64,000 nt of DNA. Origin: Patescibacteria group bacterium (GTDB taxonomy: Bacteria; Patescibacteriota; Microgenomatia; UBA12405). Shown piece after piece: positions 1 through 64,000 of the stretch. Made by a program: the position numbers and the translations under genes. The stretch spans positions 50,023 through 114,022 of the forward strand of contig JBMNON010000001.1 in NCBI GenBank assembly GCA_050943115.1, read 5' to 3'. Below the pieces are notes generated by a model, which worked only from the letters and a program-made list of their open reading frames with translations, had not been told where the DNA came from and searched no databases. Each line of letters begins with the position of its first letter. Within the stretch, counting starts at the first letter, position 1.

Positions 1-840
1 ATCGTAAAAACTACCATTATTGACATCCGCCGGGAACATCCAAAATTATGGCTGCGTTTTTCTGGGGAAGATGCCTTTAGGACAGAAATCTCAAGTCTTT
101 TTAATGTTTACGATCAAATTGCTGACCTTGTAGACACGATCGGCACTCCCGATACCACCGGCACTGCTACCCCAAAAACAGTAGCCCAAAGAGTCCGCGA
201 CCTCAAAACCCGCTACCCTAAAGTCAATCTTGAATGCCACTTTCACAACGATCTCGGCTTGGCTACAGCCAACACTCTGGCAGCAGTTGAAAACGGAGCC
301 GAGTTTGTCGATTCAACCGTTTGGGGCCTGGCTGAAAGATCTGGGATTACTTCTGTCACCGCCGCCCTAATTAATTTTTCCTACCTTGATCCAAAAATCC
401 TAGACAACTACAAAACAGAATTATGTTACCCCCTGAATGTTCTTATGGCTTCAATTCTAAAAATCCAAGTTCCCTGGTACGAACCGGTCTCCCTAACCAA
501 CAGAACCCATATCGCCGGTGTCCACCAAAAAGCCGTCCTGGCCAAACAAGGTTACGAAGCCCATCATCTGGATAAATTTGGAGTGATAACTGACCAGCTG
601 CTTCTTGGCCCTTTAAGCGGTTGGAACTTTATCCATTATTATCTCAAAGAGATTCTAAATTACATCGTCACCGAAGAACAGACCAAAGAAATTGCCGTCG
701 AATTCAAAAACCGCCAAAGTAAAACCAAAAAATCTATTGAACCGGAAAAACTTCTCAATCAAATAGCCATAGAATACAACTTGGTGAAAATTAGCATCCC
801 TGAAAAATTCGCCAAAACTCGCATTGAAAAACTGGACTGA
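1..840 (+). CDS. DRE-TIM metallolyase, 2-isopropylmalate/homocitrate synthase family (5'-partial, continues upstream of window)
   Basis: Frame 1 is open from nt 1. DTIGTPDTTG and HFHNDLGLATANTLAAVENGAEFVDSTVWGLAERSGI match the HMGL-like metal-binding motifs, and THIAGVHQKAV is the LeuA/NifV-type post-barrel motif. Confidence 0.6.
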   Translation: MVKTTIIDIRREHPKLWLRFSGEDAFRTEISSLFNVYDQIADLVDTIGTPDTTGTATPKTVAQRVRDLKTRYPKVNLECHFHNDLGLATANTLAAVENGAEFVDSTVWGLAERSGITSVTAALINFSYLDPKILDNYKTELCYPLNVLMASILKIQVPWYEPVSLTNRTHIAGVHQKAVLAKQGYEAHHLDKFGVITDQLLLGPLSGWNFIHYYLKEILNYIVTEEQTKEIAVEFKNRQSKTKKSIEPEKLLNQIAIEYNLVKISIPEKFAKTRIEKLD

Positions 841-911
841 AAGTTCAAGATCTCACCTTATTCTTATCTCTTTTTGTCTTAATACTTACTTAAAAGGTAT
901 ATTTTGAAAGC

Positions 912-1325
912 ATGAAAACATTAATTCTCTCCATAATTTTACCGCTCATCATATTAAGTTTTTCAAAAACTGCTCTGGCCGCTCCTTTTAAAGCCGCCGA
1001 CAAAAACCAGCAAATTGTTGCTTTTTACGAAGAAGGCACCCATGGTATCCCTGGCCAAACCTATACCCACGAAGGTAAAGATGTAGTCATGAAAGCCGGG
1101 GAAAGTCCAGTTGTCCAGCAATGGTTTGTCGGCACTAGTCAGGAAGAAGGATTCCATGGTGAGCATAGTGTCTGGAAGCTGTCAAAAGACGGTACTTGCC
1201 CTCCAAACTGGTTTAAAATGATAGTCACTGGGCCGGAAGGAAACAACTATTGGGGTGATGTTATGGAACCCGGAGCCACCTACTGCATCCACACCAGTCA
1301 GTTTCTCCAAGGGCAAAACCAATAA
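912..1325 (+). CDS. secreted hypothetical protein (N-terminal Sec signal peptide, cleavage near ALA-AP)
   Basis: ORF with N-terminal hydrophobic h-region MKTLILSIILPLIILSFSKTALA; no family recognised. Confidence 0.4.
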   Translation: MKTLILSIILPLIILSFSKTALAAPFKAADKNQQIVAFYEEGTHGIPGQTYTHEGKDVVMKAGESPVVQQWFVGTSQEEGFHGEHSVWKLSKDGTCPPNWFKMIVTGPEGNNYWGDVMEPGATYCIHTSQFLQGQNQ

Positions 1326-1376
1326 AAGCTGATTCATTCCCCAAATCACCAACGAGATAGTATACTGTTATTTACC

Positions 1377-1772
1377 ATGTCAAAACCCAACTACCCTCTT
1401 GCAGTCCTTGTTTTTATCCTTACTCTTGTAATCTTCACCATCCTCGGCCTTGCACTTTCCCGAAACAATCAAAATCTTCCACCGACAAACCAGCTCCCGA
1501 CGGACAACAGTCCCACACCAACTGCTATTGAAGCTAATTTTAATGAATCCGGTAACTTAATCAAAGAAAATGATTCCTGGAATTTCCTTTATGAAGAACC
1601 CGGTCAACCGGCTTTAAAAGTTTCTCTTAACTTTACCGGCGAAAGCCGCTGCGACATCTCCGGTTCTGTTGTTGAATGTGACGATGTAAACATAGAAACC
1701 GGTGCTCGGGCTATGGTAAAAGGCGACAAAATCGGCAATATAGTCACAGTTTACAACCTAATAAGCTTTTAA
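1377..1772 (+). CDS. hypothetical membrane-anchored/secreted protein
   Basis: ORF with N-terminal TM helix; Pro/Thr-rich segment then Cys-containing domain. Confidence 0.35.
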   Translation: MSKPNYPLAVLVFILTLVIFTILGLALSRNNQNLPPTNQLPTDNSPTPTAIEANFNESGNLIKENDSWNFLYEEPGQPALKVSLNFTGESRCDISGSVVECDDVNIETGARAMVKGDKIGNIVTVYNLISF

Positions 1773-2635
1773 GAAATATCTTCGGTATCTGACTCGTTAT
1801 TAGATATATGCTTCATCACTATCATATATCTGGACCATGTATAGTCACCAACTTCATCATTACCCTCCTCCCCCGGAACTCTCCATCCACAAAAAACTAC
1901 TACCAGATACTTCTCCTTTATCCTCTGCTCTGCTTGGGCATAATTCATTAGCGCTTTGGCATCACTCATAAATTCCCCTACTCCTTCAGGTGGAATTCTT
2001 ACCAAGTTCACCACTGAAAAATTTTCCCTATTTTCCTTTTGGACAAACTCTATTTCAGCCCTCATGATTAAATCAGCTCTTCTTTTTCTTTCATCTTCAT
2101 TAAATATATTTCCAAATAGCGACACTCCGCCCTCCAGAAAACTCCTCAAAGGCTCAGCCTCCAAAGGTATAGAATTTTTACTGCCACTATGCATTGCAAC
2201 CAGTGTGTAATCCTCTGTGTCCAAAGTAAATGCCCTACCGTCACCAGCTTTATATAATTCACCGACATCCGAAATTCCTTCAACATAAGGACTGGGAATA
2301 AATCCTATTTCAATACAACTCCCATCTTCCACCCTCACTATTCCTTGAACTTTTTCTTTGAATGACAAATTTATTTCACCAAAAACATATGGTTGTGACA
2401 TTTCTAATCCCGCAGATGGGACTATCACCGCACGCGGCTCATCATCAATGGGCTTTTTGCCAACCTCAATTGTAGGTACAGCTTTGGTATCATTGATAAT
2501 TCTCGAAATAGCTTCAGTACTTTCAGGCCCTGGGTTTTTATAGTTGTCTCCAGCACCACATGCAGACGCAGCCACACCTAGCACACTTAAAGCACTTATT
2601 TTTAAAAAATCTCTTCTGCCAAGTAATCTTTCCAT
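1769..2635 (-). CDS. Tat-signal lipoprotein, hypothetical
   Basis: MERLLGRRDFLKISALSVLGVAASACG carries a twin-arginine motif RRDFLK plus a lipobox-like ASAC. Confidence 0.45.
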   Translation of the reverse strand: MERLLGRRDFLKISALSVLGVAASACGAGDNYKNPGPESTEAISRIINDTKAVPTIEVGKKPIDDEPRAVIVPSAGLEMSQPYVFGEINLSFKEKVQGIVRVEDGSCIEIGFIPSPYVEGISDVGELYKAGDGRAFTLDTEDYTLVAMHSGSKNSIPLEAEPLRSFLEGGVSLFGNIFNEDERKRRADLIMRAEIEFVQKENRENFSVVNLVRIPPEGVGEFMSDAKALMNYAQAEQRIKEKYLVVVFCGWRVPGEEGNDEVGDYTWSRYMIVMKHISNNESDTEDIS

Positions 2636-2797
2636 AATTCATTTTTAAAATTAATTTAAAAATGAATTATGGAAATAACTTCAAACCACCCTTCAGGGAA
2701 CATAACACACAAACCTGTGCATCGCTGTTCCCCGAAGGAGGTGTTGGAGGGAATTTGGCACATCAATGTGCTTCCTTCCCTCCTCCCGAGAGATCCA

Positions 2798-3481
2798 CTA
2801 TGTTTCGTGCCGCCGCCCGGAACCATAGCCATACAAGTACCCGAAGAATGCTCCCAAGGCCATTGCTAGGAGAATAATAATTGCCATTTGGCAATCATTA
2901 TCCACACCACCCCCTGTAGGAATCAGTGGGATTGGTGTTGCCGTTAAAGTCGGCTGTTCCGGCGTCTCTGTCGGAGTGACTGGCGTAGCTGTCGGTGTCA
3001 CTGGAGTCGAAGTCGGCGTCATCGGCGTTGACGTTGGTGTCGGCTCCTCCGGCGTGCTCGTAGGAACTGGCGTTTCCGTCGGCTTCACGGGCGTTTCGGT
3101 AGGCACCGGAGTCTCAGTTGGCACCTCTGGTGTACTGGTCGGAGTCATTGTAGGGATCGGGCACTTGCATGTCCACGAAACGACAATGTGCGATATGTCT
3201 TGGCAGGCACTCGAATTGTCTTTCTCCCACACTCTCCAACCGGAATCATCCCAGGAAAACCCGAAACACTCGTTCGGACTACCTTGGTATTGTCCGGCCT
3301 TGATCTGAACGAAAGCTGACTCCACCCCATGTTCACAGTCAAACGATCCAGATTTCTCCGAATCGCTATCATTCCACTCGATCTTAACGGATCCGCCTCC
3401 ACAGGTTTCTGCTACAACCCACAAAGGGGTTGAAGCCAGAACCGTAACCAAAACGATCAACAAAAAGACTCTCCACTTCAT
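2798..3481 (-). CDS. GC-rich cassette: secreted Cys-domain protein with TP-repeat linker and C-terminal sortase-like sorting signal
   Basis: Start chosen at MKWRVFLL (ATG at 3481-3479) preceded by AAGGGAGGTCTGAA SD. Signal peptide, long TPTSTPEVPTETPVPTETPV... repeats, then LIPTGGG + hydrophobic helix + RRHET tail. Local GC is clearly above the window mean. Confidence 0.55.
   Translation of the reverse strand: MKWRVFLLIVLVTVLASTPLWVVAETCGGGSVKIEWNDSDSEKSGSFDCEHGVESAFVQIKAGQYQGSPNECFGFSWDDSGWRVWEKDNSSACQDISHIVVSWTCKCPIPTMTPTSTPEVPTETPVPTETPVKPTETPVPTSTPEEPTPTSTPMTPTSTPVTPTATPVTPTETPEQPTLTATPIPLIPTGGGVDNDCQMAIIILLAMALGAFFGYLYGYGSGRRHET
2925..3165. repeat. tandem low-complexity repeats encoding Thr-Pro-(Glu/Val/Ser) linker
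   Basis: Reiterated ggcgt/ggtgt/cggag units on the + strand; the opposite strand encodes PT(E/S/V)TP repeats. Confidence 0.5.
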
Positions 3482-3887
3482 TTCAGACCTCCCTTTCCTG
3501 TTCGTGTGAAGTATATTATCGGCCATCATTCTCACCACTATGGCAAGAATGTTTAACAAGGTTAGTTGCCAAGGGGCGGCAACTCTACAACAGATGGGGG
3601 TTAAAAGGGGTAATATATCCAAAAGGGACACTACCGGCAAATTTTACCGGCACTATCCCTCCTGGATATTTGATCTCTCGGATTGTTAAAGAACTATAAT
3701 CCACCCTCATTGATTAGCAATTAACCAAAAGTGGGAACTATAATACGACATTATAGGTTTTAATAGCTTAAAAGTCAATCACTTGATAGCCACTTTCCAC
3801 CATTCCTTGAAGCAAAATTCCAAAAATGTTATTCTTAAGAATAGATATCCTTGTTTGTGCCTTGATAATTACAAATTTTGATTTTAC

Positions 3888-4196
3888 ATGAACATACTCA
3901 TAACCGGCGACAATGTTGATATCACCCCCGAAATTAAAGAATTGGTTGATGAAAAAATTGACACCAAGCTCGACCCCCACCTCGCCCATTTCGCTCCGGA
4001 AATCAAAACTGCTGCCCTTAAAATCAGTCGTCAAACCAAAACAGGAAATTTCGAAGTTAATTTAGATATGATGTTGCCTGGAAAAATGCATGTTTACGCC
4101 AAAGCCGCCAATTCCCGTCTCGATTCAGCTCTTATTGACCTTAGGGAGCAAATAGAACGTCAGATTGAAAAATATAAAGCCGATCTAAGGCGATAA
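3888..4196 (+). CDS. hpf: ribosome hibernation promoting factor (short HPF/RaiA family)
   Basis: MNILITGDNVDITPEIKELVDEKIDTKL...IDLREQIERQIEKYK fits the YfiA/HPF pattern at about 100 aa. Confidence 0.75.
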   Translation: MNILITGDNVDITPEIKELVDEKIDTKLDPHLAHFAPEIKTAALKISRQTKTGNFEVNLDMMLPGKMHVYAKAANSRLDSALIDLREQIERQIEKYKADLRR

Positions 4197-4238
4197 CTGT
4201 AATTGCAATTTGCCCTTGCCTCACCTATAATACAGCCT

Positions 4239-4418
4239 ATGGCTAAAGCAAAAAAGACACCCAGAATATTAATCGCCCTAAACTGTGCTAAATGCGGCGC
4301 CCAAAATTATCTGAGTGAGAAAAATAGAACCAACACTACTGACAAGCTCAAATTCACCAAGTATTGTCGCTGGTGCAAAACCCGTACCGAACATCGGGAA
4401 TCTACCAAGCTCAAGTAA
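4239..4418 (+). CDS. rpmG: 50S ribosomal protein L33 (zinc-ribbon type)
   Basis: MAKAKKTPRILIALNCAKCGAQNYLSEKNRTNTTDKLKFTKYCRWCKTRTEHRE shows the C..C...C..C L33 signature. Start moved to the internal MAK. Confidence 0.8.
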   Translation: MAKAKKTPRILIALNCAKCGAQNYLSEKNRTNTTDKLKFTKYCRWCKTRTEHRESTKLK

Positions 4419-5464
4419 TGGTCCAAACTGAATCGCTTATTTCCGCCCTGGAAAATATCTACATCTCCCCTTTAGAGCAATGTAACTTGAACTGCAAGTA
4501 CTGCTACACTCACAAAACAAAAAATGTCCTTTCTAATAAACAAATATTAAACTTCGTCCGTGTTTATGGATCATTTTTAAAAAGTTACAGCCGCAAATTT
4601 TTGACAATCTCTCAACTCGGCAACGGACTTGACGGAGGCCAAAAATTTTGTGGCAAGACTGAAAATTCCCCTCGCTACAATAAATACATATCAAATTCTT
4701 TCAACACAAGTGCTTTTGACAGTCTTCAACGCCAAAACATTGACCAGCCCCAAAAACACCTCACCCAAAAGAATACATTATCCCTAAAATCCATCCTTTT
4801 TTGCGGCGGAGAAGTATTTCTTCTCCCTGACTTCCCTCCTCTGGTCAACCAACTTATCTCTCAAGGCATTTTTATTACCATCATCACCAACGGCACTATC
4901 GACCGGCTCTCCGAAATTAAAGACCCAACCAATTGTCAGCTATTAGTCTCCCTCGACGGACCCGAAAAAATCCACGATCAAAACCGAGGTTTGGGTAATT
5001 TTCAAAAGAGTAAAATTTTTATTCGTAATGCACTTAAATTAGGCTTTCCAGTGGAAATTATGTATCTCATAAGTTCCGCCTCTTACCCTTACAGAGACTC
5101 GTTTAACCTCTTTGATTTGCCCAAAACTTATCTTACAGACCGCCTTCATTCACTCGCTCCGGACCAAACCCTGAATATCAAAAAAAACTATCCTACCTAC
5201 CCCGCCAAAAACTTCGGTTGCTTTCAGCTGGCTTTGCAATCCGATACTTATATCTACGGTTGTTGCGAATCCTCAAAGTCCCTCGCCCGAATGTCTGATC
5301 CGCCCTCACGGATAATCGACAACTTCATCAATGCCCTCAAACCCTGCTCCCTCTGCTCCAATAAACAATGTCTGGGTTGCGTTGACCCCAGATACCTTTG
5401 TAGTTACAATTCCGAACTTTCCCAACAAAATTGCCAAAATGTTGTAAAATCTTTTACCCAATGA
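4418..5464 (+). CDS. radical SAM protein with SPASM/twitch-like C-terminal Cys cluster
   Basis: CNLNCKYCY (CxxxCxxC) at residue ~22, GGE motif FCGGEVFLL, C-terminal YGCC...CSLCSNKQCLGC. ATG at 4418 overlaps the rpmG stop (TAATG). Confidence 0.7.
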   Translation: MVQTESLISALENIYISPLEQCNLNCKYCYTHKTKNVLSNKQILNFVRVYGSFLKSYSRKFLTISQLGNGLDGGQKFCGKTENSPRYNKYISNSFNTSAFDSLQRQNIDQPQKHLTQKNTLSLKSILFCGGEVFLLPDFPPLVNQLISQGIFITIITNGTIDRLSEIKDPTNCQLLVSLDGPEKIHDQNRGLGNFQKSKIFIRNALKLGFPVEIMYLISSASYPYRDSFNLFDLPKTYLTDRLHSLAPDQTLNIKKNYPTYPAKNFGCFQLALQSDTYIYGCCESSKSLARMSDPPSRIIDNFINALKPCSLCSNKQCLGCVDPRYLCSYNSELSQQNCQNVVKSFTQ

Positions 5465-6483
5465 ATCAAAAATTTCAATCCCAATTTATCAAGGAATGGA
5501 CAATCCAGCTTGCAAGGGATTTTTTCCTGTCCCGGCACTTTCACGAGGTTGAAACTCCTACTCTCATGCCCCGGATTCCCATCGAACCCAATCTCTACCC
5601 GCTCAAAACCACTTGGGTCGAAAGAAAGCTTGATTTCTACCTGGCTACCTCGCCTGAAAGTTCTCTAAAAAAGTTAATCGCGGATGGTCTTGGCAACTGT
5701 TTTGCCATCAGCAAAGTCTTTCGTGATTTAGAAAATATAGGACCTACTCACAATCTGGAATTTTCCATGCTCGAATGGTATGAAATGGGCAAAACCTATC
5801 ATGATATCGCTCTAACTACTCAAAAATTACTAATACATGTTTACAATGGAATCCAAAATATATTAGGAATCTGCAATAACAATATACTCAACTACCAGGA
5901 TAACATAATTGATCTTAGCCCACCTTGGCACGAATATATCATGACTGATCTTTTTAAAAAATATGCGGATATGGATTTAAGCCAAAATTTAACCACCCAA
6001 AAGCTTAAAACCACCGCCCAAAAAAAAGGTTACAACACCGAAGGTGTTGACTCCTGGGAACCACTCTACACTCAAATATTTATTAACGAAATCGAATCCC
6101 GTCTTCCCATGGACAAACCCGTTATTATCTATGATTTTCCAACTCGCCAATCCCCCCTTTGCCAACCCTGTCCCAATTCCACCACCTTCTCTCAACGTTT
6201 TGAGTTTTATATCGGGGGCATGGAAATTGGCAATGCCTACACTGAATTGACAGACGCCAAGACCTTGGAAAAAAACTTTAAAAAAGAGGCTGCCTACCGC
6301 AAAAACCACTCCCTCCCCCTCCACCCTCCCGATGAAAAATTTGTTGAGGCCATTGGCCGTTTACCCCCCTGCGCCGGTATCGGACTGGGCGTCGACCGTC
6401 TAGCCATGCTTCTTGCCAATACATCCAATATCGAGGATGTTCTCTACTTCCCCACCTCCAAACTTATTTCTGACTCTAATTAG
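5461..6483 (+). CDS. epmA: EF-P--(R)-beta-lysine ligase EpmA/GenX-like (class II LysRS catalytic core, no anticodon domain)
   Basis: FHEVETPTL, ATSPESSLKKLIADGLGNCF, HNLEFSMLEWY (motif 2), RFEFYIGGMEIGNAYTELTD, LPLHPPDEKFVEAIGRLPPCAGIGLGVDRLAML (motif 3) align closely with E. coli EpmA. ATG at 5461 overlaps the rSAM stop (ATGA). Confidence 0.75.
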   Translation: MNQKFQSQFIKEWTIQLARDFFLSRHFHEVETPTLMPRIPIEPNLYPLKTTWVERKLDFYLATSPESSLKKLIADGLGNCFAISKVFRDLENIGPTHNLEFSMLEWYEMGKTYHDIALTTQKLLIHVYNGIQNILGICNNNILNYQDNIIDLSPPWHEYIMTDLFKKYADMDLSQNLTTQKLKTTAQKKGYNTEGVDSWEPLYTQIFINEIESRLPMDKPVIIYDFPTRQSPLCQPCPNSTTFSQRFEFYIGGMEIGNAYTELTDAKTLEKNFKKEAAYRKNHSLPLHPPDEKFVEAIGRLPPCAGIGLGVDRLAMLLANTSNIEDVLYFPTSKLISDSN

Positions 6484-7205
6484 CTTATCTTACTTGCCAA
6501 AACTCTAGCCGCCACCACAACTTCCTCACAGGCTGTTCTCTCTGCTGCCCTTCTTAAAACTTTTGAATACTTTCGCCTGGCTACCCAGGAACTAATTTCC
6601 GCCAATGGATACATATCAACAAAATACAATTTATTGCTTCCGTCTTCCACTACAAAATTTCTGAACTCGTCATGCGCCCGGTGAACACCTCCCAACAAAT
6701 CCGGCAAAACTGGATAACCTGCCTCTTTTTTTGTAACTTCGGCCATCTTGGTGCACCTTTCCAAAAAATAAGCCAATTGACTTCCCACATTGGCACTCAA
6801 CCTCCTCATCTCCGAAAGCGGTTGCCCCTTTATCCAATCCATAGAAATAATACAAACACAACCCGATGCCCATCTGGGATCGTCAACCACTTTCATTTCA
6901 CAACTCGGAATCATATTGTCAAGCCCCCACCTCTCGTCCTTAAGAAAATTAATACTTCTCCCCACTAGCCTTTCGTAATCTGATTTTTCCGGTATGCAGC
7001 TAAAGCCGCTTCCTGGCAAGTCGGGCAAATTAGTTACCTGTTTATGAACCCTGCCCTCTTTAGGGACCAAAACCATCGTATTCAAACCCATCTCTATCGT
7101 TCCCACAATGTATTCTACAACATTACCCCAAGGCTTGATAAAATAAAACAATATGACAAAAACAACTGAAAATAACCAACACCAACCGGAGCCCGCCCTA
7201 CCCAA
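6480..7205 (-). CDS. protein-kinase-like fold protein (Kdo/WaaP/KdkA-like), start uncertain
   Basis: HRAHDEFRNFVVEDGSNKLYFVDMY resembles a kinase catalytic loop plus a metal-binding D; the N-terminus is hydrophobic. Confidence 0.3.
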   Translation of the reverse strand: MGRAGSGWCWLFSVVFVILFYFIKPWGNVVEYIVGTIEMGLNTMVLVPKEGRVHKQVTNLPDLPGSGFSCIPEKSDYERLVGRSINFLKDERWGLDNMIPSCEMKVVDDPRWASGCVCIISMDWIKGQPLSEMRRLSANVGSQLAYFLERCTKMAEVTKKEAGYPVLPDLLGGVHRAHDEFRNFVVEDGSNKLYFVDMYPLAEISSWVARRKYSKVLRRAAERTACEEVVVAARVLASKIS

Positions 7206-7300
7206 GCGGCCCCCGATTCCTCAAATCCATCAAAAACCTTCTTTTGGCAATAAATCGTTCAACCGTACTTTCAACACACACAACCGTGGCCGCCGCTGAC

Positions 7301-8443
7301 TTATATCTTCTTCAATATATTCAATAGCTTGCCGTTAATCTTGTCCGGAGTAAAAACCTGCTTCATCCTATCCCTTACCTTGCCGCTTACTTCCTGGCGA
7401 TTAATTTCTCCGACCTTTTTATATACTTGAGCTGTCGACCTAAAATCTACCACCCAATCTTTTAAACCTAATTTTTTGAAAGTTTCTGCCACCCCCATAT
7501 TGGAGCTAACCAGAGCCGGAGTTCCGCAGGCAACGGCCTCCTGAGCTACATTTCCGTAAGTCTCAAAAAATGAAGGGCTCAAAACTACCCCCATATTACC
7601 ATAGAATTTAGCCAACCTCTGGTTATTCATCGGTTTAATTAACTTAACAAAATTATACAAATCACCCACATCATTTTTAGCCTTCTTGGTATCAGTTACC
7701 ACGTTAATTCTAAACAAATCACCGCGTTTATGGTTATATCTAACCAACTTCTTCACAAAATTTGGATTTTTTATATTTGACCAACGGCTAACTAAACCGA
7801 CGTTTTTGGCAGAACCCCCCTTCTTAATATCAAAGAAATGTTCCGGCACCGGATTGGGCAGCACTGCCCCCTGGCAAATCTTATGGCCAAAAACTTCGTT
7901 TTCAACAGTCTCCTTAGCTAGTTCCGACGGAAAAACATAGAACAATCTATCGTTGTCAAATGTCTTCTCCATTTCATTTACCAGTTTTCTTGGTTTTTCG
8001 TCCATATGCTCTGTTTCTTTAGTCAATATTCCGTGATAATGCAAAACCATTGACTGATTATTCTTATTCGACCCGGCCATAAATAAACACCATGGTACAA
8101 AGTATGTACCATTTACCAAAATTACGTCCGGCTTTTCCTTTTTAATTACTTCTTTATAGGTATCTATCAACTCTTGATAAGAGTTTTTTATGTCTTCAAC
8201 ACTTTCGGAATCCTTCAGCACATCCGCAAACACCTTGCATTTTTTATTAACTTTAAGCAGCTCAAAATTCTTCTTATCTTCTTTGTAAATTCCACTTTCA
8301 CAAGCATTCGGCTCTCCGCAAATTTCCACCCCGACAATTTTAACCTTCTTCTTTGAATCACTTTCTACATAATTAACAAAATTGGAAAAAGTCTGTCCGA
8401 TTCCTCCTAGTGGATTAGTTTGAACATTGGTTAATATTTTCAT
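7301..8443 (-). CDS. glycosyltransferase, GT4 (GT-B fold)
   Basis: FFETYGNVAQEAVACGTPALVSSNMGVAE matches the GT4 E..G....EA.A.G.PV motif. Confidence 0.65.
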   Translation of the reverse strand: MKILTNVQTNPLGGIGQTFSNFVNYVESDSKKKVKIVGVEICGEPNACESGIYKEDKKNFELLKVNKKCKVFADVLKDSESVEDIKNSYQELIDTYKEVIKKEKPDVILVNGTYFVPWCLFMAGSNKNNQSMVLHYHGILTKETEHMDEKPRKLVNEMEKTFDNDRLFYVFPSELAKETVENEVFGHKICQGAVLPNPVPEHFFDIKKGGSAKNVGLVSRWSNIKNPNFVKKLVRYNHKRGDLFRINVVTDTKKAKNDVGDLYNFVKLIKPMNNQRLAKFYGNMGVVLSPSFFETYGNVAQEAVACGTPALVSSNMGVAETFKKLGLKDWVVDFRSTAQVYKKVGEINRQEVSGKVRDRMKQVFTPDKINGKLLNILKKI

Positions 8444-8694
8444 AAGAAATCTCCATTCAAAAAATTATAGGATAGACTTCTATTTTACCATACGTTCACT
8501 TTATGTCAAAACATACAATTATAGGATTATCCGCGTCTTCTTATCATTCTCTTACACTAAGCTTACTCTCCCCTTAAACTTTGACCGTATCCTTATTCTT
8601 GAAAGGCACAAATAAAAAACACCAAGGTGAACTCTACCCCGTTGTGGGTCATACAAATTCAGCACCTTGGTTTTTTTATGTTATATTAGATTTC

Positions 8695-10116
8695 ATGCCC
8701 CGCCAGCCAGACAAATTGGTCTTCGTTGATATCGAAACTACCGGCACTAATTCATTTCGGGATCGTATCATCGAAATTGCTGCCCTCAGGGTTGAAAACG
8801 GACAGCTAATCGATACCTTTACAACCCTTGTCAATCCTGAATGCCACATTTCTCCTTTCATCGCTCAATTTACCGGCATCTCAGAGAAGGATTTGGAGAC
8901 AGCCCCTACTTTTGCTGAAATTAAAGAAAGACTGGAAGAAATTTTGGAAGGCTGCATCTTTGTCGCCCATAATGCGCGCTTCGATTATTCCTTTGTTAAA
9001 CGCAATTTAAAATTCCTAGGCGCAACTTATACCGCCCCCACTCTATGTACCGTCAAGCTCTCTAGAAACCTCTTCCCCCAGTATCGTAAACATGACTTGG
9101 ACAGTCTTATTGCCCGGTTTAATTTCGAATGCCCTAACCGCCATCGGGCTTATGACGACGCCAAAGTTCTCTTGGATTTTTACAACTATATAACCAAAAA
9201 TATTTCATCAAAGATAAATCATCATGCCTTCAGTCAAATCCTCCAAAAGCCTTCGCTGCCACCACATCTTGATCAAGCCCAAATTGATAGTCTTGACCAA
9301 TCCCCCGGTGTTTACATTTTCTACGATTCAAGAAATAATCCCCTATACGTTGGTAAAAGTAAAAATCTTAAAACCCGCGTTCTCTCCCACTTCCAAAATG
9401 ACGTCAATTCCAACCGGGAACTCGCTTTATCCCAAGCCACTGCTTCCATCAAAACCATTCCTACCGCCGGTGAGCTTGGAGCTCTTCTGCTTGAGTCCCA
9501 ACTGATAAAAGAACTTCAGCCCACCCATAATAGGCTTCTTCGCCACCGCAAAAAAATAGTTCTGGCAAAACAAACAACTGATAACAACGGCTATTATTCT
9601 GTTATCTTAGAGCCGGTTAAACGCATAACTCTGGAAAATACTTCAACGCTTCTCTCAGTCTTCAAAAACCAAAAACAAGCCATCGAATCCCTGCACCAAA
9701 TCGCCAAAAATCATCAACTATGCCCCAAGATCCTAAATCTCGACAAAAACAAAAATGCCTGTTTTAACTACCATTTGGGATTATGTAAAGGTGCCTGCAT
9801 CCAAAAAGAGAAGCCCCTTTTCTACAATATCCGCTTCCTTGAAGCTTTTTCCAAAAGAATCCAACCATGGCCTTTTGACGGTCCTGTTATTATCACCGAT
9901 GTTAATCCTGAAAACGGGATTACCGATAAATTTCTGGTAAATTTTTGGTGCTACTTAGGCAAACTTGAAGCGGAAGAACACACTGTTGATGCCACATGCT
10001 CTCAAAATAATTTTGATTACGACACTTACAAAATCCTCAATCGTTTTATCAACTCAAATTCCAATCAGTCCGCAATTACACCCCTCACTGCCTCTATCAA
10101 TTCATTTGAAGAATAA
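8695..10116 (+). CDS. DnaQ-like 3'-5' exonuclease fused to GIY-YIG nuclease domain (Cho/UvrC N-terminal-like)
   Basis: LVFVDIETTG (Exo I), FVAHNARFDYSF (Exo II), HRAYDDAKVL (Exo III); then GVYIFYDSRNNPLYVGKSKNLKTRVLSHF is GIY-YIG. Start moved to MPRQ (8695). Confidence 0.65.
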   Translation: MPRQPDKLVFVDIETTGTNSFRDRIIEIAALRVENGQLIDTFTTLVNPECHISPFIAQFTGISEKDLETAPTFAEIKERLEEILEGCIFVAHNARFDYSFVKRNLKFLGATYTAPTLCTVKLSRNLFPQYRKHDLDSLIARFNFECPNRHRAYDDAKVLLDFYNYITKNISSKINHHAFSQILQKPSLPPHLDQAQIDSLDQSPGVYIFYDSRNNPLYVGKSKNLKTRVLSHFQNDVNSNRELALSQATASIKTIPTAGELGALLLESQLIKELQPTHNRLLRHRKKIVLAKQTTDNNGYYSVILEPVKRITLENTSTLLSVFKNQKQAIESLHQIAKNHQLCPKILNLDKNKNACFNYHLGLCKGACIQKEKPLFYNIRFLEAFSKRIQPWPFDGPVIITDVNPENGITDKFLVNFWCYLGKLEAEEHTVDATCSQNNFDYDTYKILNRFINSNSNQSAITPLTASINSFEE

Positions 10117-11372
10117 TAGGCATAAAGCTCCTGCTCCCAGCTTTTTGATCTAATGTCAATTACGGGGTCAACACCTTTACCCTCAATCGGCTGTCCGTCT
10201 TCTCTCAAAGTTAAGCTGTGAACCAGGAACATTGAATGTTTTTCATCATCGGCAATCTGCTGTTTTAACGGAAAAACCCTCTCCACGGTTCCCCATCCCT
10301 TGCTCTTTGTCCCCACCAAAACTCCGACGTTATACTTTTTCAGAGTAGCCGCCATTAATTCCGCAGTAGATTGGCTGTTTTCATTTATTAAAATTACCAC
10401 CTTTTTAAATCTCACCATGCTTTCCATCCAGCCTACTTTAGTCTTAAAATCCACCTTTTCTCCTTGGTGAAAAAACTGATAAGCATACTGGTCCATTCCG
10501 ATAAATGGTCCCAAGAAGTATGGCAGCTGATCTATTGCCCCACCGATATTATTCCTTAAATCAAAAATTAGGTTCTCGACCCCCGTTCTGTCACCCAATT
10601 TCCCCATCACCCTGTTCAGCTCCTCAAAAGTCGTTGGAGAAAACTTTGTTAAATGGACATAATAAGTACTGTTATTTACAAGTTTGTAATCCATCGTCGG
10701 TTCAATTCCGGAAATATCATAAACTTTTCTGGCCTCCTCGTCCTTTAGCACCTTATATGCTTCCTGGATTTGTGCAAACTTTTCTGCAGCCTCGGGGTCA
10801 TCATTCGTCTCCGGATCCCATTCGGCCGACTTTTCGTTAAATGCCTTATCAATTGCACTTTGGGATGCTTGTTTATCTACCCCCAAGGCCTCATAGCGAT
10901 CCTGTCCGGATCTATTGGTTACATTGTCGCTTAATTCTTTTTCCTCTTTTTGGGTATAAAGCCTACTCCGGCCGAAAGGTTCCAAATTTGACAAGACCAC
11001 ATCGGCCAAAGTAGCACTAAACTCCTTCCTTTTCTCATCGCTGTCATACTGGTCCAAGATATCCAGCAAAGCCTTATTCCAAGTCACCTTATTTACTTCT
11101 GTTAAATTTAACGGCTGTCCAGTTAACTTCTCGGCCCCTAGGATAAAAAAATTCAAAAGGTCCGGCTCCTCCATCTTATTCCAGTGATTCTCTTTTATCG
11201 TTTGGTAGACCTCGTCCAAAAATAATGCATACTTATTCTGGCTCACGCCTGCAATCTCAGGTTGTACATCGGTAGCTTTATTTTTATTTCCCAAAAAGTA
11301 CCCTGCCGCCCCCCCGATTCCCAAAACCAAAAACATCACCAAAATCAGGGGCAGTAATTTTTTCAAGCGCAT
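10065..11372 (-). CDS. membrane-anchored S41 C-terminal processing peptidase with J-domain-like insert in place of PDZ
   Basis: LIFDLRNNIGGAIDQ, VVILINENSQSTAELMAATL and GVLVGTKSKGWGTV are S41 motifs. N-terminal TM. Residues ~158-222, DRYEALGVDKQASQSAIDKAF...EKFAQIQEAYKVLKDEEARKVYD, resemble a DnaJ J-domain with HPD replaced by DPE. Confidence 0.7.
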   Translation of the reverse strand: MRLKKLLPLILVMFLVLGIGGAAGYFLGNKNKATDVQPEIAGVSQNKYALFLDEVYQTIKENHWNKMEEPDLLNFFILGAEKLTGQPLNLTEVNKVTWNKALLDILDQYDSDEKRKEFSATLADVVLSNLEPFGRSRLYTQKEEKELSDNVTNRSGQDRYEALGVDKQASQSAIDKAFNEKSAEWDPETNDDPEAAEKFAQIQEAYKVLKDEEARKVYDISGIEPTMDYKLVNNSTYYVHLTKFSPTTFEELNRVMGKLGDRTGVENLIFDLRNNIGGAIDQLPYFLGPFIGMDQYAYQFFHQGEKVDFKTKVGWMESMVRFKKVVILINENSQSTAELMAATLKKYNVGVLVGTKSKGWGTVERVFPLKQQIADDEKHSMFLVHSLTLREDGQPIEGKGVDPVIDIRSKSWEQELYAYYSSNELIEAVRGVIAD

Positions 11373-11425
11373 GTCTTAAGATAAGCTATTTTGACTCCCT
11401 TTTCCAGTCTCTGGTAAAACTATAT

Positions 11426-11944
11426 ATGGCTTTATTACTGATACTTATATTCCTCCTTCTTCTTTCTTTCGGCATTTTAGTTTATTTTTTCTATCGTCTC
11501 GTAATTGCTCCCGGTGCCATTTACTATCCCACCCCAACCCATGTGGTTAGAAGCATGCTCAACCTGGCCAAAATCGGCCCTAGCGACACTATTCTCGATC
11601 TTGGTTCCGGCGATGGTCGTATTCTTATCGAAGCCGCCAAGCGCGGTGCCCATGCCATTGGCTATGAAATTGACCCCCTCCTTGTCCGCCAAACCCGAAA
11701 GCTGGTCAAAAATGAGAATCTCTCCCATCTTGTTACCGTTCACAATAAAAATATGTGGCAGGCTGATTTTAATGATGCAACCGTTATTACTCTCTATCTT
11801 TTCCCCAATTTTATGAACCGGCTTCAAAAAAACCTCGAATCCCGTCTCAACCATAAAATCAAATTAGTCTCCCATAACTACCGCTTTCCTAAAAAAAGGG
11901 AAATAAGCAGTAAGGACAATATATATCTCTATTCTTTCCCCTAA
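11426..11944 (+). CDS. class I SAM-dependent methyltransferase with N-terminal TM helix
   Basis: TILDLGSGDGRILIEAAKRGAHAIGYEID is SAM-binding motif I; N-terminal MALLLILIFLLLLSFGILVYFF. Confidence 0.6.
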   Translation: MALLLILIFLLLLSFGILVYFFYRLVIAPGAIYYPTPTHVVRSMLNLAKIGPSDTILDLGSGDGRILIEAAKRGAHAIGYEIDPLLVRQTRKLVKNENLSHLVTVHNKNMWQADFNDATVITLYLFPNFMNRLQKNLESRLNHKIKLVSHNYRFPKKREISSKDNIYLYSFP

Positions 11945-11963
11945 TCCAGCGTATAATTACCCT

Positions 11964-12830
11964 GTGATTAACCAGCTCCGCTACCTTGTTTCCGCCTGCA
12001 AGCAACTCAGCATAAGCTATTCTTTTATCGACAACCATCAAAATCTCATTAAGATAAATACCCTGCCCAATGCCACTTATTTTATCAACTACACCACCCC
12101 GTTAAATACCTCCGATGTCGTTCGTATTTGTTCAGACAAAGACTTTACCATCCAACTCTTAAAATCCGTTATTCTTACCCCCAAAACTAAAAGCTATCTT
12201 GATCCTTCCTGCCCCGAAAAATACCGGCATTACCTAAAGCACCGAACTCCCGAAGAGATATGCAATGATATATTACTTAACTTCAGTCTACCCCTGATTC
12301 TAAAAAAAAATTCCGGCTCCCAAGGATCAAACGTTTTTCTTTGTCACACCCGAAAAGAAATCAAATCAGCCGCCAAAACTATCTTTGACCAAAAATCAAA
12401 GGAATATGACTATATCTTATTGGCTCAGGAATATATTCACCCCAAGACAGAGTACCGGGTGGTTGTCTGCCGGCAGCAAATTACCTTTGCCTACCAAAAA
12501 GATATCTCCCAAGCCTTGTTTACAGGTAATTTGAGCCCCCTCCACTGGCACAACGCCAAGGCCTTACTCTGCTCCGACACCAAACTTCTAACAAAATTCC
12601 AAAATTTTCTCTCCCCGATTTATTCTCTTCTGCCGTTATCTTTTGGTGGTATCGACATAATCGAAGATCAAAACAATAACCTTTGGCTTATCGAAATTAA
12701 TACCAACCCCGGTTTCGATTACTTCCTCCGCGATAACAGTCCCAAACCCCTTATCGACACCTATAAACGTATTCTCTCCGGCCTTATTCCTACAACTCAC
12801 ACCAAAGATCTTCAGTGTAAATCAAAGTAA
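11964..12830 (+). CDS. ATP-grasp ligase (RimK/GshB-like)
   Basis: LILKKNSGSQGSNVFLC, LAQEYI, EYRVVVC, FGGIDIIEDQNNNLWLIEINTNPGF follow the ATP-grasp motif order. Confidence 0.55.
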   Translation: MINQLRYLVSACKQLSISYSFIDNHQNLIKINTLPNATYFINYTTPLNTSDVVRICSDKDFTIQLLKSVILTPKTKSYLDPSCPEKYRHYLKHRTPEEICNDILLNFSLPLILKKNSGSQGSNVFLCHTRKEIKSAAKTIFDQKSKEYDYILLAQEYIHPKTEYRVVVCRQQITFAYQKDISQALFTGNLSPLHWHNAKALLCSDTKLLTKFQNFLSPIYSLLPLSFGGIDIIEDQNNNLWLIEINTNPGFDYFLRDNSPKPLIDTYKRILSGLIPTTHTKDLQCKSK

Positions 12831-13924
12831 TATTCTATTTCTTCATTCCCAAAGCCAACCAGTTCAGGCTCATTTACTAATATCACCCCTAGTTTTTTAT
12901 AAACCTCCCTTCTTATAGCACGAAATAATTCCATCACGTCGTCTGCCGTTGCTCTGCCGTTATTTATTAATACCAAAGGCTGGTTTGGGTTAACATACAC
13001 CCCTTTTGCCTTCATGTTTTTTATGCCGCATATATCTAGGAGGGCTGCCGTTGGCACCTTAATGGATCCGGCCTCTACCCTTGTTAAATTTTCAACTTTT
13101 TTTGCCTCTTTCTCTCCGTATACCGTCTTCACCCTTTTGATTAACTTTCGAAACTCTTCCCTGCTCATTACCTGGTTTTTGAAAAAAGAACCCACACTGC
13201 CGCCTTTGGCTGCTAGGGGGAAAGGATACTTTTTGTCCCTAATCTCAATAATTGCCTGCCTGATGTCCTTTATATTGGGTTCCTGTATACCCTTTTTGGC
13301 AAAATACCCCCCCACATCCTTATAGCTTAAATTAGCCTTACCCTGCTTGTTTAACTTAATTGTTAATCCGACTATCACCATTTGCCCTCTCATTTCCTTA
13401 TTAAAAACACTCTCCCTGTATCCAAACCGGCATTCCTTTTTGCTTAATTCTAAAATTCTTTCCCGCTTCTTATGCCACACTTCCACACTTATCATCACAT
13501 CACTCACCTGCTGTCCGTAAGCACCGACATTTTGGACTGCCACCGCCCCGCAACTACCCGGAATATGGGATAAATTTTCAATTCCCCACCAGCCCCTCCC
13601 TACGGCCATTTTTACTACATCATCCCAAACCTCACCTGATTCCAACCTCAACCATACGCTTTTGTTATCTTCCTTAATTATTTTTATTCCCCGGTTAACC
13701 ATTCGTACAACCAACCCGCCAAACCCCCTTTCGGCAATTATCATATTACTTCCGCCGCCGAAAACCAATACCGGCAGATTTCTATTCCTGGCAAATTCCA
13801 ACACTTTACCTAAATCCTGACTCCGCTTCACCTCGGCAAAATATTTTGCCCTACCCCCCACTCTAAAAGTCGTTAAATTTTTCAGTAAATAATCTTTTTT
13901 AATTTCTACAGCTCTCACCTGCAT
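12812..13924 (-). CDS. murB: UDP-N-acetylenolpyruvoylglucosamine reductase (long form)
   Basis: LKNLTTFRVGGRAKYF and LPVLVFGGGSNMII form the FAD-binding domain. The C-terminal substrate domain includes KGGSVGSFFKN. Confidence 0.8.
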   Translation of the reverse strand: MQVRAVEIKKDYLLKNLTTFRVGGRAKYFAEVKRSQDLGKVLEFARNRNLPVLVFGGGSNMIIAERGFGGLVVRMVNRGIKIIKEDNKSVWLRLESGEVWDDVVKMAVGRGWWGIENLSHIPGSCGAVAVQNVGAYGQQVSDVMISVEVWHKKRERILELSKKECRFGYRESVFNKEMRGQMVIVGLTIKLNKQGKANLSYKDVGGYFAKKGIQEPNIKDIRQAIIEIRDKKYPFPLAAKGGSVGSFFKNQVMSREEFRKLIKRVKTVYGEKEAKKVENLTRVEAGSIKVPTAALLDICGIKNMKAKGVYVNPNQPLVLINNGRATADDVMELFRAIRREVYKKLGVILVNEPELVGFGNEEIEYYFDLH

Positions 13925-14025
13925 ACTTCATTTTATATACAAAATCATCCAAAACCCAGAGTCCTTCTTACTCCCTTCCCACTGTTTTCTTATTATTACC
14001 AGTAATTTGAGATATAAACTAAATC

Positions 14026-14604
14026 ATGAGTAGAACTACCGCCATTATCATCCTAGTACTCTTCTTCGCTCTGGCATTATTGTTTGGATTTGGCAATCGC
14101 CTTTCAGAGAACAGCAACAATCTCGCCTCACCCACAACAACACCCAGTCTCCAAACCACCGTCACCCCTTCACCTACAACCCGGCAAACCATTAATGTTT
14201 ATCTGGTCAGACTCGGTGGTAACGAAGATGATATCAACAATCCTGAGTCTTTTGGATGTGGTGACTTTTTGATACCAATTGAACGGCAAATCGAACCAAC
14301 TCAGGCAGTTTTAGAGGCTGCCTTCAACGAACTCCTCTCTCTCAAAGAACAGTTTGTAAACCGAAATGATTCCCGCCTCTACAACGCCCTCTACCAATCC
14401 AGTCTCAATTTTGACCGCGCGACGGTTGATAATGGTCTGGCTACTGTTTATTTAACGGGAACCCTAGCCTCTGGCGGTACTTGTGACGATCCCCGGATTG
14501 AAGAGCAGCTCACCGCTACCGCCCTCCAATTTAGTACCGTTAATGAAACTCGAATCTTCATAAATGACGAATCTATTGAAAATGTTCTGTCCCAAAGAAA
14601 TTAA
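14026..14604 (+). CDS. secreted hypothetical protein, possibly GerMN-like domain
   Basis: N-terminal TM/signal, Thr/Pro-rich linker, then a globular domain; the family call is weak. Confidence 0.35.
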   Translation: MSRTTAIIILVLFFALALLFGFGNRLSENSNNLASPTTTPSLQTTVTPSPTTRQTINVYLVRLGGNEDDINNPESFGCGDFLIPIERQIEPTQAVLEAAFNELLSLKEQFVNRNDSRLYNALYQSSLNFDRATVDNGLATVYLTGTLASGGTCDDPRIEEQLTATALQFSTVNETRIFINDESIENVLSQRN

Positions 14605-14629
14605 CCCCCAATCTTTCTTAACTTTTTTG

Positions 14630-14701
14630 CAGGCCCATCAGGATTCGAACCTGAAATAGCAGTTTTGGAGACTGCGGTGATAGCCATTTCACTATGGGCC
14701 T
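14630..14701 (-). tRNA. tRNA-Trp (anticodon CCA)
   Basis: Reverse complement folds as a cloverleaf: acceptor AGGCCCA/TGGGCCT, U8, D-stem GTGA/TCAC, anticodon stem GCAGT/ACTGC with loop CTCCAAA, T-arm TCAGG-TTCGAAT-CCTGA, discriminator G73. CCA is not encoded. Confidence 0.8.
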
Positions 14702-14728
14702 TAATAAAACATCAATATTATATCAATT

Positions 14729-15046
14729 TTACCTGTTGCTACCTTGACGTAAAAAATCACTAATCACACCGTCCACATTAGCCAACGCCTCGATTGACAA
14801 TAAACCACCGGCACTCACCGCTACCAAATTGACCCTATCGCCTCCGCCATAAAATTTGTCAATTACATCCATAAACCTTTTCTCCATTTCGACAAAACCC
14901 ACTTCCTTCCCGCTCCAATCAGGCCTAGCAATCTTTACATTCCAGCCCAATTGTGAAAACAATGCCGCTGGCACCTGGTAAACATTTTGAGCCCACTTCT
15001 GGCTCACGCCTGGTACCAAAACTAACTTTTCCGATTCTAGTTTCAT
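14729..15046 (-). CDS. hypothetical small protein (possible truncated alpha/beta-hydrolase fragment)
   Basis: The ORF tabled as 14729..15115 overlaps tRNA-Ala at its 5' end, so it is trimmed to MKLESEK. Contains AVSAGG (nucleophile-elbow-like) but is too short for a full hydrolase. Confidence 0.25.
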   Translation of the reverse strand: MKLESEKLVLVPGVSQKWAQNVYQVPAALFSQLGWNVKIARPDWSGKEVGFVEMEKRFMDVIDKFYGGGDRVNLVAVSAGGLLSIEALANVDGVISDFLRQGSNR

Positions 15047-15056
15047 AAAAATTTTG

Positions 15057-15130
15057 TGGACCTGGGGGGACTTGAACCCCCGACCTTCCCCATGCCATGG
15101 GGACGCGCTAGCCAACTACGCTACAGGCCC
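15057..15130 (-). tRNA. tRNA-Ala (anticodon GGC)
   Basis: Reverse complement GGGCCTG...CAGGTCCA with G3:U70 Ala identity pair, anticodon stem TCCCC/GGGGA with loop ATGGCAT, T-arm GGTCGGGGGTTCAAGTCCCCC. Confidence 0.85.
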
Positions 15131-15185
15131 TAAAAATTACTCCATATTCTATCAGACTTTACTCTGATTTAAAACAAAATTTTTT

Positions 15186-15431
15186 TTACAAATCTTGTCC
15201 GCTCACTCTTGGCACTTCTCTTCTTACGCCGTCAATATCAAGCAACTGCTCTGCCCAAGTTTTTGGGACAATACAATTTTCCATAAAACCCAAACCCATT
15301 TCTTCTGTCTTAAGTAAAATCCCATCCTGATTAAATACCAACATATCTACCCTGTCACTTCTCCTGATGCACTGTCTTCCTTCGCATGAACAACTACTAA
15401 CCCTAATACATTCCCTGCTTAGACTCGCCAT
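15186..15431 (-). CDS. hypothetical small Cys-containing protein
   Basis: ORF only; no recognised motif. Confidence 0.2.
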   Translation of the reverse strand: MASLSRECIRVSSCSCEGRQCIRRSDRVDMLVFNQDGILLKTEEMGLGFMENCIVPKTWAEQLLDIDGVRREVPRVSGQDL

Positions 15432-15488
15432 ATTTTAAAATTAAACAATAACTAAGCAAATTTTCCTCCAATAACAATAAATTATCAA

Positions 15489-16040
15489 CTACTTTTTTAC
15501 TTCGTCCAAATTTACTGGCTCCAAGGTCCTCAGTAAGTGCCATGAGTATACCCCAGGGTCTTTATCCTCCTCCCATGATTTAAGCTCCCTCACTCTGTGC
15601 ACCACCCTCGCCCAAACTTCATTTTCCACTCGACCATTCATCTTTTTATTTTCATATATTCCAATACCGTTAATCACCACCAACCCCTTAACCGGACTTG
15701 TTTCTCTCACCACTCCCCGGAGATCATCTGTTGGCCCCTGAACGCCCTTCCCGTTTGCCAAAGCTATTTCATTGTCAAACAACCCTCCTTCCAAACCATG
15801 CCGCAGGTCCTCTACTACCCGGCTGTTTCCCGCATACCTCTCCATATTCTGTTCATACCACTCCCTCTGGTATCTCCCTTCTCTTTCACTCTTTAGTTTA
15901 GCGGAATACTCAATAATCTTTTCGGCATCAGATCTGCTTTGGCCATCCATTAATTCAGATAATTTTCCCAATCCGGTAACCGCTGCTACCGCACCGGCTG
16001 TTCCTATAGCCACATCTCTTAAAAAATGCCTTCTTGTCAT
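15489..16040 (-). CDS. Tat-signal secreted hypothetical protein
   Basis: Start set at MTRRHFLRDVAIGTAGAVAA (twin-arginine motif), preceded by an AAGGTGAG SD. Confidence 0.45.
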   Translation of the reverse strand: MTRRHFLRDVAIGTAGAVAAVTGLGKLSELMDGQSRSDAEKIIEYSAKLKSEREGRYQREWYEQNMERYAGNSRVVEDLRHGLEGGLFDNEIALANGKGVQGPTDDLRGVVRETSPVKGLVVINGIGIYENKKMNGRVENEVWARVVHRVRELKSWEEDKDPGVYSWHLLRTLEPVNLDEVKK

Positions 16041-16120
16041 CTCACCTTTCTCGCCCATATTATTTAAATTAACTTATATTAAAACTATTATAGGAACTCC
16101 CCCTCTTTACTTCAAGCTTC

Positions 16121-16420
16121 CTATTTAATTTCAACGACACTCCGCCTTGGCATGTTTCTCACCACCGGCAATTCTAACTGAAAGTACTGTTCTTGACGCA
16201 TCTCCACCCCTACCATAGCCAAAGGAATATATCGGGAATCCAAACCTTGTGCATCTGCGTCTTTAACCAAGCTCTCAAGCAAAGACCTTACTCTTCTTGG
16301 AATATTTTCCTTATCCCTATATGGGCTGGTTGCTCTTTTAATTAAGTTATAAGTAACCGTTTTCATATTTAGCTCACATCTTTGGGCAATTACCATTCTA
16401 GCTCTTTCTAAGTCATTCAT
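16121..16420 (-). CDS. hypothetical protein
   Basis: ORF only. Confidence 0.3.
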   Translation of the reverse strand: MNDLERARMVIAQRCELNMKTVTYNLIKRATSPYRDKENIPRRVRSLLESLVKDADAQGLDSRYIPLAMVGVEMRQEQYFQLELPVVRNMPRRSVVEIK

Positions 16421-16557
16421 TTTTTTTGCAACCTATAATTTTATATAATTATCAGTCAACTCTTCTCCAAAAGCAACCGTCTTCCGAAACGAAACCGTTT
16501 CCCTGCATTCCTCTAATTTGCTAAACTAAAGGAATCCACGTTAACAGTTATTTTTAT

Positions 16558-17442
16558 ATGCCAATCACCAAAGCTATCATCGCCGCCGCCGGCCGCGGTA
16601 CTCGCTTTTTACCTGTTGTTAAAGCCTACCCCAAAGAACTTATCCCTCTTCTTTCCAAACCGAATATCCAACTATTAATCGAAGAAGCCATCGGCGCCGG
16701 AATTACTGACATTATGATCGTCCAACGTCAGGGTGAAACTGCCATAGAACGCTATTTCACTCCCGACGTGAAGCTCGAAAAATACCTCTCGGAAACCAAC
16801 AAAACCCCTTATTTGGATAGTCTTAAACGAATCTGGTCCCAAGCAAAAATCCACTTCACTTTTCAATCCTCCGACCTACCTTATGGCAATGCCTCACCCC
16901 TTCTGGCTTCCCGCGAATTTATCGGCCAGGAATCCTTTGTCTACATGTTTGGCGATGATTTAACCGTTGAACCCACACCCGGCCAATATCTAAAAGAACT
17001 TATCAACACCTACGATAAATATCAGCCTGCTGTTTTGCTCGGTGGCCAATACGTTCCTTGGGAAGAAATCAACCGTTACGGCTCTATGAAATTTATAGAA
17101 GACAAAAAATACCCTCAGCGTGTTACTGCCGTTTTGGAGAAAATGGAACCCAACCAAGCTCCCAGCAATTTTGCCCAGGGCGGCCGCTTCGTGGTTTCCG
17201 GCGCCAAAATATTCCCCGTTTTGGACAAACAAAGGTTGTCCCGGGATAACGAACTTTGGTTTGCCGATGCCAACAATACTTTAGCCCAAACTGATGTGGT
17301 TATGGCACAGGAAATCAAAGATGGTACCTGGTTAACTACCGGAGACCCCCTGCGTTGGCTGAAAGCCAATATCGCTCTGGCCCTACAGGATCCCGATATC
17401 GGCCCCAGCATCAAAGATTACCTGAAAAGCCTCCATATCTAA
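16558..17442 (+). CDS. galU: UTP--glucose-1-phosphate uridylyltransferase
   Basis: KAIIAAAGRGTRFLPVVKAYPKELIPLLSKPNIQLLIEEAIGAGITDI matches the GalU N-terminal signature. Confidence 0.8.
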   Translation: MPITKAIIAAAGRGTRFLPVVKAYPKELIPLLSKPNIQLLIEEAIGAGITDIMIVQRQGETAIERYFTPDVKLEKYLSETNKTPYLDSLKRIWSQAKIHFTFQSSDLPYGNASPLLASREFIGQESFVYMFGDDLTVEPTPGQYLKELINTYDKYQPAVLLGGQYVPWEEINRYGSMKFIEDKKYPQRVTAVLEKMEPNQAPSNFAQGGRFVVSGAKIFPVLDKQRLSRDNELWFADANNTLAQTDVVMAQEIKDGTWLTTGDPLRWLKANIALALQDPDIGPSIKDYLKSLHI

Positions 17443-17660
17443 CCATTATTATTACCGGCTTCTTAATATTCCTCAAAGTTTATTCTCTATTGACTTCCTA
17501 TTAACTGTACTTACACACTTCATACACATCCATAATAACCTATAGTTAGGTTGTTATTTATCGTGTCTTGTATGGTCCATGATAACTTTTTCTCATCCTT
17601 AAGGTAATAAATTACACTTAATTATTGATATTTGTCTAATAGTAACTTATAATATTTCTT

Positions 17661-17921
17661 ATGGATTTTAGGAAATATTCTTCTCTAATCCTAATATTGC
17701 TTGTCCTCTCGGCCATCAGCTTTTATGCTTTTGTCCAGATAGACCGCTATTTATCCCTCAAAGAGCAAAGCCTAAAAAATGACGCTGTCATTAACTGTCT
17801 TCGTTTTAGCGGTCAAAACAATCTTCTTAACAAGGAAGGCCAGATTACCGTTTCTTACCCTCTAAAAGAAATTTACACCTACTGTCTTAATGATCAGGGT
17901 TATTCTACTAACTGGAAATAA
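17661..17921 (+). CDS. hypothetical small membrane protein
   Basis: ORF with one TM helix. Confidence 0.3.
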   Translation: MDFRKYSSLILILLVLSAISFYAFVQIDRYLSLKEQSLKNDAVINCLRFSGQNNLLNKEGQITVSYPLKEIYTYCLNDQGYSTNWK

Positions 17922-17937
17922 GATTAGTATCCTATAA

Positions 17938-17966
17938 CTTGACATTATTACACATTTATTATATAA
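17938..17966 (+). promoter_or_regulatory. consensus sigma70-like promoter TTGACA-N17-TATAAT driving GC-rich cassette A
   Basis: TTGACA at 17938-17943, a 17-nt spacer, TATAAT at 17961-17966. Preceded by the recurrent TATCCTATAAC motif. Confidence 0.5.
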
Positions 17967-18290
17967 TATAGGTCATACAATCAAACAATTGATTGTTAGT
18001 ACTTTTTAAAAATAAAAGTAGTTGTCATAGGAGAGACGGGAGGTTGGGTGGCTCCTCTTAAACCCCCTGCTCCCCTTCTCCTTTGGCAATTCACTTGCCA
18101 AAAGTATGGACAAGACCTTTCCGGCACAGCGCTGGAAATCAGCTTTCCATACGGTTCTTTAACAACCTAGTTTCTTTACCCGCAAAACAACACCATATTG
18201 GGCATCTTCAAGGTGCCCGGCATGGTGTTGTTTTTAACATGTGGTTATCGGGCTCGTATCAAACAAACAGTTCGAAAAGGAGAAGCTGTC

Positions 18291-18848
18291 ATGAGAACGT
18301 TCTACTTTCTGCTTGCCGTCGCCTTGGTGTTTATGCCTGTTGGCTGTGGCGCCATCTATGCTGCGGTCGGGGGACGCAGTCTGATCGTCGGTCAACCGGA
18401 GGGATACATCCCACCGGCCGCTGACAGTCCCGCTGCTGATCCGACCCCAGTGCCGCCCACTGCCACCGCCCCCGTGACTCAGACTCTCCAGCGAAACGCG
18501 GAAGGCTACGTCGGTCCCACGACCGCCGAAGTCTCCGCCCTGGTTGGGGTGGATCTGGTTCGAGTGGGGACGGAGCCTTCCGCCTGGACATGGCGAGGGA
18601 AGCCTTCAACGGCAACCATCACCTGTCCGGAGGGCTTCTCATGCACGCTCGACGCCGTCGACGACATCACCGTCGTCGTCGGTGGAGTCAACCAGGAGGT
18701 TCTTGTTTACGCAGGGACCTTCAGATGGCTCGAGGCATACCCGCAAGGGATATGCGGCATCTTCGACTCGGAGCAGGAGTTTGCACTGAAAGAGGGCTAC
18801 CAAGTCCGCTATCAGGAAGCTTCTGGCTACGAGGCAGTCTGCCCATAA
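18291..18848 (+). CDS. GC-rich cassette A: secreted protein with Pro/Ala/Thr-rich linker (PPAADSPAADPTPVPPTATAPVTQT) and C-terminal globular domain
   Basis: ATG at 18291 sits 8 nt after AAAGGAGAAG. The signal peptide is MRTFYFLLAVALVFMPVGCG. The region is about 60% GC against about 40% background. Confidence 0.55.
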   Translation: MRTFYFLLAVALVFMPVGCGAIYAAVGGRSLIVGQPEGYIPPAADSPAADPTPVPPTATAPVTQTLQRNAEGYVGPTTAEVSALVGVDLVRVGTEPSAWTWRGKPSTATITCPEGFSCTLDAVDDITVVVGGVNQEVLVYAGTFRWLEAYPQGICGIFDSEQEFALKEGYQVRYQEASGYEAVCP

Positions 18849-18876
18849 CCACACCCACCCCAACAACACCCCCCGT

Positions 18877-18913
18877 GGGAGAGACCTGACATCGTCGTCA
18901 GATAATCTCTCCC
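18877..18913 (+). terminator. nested stem-loop downstream of cassette A gene (terminator-like, weak U tract)
   Basis: GGGAGAGA...TCTCTCCC with inner CTGAC/GTCAG; followed by tcggggtggggtggaatttt. Confidence 0.4.
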
Positions 18914-18946
18914 TCGGGGTGGGGTGGAATTTTGGGTAAGAAACTA

Positions 18947-19005
18947 GGTATGCGTCCTCTGATGAGTATCAGAGCTGATGAGTCCAAAAGGACGAAACGC
19001 AGACC
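18947..19005 (+). ncRNA. hammerhead ribozyme, type III topology
   Basis: GGUAUGCGUC^CUCUGA-UGAGUA-UCAGAG-CUGAUGA-GUCC-AAAA-GGAC-GAAA-CGCAGACC. It carries the GUC cleavage triplet (cut after C18956), closed stem I hairpin, CUGAUGA, 4-bp stem II with AAAA loop, GAAA, and open stem III (GCGU/ACGC plus extension). Confidence 0.75.
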
Positions 19006-19044
19006 ATTAAAACTTAAGCCCGATTATTCGGGCTTTCTTTGTAA

Positions 19045-19833
19045 ATGACTACAATTGACCTAATCATCCCCGTCTTCAACGAAGAAAAGCGTCTTCAAAA
19101 AACCTTTGAGGCTCTAAATTCTTTTGCCCCTCAAAAAGGCTTGAAAGTCCAAAAAGTCATTTTTATTAATGACGGTTCTGCCGACTCTACTCTAAAACTT
19201 ATCAAAACCACCAAAATTAAATTCAAAAAACATGTTATTTCCTATTCTCAAAACCAAGGTAAAGGTTATGCTGTTAAACAGGGCTTACTTGCTGCCCGAT
19301 CTGACTACGCCCTCTTTTTTGATGCCGATATGTCTACTCCTCTTACTGAAATTAAGAAATTCCTGCCTTATACCAAAAAAGGATGCCCAATCATAATTGG
19401 TACCCGCAAAAACGGCCACTCCACTGTTATTGTTCATCAACCCTTTGTCAGGGAACATTTGGGCCGTATTTTCACTAGACTCTCCCAAATAATCCTGGGC
19501 ACTTCAGTAACCGATTTTACTTGTGGCTTTAAAGCTTTTTCCAAAGAAGCCTACTCCGTAATCGCCCCCCTAATGCAAATAAACCGTTGGGGTTACGACA
19601 GCGAAATCATTTTTATTGCCCAAAAACACCAGCTTCCTATTCAGGAAAAATCAGTTACCTGGTCTGACGAGCCCAACACCAAGGTCAAATTACTAAAAGA
19701 CGGTTTCCGTTCTCTTAACGAACTTTTTCAAATTCGTTTAAACTATTTGAAAGGTAACTATGACCAAACAAACACAAAAAAAACTTGTCACTTCCCCTAT
19801 AACCGCACTCTTCCTACTGAAACTACATCTTAA
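19045..19833 (+). CDS. GT2 polyprenyl-phosphate sugar synthase-like glycosyltransferase (DPM1/GtrB/Ppm1-like)
   Basis: DLIIPVFNEEKRL, VIFINDGSADST, QGKGYAVKQG, FFDADMSTP (DxD) are the GT2 motifs in the expected order. Confidence 0.7.
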   Translation: MTTIDLIIPVFNEEKRLQKTFEALNSFAPQKGLKVQKVIFINDGSADSTLKLIKTTKIKFKKHVISYSQNQGKGYAVKQGLLAARSDYALFFDADMSTPLTEIKKFLPYTKKGCPIIIGTRKNGHSTVIVHQPFVREHLGRIFTRLSQIILGTSVTDFTCGFKAFSKEAYSVIAPLMQINRWGYDSEIIFIAQKHQLPIQEKSVTWSDEPNTKVKLLKDGFRSLNELFQIRLNYLKGNYDQTNTKKTCHFPYNRTLPTETTS

Positions 19834-19934
19834 TCCTAAACACTCAACTTGCCGCTCTTCTGTTACACTTTTATAAATAGTGTCTGTTTTAAAGCTAAAA
19901 TTACAGAACCACTTCCGCCTGCTTATCATTAATT

Positions 19935-21161
19935 ATGGACCATAAATTCGATCTTATTGTTATCAGCAGCTATCCCCCTAAAGGCCAAATCCATGGCAAA
20001 GGTACTGTAGGCGTAGCTATGTGCGCCAAAAACACTCTTCTGTCTATGTCCCGGGGTAAAAATCCTCCCAAAATCCTTGTTCTGGCTGAAAAGTTAATAA
20101 ATTCTCCCCAAAAATACCGCGAAGACAATGTCACTGTCAAAAGATGCTGGCAGAGAAACAGTCTGTCAATTTACTACCATCTTCTCGAAAATCTGCTTCA
20201 AAACCCGACCAACAAAGTTATGATCGAGTTCGAGGTTGCCATGCTTGGCAATCCCCTAATCAACGTCTTCTTCCCATTATTTATCCTGATCCTAAGGCTT
20301 TTTGGTATAAAAATTACCGTTGTCATTCATCAGGTTGTCCTCAACTTTTCTGAAATAAGCGGGCACATCGGTCAAAAAAAGGACAGCCCCAAAAACAATC
20401 TTCTATCCCTTTTGGCCCACGTCTTTTACCGTCTTGTTGTCCTCTTTTCCAACCAAACCATAGTTTTTGAACAGTTTCTCAAAAACCGTCTGGGGATTAA
20501 CGATCCTAAAATTAAAATCGTTCCCCTTGGCGTTGAAAACTATAAATTCCAAAAACCCAAGAATAATAAAACTTTTACCATTACCGTTTTTGGCTTTCTG
20601 GCCTGGTACAAAGGCACCGATTGGATTGTAGAAAAAATCAGCCGCTACCTCGACCGCCATCCCAAAGCTAATCTTAATCTCATTATCGCCGGTGGTCCCA
20701 ATCCCAACCACATCGATAAACCCCACTACCAGCAATTTCTCTCTAAAATTAACCGTCTTTCAGGCAAACACCCCCAAAACATAACCATTACCGGTTTCGT
20801 CCCCGAAGATAAAATAAAGGAATATTACCTTTCCTCCGACCTGATTGTACTTCCTTATCGTGTCGGCATGTCCTCTTCCGGACCCCTGTCCCTGGCTTTT
20901 AGTTACCACACACCTTTTTTAATCTCCGAAAAAATTGCCTTATCTCTCGATACTTTTGATTTTAAACAATCCCTGGAACAATTCTCAATTTCCCCCCGCC
21001 AAGTTACATTTAAGCTGAACTCAAAGGATTTTCTTAATAAGCTAGAACTCCTTGGGAAAAATCCAAAACTTTTAAACCAAATATCACTTGTAAGCCGTGA
21101 TATGTCCCAAAAACGCGACTGGGCTGAAATCGGAAAAATGTACAAAGAAATTGTCCTATAG
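19935..21161 (+). CDS. glycosyltransferase, GT-B fold (GT4-like)
   Basis: C-terminal ITITGFVPEDKIKEYYLSSDLIVLPYRVGMSSSGPL resembles a GT4 C-domain; moderate support. Confidence 0.5.
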   Translation: MDHKFDLIVISSYPPKGQIHGKGTVGVAMCAKNTLLSMSRGKNPPKILVLAEKLINSPQKYREDNVTVKRCWQRNSLSIYYHLLENLLQNPTNKVMIEFEVAMLGNPLINVFFPLFILILRLFGIKITVVIHQVVLNFSEISGHIGQKKDSPKNNLLSLLAHVFYRLVVLFSNQTIVFEQFLKNRLGINDPKIKIVPLGVENYKFQKPKNNKTFTITVFGFLAWYKGTDWIVEKISRYLDRHPKANLNLIIAGGPNPNHIDKPHYQQFLSKINRLSGKHPQNITITGFVPEDKIKEYYLSSDLIVLPYRVGMSSSGPLSLAFSYHTPFLISEKIALSLDTFDFKQSLEQFSISPRQVTFKLNSKDFLNKLELLGKNPKLLNQISLVSRDMSQKRDWAEIGKMYKEIVL

Positions 21162-21269
21162 TTGTAAACTATACGCATTTATTATATAATTCCCCTGTTC
21201 ATAAGAATCTTTAAAAATATTGCATTTTTATAGGATTTTTATGATGCTCTTTGACAGACTGCTAGGATT

Positions 21270-21320
21270 TGTGACGCAATTATTTAAGCCTATATAATAG
21301 GCTTGGCTATTTGCGTCACA
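21270..21320 (+). promoter_or_regulatory. promoter TGTGAC-N17-TATAAT embedded in nested perfect palindromes (candidate operator) for cassette B
   Basis: Outer inverted repeat TGTGACGCAA (21270-79) / TTGCGTCACA (21311-20). The inner palindrome AAGCCTAT-ATA-ATAGGCTT (21286-21304) is centred on the TATAAT -10 box. Confidence 0.45.
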
Positions 21321-21362
21321 AAAGGTGATGCATATTGTGCATAGAACAAAGGAGAAACTCAG

Positions 21363-22013
21363 ATGAAGTGGCAAGTTCTTTTAGGTCTTTTCGTTCTGGT
21401 CGTGATGGTCAGCTTCCCGGCTCTTGCCGAAGAGACAAAGACCATCTCCGTCTCAGGAAACACTGCCTGTTTAGCCTTCGTCGCCAACTACGACGGAGCA
21501 GCAACAGTCCATGTGTTGTGGGGCATCCCGGGCACTCCTCGTGAAGATCTTGTCTTCACCGAGCGGACTGTCCTGGTTGTCCCCCCGGAAGGCGCAAATA
21601 CCTTCTGGTTTGGAGGAAGCGAGGAGTTTGTGGTGGCAACTGATCTAACTCCGCTGGGAGAAGATTGGTATGCTATACCTCAAGTCCTGCAACCGACACC
21701 AGAACCGACTCCGCAACCGACTCCTGCACCGACATTCGATGTTTTCCTCCCCCTTGTCTTCTCGCCCCCCAGCACCATTACCATCGAACGTGATGGTAAC
21801 AATCTGGTCTTACGGGCCTCTAGGCAACCAAGTACCGACCTCTATCTCCTCTGGGGAGTGGAAAACACACCTCGACATAACCTGGTTTTCATCAATCAGG
21901 TCGCTACCACACCGATTCCCCAAGGGGCACAAACCTTCTGGTTTGCCGCACCCAACTTCAGGGTAAATACCAACTTTCAGGACCTCGGTTCTGATTGGTA
22001 CCAAATCCCCTGA
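21363..22013 (+). CDS. GC-rich cassette B: secreted two-domain protein (internal duplication) joined by PTPEPTPQPTPAPT linker
   Basis: AAAGGAGAAACTCAG-ATG RBS; signal peptide MKWQVLLGLFVLVVMVSFPALA. Two homologous ~60-aa modules (VLWGIPGTPREDLVF...FWFGGSEEF...DWYAIP and LLWGVENTPRHNLVF...FWFAAPNF...DWYQIP). Confidence 0.6.
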   Translation: MKWQVLLGLFVLVVMVSFPALAEETKTISVSGNTACLAFVANYDGAATVHVLWGIPGTPREDLVFTERTVLVVPPEGANTFWFGGSEEFVVATDLTPLGEDWYAIPQVLQPTPEPTPQPTPAPTFDVFLPLVFSPPSTITIERDGNNLVLRASRQPSTDLYLLWGVENTPRHNLVFINQVATTPIPQGAQTFWFAAPNFRVNTNFQDLGSDWYQIP

Positions 22014-22025
22014 TTTCCATGCCAA

Positions 22026-22058
22026 GCAGGGCGGCTGCCTCCAGGCTCGCCGCCCTGC
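22026..22058 (+). terminator. GC-rich 10-bp perfect stem-loop after cassette B gene
   Basis: GCAGGGCGGC-tgcctccaggctc-GCCGCCCTGC; no clean U tract. Confidence 0.45.
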
Positions 22059-22133
22059 CTCGGCCTCTCCTCCCCCGCACCACCCACTAGCAGTCTGTTT
22101 ATAATAAAGTAAGGAATTTATTTATCCTGCCTC

Positions 22134-24827
22134 ATGAAACTAGTCAAAACCATCTGGCCTCAAATTTTTCTCACCCTTATCTTAGGATTGGTCTTCTATC
22201 AAAACTATACTCCCGGCACCTACCTTACCGGCTGGGACAACCTTCACCCCGAATTCAATTTACCTGCCAATATTAAACGTTCTATCTTTTCCACCTGGCA
22301 AGAATACCAGGGTCTGGGGCTTTTAGCCGGCATGGCCCACGCCGCCGATCTCCCCCGTCAGCTTTTCCTTCTCCTCATCTCACCTCTAGTCCCCATTGAT
22401 CTATTAAGATACGTTTATCATTTTCTCCTAATTGGCCTTGGCACTTTTGGCGTTTATTATCTTGGCCTTTTTGTCACCCAAAATAAATCAAAAATTCCCT
22501 CATTTATCGGCGCCCTTTTTTATCTCCTTAATTTCGGCTCCATCCAATATCTTTCCCTGCCTTTCGAACCCTATACCACCTTCTGGGGCTTCCTGCCCTG
22601 GCTGATTTTGTCTCTTTTCTGTCTTCTTAAATCAAACACTAAAAAGAACTTTTTAATTTTCATCTTGCTCAATTTCTTGGCAGTCCCCTCTTTTTATGTC
22701 CAAACAATTTTTTTGGTTTACCTTATTTCTGTTATATTAATCCTCTTTCTCCAACATCTTCCCACCAATACTACTAACCATATCAAATTATCTCTCCTCA
22801 TCGTTTTTAGCATTCTTGTAGTTAACTCCTTCTGGCTCCTGCCCAATATTTACTTTACCCTATCCAAAGTCTCCGTCACCCAAAACGCCATGATAAATCT
22901 CATGGTCACCGACCAGTTTATCGAACAAAATTACCACCGGGGAAAAATCACCGACTTTATCCCCCTCCGCTTCCTTTACTATGACATAAAAGATAACCAG
23001 CAAAACCCTCCCATTCCCCTTTTCAATACCTGGCACCAGCATTTTTCCTCACCCCTCATTGTCGCTATCTCCTATCTATTTTTCTCCCTTGTCCTACTGG
23101 GCGCCATCTTTTCCAAAAACCGATATAAAAGATATTTCACCACTCTCCTCCTTTTTACCCTAATGGGCCTTCTTTCAGCTACTTTCCCCTTCAATCTGCT
23201 CAATACCATTCTTCGTGCCACCCCCCTGCTTAGCCAGATTTTCCGTAATTCTTTTACCAAACTTATCGTTCCCTGCCTTGTCTCCCTGTCGATACTATTG
23301 ACTTTTAGTCTGGATTTCCTGCCTAAAATTGCCCAGAAGTTCTCCATCCTTCTGCTACCCCTTCTTTTTATATTTTCTCTTCCGGCATTTAAAGGCAACT
23401 ATATCCATCCCCAAATGCGAAACAGCATCCCCGTAGAGTATTTTGAACTTTTTTCCTTCCTCAAAAACGTATCTACCCATTCCCGCATTATGAACCTGCC
23501 CCAATACAGTTTTTGGGGCTGGACAACTTACAGATGGGGGCCAACCGGTTCCGGTTTTCTCTGGTATGGCATCGACCAGCCAATTATGGACCGAGCTTTT
23601 GATGTCTGGAGTTCTGAACTGGAAAACTACTATTGGCAACTTCACTACGCTCTCCTCACGGAAAACCAAAACCAATTTAACCAAATCCTTGAAAAATATA
23701 ACATTGGCTACGTCCTTTTCGATAAAAATGTCATTCTGCCGGACGCTGGCAGCTCCAGTCGGATTGTCAGGGATACCGAAAACCTCTTATACCATTCCCA
23801 GCTTCTGGAACCGCAAGAAAGCTTTGGTCAAATTACGCTCTTTAAAGTCAAAAATCCTCCCCAAATCATCAACAATGTTACGATTCTCGACAACCCCCAA
23901 AACATTAATAATCCCGAACAGTTCCAGCACCTAGACCAAGCCTATTCCGACTTTGGTCCCTATATTACCTCAGGCTCTAATACCCAAATCCTCTATCCTT
24001 TTGGATCCCTTTTTACCAACCGCCCCGAAAAACCCGGCTTTTTACTCTCTCATTCTGATAGTTCCCAAACCATCCTGCTTTCTTCCGAATATAGCTCCCA
24101 CTCTCAAACTATTTCCCCCTCTTGGGAAAGTTGCCAGGGAACCCAAAAACTCCTCAATGCCCAAAACGAAGAAAAAACCTCTTTCTTTAGCTGTCAGTCG
24201 GATCTCGTCACTAATACCGCCTACCTCATAAAAATCACCGCGAACAACACCTCAAATCGCCCTCTTCTCTTCAAGGTCTTTTCTTTACTTGACAATCGTC
24301 TTTATGCTGACAGTCGGATTACAGAAAACGGCCGTTCTGAAACTTTAATCGTCGTCCCTCCCGGCAATAAATTTGATCAGGGTATCGGAATTAATTTTTC
24401 CAGCAATTCTTATTCAAATAAAACATCAAACAATCTTATCGAAGATGTCTCCATTTCCCCCATGCCCTATCACAGTCTTATCAGTCTCAAAACTCCCGTT
24501 ACTGAAAACCATAGCCCTGCCTTGACTTCACCCTTTAATGTTAAGCAGCCGAATCAAACCTTTTACAAAATCAACTTGGGCAGTTTACCCCACAAACCCA
24601 CCCTGGCTCTCTTCCAGTCCTACCACCCCGGCTGGTTGGCCTTCTCTCTAAACCCTCTACCCCAAATCCTAAAGCAACATTATCATCTTAGTAACTGGGC
24701 TAATGGCTGGCATCTTGAAAACAACCTAAGTAATCAAACCGTTTACGTGATATTCCTACCCCAACTCCTTCAATATATTGCTTTTTTCTTTACACCTCCC
24801 TTGCTCCTTCTAATCCTAAGAAAATAA
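22134..24827 (+). CDS. large polytopic membrane protein, putative GT-C fold glycosyltransferase (YfhO/Pmt/ArnT-like)
   Basis: 897 aa with more than 10 predicted TM helices in the N-terminal half. The first extracytoplasmic loop has acidic residues (TGWDNLHPEFN). Large C-terminal soluble region. The family assignment is tentative. Confidence 0.45.
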   Translation: MKLVKTIWPQIFLTLILGLVFYQNYTPGTYLTGWDNLHPEFNLPANIKRSIFSTWQEYQGLGLLAGMAHAADLPRQLFLLLISPLVPIDLLRYVYHFLLIGLGTFGVYYLGLFVTQNKSKIPSFIGALFYLLNFGSIQYLSLPFEPYTTFWGFLPWLILSLFCLLKSNTKKNFLIFILLNFLAVPSFYVQTIFLVYLISVILILFLQHLPTNTTNHIKLSLLIVFSILVVNSFWLLPNIYFTLSKVSVTQNAMINLMVTDQFIEQNYHRGKITDFIPLRFLYYDIKDNQQNPPIPLFNTWHQHFSSPLIVAISYLFFSLVLLGAIFSKNRYKRYFTTLLLFTLMGLLSATFPFNLLNTILRATPLLSQIFRNSFTKLIVPCLVSLSILLTFSLDFLPKIAQKFSILLLPLLFIFSLPAFKGNYIHPQMRNSIPVEYFELFSFLKNVSTHSRIMNLPQYSFWGWTTYRWGPTGSGFLWYGIDQPIMDRAFDVWSSELENYYWQLHYALLTENQNQFNQILEKYNIGYVLFDKNVILPDAGSSSRIVRDTENLLYHSQLLEPQESFGQITLFKVKNPPQIINNVTILDNPQNINNPEQFQHLDQAYSDFGPYITSGSNTQILYPFGSLFTNRPEKPGFLLSHSDSSQTILLSSEYSSHSQTISPSWESCQGTQKLLNAQNEEKTSFFSCQSDLVTNTAYLIKITANNTSNRPLLFKVFSLLDNRLYADSRITENGRSETLIVVPPGNKFDQGIGINFSSNSYSNKTSNNLIEDVSISPMPYHSLISLKTPVTENHSPALTSPFNVKQPNQTFYKINLGSLPHKPTLALFQSYHPGWLAFSLNPLPQILKQHYHLSNWANGWHLENNLSNQTVYVIFLPQLLQYIAFFFTPPLLLLILRK

Positions 24828-24849
24828 TACCAAGATAATATCCTATAAC

Positions 24850-24878
24850 TTGATTTTATTGTCTTTTTGATGTATAAT
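24850..24878 (+). promoter_or_regulatory. sigma70-like promoter TTGATT-N17-TATAAT driving cassette C
   Basis: TTGATT 24850-55, 17-nt spacer, TATAAT 24873-78. Preceded by the same TATCCTATAACTTGA 15-mer seen upstream of cassette A. Confidence 0.45.
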
Positions 24879-25114
24879 TCCTACATACTAACAACCGTTA
24901 GTAGATCTTTAACAGTATTGGTATTCTTCACCAAATATTGCTTTTGGAGTATGAGTCCAATACAGTTCTTTTACATGACAGGTCAGGGTTTGGGAATTGG
25001 TCTTATAGTTGGGCCCTTAAGGCCGACAAGGTGTTTGTCGGTCCTAAGGGCTACAACTATCAACTGACCCTATCCCGGGCCCTAGGGTCACAAGTATCGC
25101 TCGAAAGGAGCAAC

Positions 25115-25777
25115 ATGGTCATCAGCTGGAGTAACATCATTCTGTTTCTTGCGGGGATCGGAATCATCTTCATCGCTTTTCTTGCTTTGGGCGGAGCCAT
25201 CTACTGGTGGTTCTTTAAGAAGCCCACGGAAGAGCAACCCGAAGAGGTCGAGCCTGCCCCCCGACGCCGAGAGGAACACGACGAACCCGTCGTCGAACGT
25301 ACGACTGTACGTCGTGAGACTACGGTTCGCCCCGCGCGTCCACGAGAAGCCGTCATCGAAGAAGAGGTGGAAACTCGTCCCGTCGTCCGTCGTCGTCCGG
25401 CCACCCCCCCCGTTGTCCGCCGTCGTGCTCCAGCCCCCCCCAAGGAGGTAACCTCCTTCAACGAGGCTACCGACAAACTGGTGGATTATGTCGATCGCTA
25501 CGACACGAAAGAGATCCAGCTCCAACGGGACATTCGTCCTGCCTGGTCGGCTTTTCGAAGCTCCCTCGACGCGGCCGTTTCTGTCGGTGACAATCCGAAG
25601 ATCAACGTCACGAAAGTGGCCAAAATCCTCATTGACGCCGAGCAGGACGCCGCCAAGCGAAGCATGCCGGGCTACGCTCGAGAGTTCAGGTCCTACCTGA
25701 AGCAGCTCAACGTGGAGATCACCGAAGAGTCTTCGGACAAATCGGATGTACCACCTCCTCCCGCTCTCTCCGACTGA
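25115..25777 (+). CDS. GC-rich cassette C: N-terminally anchored protein with Arg/Pro/Glu-rich linker and C-terminal domain
   Basis: AAAGGAGCAAC-ATG RBS; TM helix IILFLAGIGIIFIAFLALGGAIYWWFF. Linker PRRREEHDEPVVERTTVRRETTVRPARP...RRRPATPPVVRRRAPAPP; about 60% GC. Confidence 0.5.
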   Translation: MVISWSNIILFLAGIGIIFIAFLALGGAIYWWFFKKPTEEQPEEVEPAPRRREEHDEPVVERTTVRRETTVRPARPREAVIEEEVETRPVVRRRPATPPVVRRRAPAPPKEVTSFNEATDKLVDYVDRYDTKEIQLQRDIRPAWSAFRSSLDAAVSVGDNPKINVTKVAKILIDAEQDAAKRSMPGYAREFRSYLKQLNVEITEESSDKSDVPPPPALSD

Positions 25778-25917
25778 CCCTCAACCTGTCATAACCGCGC
25801 ACTGCGCAAAATTTGGACCCTTTGGGGACCATCTTTTGTAATGTGCGCGGCTTGACCTTTGTCCAAAAATTATTTTTTAGCCAGAGGCCAAGCCCTAAAT
25901 TTTATAATTCAACAAAA

Positions 25918-25942
25918 AGCAGTCTTGAAGGGACTGCTTTTT
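25918..25942 (+). terminator. rho-independent terminator after cassette C
   Basis: GCAGTC-ttgaaggg-GACTGC followed by TTTTTT. Confidence 0.7.
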
Positions 25943-26144
25943 TGTTAGTCTCAAAATAGTCCTATAATAATAGTTTATTATTCCCTAGTTTCAGGCAATT
26001 ATTTGGCAATAACGCCATCCCTAATTTCTTGAAACTTTATTGTTCTTTGACAACCGACCGTAACTGATACAGCCAGAAAAGCTGATAAAAATCTTCTCGA
26101 TTTTTCTGGCTGTTTCAGACTTTTTCACAAGAAGGGAGTCACTC

Positions 26145-26264
26145 ATGTATCGCCTCCGCATGTTCACCCCGGCGACCATCCTTACCCTCGTCTTCGTAGT
26201 ACTGGTTTTGATTCTAACTGCTCTTGTCCTAAATCCCAATACCCAGCTTATTCTTATCAACTAG
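26145..26264 (+). CDS. possible 39-aa hydrophobic peptide (MYRLRMFTPATILTLVFVVLVLILTALVLNPNTQLILIN)
   Basis: AAGAAGGGAGTCACTC-ATG SD; followed by a 14-bp stem-loop at 26272-26303. Below the ORF-track size cutoff. Confidence 0.2.
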   Translation: MYRLRMFTPATILTLVFVVLVLILTALVLNPNTQLILIN

Positions 26265-26336
26265 TCTCTCCGGCTCCCGGAAAACCCCCGTTTTTCGGGA
26301 GCCTCCCTCTTTGGGAAATCTCACGCGGTCGGTTGT

Positions 26337-27539
26337 CTACAAACTCTTCACCAAAATTTTTACTTCTTGTCCTATCGTTCCTTTGCTCTCGCCCCGGATT
26401 AGCCTGTCAATTAACTCCCCTGTTTTTCGGAATTCCTCAACTCCAAACCCCCTTGTTGTCATCGCCGGACTTCCCAGTCGAATTCCTGAAGGCTTCATTG
26501 GGCTCCCTTCGTCGTGGGGTATGGTATTCGCGTTACAGACTATCCCGGCCTCTTCCAGCGCCACCGCCACTTCCTTGCCCTTTTCCTTACCTACGTCCAC
26601 CACCATTAGATGGTTTTCCGTACCAAACACCTTATAACCCCTCCTTTTTAACTCCTCAGCCAAGGCTTTTGCATTCTCCACCACTCTTTTTACATAATTT
26701 TGAAACTCAGGTTTTATTGCTTCTCCGAACACTATGGCCATTGCCGCCACAGCATTCTCGTGTGGCCCACCCTGCAACCCCGGGAATACGGCCCGATCAA
26801 TTTTCTTTGCTAAATCCGCATCTCTCTCCAAGCCCTTATCCGTAACTGCCACAAATGCCCCTCTCGGTCCTCGCAATGTCTTGTGCGTTGTTGATGTCAC
26901 AACGTGCGCATAATCTACCGGACTCGGATGAACGCCTCCGGTTACCAACCCGACTATGTGAGAAATGTCTGCCACCAACCAAGCCCCGACACTCTCGGCA
27001 ATTTTCCCAAATCTCACAAAATCCAGGACATACGGATAAGCCGTTGTTCCGGCTATGATCATTTTTGGTCTGTTTTGTTCTACTAATTGTTGCAATTTGT
27101 CATAGTCTATACGCCCATCTTCCTCCACATCATATTGGACACTATCAAAAAATTTCCCCGAAAAAGTGATCTTGGGGTGACCATGGGTCAAATGTCCCCC
27201 GGCTGACAACTTCAATCCGCAAATTCTATCTCCCCGTTCCAGTAAGGCCATCTGCACTGCACTGTTTGCCGGACTGCCAGAATAAGGTTGGACGTTCATA
27301 TGAGGTACTCCCAATAACCTTTTCCCTCTTTCTACTGCCTCATTTTCCACTTCATCTACTATCTCGTTTCCCTGGTAATAACGCTTGCCCGGATAACCCT
27401 CGGCGTATTTATTTGTCAACACACTTCCCAAAGCTCTCCTCACCTCATCTGAAGCAAAATTTTCGCTTGGTATCAAATGAATGCAATTTTTCTGCCTTTC
27501 CTCTTCCCTTTTTATTAAGTTAAGAATTTTCTCGTCCAT
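26337..27539 (-). CDS. glyA: serine hydroxymethyltransferase
   Basis: HLIPSENFAS, TNKYAEGYPGKRYY, GGHLTHGH, TTHKTLRGPRG (PLP lysine) are the canonical GlyA motifs. Confidence 0.9.
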   Translation of the reverse strand: MDEKILNLIKREEERQKNCIHLIPSENFASDEVRRALGSVLTNKYAEGYPGKRYYQGNEIVDEVENEAVERGKRLLGVPHMNVQPYSGSPANSAVQMALLERGDRICGLKLSAGGHLTHGHPKITFSGKFFDSVQYDVEEDGRIDYDKLQQLVEQNRPKMIIAGTTAYPYVLDFVRFGKIAESVGAWLVADISHIVGLVTGGVHPSPVDYAHVVTSTTHKTLRGPRGAFVAVTDKGLERDADLAKKIDRAVFPGLQGGPHENAVAAMAIVFGEAIKPEFQNYVKRVVENAKALAEELKRRGYKVFGTENHLMVVDVGKEKGKEVAVALEEAGIVCNANTIPHDEGSPMKPSGIRLGSPAMTTRGFGVEEFRKTGELIDRLIRGESKGTIGQEVKILVKSL

Positions 27540-27651
27540 TCCCTATTTTACATCCTAATACCCGATTCTATTTTCTCAGTTTCTCCGTATCCGCATATTT
27601 CAAATTAATTTTCTTACTAACAAGCCCTCGCAAAATCTATATAATCAGTCC

Positions 27652-28293
27652 ATGTCTTTACAAAACGGTGAAATAATTGGCTATGTCGGTCCGATGAAAT
27701 CCGGCAAGTCCGCCAAGCTAATTGAAATTGCTTCCAGAAACGAAACTCTTGGTCTGACCACCCTGGCTTTTTATCCGGAAATCGATTGCCGTTGTCATCC
27801 GGATACTATTCAATCACGCCGCGGCACTAACTCTCCCGCCTTCCCTGTTTCCTGCACCAATCCGGAAGATGTCTTGTGGATGGTTAGTCAGGAAAAACAA
27901 CGCGTCCACACCGTTATCTTTGATGAAATGCAGTTCTTTGCCCCGGAATATTCTGATGCCATTCGGGATTTGGCTAATTCTGACATCAAAGTAATTTACG
28001 GCGGACTGCTTCATGATTTTAGAGGCGAATTCTTCCCTGTTGTCAAAAAATTATTATCCTGTTCTGACAGAGTCCACTCTCTTTCAGCCCACTGCGATTA
28101 CCGTATAAACGGTCATACTTGCACCAGACCTGCCACCAGAACTCAAAGATTAATCAACGGAGAACCTGCTCCCTATAATAGCCCCGTCGTCGTCATCGAT
28201 AGTTCAAACAACACTTCCGTCACTTACGAAGCCAGATGTACCCAGCATTGGACCGTTCCGGGTCTTCCGGAATCCAGAAGAAAAATATTTTAG
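27652..28293 (+). CDS. tdk: thymidine kinase
   Basis: GYVGPMKSGKSAKLI P-loop, IFDEMQFF, C-terminal zinc ribbon CDYRINGHTCTRPA. Confidence 0.8.
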   Translation: MSLQNGEIIGYVGPMKSGKSAKLIEIASRNETLGLTTLAFYPEIDCRCHPDTIQSRRGTNSPAFPVSCTNPEDVLWMVSQEKQRVHTVIFDEMQFFAPEYSDAIRDLANSDIKVIYGGLLHDFRGEFFPVVKKLLSCSDRVHSLSAHCDYRINGHTCTRPATRTQRLINGEPAPYNSPVVVIDSSNNTSVTYEARCTQHWTVPGLPESRRKIF

Positions 28294-28907
28294 GAAACCA
28301 GTCCCCTTCGGGCAACTTCCTCATATATTAAGTTGCTAATTCTTTCTTCCTTGCAATCACCGTCAACTACAAATGTTCTTTCTTCAAATTCCTTTGCCAA
28401 CTCCAAATAAATTTTTCTCGCTGCTGCCAGCTTATCCTCTTTCTCAAATATTGTTGAATCCGACCTCCCCTTTGCCATTCTCACCATAGCCACTCGGGGA
28501 TCTATGTCCACCAGAACCCACAATTCCGGCTCTTCCAGTCCGGCTTCTAAGTTTAAATCAAGAAGCTTTCTTTTGTCCCATACAGCTGCCCCATACGCCA
28601 CCGTCGACCAATAATATCTATCACTAACAACCGACCTGCCACTTGTTAGTGCCTGCTTGATAAAACCCTCACTGTGGTCAATCCTGTCCGCGACAAACAT
28701 ATATTGCAAAGCCCTGGGATGAATCACTTGTTTTTTTGTTACCACTCTTTCAATAGTTTCTCCCGCAGCTCCCGTTAATGTGTGTTCTCTTGTCAACACT
28801 ACGTCAGCACCGCCAGCCACCATCATTTCCTGCAGCCTTTTTGCCTGTGTTGATTTGCCGCTGCCGTCAATTCCTTCTACCGCAATAAACCTGCCTCTCT
28901 CGCTCAT
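28290..28907 (-). CDS. tmk: thymidylate kinase
   Basis: FIAVEGIDGSGKSTQ P-loop; DRY motif SDRYYWS. Confidence 0.85.
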   Translation of the reverse strand: MSERGRFIAVEGIDGSGKSTQAKRLQEMMVAGGADVVLTREHTLTGAAGETIERVVTKKQVIHPRALQYMFVADRIDHSEGFIKQALTSGRSVVSDRYYWSTVAYGAAVWDKRKLLDLNLEAGLEEPELWVLVDIDPRVAMVRMAKGRSDSTIFEKEDKLAAARKIYLELAKEFEERTFVVDGDCKEERISNLIYEEVARRGLVS

Positions 28908-29470
28908 TTTTCCTCCTTAAAATTTAAATAACCCATTGATGCTGTCGGCCCTCTTTGTCCCTTATATTTACTTCCCAGTACCTCACTTCCATAAGGGTTA
29001 TCAACTTCACTACTCATTTGCAGAAAGCAAATTTGGGCAATTTTCATGCCGCCGTACAGTCGGATTGGCAATCTGGAAATATTGGTAATTTCAAAAGTCA
29101 ACTGGCCTTCAAATCCCGGATCTACGAACCCTGCCGTCGCGTGGACAATTAAACCCAGTCTCCCCAATGAACTCTTCCCTTCCAGCTTACCCGCCAAGTC
29201 TTTTGGTATGGCAAAAATTTCCGTCGTCGATCCCAGGATAAATTCTCCCGGATGAATGACAAATCCTTCTTTGCCAATTTCCACTATTCTGGAAACATCT
29301 TGTCTCTCCCTAACATCAATCACACTGGCAGCATAGTTATCAAATACCAGTACCTTATTCTGTAAATGCAAATCATAAGAGGAAGGTTGGACGCATTCCG
29401 GCTCAAAAGGATCGATTAAGATTCTTTTTGATTCAATTGCTTTCTTAATATCCTTATCGGACAGAATCAT
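28904..29470 (-). CDS. dcd: dCTP deaminase
   Basis: MILSDKDIKKAI..., EGKSSLGRLGL, HATAGFVDPGFEG fit Dcd/dUTPase-like motifs. Confidence 0.8.
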   Translation of the reverse strand: MILSDKDIKKAIESKRILIDPFEPECVQPSSYDLHLQNKVLVFDNYAASVIDVRERQDVSRIVEIGKEGFVIHPGEFILGSTTEIFAIPKDLAGKLEGKSSLGRLGLIVHATAGFVDPGFEGQLTFEITNISRLPIRLYGGMKIAQICFLQMSSEVDNPYGSEVLGSKYKGQRGPTASMGYLNFKEEK

Positions 29471-29657
29471 TAAAACTGTTTATAACAACCAAGCTGGCTT
29501 TTACCAAGTTTTATATCAAAGCAAGCAAGCTCACTTTATTCCATAATTTCCGCCACCTTTTAGATTGCTAGTTTCCAAGGCTAAAAATATAGACATATGC
29601 CGATAAACAGGATATAATTAAATATTCTCCATTTCTTTTTCATTTTCCCAATTTCTC

Positions 29658-30728
29658 ATGGCCAAAGAAATCTCCCGGAGAGACTTTCTTCGTCTTTCAG
29701 GATTAACCATCGCCAACTTAAGTCTGCCCAAATCGCGGGAGCTTCGTCAGGATTTTATCTCCCCAGAGTACCACTTTCATAATTTCTACAGAATCCACCG
29801 TCTCGACTTTCAAAACCAAGACATTAGAAATACCAATTCCGGCGGCCCCTTGACTCTGGCTACCACTCTTACCAATTGCGGCGCCATTGACTGCCGTAAA
29901 ACCGATGAAGTTCTTGGTCTTGCCGGTCGGGCCTTAATTATGGAGAAATGGAATTGGCGAGGCTGCAACTTGTCTTCTCTTCAGGATCTTGCTGCTTCTT
30001 ATGGCTGCCGCTACCACTGTCTTAGGCCAACCGAAGCCCCAAGCCTTCACAATCTGTCTTCAAATTCCCCCGCGCCTCTTCTTATCGAATACCCCGACAA
30101 CCATCAGAATACCGCTTTCCATAATCCCATCATGCTTATTGTCGGAACTGATTTAGCAAACAATCAAATTTCTCTCTACAACCCTTGTTCGAAATCCTCC
30201 TCTGAAGCTACCCAAACTCTCCCCTTTCCCGGATTCTTTTCCCGCTGGCCCAACTCATTGCAAAGAGTTCTCGTCCCTACTGAAAATGAAATCCGGACAC
30301 TAGATATTGACGATATCCCAACTTTTTTGGCTCCTCAAGTTTTGTCCTGGCGTCAAGAAATTATCGAATATACTCCGGAAGGATTTCCGCCATCTATCAC
30401 CGCAATTCTGATGCAACTTGAATCATTGGGAGATCAATACTTAGTATCCCATACCGGCGCTCTGGGCTTGCTTCAGGTAATGCCCTTCCATTTTAGACAA
30501 CACGATGATCCTTTGGACCCAAAAACGAACATTCAAACTGGCTTTACCGTCTTCCGGGAATGTCTCAACAAAGCCCTCGCCAGTCAACTTCCAGTCAAAG
30601 AAGCTCTGATTGAAGCAGCCGCCAATTATTCTGGCGGCAGCCGCCAATACGGGAAAGATTTCTACGCTTTTTTTGTCAGTCACCATCAAGGAATAGATGA
30701 TTGGTACAAGCGCCGCAGCGGTAATTGA
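29658..30728 (+). CDS. Tat-signal lytic transglycosylase (SLT domain) protein
   Basis: RRDFLRLSGLT Tat motif; ES...GALGLLQVMP and TNIQTGFTVFRE are SLT motifs. Confidence 0.55.
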   Translation: MAKEISRRDFLRLSGLTIANLSLPKSRELRQDFISPEYHFHNFYRIHRLDFQNQDIRNTNSGGPLTLATTLTNCGAIDCRKTDEVLGLAGRALIMEKWNWRGCNLSSLQDLAASYGCRYHCLRPTEAPSLHNLSSNSPAPLLIEYPDNHQNTAFHNPIMLIVGTDLANNQISLYNPCSKSSSEATQTLPFPGFFSRWPNSLQRVLVPTENEIRTLDIDDIPTFLAPQVLSWRQEIIEYTPEGFPPSITAILMQLESLGDQYLVSHTGALGLLQVMPFHFRQHDDPLDPKTNIQTGFTVFRECLNKALASQLPVKEALIEAAANYSGGSRQYGKDFYAFFVSHHQGIDDWYKRRSGN

Positions 30729-30759
30729 TAATTACAAAAAGCCTCTATATACTCAAAAC

Positions 30760-31404
30760 ATGACTGAAATTCTCAACCGCATTCTTGAGCTGGTTCATGT
30801 TAACGGTACCCTGGCCATGTTTATAGGAGGCGTTGTTGAACAGATTATCGTCCCCATCCCCTCTCCCATTATCACTATGGCCGGTGGCGCCTTTCTGATA
30901 GAACACGGTTTACCCATTTTTGAAACTGTCTGGCGCATTTTTTCTCATGTCACTCTCCCCTATGCTATCGGCGCCACCATCGGCACCAGCCTCGTTTATT
31001 TTATCGCCTATTTTGGCGGTAAGCCCATCATGGATCGCTTCGGTAAATTTATTGGTCTTTCCTGGAATTTAATAGAAAAAGTTAAAACAGACTTCCAAAA
31101 AACCATCAGGGACGAAATCTTCATTCTAGTTGCTTGCTCCATACCCATTGTCCCCGTTTCTCTGATCACCGGTTTCTGCGGCGGTTTTAAAATCCCTCCT
31201 CTAAAATTCTATCCCATGCTTTTTCTGGCCTTATTAATCCGCGCCACCCTCCTCGGCTTTATCGGTTTCCAAATGGGTGAAGCGTTCACGGAATTAGCTC
31301 ATGGTCTCGACAAAATTGAATCACTTCTCACTGTTGTCGGAGCCCTTCTCATTCTCGGCTTTCTTTACCTAAAGCGGGAAAAATGGCTCAAAACCAACGA
31401 ATAA
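30760..31404 (+). CDS. DedA/SNARE-associated family membrane protein
   Basis: Multi-TM protein ~215 aa with GGVVEQIIVPIPSPIIT...GG.F re-entrant-loop-like segments. Start moved to MTEIL. Confidence 0.5.
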   Translation: MTEILNRILELVHVNGTLAMFIGGVVEQIIVPIPSPIITMAGGAFLIEHGLPIFETVWRIFSHVTLPYAIGATIGTSLVYFIAYFGGKPIMDRFGKFIGLSWNLIEKVKTDFQKTIRDEIFILVACSIPIVPVSLITGFCGGFKIPPLKFYPMLFLALLIRATLLGFIGFQMGEAFTELAHGLDKIESLLTVVGALLILGFLYLKREKWLKTNE

Positions 31405-31457
31405 CCCTTACGTCTTTTCGGCTTCAAGGTTATCTTTCCTCATGGGGAATTCATCTC

Positions 31458-31637
31458 CTAGTATATAAGCAGCCATTGTTCCCACCCTACCGCCCCGCCT
31501 ATTCTAGCTTCCGGGCTTCTTCCGGCATAAAGTCCCGCCATACCTACCAAGGCCACCCCGGTAAACGCCATCCCGGTGATTTCATCCAAAACTGCTCTAA
31601 ACCGATTATCTCTTGATCTGTCAATTTCTTTATTCAT
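31458..31637 (-). CDS. possible 59-aa small membrane protein
   Basis: Unlisted ORF MNKEIDRSRDNRFRAVLDEITGMAFTGVALVGMAGLYAGRSPEARIGGAVGWEQWLLIY in a 300-nt gap. Confidence 0.2.
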   Translation of the reverse strand: MNKEIDRSRDNRFRAVLDEITGMAFTGVALVGMAGLYAGRSPEARIGGAVGWEQWLLIY

Positions 31638-31706
31638 GGCTTATTATAAACCTCGTTTGTGTAGTTTTAATAACCGGCAGCTTCGTTTATAGTATTTATA
31701 TAACCT

Positions 31707-33260
31707 ATGATCAAAATTACCCTACCTCGGCTTTTTTTCCTAAACGACATTCAGCAAACTAACGAAACTGAAGTTTTAAATACCATTAACCATAATAGCC
31801 GTCTCTCCGTCTCGTTTATCCTTCTTCTGGTTTCTTCAACCATAATTTGCACCCTTGGTCTTCTTCTGAACAACTCCCCGGTTATTATCGGCGGTATGAT
31901 TATCTCTCCAATTATGTGGGCGCTCTCCAAAATTTCTATTGGTATATCTTATGAAAGACGAAGCTATCTCCAACAAGGCCTTTTACTCTTAATCATCGCT
32001 ACTTTCGTCGGTTTTATCAGTTCTTATTTAATCACCGTCATCTCGCCAGTTAAAGTCATCAGTAGTGAAATTCTCTCCCGTACCAATCCTACTCTCTTGG
32101 ACTTGATTATTGCCTTTGCCGCTGGAGCCATTGCTGCCCTGGCCATCACCCAACCGAAAATTTCGGAAAGCTTAGCCGGTGTCGCTATTGCCACTTCCCT
32201 TACACCACCGCTATGTGTCAGCGGCATTGGCTTAGCTCTCTCCAACCTTTCCGTTTTCACCGGTAGCTATCTGCTTTATCTTACCAATGTGCTAAGCATT
32301 ATCTTTGTTTCCGTACTAGCTTTCATTATAATTGGTATAAAACGAAACAGCGACCCCCAACTATACAAAAAATCAATTTCTGTAATTGCCACCCTGCTTA
32401 TCCTTATCTCCATCCCCCTCTACCTTCTCCTTCAAAACTATTCTTTTAAAATTCTTGCCTTTGATCAAATCGAAGAAACCCTAACAACCGAACTCCAAAG
32501 CATTTCACCCTCCATTCATCTTCAGGACATCGATACCCGTTTCTCAACTTCCGGTTTAAAAAATTTGGTTGTCATTGAAGCCAGTGTTTTGCTGCCGGAA
32601 AACATATCCATAAACTTTAAACAACAGGAAAATATTCTCAAGATTCTGGAAAATAAATTAAAAAAAAATATTGATCTCCAGCTAAAACTTCAGCGCACCC
32701 TTTCTATCAAAAATCGTCAAAATATGGAAGAAGAAGAACTGAAAAAAAATCTTCGCACGGCTTTTGAGTCTGAAATTCATAATATCGACCAATCGCTAAC
32801 CATTGATTCTCTTGATATCTTTTTCAGCAGCATCAAGCTAATTACCCTCAACGCCGTCATTCGTGCCGACGCCGGAGTTTCCCTCACCTACAACCATCAA
32901 AAAAATATTGAAAGTTCTCTCACGCAACAATTTAACCGTGCTATCGCTCTCAACCTAGAAGCCCTGCCCCGTATCAAGCTCAAATCTCAACCCGATTTGG
33001 AAAGCGACCAAATCAAAAAAGAAATTGTCTCACTGCTCCAATCCATATCAGGGCAAATTGAAATATCTTCTATCAACCTTAAAAATGAAAATCAGGAAGG
33101 CCAAGAACTTATAACGGTTGACGCCGAGCTTAAAAAACCGGATAATTTAAAACTAACACATTCTGATTTAGAAGCAATAAAAAATTATCTTGAATACAAA
33201 TACCAAAAACCCCTCATCCTCAACTTCAAAGTCTACCAGAATACCGGATTTTCAGTTTGA
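31707..33260 (+). CDS. DUF389-like hydrophobic-domain membrane protein with long C-terminal soluble extension
   Basis: N-terminal ~220 aa of TM helices with GGMIISPIM / AAGAIAALAITQP resembling the TIGR00341/DUF389 hydrophobic domain. Confidence 0.4.
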   Translation: MIKITLPRLFFLNDIQQTNETEVLNTINHNSRLSVSFILLLVSSTIICTLGLLLNNSPVIIGGMIISPIMWALSKISIGISYERRSYLQQGLLLLIIATFVGFISSYLITVISPVKVISSEILSRTNPTLLDLIIAFAAGAIAALAITQPKISESLAGVAIATSLTPPLCVSGIGLALSNLSVFTGSYLLYLTNVLSIIFVSVLAFIIIGIKRNSDPQLYKKSISVIATLLILISIPLYLLLQNYSFKILAFDQIEETLTTELQSISPSIHLQDIDTRFSTSGLKNLVVIEASVLLPENISINFKQQENILKILENKLKKNIDLQLKLQRTLSIKNRQNMEEEELKKNLRTAFESEIHNIDQSLTIDSLDIFFSSIKLITLNAVIRADAGVSLTYNHQKNIESSLTQQFNRAIALNLEALPRIKLKSQPDLESDQIKKEIVSLLQSISGQIEISSINLKNENQEGQELITVDAELKKPDNLKLTHSDLEAIKNYLEYKYQKPLILNFKVYQNTGFSV

Positions 33261-33807
33261 TACTCTTCTCCAAAACCGCCTGGACCAACCTTTCTTTAAC
33301 AAAGATGTAGTCCTGGTCGCCCAAAAACTCTTGGGCTGCTACTTGGTTGTCTTCAAAAACAGTATCCTTCGTATAGGTCAAATTACTGAAACCGAAGCCT
33401 ATGGCGGAACATCCGACCTTGCCTCTCATGCCCGCCACGGTCCCACCCCCAGAAATAAAATAATGTGGGGGCCCCCTGGTATTCTTTACGTGTATCTTGT
33501 TTACGGCCTTCATCATCTTTTCAACATCATCGTAAAACCCCCACAACAACCCTCCGGTGTTCTCATCCGCAGCCTGAAACCGGTTCTCAACCTTCCCCAA
33601 AACGTTGACGGTCCGGCCAGACTCACCAAAGCTCTTGGGATTACCAGGAACGACACCGGGCATAATCTCACCCAAAGTTCACAAATATTTATTGCCAAAT
33701 CGGCAAATACCCCAGTATCTTTCTGCTCCCTACCCCGAATTGGCATTGATTATGCACCGGAACCTTGGCGATCTATCCCTTGGCGCTTCACTCTCAAAAA
33801 ACACTAA
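33190..33807 (+). CDS. mpg: DNA-3-methyladenine glycosylase (Mpg/AAG family); start uncertain
   Basis: VAQKLLGCYLV, GQITETEAYGGTSDLASHARHGPTPRNKIMWGPPGILYVYLVYGLHHLFNIIV is the Mpg signature. The ATG at 33190 overlaps the upstream gene by 70 nt. Confidence 0.65.
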   Translation: MNTNTKNPSSSTSKSTRIPDFQFDTLLQNRLDQPFFNKDVVLVAQKLLGCYLVVFKNSILRIGQITETEAYGGTSDLASHARHGPTPRNKIMWGPPGILYVYLVYGLHHLFNIIVKPPQQPSGVLIRSLKPVLNLPQNVDGPARLTKALGITRNDTGHNLTQSSQIFIAKSANTPVSFCSLPRIGIDYAPEPWRSIPWRFTLKKH

Positions 33808-33808
33808 A

Positions 33809-34753
33809 CTAACTACAAAAAGGACACGAGTCTCCCGAATAATACAATCCGCATTTTTTGCACAACTTATAACCTTCGGGAACATTACCATAAATCACCT
33901 TTCTTACCCCTGAAACTTCTGCAATAAAATACCCCCTACCGGTCACTTCGGCAACCATTGTACTACCACTGCAACCAAAACTCCTTTTCGCCTCCATCCC
34001 AACAAAATTGGCAGCAATATATTCCATTTTCATCTCATCGGAAACCCCAGCCCCTCCCCTGGCTCTTGCCTCCAATTGCCGAAAAGCATAAGAATACAAA
34101 CCCAAAATAGCCTTCTCATCACCATACAAATCATTTTTCCAGCTACCATAGAAACTATTAACAGCCTCACTTACTACTGCTTGGACATCCACCTGACCCA
34201 CACTGCCCCCTCTAGTCCCGGCAATTCGCAACCTCTCCATAACCTCTGCCATTTTTACACCCGTCTGCACCGGCTTACCCAAAATTTCTAACCTGCTGGT
34301 AACCTCTCCCTGTCCCCCCAGTTGCTTTCTTATCTCCCTCATCTCGCCAAAACCCTGTCTTACTACTATTCGATTCCATTTGATTTGACCCTCGACCCTC
34401 CTCCAAAAATCTATACAATCATCGGTATAGTTTAATTCTTCATTCCGGGGGCTAAAGTAAACCCACATTTTCAAAGGATCACGCTCCAACCCCTTTTCTA
34501 TTGCCTCTATTGCCTCCGATTCCTCTTTTATTGAATACCTCCTGGTAATGTCTACCACCCCCAATCCCGACACTGGATCTACAATTTTTCCACCTCTTAT
34601 GTCATATGTTTTACTAAACTTGACCAACCCAAAATCCTCAGCCAGTTGAGTACTCAGTTCAGCTTCCAAACTTCTCCGCCGCCTACTCGCCTCAACTCTC
34701 AACAAAAATTCTTTTTCTTTTACTGGTGAAAATCCTATTGTCCTTTCCATCAC
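33809..34753 (-). CDS. hypothetical protein with C-terminal zinc ribbon (CKKCG...CPFC)
   Basis: ORF; no recognised family. Confidence 0.35.
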   Translation of the reverse strand: MMERTIGFSPVKEKEFLLRVEASRRRRSLEAELSTQLAEDFGLVKFSKTYDIRGGKIVDPVSGLGVVDITRRYSIKEESEAIEAIEKGLERDPLKMWVYFSPRNEELNYTDDCIDFWRRVEGQIKWNRIVVRQGFGEMREIRKQLGGQGEVTSRLEILGKPVQTGVKMAEVMERLRIAGTRGGSVGQVDVQAVVSEAVNSFYGSWKNDLYGDEKAILGLYSYAFRQLEARARGGAGVSDEMKMEYIAANFVGMEAKRSFGCSGSTMVAEVTGRGYFIAEVSGVRKVIYGNVPEGYKLCKKCGLYYSGDSCPFCS

Positions 34754-34832
34754 TTTTGCTCGAAAGTTTTACGTGGGTCGGGCTTTAACCGTAGCGGCAC
34801 TGCTCAGGAATTTCACCTGCTTCCAATATAAT

Positions 34833-35324
34833 TTACTGTTCTTCCGACTTTCTCCCCAACATAAATAAATAATCCGACAATCTATTAAAATAAGTCAAAA
34901 CATCTTCCCGTACTTCTCTGTTCCTGCTGAATCTTACCAGCCGCCTTTCTACCCTCCTTGCTACTGTCCTCGCCCAATTAAGTAATGCCCCCAATCTACA
35001 CTCAAAACCGATAAACTTCCTAATCGGAACTGTTTCTTTCTCCATCTTCTCAATCGCCTCTTCCAGCTGAATTATCCTGCAACCACAATCCCTGTATTTA
35101 ATGCCACAGCTTAATTCACCCATAATTCCCCACAAATCATCCTCAATGTCTTTAATGCCAGCCTTCACCTCCTTATTCTTCTCTGCCTCCAATCTCACCA
35201 GCCCCATAACTGCCTTTAGCTCATCCGCCACCCCTATTGCTTCCAACAAATCCCCATCCTTGTCCTCCTCTCTCCCCATCCAATAGCTCTTTCCTTTATC
35301 CCCTATTTTTGTCATTATGTCCAT
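34833..35324 (-). CDS. PduO-type ATP:cob(I)alamin adenosyltransferase
   Basis: MTKIGDKGKSYWMGREEDKDGDLLEAIGVADELKAVMG matches TKTGDxGxT...EA.GtvDEL of PduO/MMAB ATR. Confidence 0.65.
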   Translation of the reverse strand: MDIMTKIGDKGKSYWMGREEDKDGDLLEAIGVADELKAVMGLVRLEAEKNKEVKAGIKDIEDDLWGIMGELSCGIKYRDCGCRIIQLEEAIEKMEKETVPIRKFIGFECRLGALLNWARTVARRVERRLVRFSRNREVREDVLTYFNRLSDYLFMLGRKSEEQ

Positions 35325-35366
35325 ATTCTCACCCCTTGCGGTAGATACACTTTAACCTCAAAGATC

Positions 35367-37895
35367 TCAACTGCACTTGCTGTAACCGCAAAAGCTGTTT
35401 GAACATTTAAAACACCCCTCCTCGGCATACAAAGGGCTGCCGCAATCCGGGCATGAGCTAAACTTGCTTTCACTACTTGCCAGTTTATTTCTGATTTCCG
35501 AAAGCAAATCCAAACTCGGTTGAACAATTACCTGCTGGCTCTGAGGCTTTATCTTGTCCTTTTCTTCCTTAAAAAGATCCAACTGTGCGCCTCTGGAAAT
35601 CTCCAATATGGATTTTCCAACTGCATCAAACATACTCAAAACAGTACCATGACCAATTCCCACTTTCTGTCCGCATGATATTCCTACCATTTCCTCAGCA
35701 ACCTCATCTAAACTAGCACCGTACTTTAATGCCAAAGATGCCAATCTTCCTGTCACCTCCGCCGCTGCTGCCATATACCCTCCGCTTTTCCCCAAAACTA
35801 CAAATACCTCGACAGGGCCGTCTCCCTCTTCAAAAAACACCGACGTATAAACGTTCCCCATATCGCATGCTTTTTTCACCCTAGCACCATTGGCAATCAT
35901 TGGTGTACTTTTCTTCATTGATACCGGCAGATGACTCTTACCATTACCCTCAACCTCCATACTACCCTTCCCCTCTTTCTCCTTTACCTTTTGCAAAACC
36001 TCTTTTTCCCTGGAACCTGTCCGGTATATTGTAATTCCCTTGGTTCCCAATTTGTATGCCTGCAAATAAGCCCTCCTGACTTCTTCAACACTTGCTTCCT
36101 TGGGAAAATTAATCGTTTTTGACACTGCATTATCAACATTTTCTTGAAAAGCCGCTTGAATTTTAATATGCCACTCCGGTGAAATTTCCAAAGCTGTTCT
36201 AAATACTTCCTTAATATCATCGGGAATTTCCTCAATACCTGTTAGTACCCCTCCGTTTTTGGAAATCTTCTCAATCAAAACGTCATTGTATAAATCCCTC
36301 TTTTTCAACTCTTCCACTAACACCGGATTAACATTGTAAAGCACTTTTCCCTCAATTGTATTCTTTTGGAAAGCTAGAGAAAATACCGGCTCAATACCGC
36401 TGCTGGTATCGGCAATCACACTTATTGTTCCCGTTGGGGCTATCGTGGTTAAGGCCATATTCCTTGGTTTATAGTCTCCTCCCGCAAACACGCTATCTTC
36501 CCAAGCCGGAAATACTCCTCTTTCCCGTCCCAACACTATCGTCGCCTCCCTGGCTTTCTCATCGATAAATTTCATCACCTTTCCGGCCCATCTTACCCCT
36601 TCCTCCGAGTCATATTTAACTCCCAGCTTGAATAACATATCGGCAAAACCCATTACCCCCAACCCTACCCTCCTAAACTTCCTTACGGTTTCTGAAATTT
36701 TCTCCACCGGAAATTCATTGACTTCGACTACATTGTCCAAAAAATGTATTGCTTCTTTTACTGTTTGCCCCAAACTCTCCCAATCTACCTCTTTGTTCTT
36801 CACAAAACCGGCCAAATTTATACTTCCTAAATTACAGGCGTCATAAGGCAAAAGAGGCTGTTCTCCGCAAGGATTTGTAGCCTCAATCTTACCCAATTTA
36901 ATGACCGGATTTGACCTTTCATTATTCATTCTGTCAATAAATACCAACCCCGGATCACCGTATTGCCAAGCTAACCTGGTAATTAAATTAAAGACCTTAT
37001 AAGCGTTCAACTTCATGGTAACCTGGTTATCCCGGGGGTTTATCAGCTCATAACCCTCCCCTTGGCTTTTTGCTTCCGCCCATTCATATAATTTGGCAAT
37101 TCCCTCCTCTACCTGCTTTAACCGGGCATCCACATCCCGATTCTGTTCCGCTTCCCTAATTGCTTCTACCACATCCTCCGGAACGCTATCGTCATCAACA
37201 TATTTTTTATCGCTCTCCACCTTCTCCATGAAGGTGTTTGTTACTGCCAGTGAAATATTAAAATTTGTCAAACTAAACTCATCCAGTTTCACCACCGCAA
37301 AACGCAACACATCCGGATGGTCAATGGACAACATTCCCATGTTGGCACCCCGCCTCACCCCTCCCTGTTTAATTTGTGAAGTCACGTCATTATATGCCTG
37401 CATAAAAGATACCGGCCCCACTGTAGTCCCACCGCTGGTTTTTATGTAATCACCATAAGGTCTCAACCTGGAAAAAGAAAATCCGGTTCCCCCACCGCTT
37501 TTATGAATCATCGCCATATCCGCCATAGTCCTTAAAATTGATTCCATCGAATCATCAATTGGCAAAACAAAACAAGCCGATAATTGTTGATGCGTCTTTC
37601 CCGCATTCACCAAACAGGGAGTATTTGGAAAAAATCTTTGCTCTGCCATCATGGTATAAAACCTTTTGGCCAAGTTATTTACCTCATCCTCGTTTTTACT
37701 AAAAACTTTATCAGCTTTGGCGATGCTGGAAGCCACCCTCCAAAATATATCCCTAATTTTTTCTGTTGGTTTGCCGTCAGCCCCCTTCATGGCATACCTG
37801 GTTTCGGCAATATACCTGGCATTATCCGACATCTTTACTTCGGGCAGGTCATTAACAATATTATCACTATTTGAAAGAATTTTTATATCTGTCAT
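35367..37895 (-). CDS. nrdJ: class II (adenosylcobalamin-dependent) ribonucleotide reductase
   Basis: FFPNTPCLVNAG, LSACFVLPIDDSM, ATNPCGEQPLLPYDACNLGSINL are class II RNR motifs; C-terminal Zn ribbon. Confidence 0.85.
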   Translation of the reverse strand: MTDIKILSNSDNIVNDLPEVKMSDNARYIAETRYAMKGADGKPTEKIRDIFWRVASSIAKADKVFSKNEDEVNNLAKRFYTMMAEQRFFPNTPCLVNAGKTHQQLSACFVLPIDDSMESILRTMADMAMIHKSGGGTGFSFSRLRPYGDYIKTSGGTTVGPVSFMQAYNDVTSQIKQGGVRRGANMGMLSIDHPDVLRFAVVKLDEFSLTNFNISLAVTNTFMEKVESDKKYVDDDSVPEDVVEAIREAEQNRDVDARLKQVEEGIAKLYEWAEAKSQGEGYELINPRDNQVTMKLNAYKVFNLITRLAWQYGDPGLVFIDRMNNERSNPVIKLGKIEATNPCGEQPLLPYDACNLGSINLAGFVKNKEVDWESLGQTVKEAIHFLDNVVEVNEFPVEKISETVRKFRRVGLGVMGFADMLFKLGVKYDSEEGVRWAGKVMKFIDEKAREATIVLGRERGVFPAWEDSVFAGGDYKPRNMALTTIAPTGTISVIADTSSGIEPVFSLAFQKNTIEGKVLYNVNPVLVEELKKRDLYNDVLIEKISKNGGVLTGIEEIPDDIKEVFRTALEISPEWHIKIQAAFQENVDNAVSKTINFPKEASVEEVRRAYLQAYKLGTKGITIYRTGSREKEVLQKVKEKEGKGSMEVEGNGKSHLPVSMKKSTPMIANGARVKKACDMGNVYTSVFFEEGDGPVEVFVVLGKSGGYMAAAAEVTGRLASLALKYGASLDEVAEEMVGISCGQKVGIGHGTVLSMFDAVGKSILEISRGAQLDLFKEEKDKIKPQSQQVIVQPSLDLLSEIRNKLASSESKFSSCPDCGSPLYAEEGCFKCSNSFCGYSKCS

Positions 37896-37897
37896 TT

Positions 37898-38347
37898 TTA
37901 TTTTTTATTTTGAAATTCAACCACTAAATTTTTAAAATCTTCAATTGACTTAATATCCAAATATACTGTCGCAAAACGGATATACGCTACCGGATCAATG
38001 TCTTTTAATTTATTCATTACCATTAGGCCGATTTCCCGGCTTGGTATTTCCACTTTTTCCCAATTCAAAAGCTTTTTTTCTATCTCATCAATCAGCTTAT
38101 CCCTCTCTTCTGCCCCCAGCTTCCAGCAAGCCTTGTCAAAGCATCGCGCTAACTTTTCTCTGGAATAATCTTCTACCCGACCATCCTTTTTAACCACTCT
38201 AAGCTCAATACTGCCCACTTTTTCATAAGTAGTAAATCTCTTGCCACATTTCAAACACTCCCGTCTTCTTCTCGTCGCCCTGCCCTCCTGAGCGTCACGG
38301 CTTTCCAAAACATTGGATTCATCAAATCCACAATATGGACATAACAT
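37898..38347 (-). CDS. nrdR: transcriptional repressor NrdR
   Basis: MLCPYCGFDESNVLESR...CLKCGKRFTTYE zinc ribbon plus ATP-cone. Confidence 0.85.
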   Translation of the reverse strand: MLCPYCGFDESNVLESRDAQEGRATRRRRECLKCGKRFTTYEKVGSIELRVVKKDGRVEDYSREKLARCFDKACWKLGAEERDKLIDEIEKKLLNWEKVEIPSREIGLMVMNKLKDIDPVAYIRFATVYLDIKSIEDFKNLVVEFQNKK

Positions 38348-38388
38348 ATTTTGCGTAATGTTAAACCTTTAATAAGTTTTTGGGGCAG

Positions 38389-38405
38389 TACACTATAACT
38401 AGTGA
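38389..38405. promoter_or_regulatory. candidate NrdR box upstream of nrdR
   Basis: TACACTATAACTAGTGA resembles the acaCwAtATaTwGtgt consensus. Only one copy was seen. Confidence 0.35.
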
Positions 38406-38535
38406 ATAATTACCATCATACACACCACGGGAAGTGCCAGTCAACTACAAACAACTGCACCAAACTAAGTCAAGTTAAAAAAATTACCTTCCTCCAAAAC
38501 TCGCCACCTTCCAATGTCTACGGTATAATACCCCT

Positions 38536-38826
38536 ATGCAAAAAATTATCCGTTTTTTCAACGAAGTTAAAGTTGAATTCAAGAACATCTCTTGGCCCAA
38601 AAAAGATACTTTAATTCAGCTTTCAGTTGTGGTAATATCAATCTCGATCTTAACTTCCCTAATTTTAGGAGGTTTCGATTATTTGTTTACTAATTCGATT
38701 GCTCTTTTGAGCAGGGTTAATAATCCCGCTTCTGAAGTCCAAATCGAGCCTGAAATTCAAATTGAAGAGGCCACTCCTTCAGCAGAAAGCCCCTCCTCAA
38801 CGGAATCATCAGAAATTCAAAACTAA
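38536..38826 (+). CDS. secE: preprotein translocase subunit SecE (with acidic C-terminal extension)
   Basis: FFNEVKVEFKNISWPKKDTLIQLSVVVISISIL is a SecE-like single TM; located immediately upstream of nusG. Confidence 0.7.
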   Translation: MQKIIRFFNEVKVEFKNISWPKKDTLIQLSVVVISISILTSLILGGFDYLFTNSIALLSRVNNPASEVQIEPEIQIEEATPSAESPSSTESSEIQN

Positions 38827-38827
38827 A

Positions 38828-39424
38828 ATGCCCAATACTTCTAATAAAACTAAAAAAAAGGAATTTTTGTTCAAGCTCTCTCCAAAAGAGCCTAGCTTTG
38901 ATGCCGCCTGGTACGTCATCAACACCTACTCCGGTCACGAATATAAAGTTATTGACGCTCTCAAAACCCGTATTAAAACTATGGGTCTCGAGGATCAAAT
39001 TTTTCAGGCCATTGTCCCCATTCAAAGCAAAATGGTCATCCGCCGCGGTCAAAAGGTCAAAACCCAGGAAAAAACTTTTCCTGGTTATGTCTTAATCCAA
39101 ATGGCTCTTAGTGATGATTCCTGGATTACAGTCAGAACCACCCAGGGTGTTACCGGCTTTGTCGGTATTGGCAATCAGCCCTCTCCCATCTCCCAAAAAG
39201 AAGTTGACAACATTATCAAAACCGTCCAGGAAGAAAAACCCAAATACCAAACACCTTTTGCAATGGGCGATGTCGTCAAGATCACCAACGGTCCTTTCGC
39301 CGACTTCATCGGTACTATTGACAATATTGACCAGGAAAAAGGCAAGCTTCGTGTTTTGGTCTCCTTCTTTGAGCGGGAAACCCCGGTTGAGCTTGATTTC
39401 TTACAAGTTACCAAAGAATTATAA
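38828..39424 (+). CDS. nusG: transcription termination/antitermination factor NusG
   Basis: WYVINTYSGHEYKV...; KOW motif GDVVKITNGPFADFIGTI. Start moved to MPNTSNK. Confidence 0.85.
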   Translation: MPNTSNKTKKKEFLFKLSPKEPSFDAAWYVINTYSGHEYKVIDALKTRIKTMGLEDQIFQAIVPIQSKMVIRRGQKVKTQEKTFPGYVLIQMALSDDSWITVRTTQGVTGFVGIGNQPSPISQKEVDNIIKTVQEEKPKYQTPFAMGDVVKITNGPFADFIGTIDNIDQEKGKLRVLVSFFERETPVELDFLQVTKEL

Positions 39425-39429
39425 AAATT

Positions 39430-39855
39430 ATGCCTAAAAAAATAAAAACTATTGTTAAATTAGCCATTCCCGCAGGTTCTGCCAACCCGGCACCTCCCGT
39501 TGGAACCGCTCTTGGTCCTCAAGGTATCAAAATCATGGACTTCTGCAATGAGTTCAATGAAAAAACCAAAGACATGAGAGGCTCCCTTATTCCTTCTGTT
39601 ATTACTATCTACGAAGACCGCTCCTTCGACTTTATCATCAAGAAGCCCCCGGTTTCTGATATGATCAAAAAAATGGCCGGACTTCAAAAAGGCGCCCAAA
39701 CCACCGGCCGCGAAAAAGTCGGCAAACTCTCACCCGCTCAGGTTGAACAAATTGCACAGGATAAACTGGTCGATTTGAACACCAAAAACCTTGAATCAGC
39801 CAAAAAAACCGTTATGGGCACTGCCCGTTCTATGGGTGTCGAAATTACCGAATAA
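39430..39855 (+). CDS. rplK: 50S ribosomal protein L11
   Basis: MPKKIKTIVKLAIPAGSANPAPPVGTALGPQGIKIMDFCNEFN. Confidence 0.9.
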   Translation: MPKKIKTIVKLAIPAGSANPAPPVGTALGPQGIKIMDFCNEFNEKTKDMRGSLIPSVITIYEDRSFDFIIKKPPVSDMIKKMAGLQKGAQTTGREKVGKLSPAQVEQIAQDKLVDLNTKNLESAKKTVMGTARSMGVEITE

Positions 39856-39886
39856 ACTATTTATTTTATATATTTCTAAATAAATT

Positions 39887-40657
39887 ATGAGCAAAACCAC
39901 AAAAGACCTAAAAGCCAAAAAAGCTCGGGAAGAGCAGGCCCAGGTGGAAGAGCAGGCAACAGAAACTGCTCGCGAGGCCCAAAATCAGGAAGAGGCAGTA
40001 CAGATAGAAAAAGTTGAGACCAATCCTTCCTCGGACACCCAAGACACCTCTGCCGCTACAATTAAAACCGCCAAAACCCGAAGTAAGCAATACAAAACGG
40101 CTAAAGCCAAAGTCGATAAAGACAAGTATTATTCCCTACCGGAAGCTGTATCCCTTGTCAAAAAAACCTCTTACGCCAAATTCGGTGGCAAAGTCGAAGC
40201 TCACGTAGTTGTAACCGATGTTGGAACCGTTGGGGAAATTTCTTTTCCTCACTTGGAAACTGCCGCCAAAAAAATTGCCGTTCTCGACGATAAAGTCCTG
40301 GCAGCCATCAAAGACGGCAATATTGATTTCGATATCCTCATTGCCACACCGGCCACCATGCCCAAACTTCTTCCCTACGCCCGCCTGCTTGGACCCAAAG
40401 GTCTAATGCCCAATCCCAAAAGTGGTACATTAACTGACAAACTACAGGACGCCGTCAAGAAACTTTCTGCTGCCAAAACTGTCCTCAAAACCGAAAAGAA
40501 AGCTCCGGTACTCCACCTGGTCACCGGCCAAGTTTCTCAACCCGAAAAAGAACTGGTAGAAAATATCGATGAACTAATCAAAACCATTGGCGCTACCAAA
40601 ATTAAAAAATTGGTACTGAAAGCCACCATGGGACCAGCTGTCAAAGTAGCTCTTTAA
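39887..40657 (+). CDS. rplA: 50S ribosomal protein L1 with ~60-aa N-terminal extension
   Basis: YYSLPEAVSLVKKTSYAKFGGKVEAHVVV; IATPATMPKLLPYARLLGPKGLMPNPKSGT. Confidence 0.85.
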   Translation: MSKTTKDLKAKKAREEQAQVEEQATETAREAQNQEEAVQIEKVETNPSSDTQDTSAATIKTAKTRSKQYKTAKAKVDKDKYYSLPEAVSLVKKTSYAKFGGKVEAHVVVTDVGTVGEISFPHLETAAKKIAVLDDKVLAAIKDGNIDFDILIATPATMPKLLPYARLLGPKGLMPNPKSGTLTDKLQDAVKKLSAAKTVLKTEKKAPVLHLVTGQVSQPEKELVENIDELIKTIGATKIKKLVLKATMGPAVKVAL

Positions 40658-40672
40658 TCAAAAGACAATTTA

Positions 40673-40703
40673 AAACCCTCCAAACAAACGGAGGGTTTTA
40701 ATT
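40673..40703 (+). terminator. rho-independent terminator after rplA
   Basis: AAACCCTCC-aaacaaac-GGAGGGTTTT. Confidence 0.6.
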
Positions 40704-40716
40704 GTTATGCCCTTGC

Positions 40717-41277
40717 CTACACGCTTACATCAACTGTTCTCACCTGAGCGACTCCGTTTCGGTTAAAAATTCTCTCAACTTCATTACTCCTGCCGTCAGC
40801 TACCGGCACCATCAGCATTACATCTTCACCCCGAACCTCCTCATCGTAATAAGCTCCCGCCTCTTCCCTGACTCCACCGGCTCTCTCCAATGCTCCAATA
40901 AGACCGCCGATAGCTGCTCCCAATACCGCCCCCGTCACTGTTACGGCTGCAATCCCGGTTAACCCCAAAGCTCCGGCTATGGGTCCGACAAACAATATTC
41001 CTGCCAATCCAGGCACAATCGTTGCCACAATACCATAAATCAGGCCTGCAAGGGCTCCGATAATTGCTCCGGTGATAACTCCGTTACCGATATTTCCTGT
41101 CCTATCCCTCCTCATGGTTGTCACGCCCCCCCTTCTTCCAGCCTCACTAACATTACTTTGCCTCCGGGAGCCGCCCAGTTCCATATCCTCGACATCAAAT
41201 CCGGCCCCCCTTAAATCTCTTAAGGCTTTGTCGGCATCGTCGTAGTTATCAAAAATTCCGACCATCATTCCTGCCAT
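40717..41277 (-). CDS. general-stress-like membrane protein (YflT/DUF1269-like N-domain plus glycine-zipper TM segments)
   Basis: GIFDNYDDADKALRDLRGAGFDVEDME N-domain; GxxxG-rich TM region. Confidence 0.35.
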   Translation of the reverse strand: MAGMMVGIFDNYDDADKALRDLRGAGFDVEDMELGGSRRQSNVSEAGRRGGVTTMRRDRTGNIGNGVITGAIIGALAGLIYGIVATIVPGLAGILFVGPIAGALGLTGIAAVTVTGAVLGAAIGGLIGALERAGGVREEAGAYYDEEVRGEDVMLMVPVADGRSNEVERIFNRNGVAQVRTVDVSV

Positions 41278-41403
41278 ACTTGTTCCTCCTGCTTTAATAA
41301 ATAATTATTTACTAATATCTTCGAAAAAAACCTTCAGAAACCAAACAGAAACAAGCAAGAATCAAGTAAGAACCAAAATCAAATATACGATAAAATACTT
41401 TAA

Positions 41404-42630
41404 GTGAAGCAAAAAATATCCATTGTATTTTTGAACTATCTTCGGATTCTCGCAAAAATCCAGCTTTTTAAGATCCGAATTATTCAGATTGCTAAAAAAC
41501 GTCCCCTCTGTATAATCGGGATCACTGGCTCAGCTGGTAAAACCTCCACCCTGTCTGCCCTCCATTCAGCCCTGTCGCCTCAATACCAAATAAAAACTAA
41601 TTCTGGTTCTAATTCCGAATCCGGTATTCCCCTGGACATTTTAGGTTTAAAGATCAAAGAATTCTCTCTTACAAGTTGGCTCAAAATCGCCCTCCTTTCC
41701 ATCTGGAAAATTCTTACAAACTGGCAAAGTTATCAAATATATATTGCCGAAATGGGAATTGATAGCCCTAAAGAGCCCAAAAATATGACTTACCTGTTAA
41801 AAATTTTTACACCCGACATCGGTATCTTTCTCAATGTTAGCCCTGTCCATTTGGAATATTTTGACAGTCTTGATCAAATCGCTTTGGAAAAGGCCAAAAT
41901 GATAGCATCCCTTCCATCCTCGGGTTTTGCCATTCTAAACCTTGAAGATCCTCTTGTGAAAAAATATGCCCAAAATACTCCCGCTCGAATAGTTCCCATC
42001 AAACCCGTCAAAATTAATTTCCCCGGCTTTATTATTCCTGATGTTTATCAGGATTCTTTTGGCGCGGCTATCGCCACAGCCCGGGTTCTTGGTATAAAAA
42101 CAGAAACGGCCACCATCAATATCATAAACAATTTTCGCCTCCCTCCCGGCCGTGCTTCCATTCTCCGCGGCCTTAATAATTCCACAATTATTGACAGTAC
42201 TTATAACGCTTCACCCTTGGCCGCTACTGAAATGCTAAACTTCCTCCGCAACTTCCCGCCCCCCCGAATTGCTGTCCTCGGAGACATGAGGGAGCTTGGA
42301 CAAGCCTCCCGGGAAGAACACCAAAAACTTTACACCAAAGCCATCAAATCAAGCGACCTTCTCATTAGTGTAGGTCCCCTAACTTGTAAGTACTTTGGAC
42401 CAAAAGCCCAAAAATTCGACTTTTGGTGGCAGGCAGCCGACTATATGAAAACCCATCTTCCCACCAACGCTACCGTCTTGGTTAAAGGCTCCCAGAATAC
42501 GATTTTCCTCGAAGAACTAGTCAAGTCTCTCCTCCAAAATCCTTCCGACAAACAACTCTTATGCCGCCAAAACAACTACTGGCAAAAAACCAAAAGTGCC
42601 TTTCGCAAATCCATCAAAAAACCCTCCTAG
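41404..42630 (+). CDS. Mur ligase family protein (MurF-like central plus C-terminal domains, no N-terminal domain)
   Basis: IGITGSAGKTST P-loop; IAEMGIDSP...IGIFLNVSPVHLEYF; IIDSTYNASPLAATEMLNFL; RIAVLGDMRELG. Confidence 0.6.
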   Translation: MKQKISIVFLNYLRILAKIQLFKIRIIQIAKKRPLCIIGITGSAGKTSTLSALHSALSPQYQIKTNSGSNSESGIPLDILGLKIKEFSLTSWLKIALLSIWKILTNWQSYQIYIAEMGIDSPKEPKNMTYLLKIFTPDIGIFLNVSPVHLEYFDSLDQIALEKAKMIASLPSSGFAILNLEDPLVKKYAQNTPARIVPIKPVKINFPGFIIPDVYQDSFGAAIATARVLGIKTETATINIINNFRLPPGRASILRGLNNSTIIDSTYNASPLAATEMLNFLRNFPPPRIAVLGDMRELGQASREEHQKLYTKAIKSSDLLISVGPLTCKYFGPKAQKFDFWWQAADYMKTHLPTNATVLVKGSQNTIFLEELVKSLLQNPSDKQLLCRQNNYWQKTKSAFRKSIKKPS

Positions 42631-43196
42631 GCCGAGTATTCTTTATCCTTCTTCATCTCTTTTTCAATCAAGTTTCTCAAAAACACTGATCTTGGCAGTC
42701 TCTTTTTCTTGGCCACCCAATCAAGATAGTTTAATATCTTGGGCGAAACAAAAAAGTTAAAACGGACATCGGCGCTTTTAATTGCCTCCTCAATGGCTTC
42801 TTCCAAGGCAGCCTCCACGTTACCCAGCTCATATTGAACAATTTGCATCTTGTCATAATCGGAACCAAAAAACAAACCTGGCTTCCGGTCTCCTGCAAAC
42901 AACACCACCAATGGCTTATTTAATGCCATGACTTCAGTCAATTCATGGCCGACTGACAAGCTTTGGGTTGACACCTCAGCCACGATTACTTGGGCTTTCT
43001 TAATTTCTGATATAATTTTTACGTAATTTTTCCTAGCTTCGGCTTTTGACAAACTATCAACACTTTGAGAACCGTCCTTTAAAATATGTTCCGAATACAC
43101 CTTATGCCCCATCTTGCTTAATACTCTTACAATTTCCTCATAATTTTCACTGAACTCTTTCTTTCCTCGGAGAGATGCGGTAAAATATATTCTCAT
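42627..43196 (-). CDS. DNPH1/Rcl-like 2'-deoxynucleoside 5'-phosphate N-hydrolase / nucleoside 2-deoxyribosyltransferase superfamily, with C-terminal extension
   Basis: MRIYFTASLRG and VIVAEVSTQSLSVGHELT match IYFCGSIRGG / AEVTQPSLGVGYELG of DNPH1. Confidence 0.5.
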   Translation of the reverse strand: MRIYFTASLRGKKEFSENYEEIVRVLSKMGHKVYSEHILKDGSQSVDSLSKAEARKNYVKIISEIKKAQVIVAEVSTQSLSVGHELTEVMALNKPLVVLFAGDRKPGLFFGSDYDKMQIVQYELGNVEAALEEAIEEAIKSADVRFNFFVSPKILNYLDWVAKKKRLPRSVFLRNLIEKEMKKDKEYSA

Positions 43197-43223
43197 AAAA
43201 CAGATTATATCATTATTAATCCC

Positions 43224-44231
43224 TTGATAACAGATTCTAAAAAGATTGCCATTTATTTAACTAATAAATGTAACCTTAAATGCAAACACTGCTTCATGGA
43301 AGGATCTCCCATGAACGACAGTTTCTTAAGCTGGGGTCAGATAAAAACGGCTCTCAGCAATTTCTTTTCCCAGGACTTCAAACATGTCGAACTTTCCGGA
43401 GGCGAATCCTGCCTCTCCCCCTATTTTCTCGACGCTATAAATGAGGCCAAAAGGATCGGCTACACTGTCGGTGTCAGTACCAATGGCACTAACGGTCATA
43501 TATTTAAAATTATTAATCCCAAAATTGTAGACAAGATCACTTTCAGCCTCGATGGCGCTACCGCCTCAACCCATGCCCGTCTTCGCGGACCACAAGCTTA
43601 TGAGCTCTGTTTAAACAACATCAAAAAAGCGGTTTCCCAAGGGTTTCGTGTCGAAGTTGTTTATACCGTTCACCGCTATAATCTCAAAGAAATCGCTCCT
43701 GTTATTAAACTTCTCGATAAGCTCAAAGTAGACCGTCTCACTTTTGGTTTTATCAACAATGCCGGGTCGGCTACTTTAAATCAGCATTTCCTTCTTGAAG
43801 CCAAAAATTGGATAACAGCCAAAAAAGATATCGAAGCCCATTCTAACACCCAACACATGAGCATCCGCTATCCGCCCCTTTTTGTCACTAAGTCCGAATT
43901 TGAGGCTATTAAAACTAATACCGATTACCGTTGTCTTGTCGCTGACCCTGTCAAAATTGAAATCTACCCTGATGGATACTTTTACGGTTGCTGCTTTGTT
44001 ACATCCAACAAAGATTTATCCCTAGGTAAAATATTTGACGATCATGTTGAGGCCGACAACACTAATGCCAAAAACTTCTCCCAAAAATATTGTGCCAAAA
44101 GCTGTCCGGCAATTCAAACTAGTCTTATCTTCTCCAACAATAACAAACTAGTTCCCGTCTGCCTCTACTGTAAAATTATTACCCAGCCCCATCCTGTCAA
44201 CAAGATGCTCGGTGCCAAATCCCATAGTTGA
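43224..44231 (+). CDS. radical SAM/SPASM-like protein (paralog of 4418..5464)
   Basis: CNLKCKHCF (CxxxCxxC), GGESCL, C-terminal FYGCCF...CAKSCP...CLYC; shares a Y.YGCC motif with the first rSAM. Confidence 0.7.
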   Translation: MITDSKKIAIYLTNKCNLKCKHCFMEGSPMNDSFLSWGQIKTALSNFFSQDFKHVELSGGESCLSPYFLDAINEAKRIGYTVGVSTNGTNGHIFKIINPKIVDKITFSLDGATASTHARLRGPQAYELCLNNIKKAVSQGFRVEVVYTVHRYNLKEIAPVIKLLDKLKVDRLTFGFINNAGSATLNQHFLLEAKNWITAKKDIEAHSNTQHMSIRYPPLFVTKSEFEAIKTNTDYRCLVADPVKIEIYPDGYFYGCCFVTSNKDLSLGKIFDDHVEADNTNAKNFSQKYCAKSCPAIQTSLIFSNNNKLVPVCLYCKIITQPHPVNKMLGAKSHS

Positions 44232-45005
44232 CATTGAAGCCACCCGACATGCTTCTTCAAGGGCATCTTTTTTACCCGCTCCGTTTAAAAGCTGAGCTAT
44301 AAATACCCCGGCAACCACATCTCCGGCCCCGATAGTGTCCCGAACTTCAATATTGTCAATTGTAGCCGCCTTCACCTCTAATTTCCCCTTCGAATAATAT
44401 TCTGCCCCCTTTGCACCCAATTTTAAAACCATATCTGTGTCTAAATTCTCTCCTCCAATTTCCCTCCCTTCAAACTCATTGGCAAAACCTAAATTGCACT
44501 TTTCCATCACTTTTTTTACCAAATTCGGTCTTGTTCTTGTAAACGTGTCAAATGTATCACAAGATATCGGAACATCACCAAAACCCATGGTCTTAATTTG
44601 TTCGAGCCATTCCAGTTGCTGTTCTGGCGATGAAGCCGCCAAATGTATCCACCCAACTCCTTCTATATCTTCCACGTCTTTAATATCAATATTTTTGCCC
44701 AAATCACCTTCGCTCCGGAAAGCCCTTCTGCCTCCTTCTTCGTTCAGCCAGTGTCGGTCAGTCATTTTCCCGCTATCTATTCCTAAATAACTAATATCAA
44801 TACCTAAATTCTTCAATATTGACAAATCAAAATCCTTTCCTATCCTGCTTTTTATTACTACTTGTCCCACAGGCAAATAAAAGGAGGCTGCTAAACTAAC
44901 ATGAAATGCCGATCCTCCCCAGAATTTATGGCACACTGAATTCCTTTTAACGATATCTCTGGCCAAATGGCCGACAACTAAAAGTTTACCCTTAATCAAA
45001 TTCAC
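44148..45005 (-). CDS. PfkB-family carbohydrate/nucleoside kinase
   Basis: DTIGAGDVVAGVF (PfkB signature 2), N-terminal GG-like motif; the 3' end overlaps the rSAM by 84 nt. Confidence 0.65.
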   Translation of the reverse strand: MNLIKGKLLVVGHLARDIVKRNSVCHKFWGGSAFHVSLAASFYLPVGQVVIKSRIGKDFDLSILKNLGIDISYLGIDSGKMTDRHWLNEEGGRRAFRSEGDLGKNIDIKDVEDIEGVGWIHLAASSPEQQLEWLEQIKTMGFGDVPISCDTFDTFTRTRPNLVKKVMEKCNLGFANEFEGREIGGENLDTDMVLKLGAKGAEYYSKGKLEVKAATIDNIEVRDTIGAGDVVAGVFIAQLLNGAGKKDALEEACRVASMSTMGFGTEHLVDRMGLGNNFTVEADGN

Positions 45006-45063
45006 GCCAAATTATAACACCCCCCAAACTCTTTTCTTCTCCATCAAATTTCGCAATCATTTT

Positions 45064-46077
45064 CTAATTTATTAAATTCTTTTTATAAAACAAGACGTCC
45101 CCTTCTGCCACCTCCTCCCAATTACCTGAAAGGTTGTGATCATCATTTGAGTATACATAAAGCATTACTTCTTTATCAACCGCTCTCAATCCTTCAACCA
45201 CTTCCTCCTGCCACGTTACTTCACACCAAGCATCTGCAGTTCCCTGGTGGATCACTATTGGCGCTGCTACCCAATCATAGTAATTTTCAAAAGCATATCT
45301 TCGGCTGTCGTGATGTTTTTCGAAATTATTTATAGCCTTAATTACTGCCTTCCCACCATCATCTAATCCTGACGCCGTATCCAATACACTTTTTGGAAAA
45401 GGATTTGTCATTGGCGCCCACAAGCTGGTCGGATAATTTCCACTGGTAATTTCCAAAACGGACAGGGCAATCTGCCCGCCATTACTATGGGCCCAAATTC
45501 CGATGTTATTTTCATCTACAAATCCGACCTCTTTTACCGATTCTATTAAATCCAATACTGTCGGCACTTTCTCAAAGCGTGCTTCCATCATATCCAGACT
45601 CTCCGCATCGGACTCTCCGAATCCCAAAAAATCTATGGAAAATGTTACAAAACCATTCTCTGCCAGCTTATCAGCCATTCTCCAGCTTCCCGATCCTACA
45701 TAGTAGCCAGACTTGTCCGCATATCCACGTATCATAATAATTGCTGGTTTCTTCCGGCTTTCCTCTGGATTCGGTATGTTTACCATACCTGAAATTTTTT
45801 TTCCGTCCGAATAAAAATAGAATACTCTACTGTCAATATTTTCCAGAACCTCTTTTCTCCTTATGCAAACCCCTTCCGGTTCTCCGCCAAACTCTATTTT
45901 GCTAACTTTCCCGCCCCTTTTTTTCAAGTTATCAAAATCGTACTTTTCCAAATAATTTTCTGCCTCCTGTTCCCTCTCTCCTGTCGGTTGGGTTAGTTTA
46001 AGACCCCACTTCCAATAACCAAAAGCTGTTGCTACCAAGCCCATTATCAAACCCAAAACTACAAAAAGTCGCTTCAT
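45064..46077 (-). CDS. secreted alpha/beta hydrolase (S9/DLH-like)
   Basis: N-terminal signal/TM, nucleophile elbow AHSNGG, later D and H (DDHN). Confidence 0.55.
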   Translation of the reverse strand: MKRLFVVLGLIMGLVATAFGYWKWGLKLTQPTGEREQEAENYLEKYDFDNLKKRGGKVSKIEFGGEPEGVCIRRKEVLENIDSRVFYFYSDGKKISGMVNIPNPEESRKKPAIIMIRGYADKSGYYVGSGSWRMADKLAENGFVTFSIDFLGFGESDAESLDMMEARFEKVPTVLDLIESVKEVGFVDENNIGIWAHSNGGQIALSVLEITSGNYPTSLWAPMTNPFPKSVLDTASGLDDGGKAVIKAINNFEKHHDSRRYAFENYYDWVAAPIVIHQGTADAWCEVTWQEEVVEGLRAVDKEVMLYVYSNDDHNLSGNWEEVAEGDVLFYKKNLIN

Positions 46078-46136
46078 TACAATTATTTTACCCCAAACAC
46101 CTTCTCTCTAAATACTTCCAAGTGCTATCATCACTT

Positions 46137-47633
46137 ATGTCTTCTTTGCTGAACTTCCTCAAAAAACATCGCTTGCTTATTTTCATTTTAGTATTGGGTT
46201 TATCTTTTCGTTTCTATAATTATCCTAATCGTTGGGTTTTGAACCAAGATCAAGCTCGTGATGTTTCTATCGCCCTTTATGCAATTAGAAACCGAACCCT
46301 CCCCCTTCTTGGTTCACCTTCCTCCGCAGGTCCTTTTAACTTCGGACCTCTTTATGATTGGCTCGTTATTATTACAACCCTGCTTTTCCCCTTCACTTCT
46401 GGTCCTTGGGTTGCCTTTACCCTGCTTTCAACCCTTGTTATCGTTATCTTCTATTTAATCGGACGTCAATTTGCCGATCATTCAACCGGGCTCATTTTTG
46501 CTCTTACTACCGCTTTTGCTGCTGGTCCCATTGGTAATGCTCCCGACATGCTCAACACGGTTATTGTTCTTTTTTGGGTATCTCTTGCCTTTCTTTGCTT
46601 AACTTTTCTAATCACAAAAAAGAAAATTGCCTACGCCATTCCACTATCTTTTTTTATCGGCGCTGCTCTCAACTCCCATTTTCAATCTCTCGGCTTATTT
46701 GCCCTGCTTCTGTCAGCGTTTCTCATCAACCCATTTAATTTTAAGCAAAAAATTCAAACCGGATTCCTTTTTTTATTCGGTTTTCTTCTCGCCTTCCTGC
46801 CTCTTTTAGTCTTTGATATAACTCATAAATGGATCTGGATTAAAAGTGTTTTTGCTTATTACACCAATGGTCAAAACAAATTTCATGTTCCGATCCGTTG
46901 GCTTACTGATCTTCGTGATTTTTGGCCCCAATTATGGGGCAGCACCATTCTTGATCTACCCTATGCCGGCTACTTTTTTTTGGTTCTCTTCTTTGTAGCC
47001 ATTTATCTTTATTACCACAAACACCGTCGATTACCTCTTCCTCTGATCATTCTAACCGTCTCGTTACTTATCCAAGTTGTCCTGCTTCGTTATTACAAAG
47101 GTGTTCGTTCTCGTGAATACCTCATTGTTTTTCATTCCTACTTCATTTTTTATACAGGCTGGCTCCTTTCTGTGTTTATTCACACCAATCGTCGCTTAGG
47201 CCAATTTTTAATTGGCCTTTTTTTACTAATCTCTTGTTACTCTAATTACAAAATTATACAAAAAACTTCTCAAGCTAAAATAATCCTAACTTTCAAAAAA
47301 AATATTGACAGTCTGCATTTGGGAAATTTTGAATACTATGTCAAAAATTCTCCCAATGATCAGCTTAATACTCCTCTCTTTTACTTGCTATATAAAGAAA
47401 ACCGTATTAATCCTTCGGCATACAAAATTGGCACTTGTTATCCCAAACACGATTCTGACTATTGCCCTTCACCGGAGTATATTATTCACCAGTCAACAAA
47501 ACCTCCTTATATTCTTTACAACCTGTCTCATTTATCATCCGAGGACCTAGCCAGATTAGGTTTCTACCAATATACCCCCAAAAACATATACGAACGCCTT
47601 TTTGTTAATTATCCTCAAGCATTAAATAATTGA
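46137..47633 (+). CDS. GT-C glycosyltransferase (GT39/GT83, ArnT/PMT-like)
   Basis: More than 10 TM helices. First loop FRFYNYPNRWVLNQDQARDVSIALYAI...GPFNFGPLYDWL matches the ArnT/PMT_2 N-terminal pattern. Start moved to MSSLLNF. Confidence 0.55.
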   Translation: MSSLLNFLKKHRLLIFILVLGLSFRFYNYPNRWVLNQDQARDVSIALYAIRNRTLPLLGSPSSAGPFNFGPLYDWLVIITTLLFPFTSGPWVAFTLLSTLVIVIFYLIGRQFADHSTGLIFALTTAFAAGPIGNAPDMLNTVIVLFWVSLAFLCLTFLITKKKIAYAIPLSFFIGAALNSHFQSLGLFALLLSAFLINPFNFKQKIQTGFLFLFGFLLAFLPLLVFDITHKWIWIKSVFAYYTNGQNKFHVPIRWLTDLRDFWPQLWGSTILDLPYAGYFFLVLFFVAIYLYYHKHRRLPLPLIILTVSLLIQVVLLRYYKGVRSREYLIVFHSYFIFYTGWLLSVFIHTNRRLGQFLIGLFLLISCYSNYKIIQKTSQAKIILTFKKNIDSLHLGNFEYYVKNSPNDQLNTPLFYLLYKENRINPSAYKIGTCYPKHDSDYCPSPEYIIHQSTKPPYILYNLSHLSSEDLARLGFYQYTPKNIYERLFVNYPQALNN

Positions 47634-47639
47634 TTCTTT

Positions 47640-47784
47640 TGAAAACATCGTTTATAATCAGCCTATCCTTAAACCGAAGACAGTAGGTACCCGCAACCCG
47701 GGTCGAAGCATCCTACCGAGGCAGACACAAATCAATTTTGTTGTTGACACCTCGCTTCGGCGGGGTTTTTTATTTTAAATACAT
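47640..47784 (+). promoter_or_regulatory. putative rplJ (L10) leader with attenuator-like hairpin
   Basis: Structured 145-nt leader ending CCUCGC-UUCG-GCGGGG followed by UUUUUUAUUUU, immediately upstream of rplJ. Confidence 0.45.
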
Positions 47785-48297
47785 ATGCCAACCCAACAAA
47801 AAATCGACCAGGTCAAAGAAGTTGCTGATAAAATCAGCGAATCCAAATCAGCCGCTCTCGTTCAATACCAGGGCCTGAACGCTGAAGATATATCAGCCCT
47901 TCGGGATAATATCAAACAGGCCGGCGGCCGAATGGAAGTTATCAAAAACACTCTCCTAATGCGTGCTTTGGAAAGTTTAGGTATAAAACTTCCTGAAAAA
48001 CTTACCGGCCCTACCTCAATTACCTATTGTCTTGATGACGAAATCGCCCCCCTAAAAGAAATCGACAAAGTCAACAAAGACAAAGAATTAACCGGGTTCA
48101 AATACGGTATCTTTGAGAACAAGCTGCTTTCAGTCGAAGAGTTGACTAAGTTCCTAATTCTTCCTTCCAAATCCACCCTCATTGCTCAATTTGTCGGTGG
48201 TTTGGCCAATCCCCTGACCCGTCTCGTTTATTCTCTTAAATATAGCCATACCAGATTGGCTTTGGTTCTCAAAGCCATCTCAGAAAAACAGCAATAA
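47785..48297 (+). CDS. rplJ: 50S ribosomal protein L10
   Basis: MPTQQKIDQVKEVADKISESKSAALVQYQGLNAEDISALR. Confidence 0.85.
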   Translation: MPTQQKIDQVKEVADKISESKSAALVQYQGLNAEDISALRDNIKQAGGRMEVIKNTLLMRALESLGIKLPEKLTGPTSITYCLDDEIAPLKEIDKVNKDKELTGFKYGIFENKLLSVEELTKFLILPSKSTLIAQFVGGLANPLTRLVYSLKYSHTRLALVLKAISEKQQ

Positions 48298-48326
48298 ATT
48301 ATTAATTATTTAAAAAGAAAAAAAAT

Positions 48327-48740
48327 ATGTCAGAACAAACAACCCAAGTTTCAGAAAAACTCCAGAAAATCATCGATTCTGTTTCTGAACTCTCCGTTCT
48401 CGAGCTCTCCGATCTTGTCAAGGCTCTTGAAGAAAAATTCGATGTTCAGGCTGTCGCTGCCGCTCCTGTAGCTGCTGCCGGTACCGCTCCCGCCGCCAAT
48501 GGCGAAGCCGCCGCTCCCGCTGAAGAGAAAAGCGAATTTGAAGTTGTTATCACCAATGCCGGTGCTAACAAAATCGCCGTTATCAAAGCTGTCCGCGAGT
48601 TCAAGCCGGAACTTGGCCTCAAAGAAGCCAAAGATATGGTCGATGCTGTCCCTGCTTCTCTTGGTACCATGAAAAAAGAGGATGCGGAAAATGCCAAAAC
48701 CAAACTCACCGAAGCCGGTGCCCAAGTTGACCTTAAATAA
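48327..48740 (+). CDS. rplL: 50S ribosomal protein L7/L12
   Basis: Ala-rich hinge, then [22 protein letters not shown]...[10 protein letters not shown]. Confidence 0.9.
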
Positions 48741-48759
48741 CTTTAAGTCAATTTAAAAC

Positions 48760-48790
48760 AAACCCTCACGATAACGTGGGGGTTTTTGGT
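48760..48790 (+). terminator. rho-independent terminator after rplL
   Basis: CCCTCACG-ataa-CGTGGGGG followed by TTTTT. Confidence 0.65.
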
Positions 48791-48793
48791 TGT

Positions 48794-50299
48794 TTAAGTT
48801 GTCAGTCCGTCTGTGGACAGCCACATCGATAACTTCCTAAAAATATTTCTGTCTGCCGCCGATGGTGTATGGGTGGTGTGAATAAAACAGTTTTTTAATT
48901 TTCCCAAGTAAGATAAAGCCTTTCTTGCCAGTGGATTATCCCTGGCCGATATCGCCCAGGCCATCATCATTTCCGAACAATCCAGCGAACAGGACTTGTC
49001 ACCCAACCTTTTATTAAGCAAATTTACTTCCTTGATAACCGAAGGCGATATCAATTCAAACTTATCATCTATCCCCGCCAATTCCTTGACGGCGTTTAAT
49101 ACCGCCGCTGCTTCGGCATGCAACAATGAAGAATTCTTTCCGCAAATCACGCTCCCGTCCGCAAGCTCAATTGCCGCCCCGCAATAAATTCCCATACTCC
49201 CCTTGTCTTTTCTCTTTTTTGCCTCCGCTCTGGCTGTCCTGGCCTTGCTAACCACTCTCAAATATTCCTCGTCTATTCCGACCTTGTCCAATAATTTTCC
49301 CATCCTCTCCAGGGTATCTTTATCCACCAACCCCTTTCTATACTCTTCGCGGTAACGAAACACATAAAAATTAATCTCCTTTTTTGCCGCTTCTTTCAAT
49401 ATTTCATCGTTGACAATCCCGCTTGATAATCTGTTAAACCCCATATCTGTCGGTGACCTATAACTCCTGGCAAAATTTCCCTTCTTCATCAACCTTTCAA
49501 AAATACTCTTCATAATCGGAAATGAATCCACATCCCGGTTGTAATTAACCGCTGAAACTCCATAAGATTTTTTATGGAAAGTATCGATCACATTGTAATC
49601 CCCCAAATCGGCGGTTGCTGCCTCATAAGCTATATTTACTGGGTGCTCTAAAGGTAAATCCCACACCGGGAAAGTCTCAAACTTGGCATAACCCGAATTC
49701 AATCCCATTTTTTCTTCATGATATATTTGCCCCAAACAAGTCGACAACTTTCCCGATCCTGGCCCTGCCCCCCAAACTACCACCAACTTATTCTTTGGTG
49801 CTAAATATTCGTCTGCCCCAAAACCCCTATCACTCAAAATTTCCCTGATCTTCTTGGGATAACCTCTGATCTCCCGCCTTTTGAACACTTTTATCCCCAT
49901 TTGCCCAAGTCTTCTTTCAAACACGTCTGCCTCCCGTTCCCCTTCGTATCTGTTTATTGCTACACCTTCAACCTCCAACCCCTCCTCCATTAGTCCACTT
50001 ATGGCTTTTATTGTCGCCTCATCGTAACCCAACCCCCAATCTCCTCTCAATTTACCATCAGCCAGCTGCTTGGCTGATATACAGTAAATTACCCCCATCG
50101 TCCTCTTTAGGCTTTTTAGAAGTGCCAATTTTGCATTCGGATCATAACCCAGCAAAGTTCTGGAAGCATGAAAATCATCCATTAGTTTCCCTCCAAACTC
50201 CAAATACAATCTTCCGCTAAACTTCTCCAGCCTCTTCTCGACGGCAATTTTTTGGGCTTTCAAGTAGGTTTCAGTATCAAAACCTACTTTTTTCATCAT
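48794..50299 (-). CDS. UPF0371/DUF1846 family protein
   Basis: RLYLEFGGKLMDDFHASR, VVVWGAGPGSGKLSTCLGQIYHE, GYAKFETFPVWDLPLEHPVNIAYEAATADL, RSPTDMG match family hallmarks. Confidence 0.7.
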   Translation of the reverse strand: MMKKVGFDTETYLKAQKIAVEKRLEKFSGRLYLEFGGKLMDDFHASRTLLGYDPNAKLALLKSLKRTMGVIYCISAKQLADGKLRGDWGLGYDEATIKAISGLMEEGLEVEGVAINRYEGEREADVFERRLGQMGIKVFKRREIRGYPKKIREILSDRGFGADEYLAPKNKLVVVWGAGPGSGKLSTCLGQIYHEEKMGLNSGYAKFETFPVWDLPLEHPVNIAYEAATADLGDYNVIDTFHKKSYGVSAVNYNRDVDSFPIMKSIFERLMKKGNFARSYRSPTDMGFNRLSSGIVNDEILKEAAKKEINFYVFRYREEYRKGLVDKDTLERMGKLLDKVGIDEEYLRVVSKARTARAEAKKRKDKGSMGIYCGAAIELADGSVICGKNSSLLHAEAAAVLNAVKELAGIDDKFELISPSVIKEVNLLNKRLGDKSCSLDCSEMMMAWAISARDNPLARKALSYLGKLKNCFIHTTHTPSAADRNIFRKLSMWLSTDGLTT

Positions 50300-50584
50300 T
50301 CCTCTATCCTACTAGCAAGCGATCACTTATTCAACCCCTATACATAAACCTCATTTTATTTATAATTTTTCTAACATGACCATATCGCTTCAAACCTCAC
50401 CCCGTCACAGATCGCCGGAAATAATTGATACCAAACTAGGCTATTGTAATATCACCCAAAGCTAGGTCCCTCTTATTAGAACATTTCACGGCTGGCGCTG
50501 CGACTGCCCTCTCCGACTTAATAACTGCAACGACGAAATCGACACTGTCGGTCAAATTCTTCGCCGCCAGTCAAAATAATTCCC

Positions 50585-51589
50585 TTATAAAAGCTCTCCC
50601 CGGCCTTCTTCTTTAAGTTTGTCAACCACTTGCCCTACTTTACCGCTGTCGCTCTTTTTCATTATCAGGAGGGCGTCTGGCGTGTCCACAATTACCAAAT
50701 CTTCCACGCCTATAGTAGCCACATAGCGGTCGCTCTTCCAGACAAAATTATTATTACTATCCAATTCAAAATCGGCTGGACGCTTGCCTAAATAGGCTGC
50801 CAGTGATTCCCATGTCCCAAAGTCCCTCCACACAAAAGGCAATTCAATCACCAAGCCTTCCTTCAATTCAAATTGGGTTACCTCTTCAATTGGACCTTTT
50901 GGCATTTTGGCGTATTCCTCAGCAATATTACCACCCTGAACAATATTCATTAAAGGTTCGTACCACTCCGGCTTGCGCTCCTTAAGACATTCTAACAAAC
51001 CTCTGGGGGTCCAGGCGTAGTGGTTAGTATGGATCAATGCCTTGCCATCCGCAAGATAACTTTCAATTACCTCTTTCTCACCCCGGCCCAACCACTCTTG
51101 CATCCGATGGCTCTCAGGATCGACAATCAGGTAGTCTACCCCCATCACGGCATAATCCGGTTTGAGACCAGCTGTCATCAGCCGCCCTTCGCTTTTTATT
51201 GTCCTGTCAAAAAGCTCGATCATTTCAATAAATTTCTCGGCAGGTTCTCTTAGTACATCGGCTTGAACCAGCATAAATGGCTCATCGGGAAATTTTTTAA
51301 AAAGCATCGCCGCCGCAAACCCTGTCGCCGGACCCTGATTTCTCATTTCCGGTTCGATAAAATAATTTTCTTGGGGTATCTCGGGTACTTGTTCCTGGGC
51401 AATTTTAGCTTGTTCTTCGTTAGTCTGTACAAATATTTCCTCTGCTCTAAACTTCAATCTTAAAGCTTCGTAATTCAACTGAAACAATGATTTATTACCC
51501 AATAATTTGGCAAAGTGCTTAGGACAGCTGCTTCGGCTGACTGGCCACATCTTCGAGCCAATTCCGCCGCATATGATTACTGGATTCAT
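50585..51589 (-). CDS. mannose-1-phosphate guanylyltransferase-like nucleotidyltransferase (no cupin domain)
   Basis: MNPVIICGGIGSKMWPVSRSSCPKHFAKLLG matches PVILAGGSGTRLWPLSR...PKQF. Confidence 0.6.
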   Translation of the reverse strand: MNPVIICGGIGSKMWPVSRSSCPKHFAKLLGNKSLFQLNYEALRLKFRAEEIFVQTNEEQAKIAQEQVPEIPQENYFIEPEMRNQGPATGFAAAMLFKKFPDEPFMLVQADVLREPAEKFIEMIELFDRTIKSEGRLMTAGLKPDYAVMGVDYLIVDPESHRMQEWLGRGEKEVIESYLADGKALIHTNHYAWTPRGLLECLKERKPEWYEPLMNIVQGGNIAEEYAKMPKGPIEEVTQFELKEGLVIELPFVWRDFGTWESLAAYLGKRPADFELDSNNNFVWKSDRYVATIGVEDLVIVDTPDALLIMKKSDSGKVGQVVDKLKEEGRGELL

Positions 51590-51704
51590 TATGTTTTCTC
51601 CAAATTTAATATTTAAATATCAAATAACTTATCAAATAAAGTCAATTAAGCATTAGTAGCTTATTATATATTACCAACTTTATTTTTTTCCAAAAAACAC
51701 CTTC

Positions 51705-54700
51705 TTAGTCTCCGTAATACCAGGAAACCGCTTCTTTGAGATCTTTTGACATACTGAAAATATAAGCAGGATTGTATGTCACCACTACCGCCGGACTGGT
51801 ATTGTTCGTTGAAGCATCGGTATAACTCCGGGTAAATTGAACTCCGTTTGCCAGAATTATTCCTGAAATTGTCAACCTGGAAGTGCTATCCCCACCAGCG
51901 CTAAAACTACCATTGCCCACATAGACCCCCTCCACCCTGCTGACACTCTCGTCAACAGTAATACTGCCCTTTACCACCACCATCAGGAACCTGTTGCCAA
52001 CCAAATCAATTGGCGTAGTGGTAATATTTAAGTTCCCATTGACAAAAACCATTTCCAACTCACTGTCAGCATTTACCAGGTTCATTATCTGGCTTGAAGT
52101 AGCATTTCCGTCAATCAACTCCCCTTCACCCATTCCCTGATAATACCTATTGAAGAAGAAATCATAACCATAAGAATCATCAACTATACTCGCCCCACTT
52201 CTATACCAGTTGTTTGGACTCCCGTAAGATCCGCTGGCCGGATTAAGTTGCCCTGCAATCACTAGACCGTTGTTACTGCTAGTTGTGCTTATATCCAATG
52301 CTGGTATACATGTAGATGAACTGGCACAAGTACTGGGCACTTCTCTTGTTATCGTATTTTCTCCGACAATTCCTCCCCCCTCAACTTGATACCATGGGTC
52401 TTGGTGTCTATAAGATGAAAAATCTACCATAATATTTGTATTTGCAGAATACGGATTAACCACTGATGAATTAATTATGAAATTCAAATTGCAGCCTATT
52501 ATTTCACCCACCCTTCCCAAATCATCCAGCCTGGCTTCCATTGGCTCCGACCCATCAGTAAAACCCGAAATTACCGCTTGATATTGCTTGCCCCAACGCA
52601 AATGGTTGCCGTTACTATTGGAATGGTATTGGGGATCAGTCGTGGGAACTACTGTCATTGCTTTGTCTTCGGTACCAATTCCGTCAAACAACAATGAATA
52701 ACTTGATCTTAACACGGTAGTATACAAACTCGGATCCGGACAAACACCACTAGTACCAGTCTTGTCATACATGGACCCGCTTACTTCGACATTACAATCC
52801 CAAATCTTTAAATTCCTGGTCGTGTCTGTATAAGAGCCATTATTACTCCATACCCCCATTGAATCCTGTACTCGTACTTCAATATCATATGTCCTTTCAG
52901 CCATAGTGCTTTCAAACCTGATCGGGAATATATATCTTCTGGTCGTTGAGTTAACGGTTTCTACTGTAGTTGCTGTAGACGTCAAAACTGTTCCGGGAGA
53001 ATTATTGTTAGAGGTACTGATACTTAACACTGAACCGCTGATCGATCCGTCCAAAGTTATCGTATTACTGCCATTAACCATTCTGACCACAACCCGGCTT
53101 ATAGTACTTGCCCCCTGGGCGTCGCTGGCTTCCACCACCAATCTCATCATCCTTTCGGTAGCTCCGCTGACAAACCTCTGGTCACAAACCTGATTATAAA
53201 GATTTCCGGTATGTTCTCCCGGCACGGTTACATCCGCCGGTGTCCTAATCGAAAATGTTCCGACTGTCGGCGCTGAATTCACCACACTAAACTTGCCATA
53301 ATCACTACTGCTGCAGCTCAACCAACCATCACAGTTATCCCTGGAAGCTGTTATGGCGCTGTCTGCAGATCCGATACCTGGCGGCGGCGGACAAAAAGGG
53401 TTTCCGGAACACTTAGAAGCATCCGGGCCTGGATTCGGAGGGCTACTGGGCAAATCACAATGAACAAAATATGTTCCCAAAGGTAAATTGGTAATCGTCC
53501 GGCTAAAAGTTGCAGGAACATTCGTCTGGCTATAAGTTGTAGTCCCAATTTGGTAATAATTATTACCGGTTGCATTTGTGTACATGGGGTAAGAAGATAA
53601 AGCTGTCCCGCTCACCACTCCGCCATCACTTTTTTCCAGAAACATCCTTACCGGCTCACCCAAAGAATTTCCCACACCCGATACAGTCAGGGTGACACTA
53701 CCTCCGGGATTCACGTCTGAAGAACTGACTGTCACACTACACCTCTTAGGAATATCAACTTGCTCATTAATAATGCTATAGTTCACACTCTGTGAACACT
53801 GACTTGAACAAATGCTCGGATAATCATCTCGGCAGTTTACCCACGATCTAGTCCAAGTGTAATTGCCGGGATAATAACCCCTATAAGCTGTCACATTGTC
53901 CGGTGCCCAAAAGCGGGTGGGGTCACAGTCTGTTCTGGGATTCATGGATCCGTCAGGATTCAGGCCGTGGTTAGCCAAACCACCATTGTTGGTAATACTG
54001 GGGTCCCCGTTCGGCCGGCAGTCATTGTTAATGTATTCATGTCCCTGGCAGCCCCCTAATACAAAATCTATAGTATCACCTACTCTAACCCTATTTGTTC
54101 CATCTGCCGGGTTTCTCACATTCATCCCCGTTACCTGGTATGAGTTACATGGCGCTGCGGTCCTGGGTACACTAGTTCCGGTATTATTCGACCAAATGGT
54201 GAAAGCCATGCCTCCCTGCCAATAAATCCCATTGTTATCATAACATCCACAGCTCCCGCCCGGGCAATCTTTCTCTTGAACATCCAATTGGCCCGTCCTG
54301 TCATTTGGCACCTCTACCCTTAGGTTGATTGTTTCCCCTGGCCGCAAGCAATACAAATACCTATCAGCCGAAATAGCAGGGTCATTTTCATTGGGGTTAC
54401 CATCAGAAGCCGCATCTACATTTCCATTACACTGATAACGCCAGTCATCTGGAGTCGGATTACTTAGATTATCGAAACTATGGTAACTGCATATGTTTTC
54501 AAGTGCCTCCAGAACTACAGTATAGTTCTTGTTGTTAGTAATCACCAAAGTGTCTTCATTTAATTTATTCCTCCCATAACAGCTCTGTCCTGGGCTGCAG
54601 CCCATACCACCTTCCGGATAACAAACCAAATTTTGTGCGACAACTATACTTGAAAAACCATACAACCAAGCTACACTCACTACCCCAAATATTAGCAATA

Positions 54701-54713
54701 GCTTCTTTGTCAT
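51705..54713 (-). CDS. giant (1002 aa) secreted Cys-rich surface protein, unknown function
   Basis: Signal peptide MTKKLLLIFGVVSVAWLYGFSSIVVA. Many Cys, Asn/Gly/Ser/Thr-rich, likely beta-rich repeats; no enzymatic motif recognised. Confidence 0.5.
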   Translation of the reverse strand: MTKKLLLIFGVVSVAWLYGFSSIVVAQNLVCYPEGGMGCSPGQSCYGRNKLNEDTLVITNNKNYTVVLEALENICSYHSFDNLSNPTPDDWRYQCNGNVDAASDGNPNENDPAISADRYLYCLRPGETINLRVEVPNDRTGQLDVQEKDCPGGSCGCYDNNGIYWQGGMAFTIWSNNTGTSVPRTAAPCNSYQVTGMNVRNPADGTNRVRVGDTIDFVLGGCQGHEYINNDCRPNGDPSITNNGGLANHGLNPDGSMNPRTDCDPTRFWAPDNVTAYRGYYPGNYTWTRSWVNCRDDYPSICSSQCSQSVNYSIINEQVDIPKRCSVTVSSSDVNPGGSVTLTVSGVGNSLGEPVRMFLEKSDGGVVSGTALSSYPMYTNATGNNYYQIGTTTYSQTNVPATFSRTITNLPLGTYFVHCDLPSSPPNPGPDASKCSGNPFCPPPPGIGSADSAITASRDNCDGWLSCSSSDYGKFSVVNSAPTVGTFSIRTPADVTVPGEHTGNLYNQVCDQRFVSGATERMMRLVVEASDAQGASTISRVVVRMVNGSNTITLDGSISGSVLSISTSNNNSPGTVLTSTATTVETVNSTTRRYIFPIRFESTMAERTYDIEVRVQDSMGVWSNNGSYTDTTRNLKIWDCNVEVSGSMYDKTGTSGVCPDPSLYTTVLRSSYSLLFDGIGTEDKAMTVVPTTDPQYHSNSNGNHLRWGKQYQAVISGFTDGSEPMEARLDDLGRVGEIIGCNLNFIINSSVVNPYSANTNIMVDFSSYRHQDPWYQVEGGGIVGENTITREVPSTCASSSTCIPALDISTTSSNNGLVIAGQLNPASGSYGSPNNWYRSGASIVDDSYGYDFFFNRYYQGMGEGELIDGNATSSQIMNLVNADSELEMVFVNGNLNITTTPIDLVGNRFLMVVVKGSITVDESVSRVEGVYVGNGSFSAGGDSTSRLTISGIILANGVQFTRSYTDASTNNTSPAVVVTYNPAYIFSMSKDLKEAVSWYYGD

Positions 54714-54731
54714 ATTTCTAATATCATCATA

Positions 54732-55166
54732 TCATTCAATAATTATCTTTTGGGCGGCAATTGCTTCATATATTTCGGTTTCTACTCTATCTTTCTTGAA
54801 ATAAAGCACCCTCACCTTTTTGCCAACAATCTCCCTCCTCCCCACTACCCTCACTCCATCCCAAACAGTGGAGCTCTCCCTTAAGCTCACCACGGCGTCG
54901 TCATTCAAACCAATATTTAAAAAATAAGCCTTGTCCTTTTCCAATTCCGAAGTAATCACCCCGCCAACCTCTTCCAGCTCTTCTTTTTTCTGTTTTCCTA
55001 CCAAATCCATTGCTATATCACTTACTATGGGAATCCTGTTAATAGCACTGCTTACCTTTCCACCCCTGTTCTCATATTCCTGTAACAGTAGTAAGTTTAC
55101 TAAAAGTAATAAATCCACCCAAACAATGGCCATCAACACCATCCACATAGTTCTCTTCTTTTTCAT
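54732..55166 (-). CDS. membrane-anchored hypothetical protein
   Basis: N-terminal TM; co-oriented 18 nt downstream of the giant gene's start. Confidence 0.35.
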   Translation of the reverse strand: MKKKRTMWMVLMAIVWVDLLLLVNLLLLQEYENRGGKVSSAINRIPIVSDIAMDLVGKQKKEELEEVGGVITSELEKDKAYFLNIGLNDDAVVSLRESSTVWDGVRVVGRREIVGKKVRVLYFKKDRVETEIYEAIAAQKIIIE

Positions 55167-55221
55167 TTAATTAATGATAGTCAAAACCCTACTGCACGTC
55201 AAATTAAAAACATTCAAGTTT

Positions 55222-56184
55222 TTATTCATTCCTCACCACCAAAGGTATAAAAACCTTGTTTTTTAACTCTGGTGCCGGTGTGGGTGTTGCTGGCGGTTGC
55301 TGGTCAAAGTTAAGCTTGAGAGTGTCTATATAAGCATTCAAATTCGTATCTGGCATTTTCCCTACATCGTTAACATACTCATAGGGCATCATCGCTATAG
55401 ACACATCATAAAGTTGACTCCACCACAAATAAAATACCCCCATGCTACCATCCGGAGTTACCACATTATCATCATAGCCGATTAATGGTACTGCGTGACC
55501 GCTGGTAAACTCCTGTCCGTCAGACAATCTCTTGACAAAACCGCCATTATAAGTTTCTAGACTTCCTGGAAAAGTGGGAAATCCTAAGACTATTGGACCT
55601 GTCATCACTCTCTTCCTAACCTCCGCCACAGCATCCGTCTGCCTGATTTCTGTTGGGTTATACATTTTCAAATCAAAACTGCTAGGCCGATAGTTTAATG
55701 CATCTTGCTTTTGTTCATCGGTTGGTATTGAAGTCGGATCGCCTTGCTCAATAAAATTCGGAGCGATATGATTGCGGCAGATCCCATTTCTCACCAAAGC
55801 ATCTCCTGTTTGATACAAAGATAAAACAACTGATCTCCAGCTTCCCGTTAAGAAATTCGGGTTAAATACCTGGTCAGAATAGGGGTCGCTTGAAGCTTGG
55901 TTGCAAATCCCTTCTCTGAATCCACCATACAATCGATTCATTTCCATTCTCATTAATTCGGATGTAGCTAAAGAGGTACAGTTTGATGTTCCTTGAAATG
56001 ATGCCCGGTACGGAACATGTGTTTCCCAGCTCACTCTCTCTGGGAGTGTCTCTACCAAAGGTGCTGCTTCTACTTTACTTCCCCCGTAAAACCTCCTGCC
56101 AATCTCCTCGGCTACCAAACCCGCTCCCGTCAACCCGGCCAGCCTCAAAAATTCTCTTCTGTCAAATTTTCTCTCTTTTTTCAT
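55222..56184 (-). CDS. Tat-signal papain-like (C1) cysteine peptidase
   Basis: RREFLRLAGLTGAG Tat motif; QGTSNCTSLA (Gln/Cys), SGHAVPLIGYDDN (His), and FYLWWSQ, a probable Asn/Trp region. Confidence 0.5.
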   Translation of the reverse strand: MKKERKFDRREFLRLAGLTGAGLVAEEIGRRFYGGSKVEAAPLVETLPERVSWETHVPYRASFQGTSNCTSLATSELMRMEMNRLYGGFREGICNQASSDPYSDQVFNPNFLTGSWRSVVLSLYQTGDALVRNGICRNHIAPNFIEQGDPTSIPTDEQKQDALNYRPSSFDLKMYNPTEIRQTDAVAEVRKRVMTGPIVLGFPTFPGSLETYNGGFVKRLSDGQEFTSGHAVPLIGYDDNVVTPDGSMGVFYLWWSQLYDVSIAMMPYEYVNDVGKMPDTNLNAYIDTLKLNFDQQPPATPTPAPELKNKVFIPLVVRNE

Positions 56185-56216
56185 AAAAACAAAAAACCGG
56201 CCGCAAAACGGCCGGT
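56185..56216 (-). terminator. intrinsic terminator hairpin (minus strand) ending 1 nt before the C1 peptidase start codon
   Basis: Minus-strand GACCGGCCG-uuuug-CGGCCGGUU followed by UUUUUUGUUUUU then AUG. Confidence 0.5.
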
Positions 56217-56463
56217 CGGATTAACGATTATTTGTCAAAAAACTATAAATATAATGCAAGATTCCTGCAAATATTTGCATTTGCGCAATTATAATCCCCA
56301 AAGATCCCAAAGTCAATATATTATAGGATACATATCAAATACACACTACTTCCTCTCCGCGCCTACGCAACCATGACATACAAAAACAGACTATCAGACT
56401 ATAGGATAATACCTTAACTTAAGCAGAAATATAAAACACAATAAGTATCAAGATTACAGTAAT

Positions 56464-57477
56464 TTATATAACACTTACCTTGCAAAAATCTACGATACTA
56501 CCAACAGTCGTCTCCACGATACGGCCTATCGCCTCCCTGGTATTAAAGGCATTATGGGGTGTCAACACCACGTCATCCCGGTCCCGCAATAAATGATAGC
56601 TGACCATTTCCCTCAAATCATCCTTCGTCACACCATTAGCCAACACTCCCTCTCCGTTATCAATCAAAAGTCCTTCTTCCTCAACTACATCCAAACCGGC
56701 TCCGGCCAAAATACCTTTATTAAGCGCCCACACTATCGCCTCCGCCTCCACCACAGTCCCCCGCGAAGTGTTAATCAGGATACATCCCCGTTTCATCAGT
56801 TTTATGTTCTCTTTGTTTATCAAATGGAATGTTTCCGGAATACTGGGCACATGCAAACTGACAAAATCCGATTCTTTCAAACACTTTTCCAAATCGGCAT
56901 ATTTAAAACCCATTTTTTTCTCGAGTCCGGGTACTCTGTGTCCATCGACCCCCAAAACTTTCATTCTAAAGCCTCTGGCGAAACGAATCATATTTTGTCC
57001 TATCTTTCCAACACCAATTACACCCATAGTTTTTCCGGCCAAATCCACACCCGTCAAACCTTCCGGACTAAAGTAATTCTCTTCCACAGCCTGGTGCCCG
57101 CAGACAATTTTCTTGGCAACGGCCAAAAGCAACGCCATTGCGTATTCAGCCACCGTCTCCGACCCGTATACCGGCACGTTTTCCACCTTAATTCCCCTAC
57201 TCTTAGCTTCCTCCACATCTATATGGTCAATCCCCGTCGATCTGGAAGCAATCATTTTTAGCTTCGGCAATTTTTCCAAAACCTTCTTGTCCATTTTGGA
57301 ATATATAAAAGTTGAAATTACATCATATTCTTTGGCAATTTCCAAATCTTCATGAACTTCTTTTTCAAATATCCCAATCCCGAAACTATCAATCCGCGAA
57401 ATCTCTTTTTCGATAATCTCCCTTTCCCACGGCTTAACTCCAAAAAAGGCAATCTTAAAATTTTCTCTGTTATTCAT
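56464..57477 (-). CDS. D-isomer-specific 2-hydroxyacid dehydrogenase (D-lactate dehydrogenase-like)
   Basis: GKTMGVIGVGKIGQ NAD-binding; catalytic R/E/H region VLTPHNAFNT. Confidence 0.75.
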   Translation of the reverse strand: MNNRENFKIAFFGVKPWEREIIEKEISRIDSFGIGIFEKEVHEDLEIAKEYDVISTFIYSKMDKKVLEKLPKLKMIASRSTGIDHIDVEEAKSRGIKVENVPVYGSETVAEYAMALLLAVAKKIVCGHQAVEENYFSPEGLTGVDLAGKTMGVIGVGKIGQNMIRFARGFRMKVLGVDGHRVPGLEKKMGFKYADLEKCLKESDFVSLHVPSIPETFHLINKENIKLMKRGCILINTSRGTVVEAEAIVWALNKGILAGAGLDVVEEEGLLIDNGEGVLANGVTKDDLREMVSYHLLRDRDDVVLTPHNAFNTREAIGRIVETTVGSIVDFCKVSVI

Positions 57478-57633
57478 ACCAAAATTTTACACTAAATCTA
57501 AACTTTTCCCATACCTGCCAACTACACTATATCTGGTGTCAATAATTATCTATTTACCTTGTTGACACACAAATATCCAATATGTTTTACTGATTACAGT
57601 TATACATTATTTTGATACAACAGGAATCAGTAT

Positions 57634-57891
57634 ATGGATGAACAAACTCAAACACAAGATAAACTTGTGAATCAAAACTCCACCCCCAAAAAGGTCAATG
57701 GCGTTTCTATCGACAATCTTCCCGACCTTCTTACAGTCGCAGAAGTTGCCGATCTTCTCAGGGTTAGTAAATTAACAATCAAAAGGTGGGGTAAAAGAGG
57801 CAAACTTCCTGCTATCCGTATCAATGCTCGCGGTGACCGCCGCTACCGAAAAGAAGCTGTTCTTTGGCTTTTAGGTATCCAAAGCGAATAA
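57634..57891 (+). CDS. excisionase/MerR-like helix-turn-helix DNA-binding protein
   Basis: LLTVAEVADLLRVSKLTIKRWGKRGKLPAIRI matches the HTH_17/Xis pattern. Confidence 0.45.
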   Translation: MDEQTQTQDKLVNQNSTPKKVNGVSIDNLPDLLTVAEVADLLRVSKLTIKRWGKRGKLPAIRINARGDRRYRKEAVLWLLGIQSE

Positions 57892-57933
57892 ATCATTCGT
57901 CCCAATGTCACTGGGACCCCAAAAAATGCCACT

Positions 57934-57968
57934 AAGGTGTTTTGGCTTCGCCAGGACACCTTTTTTGG
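57934..57968 (+). terminator. rho-independent terminator (serves HTH gene; hairpin shared with ruvB end)
   Basis: AAGGTGT-tttggcttcgccagg-ACACCTT followed by TTTTTGG. Confidence 0.6.
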
Positions 57969-57969
57969 T

Positions 57970-58932
57970 TTAAGAAACTAACACTCTTCCCCTTGGTGTT
58001 CTCTTTACCAGCCCCTTTTTCATCAAAAATGGCTCGTATACTTCGGTAATCGTACCCACATCCTCGGTCAATGCCGCTGCCAAATTCTCCACTCCCACCG
58101 GCCCGCCATCATAATGCACCCTGATCACCTCCAAATATTTTCTGTCCGCCTCCGATAGTCCCATTTCATCCACTCCCAGCATCTTTAATGCTGTTTTAGC
58201 TTCATTTATGGTAATCAGTCCGTCGTTGTTGACTTGGGCATAATCTCTTACCCGCCGCAGTAGACGATTGGCCACCCTGGGCGTCCCCCTTGACCTTTTG
58301 GCAATTTCCAATGCCGCTTCTTTCTCAATTTTTACCTTCAAAACTTCTGCCGTTCTCTCCACAATTTCCCTCAAACTGTCCTCCGTATAAAAATCCAATT
58401 GCTGGACGTAACCGAACCTGTCTCTCATTGGTCCGCCGATCAATCCGATCCTGGTTGTTGCTCCTACTACCGTAAACTTCTGTAAATTCAACCTAACCGT
58501 TTTTGCTGACGGTCCCTTGCCCAAAACAATATCCAAAGCAAAATCTTCCATAGCACTGTACAGTGTTTCCTCTACCAGTTTATTCATCCGGTGGATCTCG
58601 TCTATAAACAAAAAATCGCCCTTCTTTAGTCCGGACAGAATTGCTGCTAAATCCCCCGCTCTGGTCAAAGCCGGTCCCGAAGTGATCTTGATATTCGCCC
58701 CCATTTCCTTTGCCATCAGAAAAGACAATGTGGTTTTCCCCAATCCCGGCGGACCGTAAAACAGAATGTGGTCCAACGGCTCACCTCTCGACCTTGCTGC
58801 TTCCAAAAATATCCCCAACTGTTCCTTTAATCTTTCCTGACCGATAAATTCACCTAAACTCTGCGGTCGTAAACTCTTCTCGATAATTTTTTCTTCCTTT
58901 TTTGGCCTGGCATCTAAATTCATATCACTCAT
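57970..58932 (-). CDS. ruvB: Holliday junction branch-migration helicase RuvB
   Basis: [24 protein letters not shown] Walker A, DEIHRM Walker B. Confidence 0.9.
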
Positions 58933-59238
58933 CCTTTTATTCTACATCAAAACCCAAATTACCCTCCCCAAAACCCTATTCAATTCATCAGGCACCACAA
59001 AGTCTCTCTTTACCTATCCCCAAAAATTTGGACCTTGGCTTGCATATTAAAACCCAGTCACCATGTCCATTAACAGGATGAACCGTCTTCTCCTCCCCCC
59101 TGTTGGCTGGACAAACCGGGCATTGCTCCTCCATAGTATATCTGATTCTCTCTTCTGTCCCCTATAGCAATACTCTTCCTGCCGGACAACGGCTCACATA
59201 TACAAATCTGCTGTCTTGTTCCTTTGGCATATTCGTAT

Positions 59239-59811
59239 TTATACCATATTCGCCAGACACCAACTCAACCTTTCCTCCACACCGCCTATCTCCTGCGGCA
59301 GTTTCCTTATCACCGACTCAATTTCCACCCTGCCAAAACCTAATTGTTTTAAGCTCAAATACAAATCATCCTCTACCACCTCACTCTCCTGCCCTAAGTC
59401 CAACTCTCCCAAACCTCCAATTTTTGGCTTTAAGTCAACAATAATTCTTTGGGCTGCCTTCTTGCCGATTCCCTTAATTTTTTCAAAAAACTTCACATCG
59501 GCATCCCCGATAGCTTTTAGAATATCAATATAGCTGCATTCACCCAAAATTTGTGCTGCCGTCTTTGGACCGATTCCGGAAACCCCGATAATCATTTTGA
59601 AAAGCTCCACCTCTTCCGGACTTTCAAAACCAAACAAACTCATGTCAGTCTCTGATACCGCCATGTAGGTTTCCACTCTTATCTCTTCGCCTTCTTTATG
59701 TTTCCGAAGATAGCCGTTGCCTACTCTTACCAAATATCCCACTCCATTAACATCAATCTCTATCAAACTACCTCTTGTTCTGCTGATTATCCCCCTTAAA
59801 CTGGAAATCAT
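59239..59811 (-). CDS. ruvA: Holliday junction DNA helicase RuvA
   Basis: MISSLRGIISR...GVGYLV; GVSGIGPKTAAQIL HhH motifs. Confidence 0.8.
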   Translation of the reverse strand: MISSLRGIISRTRGSLIEIDVNGVGYLVRVGNGYLRKHKEGEEIRVETYMAVSETDMSLFGFESPEEVELFKMIIGVSGIGPKTAAQILGECSYIDILKAIGDADVKFFEKIKGIGKKAAQRIIVDLKPKIGGLGELDLGQESEVVEDDLYLSLKQLGFGRVEIESVIRKLPQEIGGVEERLSWCLANMV

Positions 59812-59827
59812 AATTTATTATAAAGGA

Positions 59828-60427
59828 TCATTTGCCCAAATATCTCTCCGTCGTTCTCCTGGCCCTGTCCAAAATTCCCGCGGCCTCCTCCGCTGCCTCT
59901 GATCCCTCCATATTTCTTATAATAAAATAGTCAGCCCAATGGACAAAAGGGGTGAACGCCTTATTTTCTCGACTGCCGTATCTTTTCTCCGATTCAATAG
60001 CATTATAATCATGGGCCAAATCCCACAAAAAGTTCAATTCTTCCACCTGATCCATAGATCCTTCTTTCATTTTCCTGTAAGCTTCCGGATGGATAATCAT
60101 CACAAATTTATTGCCCCGCCTGCTTTCCTTGATTCTTTTAACCCTTACCTGGTTCTCATCGTAGGTATACAATTCCCCCTTTTTACCACTGTACAACCCT
60201 TCCTCATCTACGGCAACCACCACCCCCTCCCTATCCAATACTTCTTGGAATCTTGTCAACGCCTCACCGCTGCTTCTTCCGTTGTAAAGATTCTCCAAAC
60301 CACCTCTCAGTGCTCTGATGCCTTCAGAACTTCCCACGAAATTGGCCGCCTCTCTTCTTATATCCGTTTCCCTTACTTCCTTCCTGACACCCATAAATAA
60401 TTCTTTTATTCCGCCGTCAATTCCCAT
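59828..60427 (-). CDS. hypothetical protein inserted between ruvA and ruvC
   Basis: ORF, moderately GC-enriched; no family recognised. Confidence 0.4.
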   Translation of the reverse strand: MGIDGGIKELFMGVRKEVRETDIRREAANFVGSSEGIRALRGGLENLYNGRSSGEALTRFQEVLDREGVVVAVDEEGLYSGKKGELYTYDENQVRVKRIKESRRGNKFVMIIHPEAYRKMKEGSMDQVEELNFLWDLAHDYNAIESEKRYGSRENKAFTPFVHWADYFIIRNMEGSEAAEEAAGILDRARRTTERYLGK

Positions 60428-60435
60428 AATGTCTC

Positions 60436-60702
60436 CTATTCACACGCCCAATCCTCGCAATTTCCCCTCTTGCATTGTAAATCCAATAGACAAAAACAAT
60501 TTCTGCCCGAATTCCACAATCCGCATCTTTCCTCCTCATCTTCCTCCCCTTCCAGATAGCCCATCTCCGTGTTCATCACATATTTTTCTTCGGCAAAATT
60601 CCTGTTGTCCTGGTTTTGTCCCACCAGCCTCAAAGCCAAAGGCAGCGACAAAACCATAATTGCCAGCACCAACACCAGGGGAATTTGCGTTAATCCTTTC
60701 AT
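60436..60702 (-). CDS. small secreted 6-Cys peptide (paralog 1)
   Basis: Signal peptide, then C-terminal RCGLWNSGRNCFCLLDLQCKRGNCEDWACE. Confidence 0.45.
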   Translation of the reverse strand: MKGLTQIPLVLVLAIMVLSLPLALRLVGQNQDNRNFAEEKYVMNTEMGYLEGEEDEEERCGLWNSGRNCFCLLDLQCKRGNCEDWACE

Positions 60703-60706
60703 ATTT

Positions 60707-61036
60707 TCATTTTACACTTTCGTCTTCACAATACCAATCGACACAGTTTTTACTCAAACACTGGTTGCTCATCAGACAAAAGCAGCCTTCCTTTAAGTTG
60801 ATTAAAACGCATTTTTCCTTTACCTGCACACTACCATACAAAGTCGCCATCTCATCCACCTGGTTAACTTCCAAAATATACGGATCTCTGCCAGGTAATT
60901 TGTCGGAAGCCCTATCCCGTAAATCCCTTTTTTCTTTAACAGACTTCACCAAAGTCGGCAGCATCCCCGCCATAAACAGCATTATCACAATAACCCCGAT
61001 ACTTGATCCACCATCCTGCCTTTTTACTGGGCCCAT
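60707..61036 (-). CDS. small membrane-anchored/secreted 6-Cys peptide (paralog 2)
   Basis: C-terminal KCVLINLKEGCFCLMSNQCLSKNCVDWYCE shares the C..C.CL...QC...NC.DW.CE spacing with paralog 1. Confidence 0.45.
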   Translation of the reverse strand: MGPVKRQDGGSSIGVIVIMLFMAGMLPTLVKSVKEKRDLRDRASDKLPGRDPYILEVNQVDEMATLYGSVQVKEKCVLINLKEGCFCLMSNQCLSKNCVDWYCEDESVK

Positions 61037-61056
61037 TTACATAAATTGTACTCTAT

Positions 61057-61527
61057 TTAAGCTACTTTTAGTCGGGCCGTAAATAAGTGTGTCAAAGCCA
61101 CCGCCACCGCATCCGAAGCGTGTCCTGGCTTTATCGGCTCACTTCTCCCCAAAAAATTCCTCACCATCATCTCCACCTGTTCTTTTTCCGCCCTTCCGTA
61201 ACCCACCAAAGCCATCTTTACCTGTAGGGGGGTATATTCCTTTACTTCTATTCCGCTTTTTTGTCCGCACACCTTTAACACTCCTATCGCTTCCGCCACC
61301 TTTATCGCCGATTTGGCATTTTTAGCAAAATAAAGGCTTTCGATAGCCACCTCTCTCACACCATATTTATTTATGATTTGTTCTAATTCGGTATATATCT
61401 GATATAGCCTAATTGCTGAACTGTTTTCAATTTTTGTCCTAAAGCAACCACAGTCCACCAATGTCCTTTCGTCCTTTAAAACCGCCCAACCGGTATTTGC
61501 TAAACCCGGATCAATTCCCAATATCAT
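61057..61527 (-). CDS. ruvC: crossover junction endodeoxyribonuclease RuvC
   Basis: MILGIDPGLANTGWAVL; catalytic acidic residues follow the RuvC pattern. Confidence 0.8.
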   Translation of the reverse strand: MILGIDPGLANTGWAVLKDERTLVDCGCFRTKIENSSAIRLYQIYTELEQIINKYGVREVAIESLYFAKNAKSAIKVAEAIGVLKVCGQKSGIEVKEYTPLQVKMALVGYGRAEKEQVEMMVRNFLGRSEPIKPGHASDAVAVALTHLFTARLKVA

Positions 61528-62350
61528 TATTTTCTGAAATTATAACCTGCCTCTCTAATATACCACTCTTGATCTTAAATTCCGTGTACCTGGGTGCCTG
61601 AGTATTCCGGTTTCTGCTGACTGCCCCAACCAGATAAGTCCTGATTCCGTCAATCTCATAAGAACTGGAATAGTGTAAGTGACCGGCAATAATATCCTTA
61701 ACCCCTTCGTTTCTCAGAATCTCCAACAAATTTTTAGCCTCCCTGCTTACTTCTTCGTTGCCCTCCCCCATCACATAGGTTGAAAAGTTGTGATTAAGCG
61801 GCATATGCATTACCGCCACACAATAATAATCCCCGCACTCATCTAGCTCTTCTTTTATCCAGTCAAACTGCTCTCTCCCCAAACCTTTTTCGCTGCCGTT
61901 GTTTATCAGAATAAACTTATTGTCTTCGGTCTTAAAGCTTTGGTATTCTCTTCCAAAATATTCAGAAAACACATTTTCCCCGTTCTTCTCGCCCCACCAC
62001 AAATCATGATTTCCGGGAACGGCATAATAGCTCACCCCGCCCCTCTCCAGCATCTCCTTTGCTTTTGCTGTCTCCTGCCTGGTCCCCAGTGAAGTCATGT
62101 CCCCGGCCACCAAAACAAACTCACTGCCCCTTTCCCCAGCCTTTTCCAAAAATTTCTCCATGTCGCTCCAATTCAAATGAATATCAGCCATTACAGCAAA
62201 CCTTACCTCCCTTGCCTCCTTCACCGTTGGCTCAATTTCTGTTGGCTCACCTTCAGTCTTTATTACCCCACCGTCCCAAAAACCGTATCTCCAGGCTACC
62301 AATGCCAACAAAACTAATACGATTACCCAATTCATCAGCTTTCTTGTCAT
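61511..62350 (-). CDS. membrane-anchored calcineurin-like metallophosphoesterase
   Basis: AVMADIHLN, VAGDMTS, VPGNHD, GHLH are the metallophosphoesterase motifs. Confidence 0.65.
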   Translation of the reverse strand: MTRKLMNWVIVLVLLALVAWRYGFWDGGVIKTEGEPTEIEPTVKEAREVRFAVMADIHLNWSDMEKFLEKAGERGSEFVLVAGDMTSLGTRQETAKAKEMLERGGVSYYAVPGNHDLWWGEKNGENVFSEYFGREYQSFKTEDNKFILINNGSEKGLGREQFDWIKEELDECGDYYCVAVMHMPLNHNFSTYVMGEGNEEVSREAKNLLEILRNEGVKDIIAGHLHYSSSYEIDGIRTYLVGAVSRNRNTQAPRYTEFKIKSGILERQVIISENNDIGN

Positions 62351-62534
62351 TCTTAATTTTACCTAATTTATTAAACAAACAAATTATAGGATAAGTTAAT
62401 AATTACTCACTTTTCCACATCAACAACCTATAATTAGATATTACATAAATTTCATCAATGTTATTAGGATAATATCCTTGAATGTCACCTGCTGTTAGGT
62501 TAAACAAGCTCCTGTACATAAGCTATAATCACTT

Positions 62535-63491
62535 ATGGACCAGTCCCTTGTCCTTCAAATCCAAAATCGCTTTCCTGAAATTAACATCAAAACTGATTAT
62601 CCCCTGGCTCCTTTCACCACCTTAAAAATTGGCGGTCCTGCCGATATATTTATTCAAACCGAATCGGTATCTCAGCTTACCCGTCTCCTTACTTTCTTGG
62701 CATCCCAAAGTACCCCCATTACTATCCTTGGCAACGGTTCCAACATTCTCATCTCCGATTTCGGACTCTCCGGCGTAGTCATAAAAAACACCGGCAATTC
62801 TATTACTACTTCCGAATCTAATCCCAACCACGTTACTATCTCTTCCGGTACCAGTTTGGCTTATGCCATTAATTGGACTCTAGACCATCACCTTACGGGT
62901 CTTGAATATTACGCCTATATCCCCGCCACCATCGGCGGTGCCGTTTATTCCCATATCCATGGTGTTGAAAATCATCAGTTTTCTCAAATCCTCAACACTG
63001 TCACCGTCTTTAATCTTAAAAAACGAAAAGTTGAAAACTTGCAGGCAACCGCTTTGAAATGGGCTTATGACTACTCCCAGCTTCAGGACGAACCCCACCT
63101 TGTTATTCTCTCCGCCAAGTTCAATCTAATTCCTGGCAACCCCCAAAAAGCTAAACAGTTCGCCAAAGATATTATTGACCAAAAATCATCAGTTCAACCA
63201 CTTAATTCCGCAGGATCGGTATTTAAAAATCCCACACCCAAAGACTGCCTTCCCCTGTGGGGCGAAACCAAATCTGCCGGTTGGATTATTGAACACGAAC
63301 TCAACTTAAAAGGTTATTCCTTGGGTGACGCTCAGATCGGCCCTCAGCACGCCAACATCTTCACCAACCAGGACAAGGCTACCGCTTCTGACTTCTACCG
63401 TCTTATCCGGCTCGTCCAGGATCAATCGCTAAAAAAACTGGGCTTACCCCTTCAATTAGAAATTCAACTTCTCGGCCAATTTAAAGACTAA
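62535..63491 (+). CDS. murB: UDP-N-acetylenolpyruvoylglucosamine reductase (short form, second copy)
   Basis: LAPFTTLKIGGPADIF, ITILGNGSNILI, and C-terminal SAGSVFKNP and GDAQIGPQHANIFTN. Confidence 0.75.
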   Translation: MDQSLVLQIQNRFPEINIKTDYPLAPFTTLKIGGPADIFIQTESVSQLTRLLTFLASQSTPITILGNGSNILISDFGLSGVVIKNTGNSITTSESNPNHVTISSGTSLAYAINWTLDHHLTGLEYYAYIPATIGGAVYSHIHGVENHQFSQILNTVTVFNLKKRKVENLQATALKWAYDYSQLQDEPHLVILSAKFNLIPGNPQKAKQFAKDIIDQKSSVQPLNSAGSVFKNPTPKDCLPLWGETKSAGWIIEHELNLKGYSLGDAQIGPQHANIFTNQDKATASDFYRLIRLVQDQSLKKLGLPLQLEIQLLGQFKD

Positions 63492-63750
63492 ATATTCTCT
63501 TGGATTTCCTCTTCCCAAGGAGCCAAAGGGTGTCTTCTCCTTCTTATCTGAATCGCATCCGCCTTTTCCGGGTCCAAGTCCTCAACAAAGGTTTCATCAA
63601 AACAATAAGCTCCGTCCCTCAACCTGATTCCATAGCTCACTCTCTCATTCACCAGCTTCCAAGCTCTTACACCTATTCCGCTTATATGTTCAACTATCCC
63701 ATGGCACCCCCCACAAATCCTTAATAAATATCTTTAATTTTAAAACGCTA

Positions 63751-64000
63751 CTATGTTACTTTTCCACTATCAAGCAATATCCTGGCAACAAACTTCGGCA
63801 GTTCCATCTGCCTCCTCCATCTTTTTGGTTCTTTGACAAGTGAGTATAGCCACTCCAAACCCATCTTCCTAAGCATCATAGGAGCCCTTTTTAAATCACC
63901 ACTGTAATAGTCAAAACTCCTCCCGACTCCCATCACCATGCCTACTTTTAATTTCTTTAAATTTCTGTCAATCCATTCCTCCTGCCTTTTCATTCCATAA
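63751..64000 (-). CDS. GT26 WecG/TagA/CpsF-family glycosyltransferase (3' part; continues beyond window end)
   Basis: GMKRQEEWIDRNLKKLKVGMVMGVGRSFDYYSGDLKRAPMMLRKMGLEWLYSLVKEPKRW matches the GT26 C-terminal signature. The frame is open to nt 64000. Confidence 0.6.
   Translation of the reverse strand, partial: YGMKRQEEWIDRNLKKLKVGMVMGVGRSFDYYSGDLKRAPMMLRKMGLEWLYSLVKEPKRWRRQMELPKFVARILLDSGKVT

Follow-up and report, generated by a model that had tools for sequence, protein, structure and literature searches.

The canonical ruvCAB operon is a close described counterpart of the locus analysed here. As in that operon, ruvC, ruvA and ruvB are all present, co-oriented and full length. In contrast to it, ruvC is parted from ruvA by 1245 nt of unrelated genes, and ruvA is followed by a 48-aa ORF before ruvB is reached.

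Two of the inserted genes, pep109 and pep88, encode small six-Cys proteins with an N-terminal leader. An export signal with a conserved sequence across unrelated cargo is known from Gram-positive surface proteins as the YSIRK-type signal, and the leader resembles it in that sequence, and not only hydrophobicity, is conserved over unrelated cargo of one lineage. The Microgenomates motif differs, however, being about 45 residues long with a conserved NQDxRxxAA after the helix. For the six-Cys part, a described point of comparison is the inhibitor cystine knot, with consensus loops C-x3-7-C-x3-8-C-x0-7-C-x1-4-C-x4-13-C and knotted I-IV, II-V, III-VI connectivity.

To form disulfides outside the cell, CPR bacteria commonly encode an MdbA-like oxidoreductase with VKOR (Meheust et al., bioRxiv 10.1101/335083). 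The literature on Cys-rich secreted proteins of CPR/Patescibacteria provided general context only, namely this MdbA/VKOR disulfide machinery and pilins; a "secreted cysteine-rich protein" is mentioned there in passing for Roizmanbacteria.

Gene Order at the ruv Locus

The window, that is, the whole stretch of 64,000 nucleotides that was analysed, carries on its minus strand, in this order, a calcineurin-like phosphoesterase (Metallophos) gene, ruvC, the 109-aa ORF pep109, the 88-aa ORF pep88, the 199-aa ORF hyp199, ruvA and ruvB. The position of the three ORFs between ruvC and ruvA, all co-oriented, had been noticed in an earlier sequence-only reading and was confirmed. That reading also assumed actinobacterial hosts, for which there is no basis, as the organism is a Patescibacterium of the Microgenomates/Shapirobacteria type and not a Saccharibacterium.

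The Metallophos gene (61511..62350, minus strand; Pfam Metallophos 4.9e-18) is the first of the co-oriented block and overlaps ruvC by 17 nt. It was also found upstream of ruvC in the relatives L007, L008, L011, L013 and L017–L019. The Holliday junction resolvase gene ruvC (61057..61527, minus strand) is full length (Pfam RuvC 7.5e-44). It is followed on the same strand by pep109 (60707..61036), starting 20 nt past the ruvC stop, by pep88 (60436..60702), starting 4 nt past the pep109 stop, and by hyp199 (59828..60427).

The ruvA gene (59239..59811, minus strand; Pfam RuvA_N and HHH_5) starts 16 nt past the hyp199 stop, and a TTTATAAT box just upstream of it is kept in L007 and L008. The 306-nt spacer between ruvA and ruvB (57970..58932, minus strand; Pfam RuvB_N 4.8e-75, AAA_lid_4 and RuvB_C) holds the uncalled 48-aa ORF (58988..59134, minus strand), with the pattern CPxC...C...C. 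This ORF is conserved in L008 (60% identity, E 1e-17), with pN 0.24 and saturated synonymous sites.

Intergenic gaps from ruvC through to ruvA measure only 4–20 nt, and the interval contains no terminator-like site on the minus strand. Both features point to pep109, pep88 and hyp199 being transcribed, probably, along with the Metallophos–ruvC message. An Rfam scan of 56–64 kb returned chance-level matches only.

Variability of the ruvC–ruvA Junction

The distance between ruvC and ruvA was 0–104 nt in nine of 13 Microgenomates relatives, which supports the earlier suggestion of an insertion inside an otherwise conserved ruvC-ruvA-ruvB arrangement. One peptide gene is present at this junction in the sister species (L007), and unrelated genes occupy it in L010 and L013; the junction thus tolerates insertions. 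Homologues elsewhere with no ruv linkage, which the sequence-only reading had named as counting against its proposal, were found in part: the only one is a distant relative, P0005. As P0005 is not ruv-linked, the ruv position of the peptide genes is incidental.

A mobile element or genomic island would be expected to show flanking repeats, an integrase or transposase and atypical composition; no boundaries of such an element were found. Repeats flanking the locus did not exceed chance-level matches of 10–24 nt, and both GC content and codon usage resemble those of the surrounding genes. Neither PHROGs nor scans of viral contigs, run with hyp199 and with the peptide alignment, revealed any phage or viral relatives. 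We read the three genes as accessory cargo in a gap that tolerates insertions, and nothing points to a connection with DNA repair or with peptide-modifying enzymes.

The hyp199 product is a soluble, acidic protein (pI 5.8) with no transmembrane segment, and its gene has AGGAG 7 nt upstream of the ATG. Codon usage is native, and four synonymous and two non-synonymous differences separate it from its counterpart in L002. The moderate GC enrichment that had been attributed to this ORF is not meaningful (0.452, compared with 0.427 ± 0.025 across 25 of the window's long ORFs). It was found in this species only and is a species-restricted orphan. In L010 this junction encodes a 210-aa HExxH protein, which was considered as a homologue of hyp199 and rejected (E 0.21).

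Paralogy and Gene Reality of pep109 and pep88

The two small proteins share 32% identity over 96–100 aa (tblastn E 1e-11, far above chance). The proposed paralogy therefore stood; the similarity is not confined to a C-terminal motif of about 28 residues, as had been thought, and spans nearly the full length. One N-terminal hydrophobic helix was found in each protein, in line with the signal or transmembrane segments read from the sequence earlier. Paralogy, alignment and leader HMM together support a duplicated family of Cys-rich mini-proteins bearing putative export signals.

pep109 is identical in six other assemblies, and the small ORFs are intact in seven independent assemblies. Samples in which the species occurs are SRR31061296, SRR27676599, SRR29782965, SRR19732723 and ERZ27293234. 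The L007 orthologue of pep109 (106 aa, 51% identity) lies at the same junction, with a dN/dS of about 0.32, a conservative value because dS is saturated. Codon-usage scores of the small genes' own frames (0.16–0.23) were the best of six and agree with the native range (0.18 ± 0.05). Paralogues and species alike keep the six Cys, the leader invariants and the position of the start. Judged by the orthologue at the same junction and the native codon usage, pep109 and pep88 are real genes.

The family proper consists of three protein clusters and one distant relative (P0005), which gives little comparative power. Word-indexed protein searches with pep109, hyp199 and the three-sequence alignment returned only self matches and the L007 orthologue, and a back-translation scan of metagenomes with the peptide alignment gave no match.

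A Conserved Leader Shared with Large Cys-Rich Proteins

The leader comprises about 35–45 residues: basic residues, an invariant Gly, a Pro-containing hydrophobic helix of about 20 residues, and then LVxx(N/Q)QDxRxxA(A). Its consensus is (K/R)-G-L-A-Q-I-P ... P ... K-L-V-x-x-N-Q-D-x-R-x-x-A-A. pep88 carries a canonical copy, KGLTQIPLVLVLAIMVLSLPLALRLVGQNQDNRNFA (residues 2–37; 60592..60699, minus strand). The copy in pep109 (residues 9–43; 60908..61012, minus strand) is degenerate and keeps the invariant Gly, the hydrophobic helix with Pro, and V..(K/Q)(R/Q)D.R..A.

When an HMM of the leader built from five large proteins was run against 6670 ORFs, pep88 (E 3.2e-15), P0005 (6e-9) and the L007 peptide (8.5e-4) were matched, and pep109 was a marginal match (1.2e-3).

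Exhaustive HMMER searching of 1.84 billion representatives yielded Cys-rich proteins of 417–562 aa that match only the first ~45–100 profile positions, and five further leader-bearing Cys-rich ORFs were recovered from metagenomes. One match among the representatives, P0006, was discarded as a low-complexity repeat protein. The large leader-bearing proteins (P0007–P0011 and ORFs in L058–L062 and L066) come from Microgenomates/Shapirobacteria, are 400–630 aa long with Pro/Thr linkers and 46–61 Cys, and often have a dockerin-like C-terminus. No Pfam or NCBIfam model matches this class.

In P0008, the dockerin-like C-terminus matched Dockerin_1 weakly (E 0.0028; 18.2 bits, the cut-off being 22.9), and in the Shapirobacteria genome that encodes this protein a Cohesin-domain gene and a Dockerin gene are found three genes downstream. 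By eye, the C-terminus of P0007 resembles the dockerin-like end of P0008.

The large proteins have in common with pep88 and pep109 a homologous leader and a Cys-rich region directly after it. They differ in size and in their dozens of Cys, whereas the two small proteins consist of the leader and a single module only. Because the leader is shared and the six-Cys unit recurs in three of the large proteins, pep88 and pep109 are single-module members of a lineage-specific class of predicted exported Cys-rich proteins. An extracellular location with oxidised Cys would be consistent with the dockerin/cohesin context and the Pro/Thr linkers of the large members. The leader, previously undescribed, is the newest element of the locus.

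The Six-Cys Module

Both small proteins end in the pattern C-x8-C-F-C-L-x3-Q-C-x3-N-C-x-D-W-x-C-E, with the general Cys spacing C-x8-C-x-C-x5-C-x4-C-x4-C-E. The module of pep109 is CVLINLKEGCFCLMSNQCLSKNCVDWYCE (60725..60811, minus strand) and that of pep88 is CGLWNSGRNCFCLLDLQCKRGNCEDWACE (60439..60525, minus strand), the latter preceded by the acidic linker EGEEDEEE. The identical spacing reported earlier, C(x7-8)CFCL(x5)QC(x4)NC(x)DW(x)CE, holds except for the first loop, which is x8 in both proteins. The "x5" and "x4" of that formula are Cys-to-Cys distances that count the named residues.

A unit with the same Cys spacing, of the form C-x8/9-C-x-C-x5-C-x4-C-x3-5-C, occurs inside three of nine large leader-bearing proteins (P0008 and the L058 and L062 ORFs), compared with 0.002 expected from shuffles.

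The best Pfam match was Colipase (PF01114, N-terminal), for which the isolated pep109 module scored 20.4 bits (E 4e-4) and the full-length protein 14.3 bits. Colipase/Dickkopf-type domains are likewise short and contain a ...C-x-C...QC-x-S-x-x-C... pattern. The pep109 module score, however, is below the 27-bit gathering threshold and covers only 22 residues, the model matches two of the seven six-Cys modules tested, and no sequence relative was found in the PDB. This sub-threshold match was the sole one for pep109, pep88 and hyp199 in Pfam, NCBIfam, PHROG and PADLOC. Searching the PDB by sequence with hyp199 and with profiles of the peptides and of the module returned nothing credible, the matches to PCNA and USP14 being due to chance.

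AF2 modelling of pep88 from a five-sequence alignment gave a pLDDT of 53 overall and 40–47 for the Cys module, with a helix over residues 7–41 at moderate confidence; for hyp199 the pLDDT was 36.6. At such low pLDDT both models are too poor for fold searching. The module loops are 8, 1, 5, 4 and 4, of which the first two lie outside the knottin ranges, and the AF2 model is of low confidence as to connectivity.

Proposed Role and Alternative Explanations

On balance, pep109 and pep88 are probably paralogous small exported proteins built of a leader, an acidic linker and a 28-residue six-Cys module, carried as accessory cargo with no Holliday-junction tie and not as RiPP precursors. The leader would drive insertion of the Sec type that keeps the N-terminus inside and places the C-terminus outside; a short, variable acidic linker joins it to the module. 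Outside the cell, the module may fold compactly around three disulfides. The mini-protein would then be tethered by its helix or freed after the RxxA(A) site, and its role could be to bind partners at the surface or extracellularly, as proposed for the module in the large dockerin-bearing proteins.

The charge distribution of pep109, which has more positive charge after the helix than before it, would under the positive-inside rule alone favour the opposite topology, that is, a cytoplasmic and possibly metal-binding Cys domain. Of the roles suggested earlier (toxin or bacteriocin, signalling peptide, adhesin module), the adhesin module is nearest to the evidence, because leader and six-Cys unit occur in large extracellular dockerin-bearing proteins.

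Several other explanations were weighed. The leader may be a class III (prepilin-type) signal that a PilD-type peptidase cuts behind the invariant Gly, with the helix kept and the proteins serving as tiny pilin-like subunits with a disulfide-knotted head. As in type IV pilins, Lys or Arg and the invariant Gly directly precede the hydrophobic stretch of about 20 residues (pep88 starts MKG|LTQIPLVLVLAIMVLSLPLAL), and the first ~45 residues are conserved ahead of a hypervariable, Cys-stabilised C-terminal part. The adjoining positions are conserved too (KGLAQIP), which is unusual in Sec n-regions, the single continuous helix modelled over pep88 residues 7–41 would fit, and type IV pilus genes abound in CPR genomes (10.1101/335083). 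Unlike in pilins, however, position +5 after Gly is Pro and not Glu, and neither Pfam N_methyl (PF07963) nor the NCBIfam pilin model TIGR02532 matched at E ≤ 1. The leader also heads very large dockerin-bearing proteins that resemble ordinary secreted proteins, and the sequences diverge abruptly right after RxxAA, which suggests a processing boundary after the helix rather than before it. The pilin-like explanation is held to be unlikely, with a small but appreciable chance. Slightly below it in our estimate is the view that the ORFs are spurious, or functionless decaying remnants of a larger Cys-rich gene. The family is tiny, hyp199 occurs in one species, the extreme strand asymmetry of the window yields many long non-coding ORFs, and only weak Shine-Dalgarno sequences precede pep109 and pep88; pep88 also shows two non-synonymous versus 0–1 synonymous differences within the species, which are too sparse to test selection. 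Against this stand the conserved Cys, leader invariants and start position, the low dN/dS, the codon usage of the genes' own frames, their intactness across assemblies and, for hyp199, the strong AGGAG and the 4:2 ratio of synonymous to non-synonymous differences.

If pep109 and pep88 were a bacteriocin or toxin pair and hyp199 served for immunity or as an accessory, this would account for tandem small Cys-rich peptides with predicted export followed by a co-oriented unknown gene, and for a narrow strain- or species-level distribution of the kind typical of antagonism loci. The toxin or bacteriocin suggestion of the earlier reading found no support and is regarded as quite improbable: L007 has a peptide orthologue but neither hyp199 nor a second peptide, and genes for an ABC transporter, a C39 peptidase or a membrane immunity protein are absent from the locus, hyp199 itself having no transmembrane segment. 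Most membrane-active bacteriocins are cationic, whereas the post-leader parts here are acidic (pI 4.2–4.5); the leader is not of the double-glycine kind but the one that the lineage uses generally for export, and PADLOC and PHROG searches were empty. Even less probable are RiPP precursors whose Cys, six within 28 residues, would be cross-linked by radical SAM (SPASM) enzymes elsewhere in the window. Two radical SAM ORFs (4364–5464 and 43224–44231) are weakly similar to many rSAM/SPASM maturase models, but they are 55 and 16 kb distant and their surroundings are unrelated, one adjoining an EpmA homologue and the other MurF. Every maturase model scored 26–76 bits against cut-offs of 170–850, Pfam SPASM was not matched at E ≤ 0.01, and L007 and P0005 lack an rSAM neighbour. 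The leader, moreover, holds a membrane helix and is common to predicted exported proteins of 400–630 aa, which upholds the earlier argument that Sec signals speak against a RiPP precursor. The RiPP explanation is largely refuted by context.

A more far-reaching proposal concerns the leader itself, which might be an undescribed, Microgenomates-specific sorting signal that routes a repertoire of Cys-rich surface proteins. Such a signal could be of a divergent class III/pilin-type or the substrate of a dedicated processing enzyme. We consider this unlikely; were it true, pep88 and pep109 would be its minimal cargo, a leader and one disulfide knot each, and ideal reporters.

Significance

The locus is ordinary accessory-gene content and not a new system. 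Both internal ruvCAB junctions accept small accessory genes in this clade, which calls for caution when, in streamlined genomes, function is inferred from the operon that a gene belongs to.

An attached life on other cells is the current view of CPR/Patescibacteria, and to our knowledge their surface proteins are almost entirely uncharacterised. With only about 50–65 residues after the leader, the two proteins of this locus are very small and tractable examples of the leader-bearing, Cys-rich and probably extracellular proteins that form a class across the lineage. As such, pep88 and pep109 may be used to define how the leader is processed, how the six-Cys module folds and what it binds.

Gene arrangement between ruvC and ruvA

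The block from 57970 to 62350 was found to be densely packed, with all genes co-oriented on the minus strand. A calcineurin-like phosphoesterase gene (Metallophos, 61511-62350) overlaps ruvC (61057-61527) by 17 nt; ruvC is followed by the 109-aa ORF pep109 (60707-61036), the 88-aa ORF pep88 (60436-60702), the 199-aa ORF hyp199 (59828-60427), ruvA (59239-59811) and, after a 306-nt spacer, ruvB (57970-58932). All three ruv products were identified as full-length by Pfam. From ruvC to ruvA the successive gaps measure 20, 4, 8 and 16 nt, and a consensus scan of the minus strand detected no terminator-like site in this interval, so co-transcription of these genes is likely.

A TTTATAAT box is located 4-7 nt 5' of the ruvA ATG in the window (59812-59830) and in the sister-species loci L007 (6835-6850) and L008 (4325-4340), and is thus kept in all three species despite a different gene upstream in each. 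It could serve as a -10 element, with the ruvA transcript almost lacking a leader, in which case ruvA expression would not depend on the inserts upstream.

On three same-species contigs (L002, L003 and L005), the Metallophos gene differs from the window copy by a 1-nt indel; it is called as 275 aa instead of 279, with an altered end, and the overlap with ruvC is no longer alike. Another same-species contig (L004 1-2270, Logan SRR29782965), compared with window 62350-64000, carries ORFs of 288, 75 and 158 aa upstream of Metallophos in place of murB, and its Metallophos gene is only 98.1% identical to the window copy, which points to a strain-level rearrangement immediately beside the ruv operon.

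Paralogy and coding status of the inserted genes

The sequence-only reading had described two tandem small ORFs with a common cysteine spacing, and this was confirmed. pep109 and pep88 are paralogous nearly from end to end (tblastn E about 1e-11; 32-33% identity across 96-100 residues), and both end in C-x8-C-F-C-L-x3-Q-C-x3-N-C-x-D-W-x-C-E. In the closest sequenced species (L007, RuvC 81% identical), one pep109 orthologue of 106 aa, with 51% identity, occupies the identical position between ruvC and ruvA, with start region, leader invariants and all six Cys in common. Nei-Gojobori dN/dS was about 0.32 for pep109 against this orthologue and about 0.31 against pep88, ratios that resemble upper bounds because synonymous sites are close to saturation; the ruv genes gave about 0.06.

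A codon-usage log-odds score, trained on 25 long window ORFs, ranked the annotated frame best among the six for pep109 (0.167), pep88 (0.159) and hyp199 (0.233), with native genes at 0.180 +/- 0.047 and overlapping plus-strand ORFs negative. The five-gene arrangement was unbroken in six more independent assemblies of the same species. Orthologue conservation, codon usage and these assemblies together indicate that the two small genes are not spurious. Since pep88 is equally distant from pep109 and from the L007 orthologue, and has the more canonical leader, the duplication is old rather than recent.

hyp199 is restricted to the window species and missing from L007. It is preceded by AGGAG 7 nt 5' of the ATG, differs from strain L002 by 4 synonymous and 2 non-synonymous changes, and encodes a product of pI 5.8 without a transmembrane segment; no family or PDB match and no confident structure prediction was obtained. 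hyp199 is probably a genuine orphan gene that evolves fast and encodes a cytoplasmic protein, and nothing in evidence ties it functionally to the peptides. The GC enrichment ascribed to it was not borne out, its GC of 0.452 being inside one standard deviation of window genes.

Leader and six-cysteine module

Neither peptide matched Pfam, NCBIfam, PHROG or PADLOC models or PDB sequences, apart from a sub-threshold Colipase N-terminal match (cut-off 27) that scored 14.3 bits with the entire protein and 20.4 with the module alone. When the family alignment was run exhaustively with HMMER against 1.84 billion representative proteins, it returned the L007 orthologue, the pep88 cluster, P0005 (a small, distant relative of 99 aa, E 2.7e-6), five large proteins, one low-complexity artefact and nothing else. 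The large proteins (417-562 aa, 44-55 Cys each) matched only over the N-terminal ~45-100 profile positions, and their start is strikingly conserved, e.g. KGLAQIPLILGLLVMAVAIPVATKLVQENQDSRNQAA. One of them, P0008, ends in a dockerin-like repeat (weak Dockerin_1 match of 18.2 bits against a cut-off of 22.9, E 0.0028); the C-terminus of another, P0007, is similar by eye only, without a Pfam match.

An HMM built solely from the five large-protein leaders and scored among 6670 ORFs recovered pep88 (E 3.2e-15), P0005 (E 6e-9), the L007 orthologue (E 8.5e-4) and pep109 (E 1.2e-3). With a degenerate leader DNA pattern six metagenome contigs were retrieved, five of which gave more leader-bearing Cys-rich ORFs; one (L061) is incomplete at the contig end, and the full-length ORFs contain as many as 60 Cys as well as linkers rich in Pro/Thr. 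The P0008 gene belongs to a Shapirobacteria genome and shares a contig with the RuvC locus L017. Three genes downstream of P0008 are genes with a Cohesin and a Dockerin domain, and the immediate neighbour of P0008 carries the leader variant ...LLLVKQNQDVRRGAA. The occurrence of the leader on large Cys-rich proteins and this cohesin/dockerin context suggest that it is the export signal of the lineage's extracellular proteins.

Leader-bearing Cys-rich clusters were also observed downstream of Glyco_hydro_39 in L063 (6001-10573, Candidatus Shapirobacteria JALHFY010000001.1) and in L066 (4301-7623). The former additionally holds Cohesin-domain and Dockerin-domain proteins, which suggests a cohesin-dockerin surface assembly in Shapirobacteria; the latter has two leader-bearing genes in tandem.

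The spacing C-x8/9-C-x-C-x5-C-x4-C-x3-5-C was found once each within P0008 and the ORFs of metagenome contigs L058 and L062, that is, in three of nine large proteins against 0.002 expected from shuffles. On sequence comparison, leader and module are homologous to those of extracellular proteins, and by this recurrence pep88 and pep109 are minimal members of that class: a leader, a short acidic linker and one module. The parts after the leader are acidic (pI 4.2 and 4.5), and different cargo proteins diverge abruptly past an RxxA(A) boundary. AF2, run on a five-sequence alignment, gave a helix at residues 7-41 with moderate confidence and a low pLDDT of 40-47 for the Cys module.

The leader would insert into the membrane with its N-terminus in and its C-terminus out, although in pep109 positive charge is greater after the helix than before it, which taken alone would argue for the opposite topology. 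Outside the cell the module would be oxidised to form three disulfides; an MdbA-like oxidoreductase together with VKOR is typical of CPR genomes (Meheust et al., bioRxiv 10.1101/335083). The mature product may stay tethered via the helix or be freed at the RxxA(A) boundary. Both peptides probably act as surface or extracellular binding modules, because the module serves so structurally in large dockerin-bearing proteins. The earlier view of a duplicated mini-protein, putatively exported and disulfide-bonded, is supported.

The ruvC-ruvA junction in relatives

The junction was compared in 13 Microgenomates relatives fetched with RuvC. Nine loci (L008, L009, L011 and L014-L019) have no insert, the two genes being 0-104 nt apart, and L007 has a single peptide gene. 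Unrelated genes occupy the junction in L010 (a 210-aa protein with an HExxH motif, 4521-5153, plus strand) and L013 (a 228-aa protein, 6468-7154, and a 158-aa DUF2284-like metal-binding protein, 7190-7666, both plus strand), and in L012 ruvA was not found within 6 kb. In L013 some 2 kb of additional genes (8291-10288), one with a Trans_reg_C-like domain, also separate ruvA from ruvB. The window species, L007 and L008 are about equally far apart (81-84% identity in RuvC, 70-76% in RuvA, 90-92% in RuvB), so the peptide gene was either in their common ancestor, with a loss in L008, or acquired on two occasions.

The proposed placement inside the ruvC-ruvA-ruvB block was confirmed. The ruv linkage is incidental: P0005 stands elsewhere, among unrelated neighbours (an acetyltransferase, KTI12/AAA_33, an SNase-like gene and TspO). 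The insert is marked by neither repeats nor an integrase, its composition is not anomalous, and no phage or viral relatives of its genes were found. The junction is simply permissive for small accessory genes.

An uncalled 48-aa ORF (58988-59134, minus strand; MEEQCPVCPANRGEEKTVHPVNGHGDWVLICKPRSKFLGIGKERLCGA) was observed in the ruvA-ruvB spacer (58933-59238), so a second ruvCAB junction also holds a small accessory gene. It has a CPxC...C...C pattern, zinc-ribbon-like in look, without a Pfam match. Its counterpart at the same place in L008 has 49 aa (60% identity, E 1e-17; pN 0.24, synonymous sites saturated), and only the last 16 codons remain in L007.

Alternative explanations

A bacteriocin pair with its immunity protein is unlikely: the peptides are acidic, export and immunity genes are missing, and the L007 orthologue stands by itself. 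Among the toxin, signalling and adhesin options offered before, a toxin thus falls away, and an adhesin-like module comes nearest. Pilin-like proteins would account for the conservation of KGLAQIP, for an invariant Gly that follows basic residues and for the long helix; this is nevertheless quite improbable, as position +5 is Pro instead of Glu, the N_methyl and TIGR02532 models gave no match, the leader also heads very large cargo proteins, and the divergence boundary falls after the helix. That the ORFs are spurious or decaying is contradicted by conservation and codon usage; that they lack a function is quite improbable.

The suggested link to SPASM radical SAM enzymes, with the peptides as RiPP precursors, was rejected. 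The radical SAM ORFs (4364-5464 and 43224-44231) lie 55 and 16 kb away, the first beside an EpmA homologue and the second beside MurF. With maturase models they reach 26-76 bits where the cut-offs are 170-850, Pfam gave no SPASM match, and a cytoplasmic precursor is incompatible with the membrane-helix leader. The ORF at 4364-5464 (plus strand) overlaps the start of the EF-P lysine aminoacylase (EpmA/GenX) homologue at 5431-6483 (plus strand; 272.7 bits, slightly under the 286.9 cut-off), which suggests a role in EF-P modification, perhaps EpmB-like, rather than in peptide maturation.

Source organism and significance

The source is entered in the protein database as a 'Patescibacteria group bacterium' MAG, and by RuvC it is closest to MAGs of Candidatus Shapirobacteria and of other Microgenomates; the idea of host Actinobacteria, taken from Saccharibacteria, therefore has no basis. 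Over the whole window (1-64000), plus-strand GC skew is strongly negative in all long ORFs of either orientation (-0.19 to -0.52), a strand-wide compositional asymmetry independent of the coding strand, which gives rise to many long antisense ORFs, e.g. 56593-57261 and 59939-60400 (both plus strand). Going by its title, one paper reportedly describes an unusual disparity of strand composition in a genome of the Microgenomates.

pep109 and pep88 make up a tiny new family among the small exported Cys-rich proteins, a kind already known, and are accessory cargo in a variable operon junction. Most worth following is the conserved, unmodelled leader of ~45 residues, which is common to many Cys-rich surface proteins of Microgenomates.
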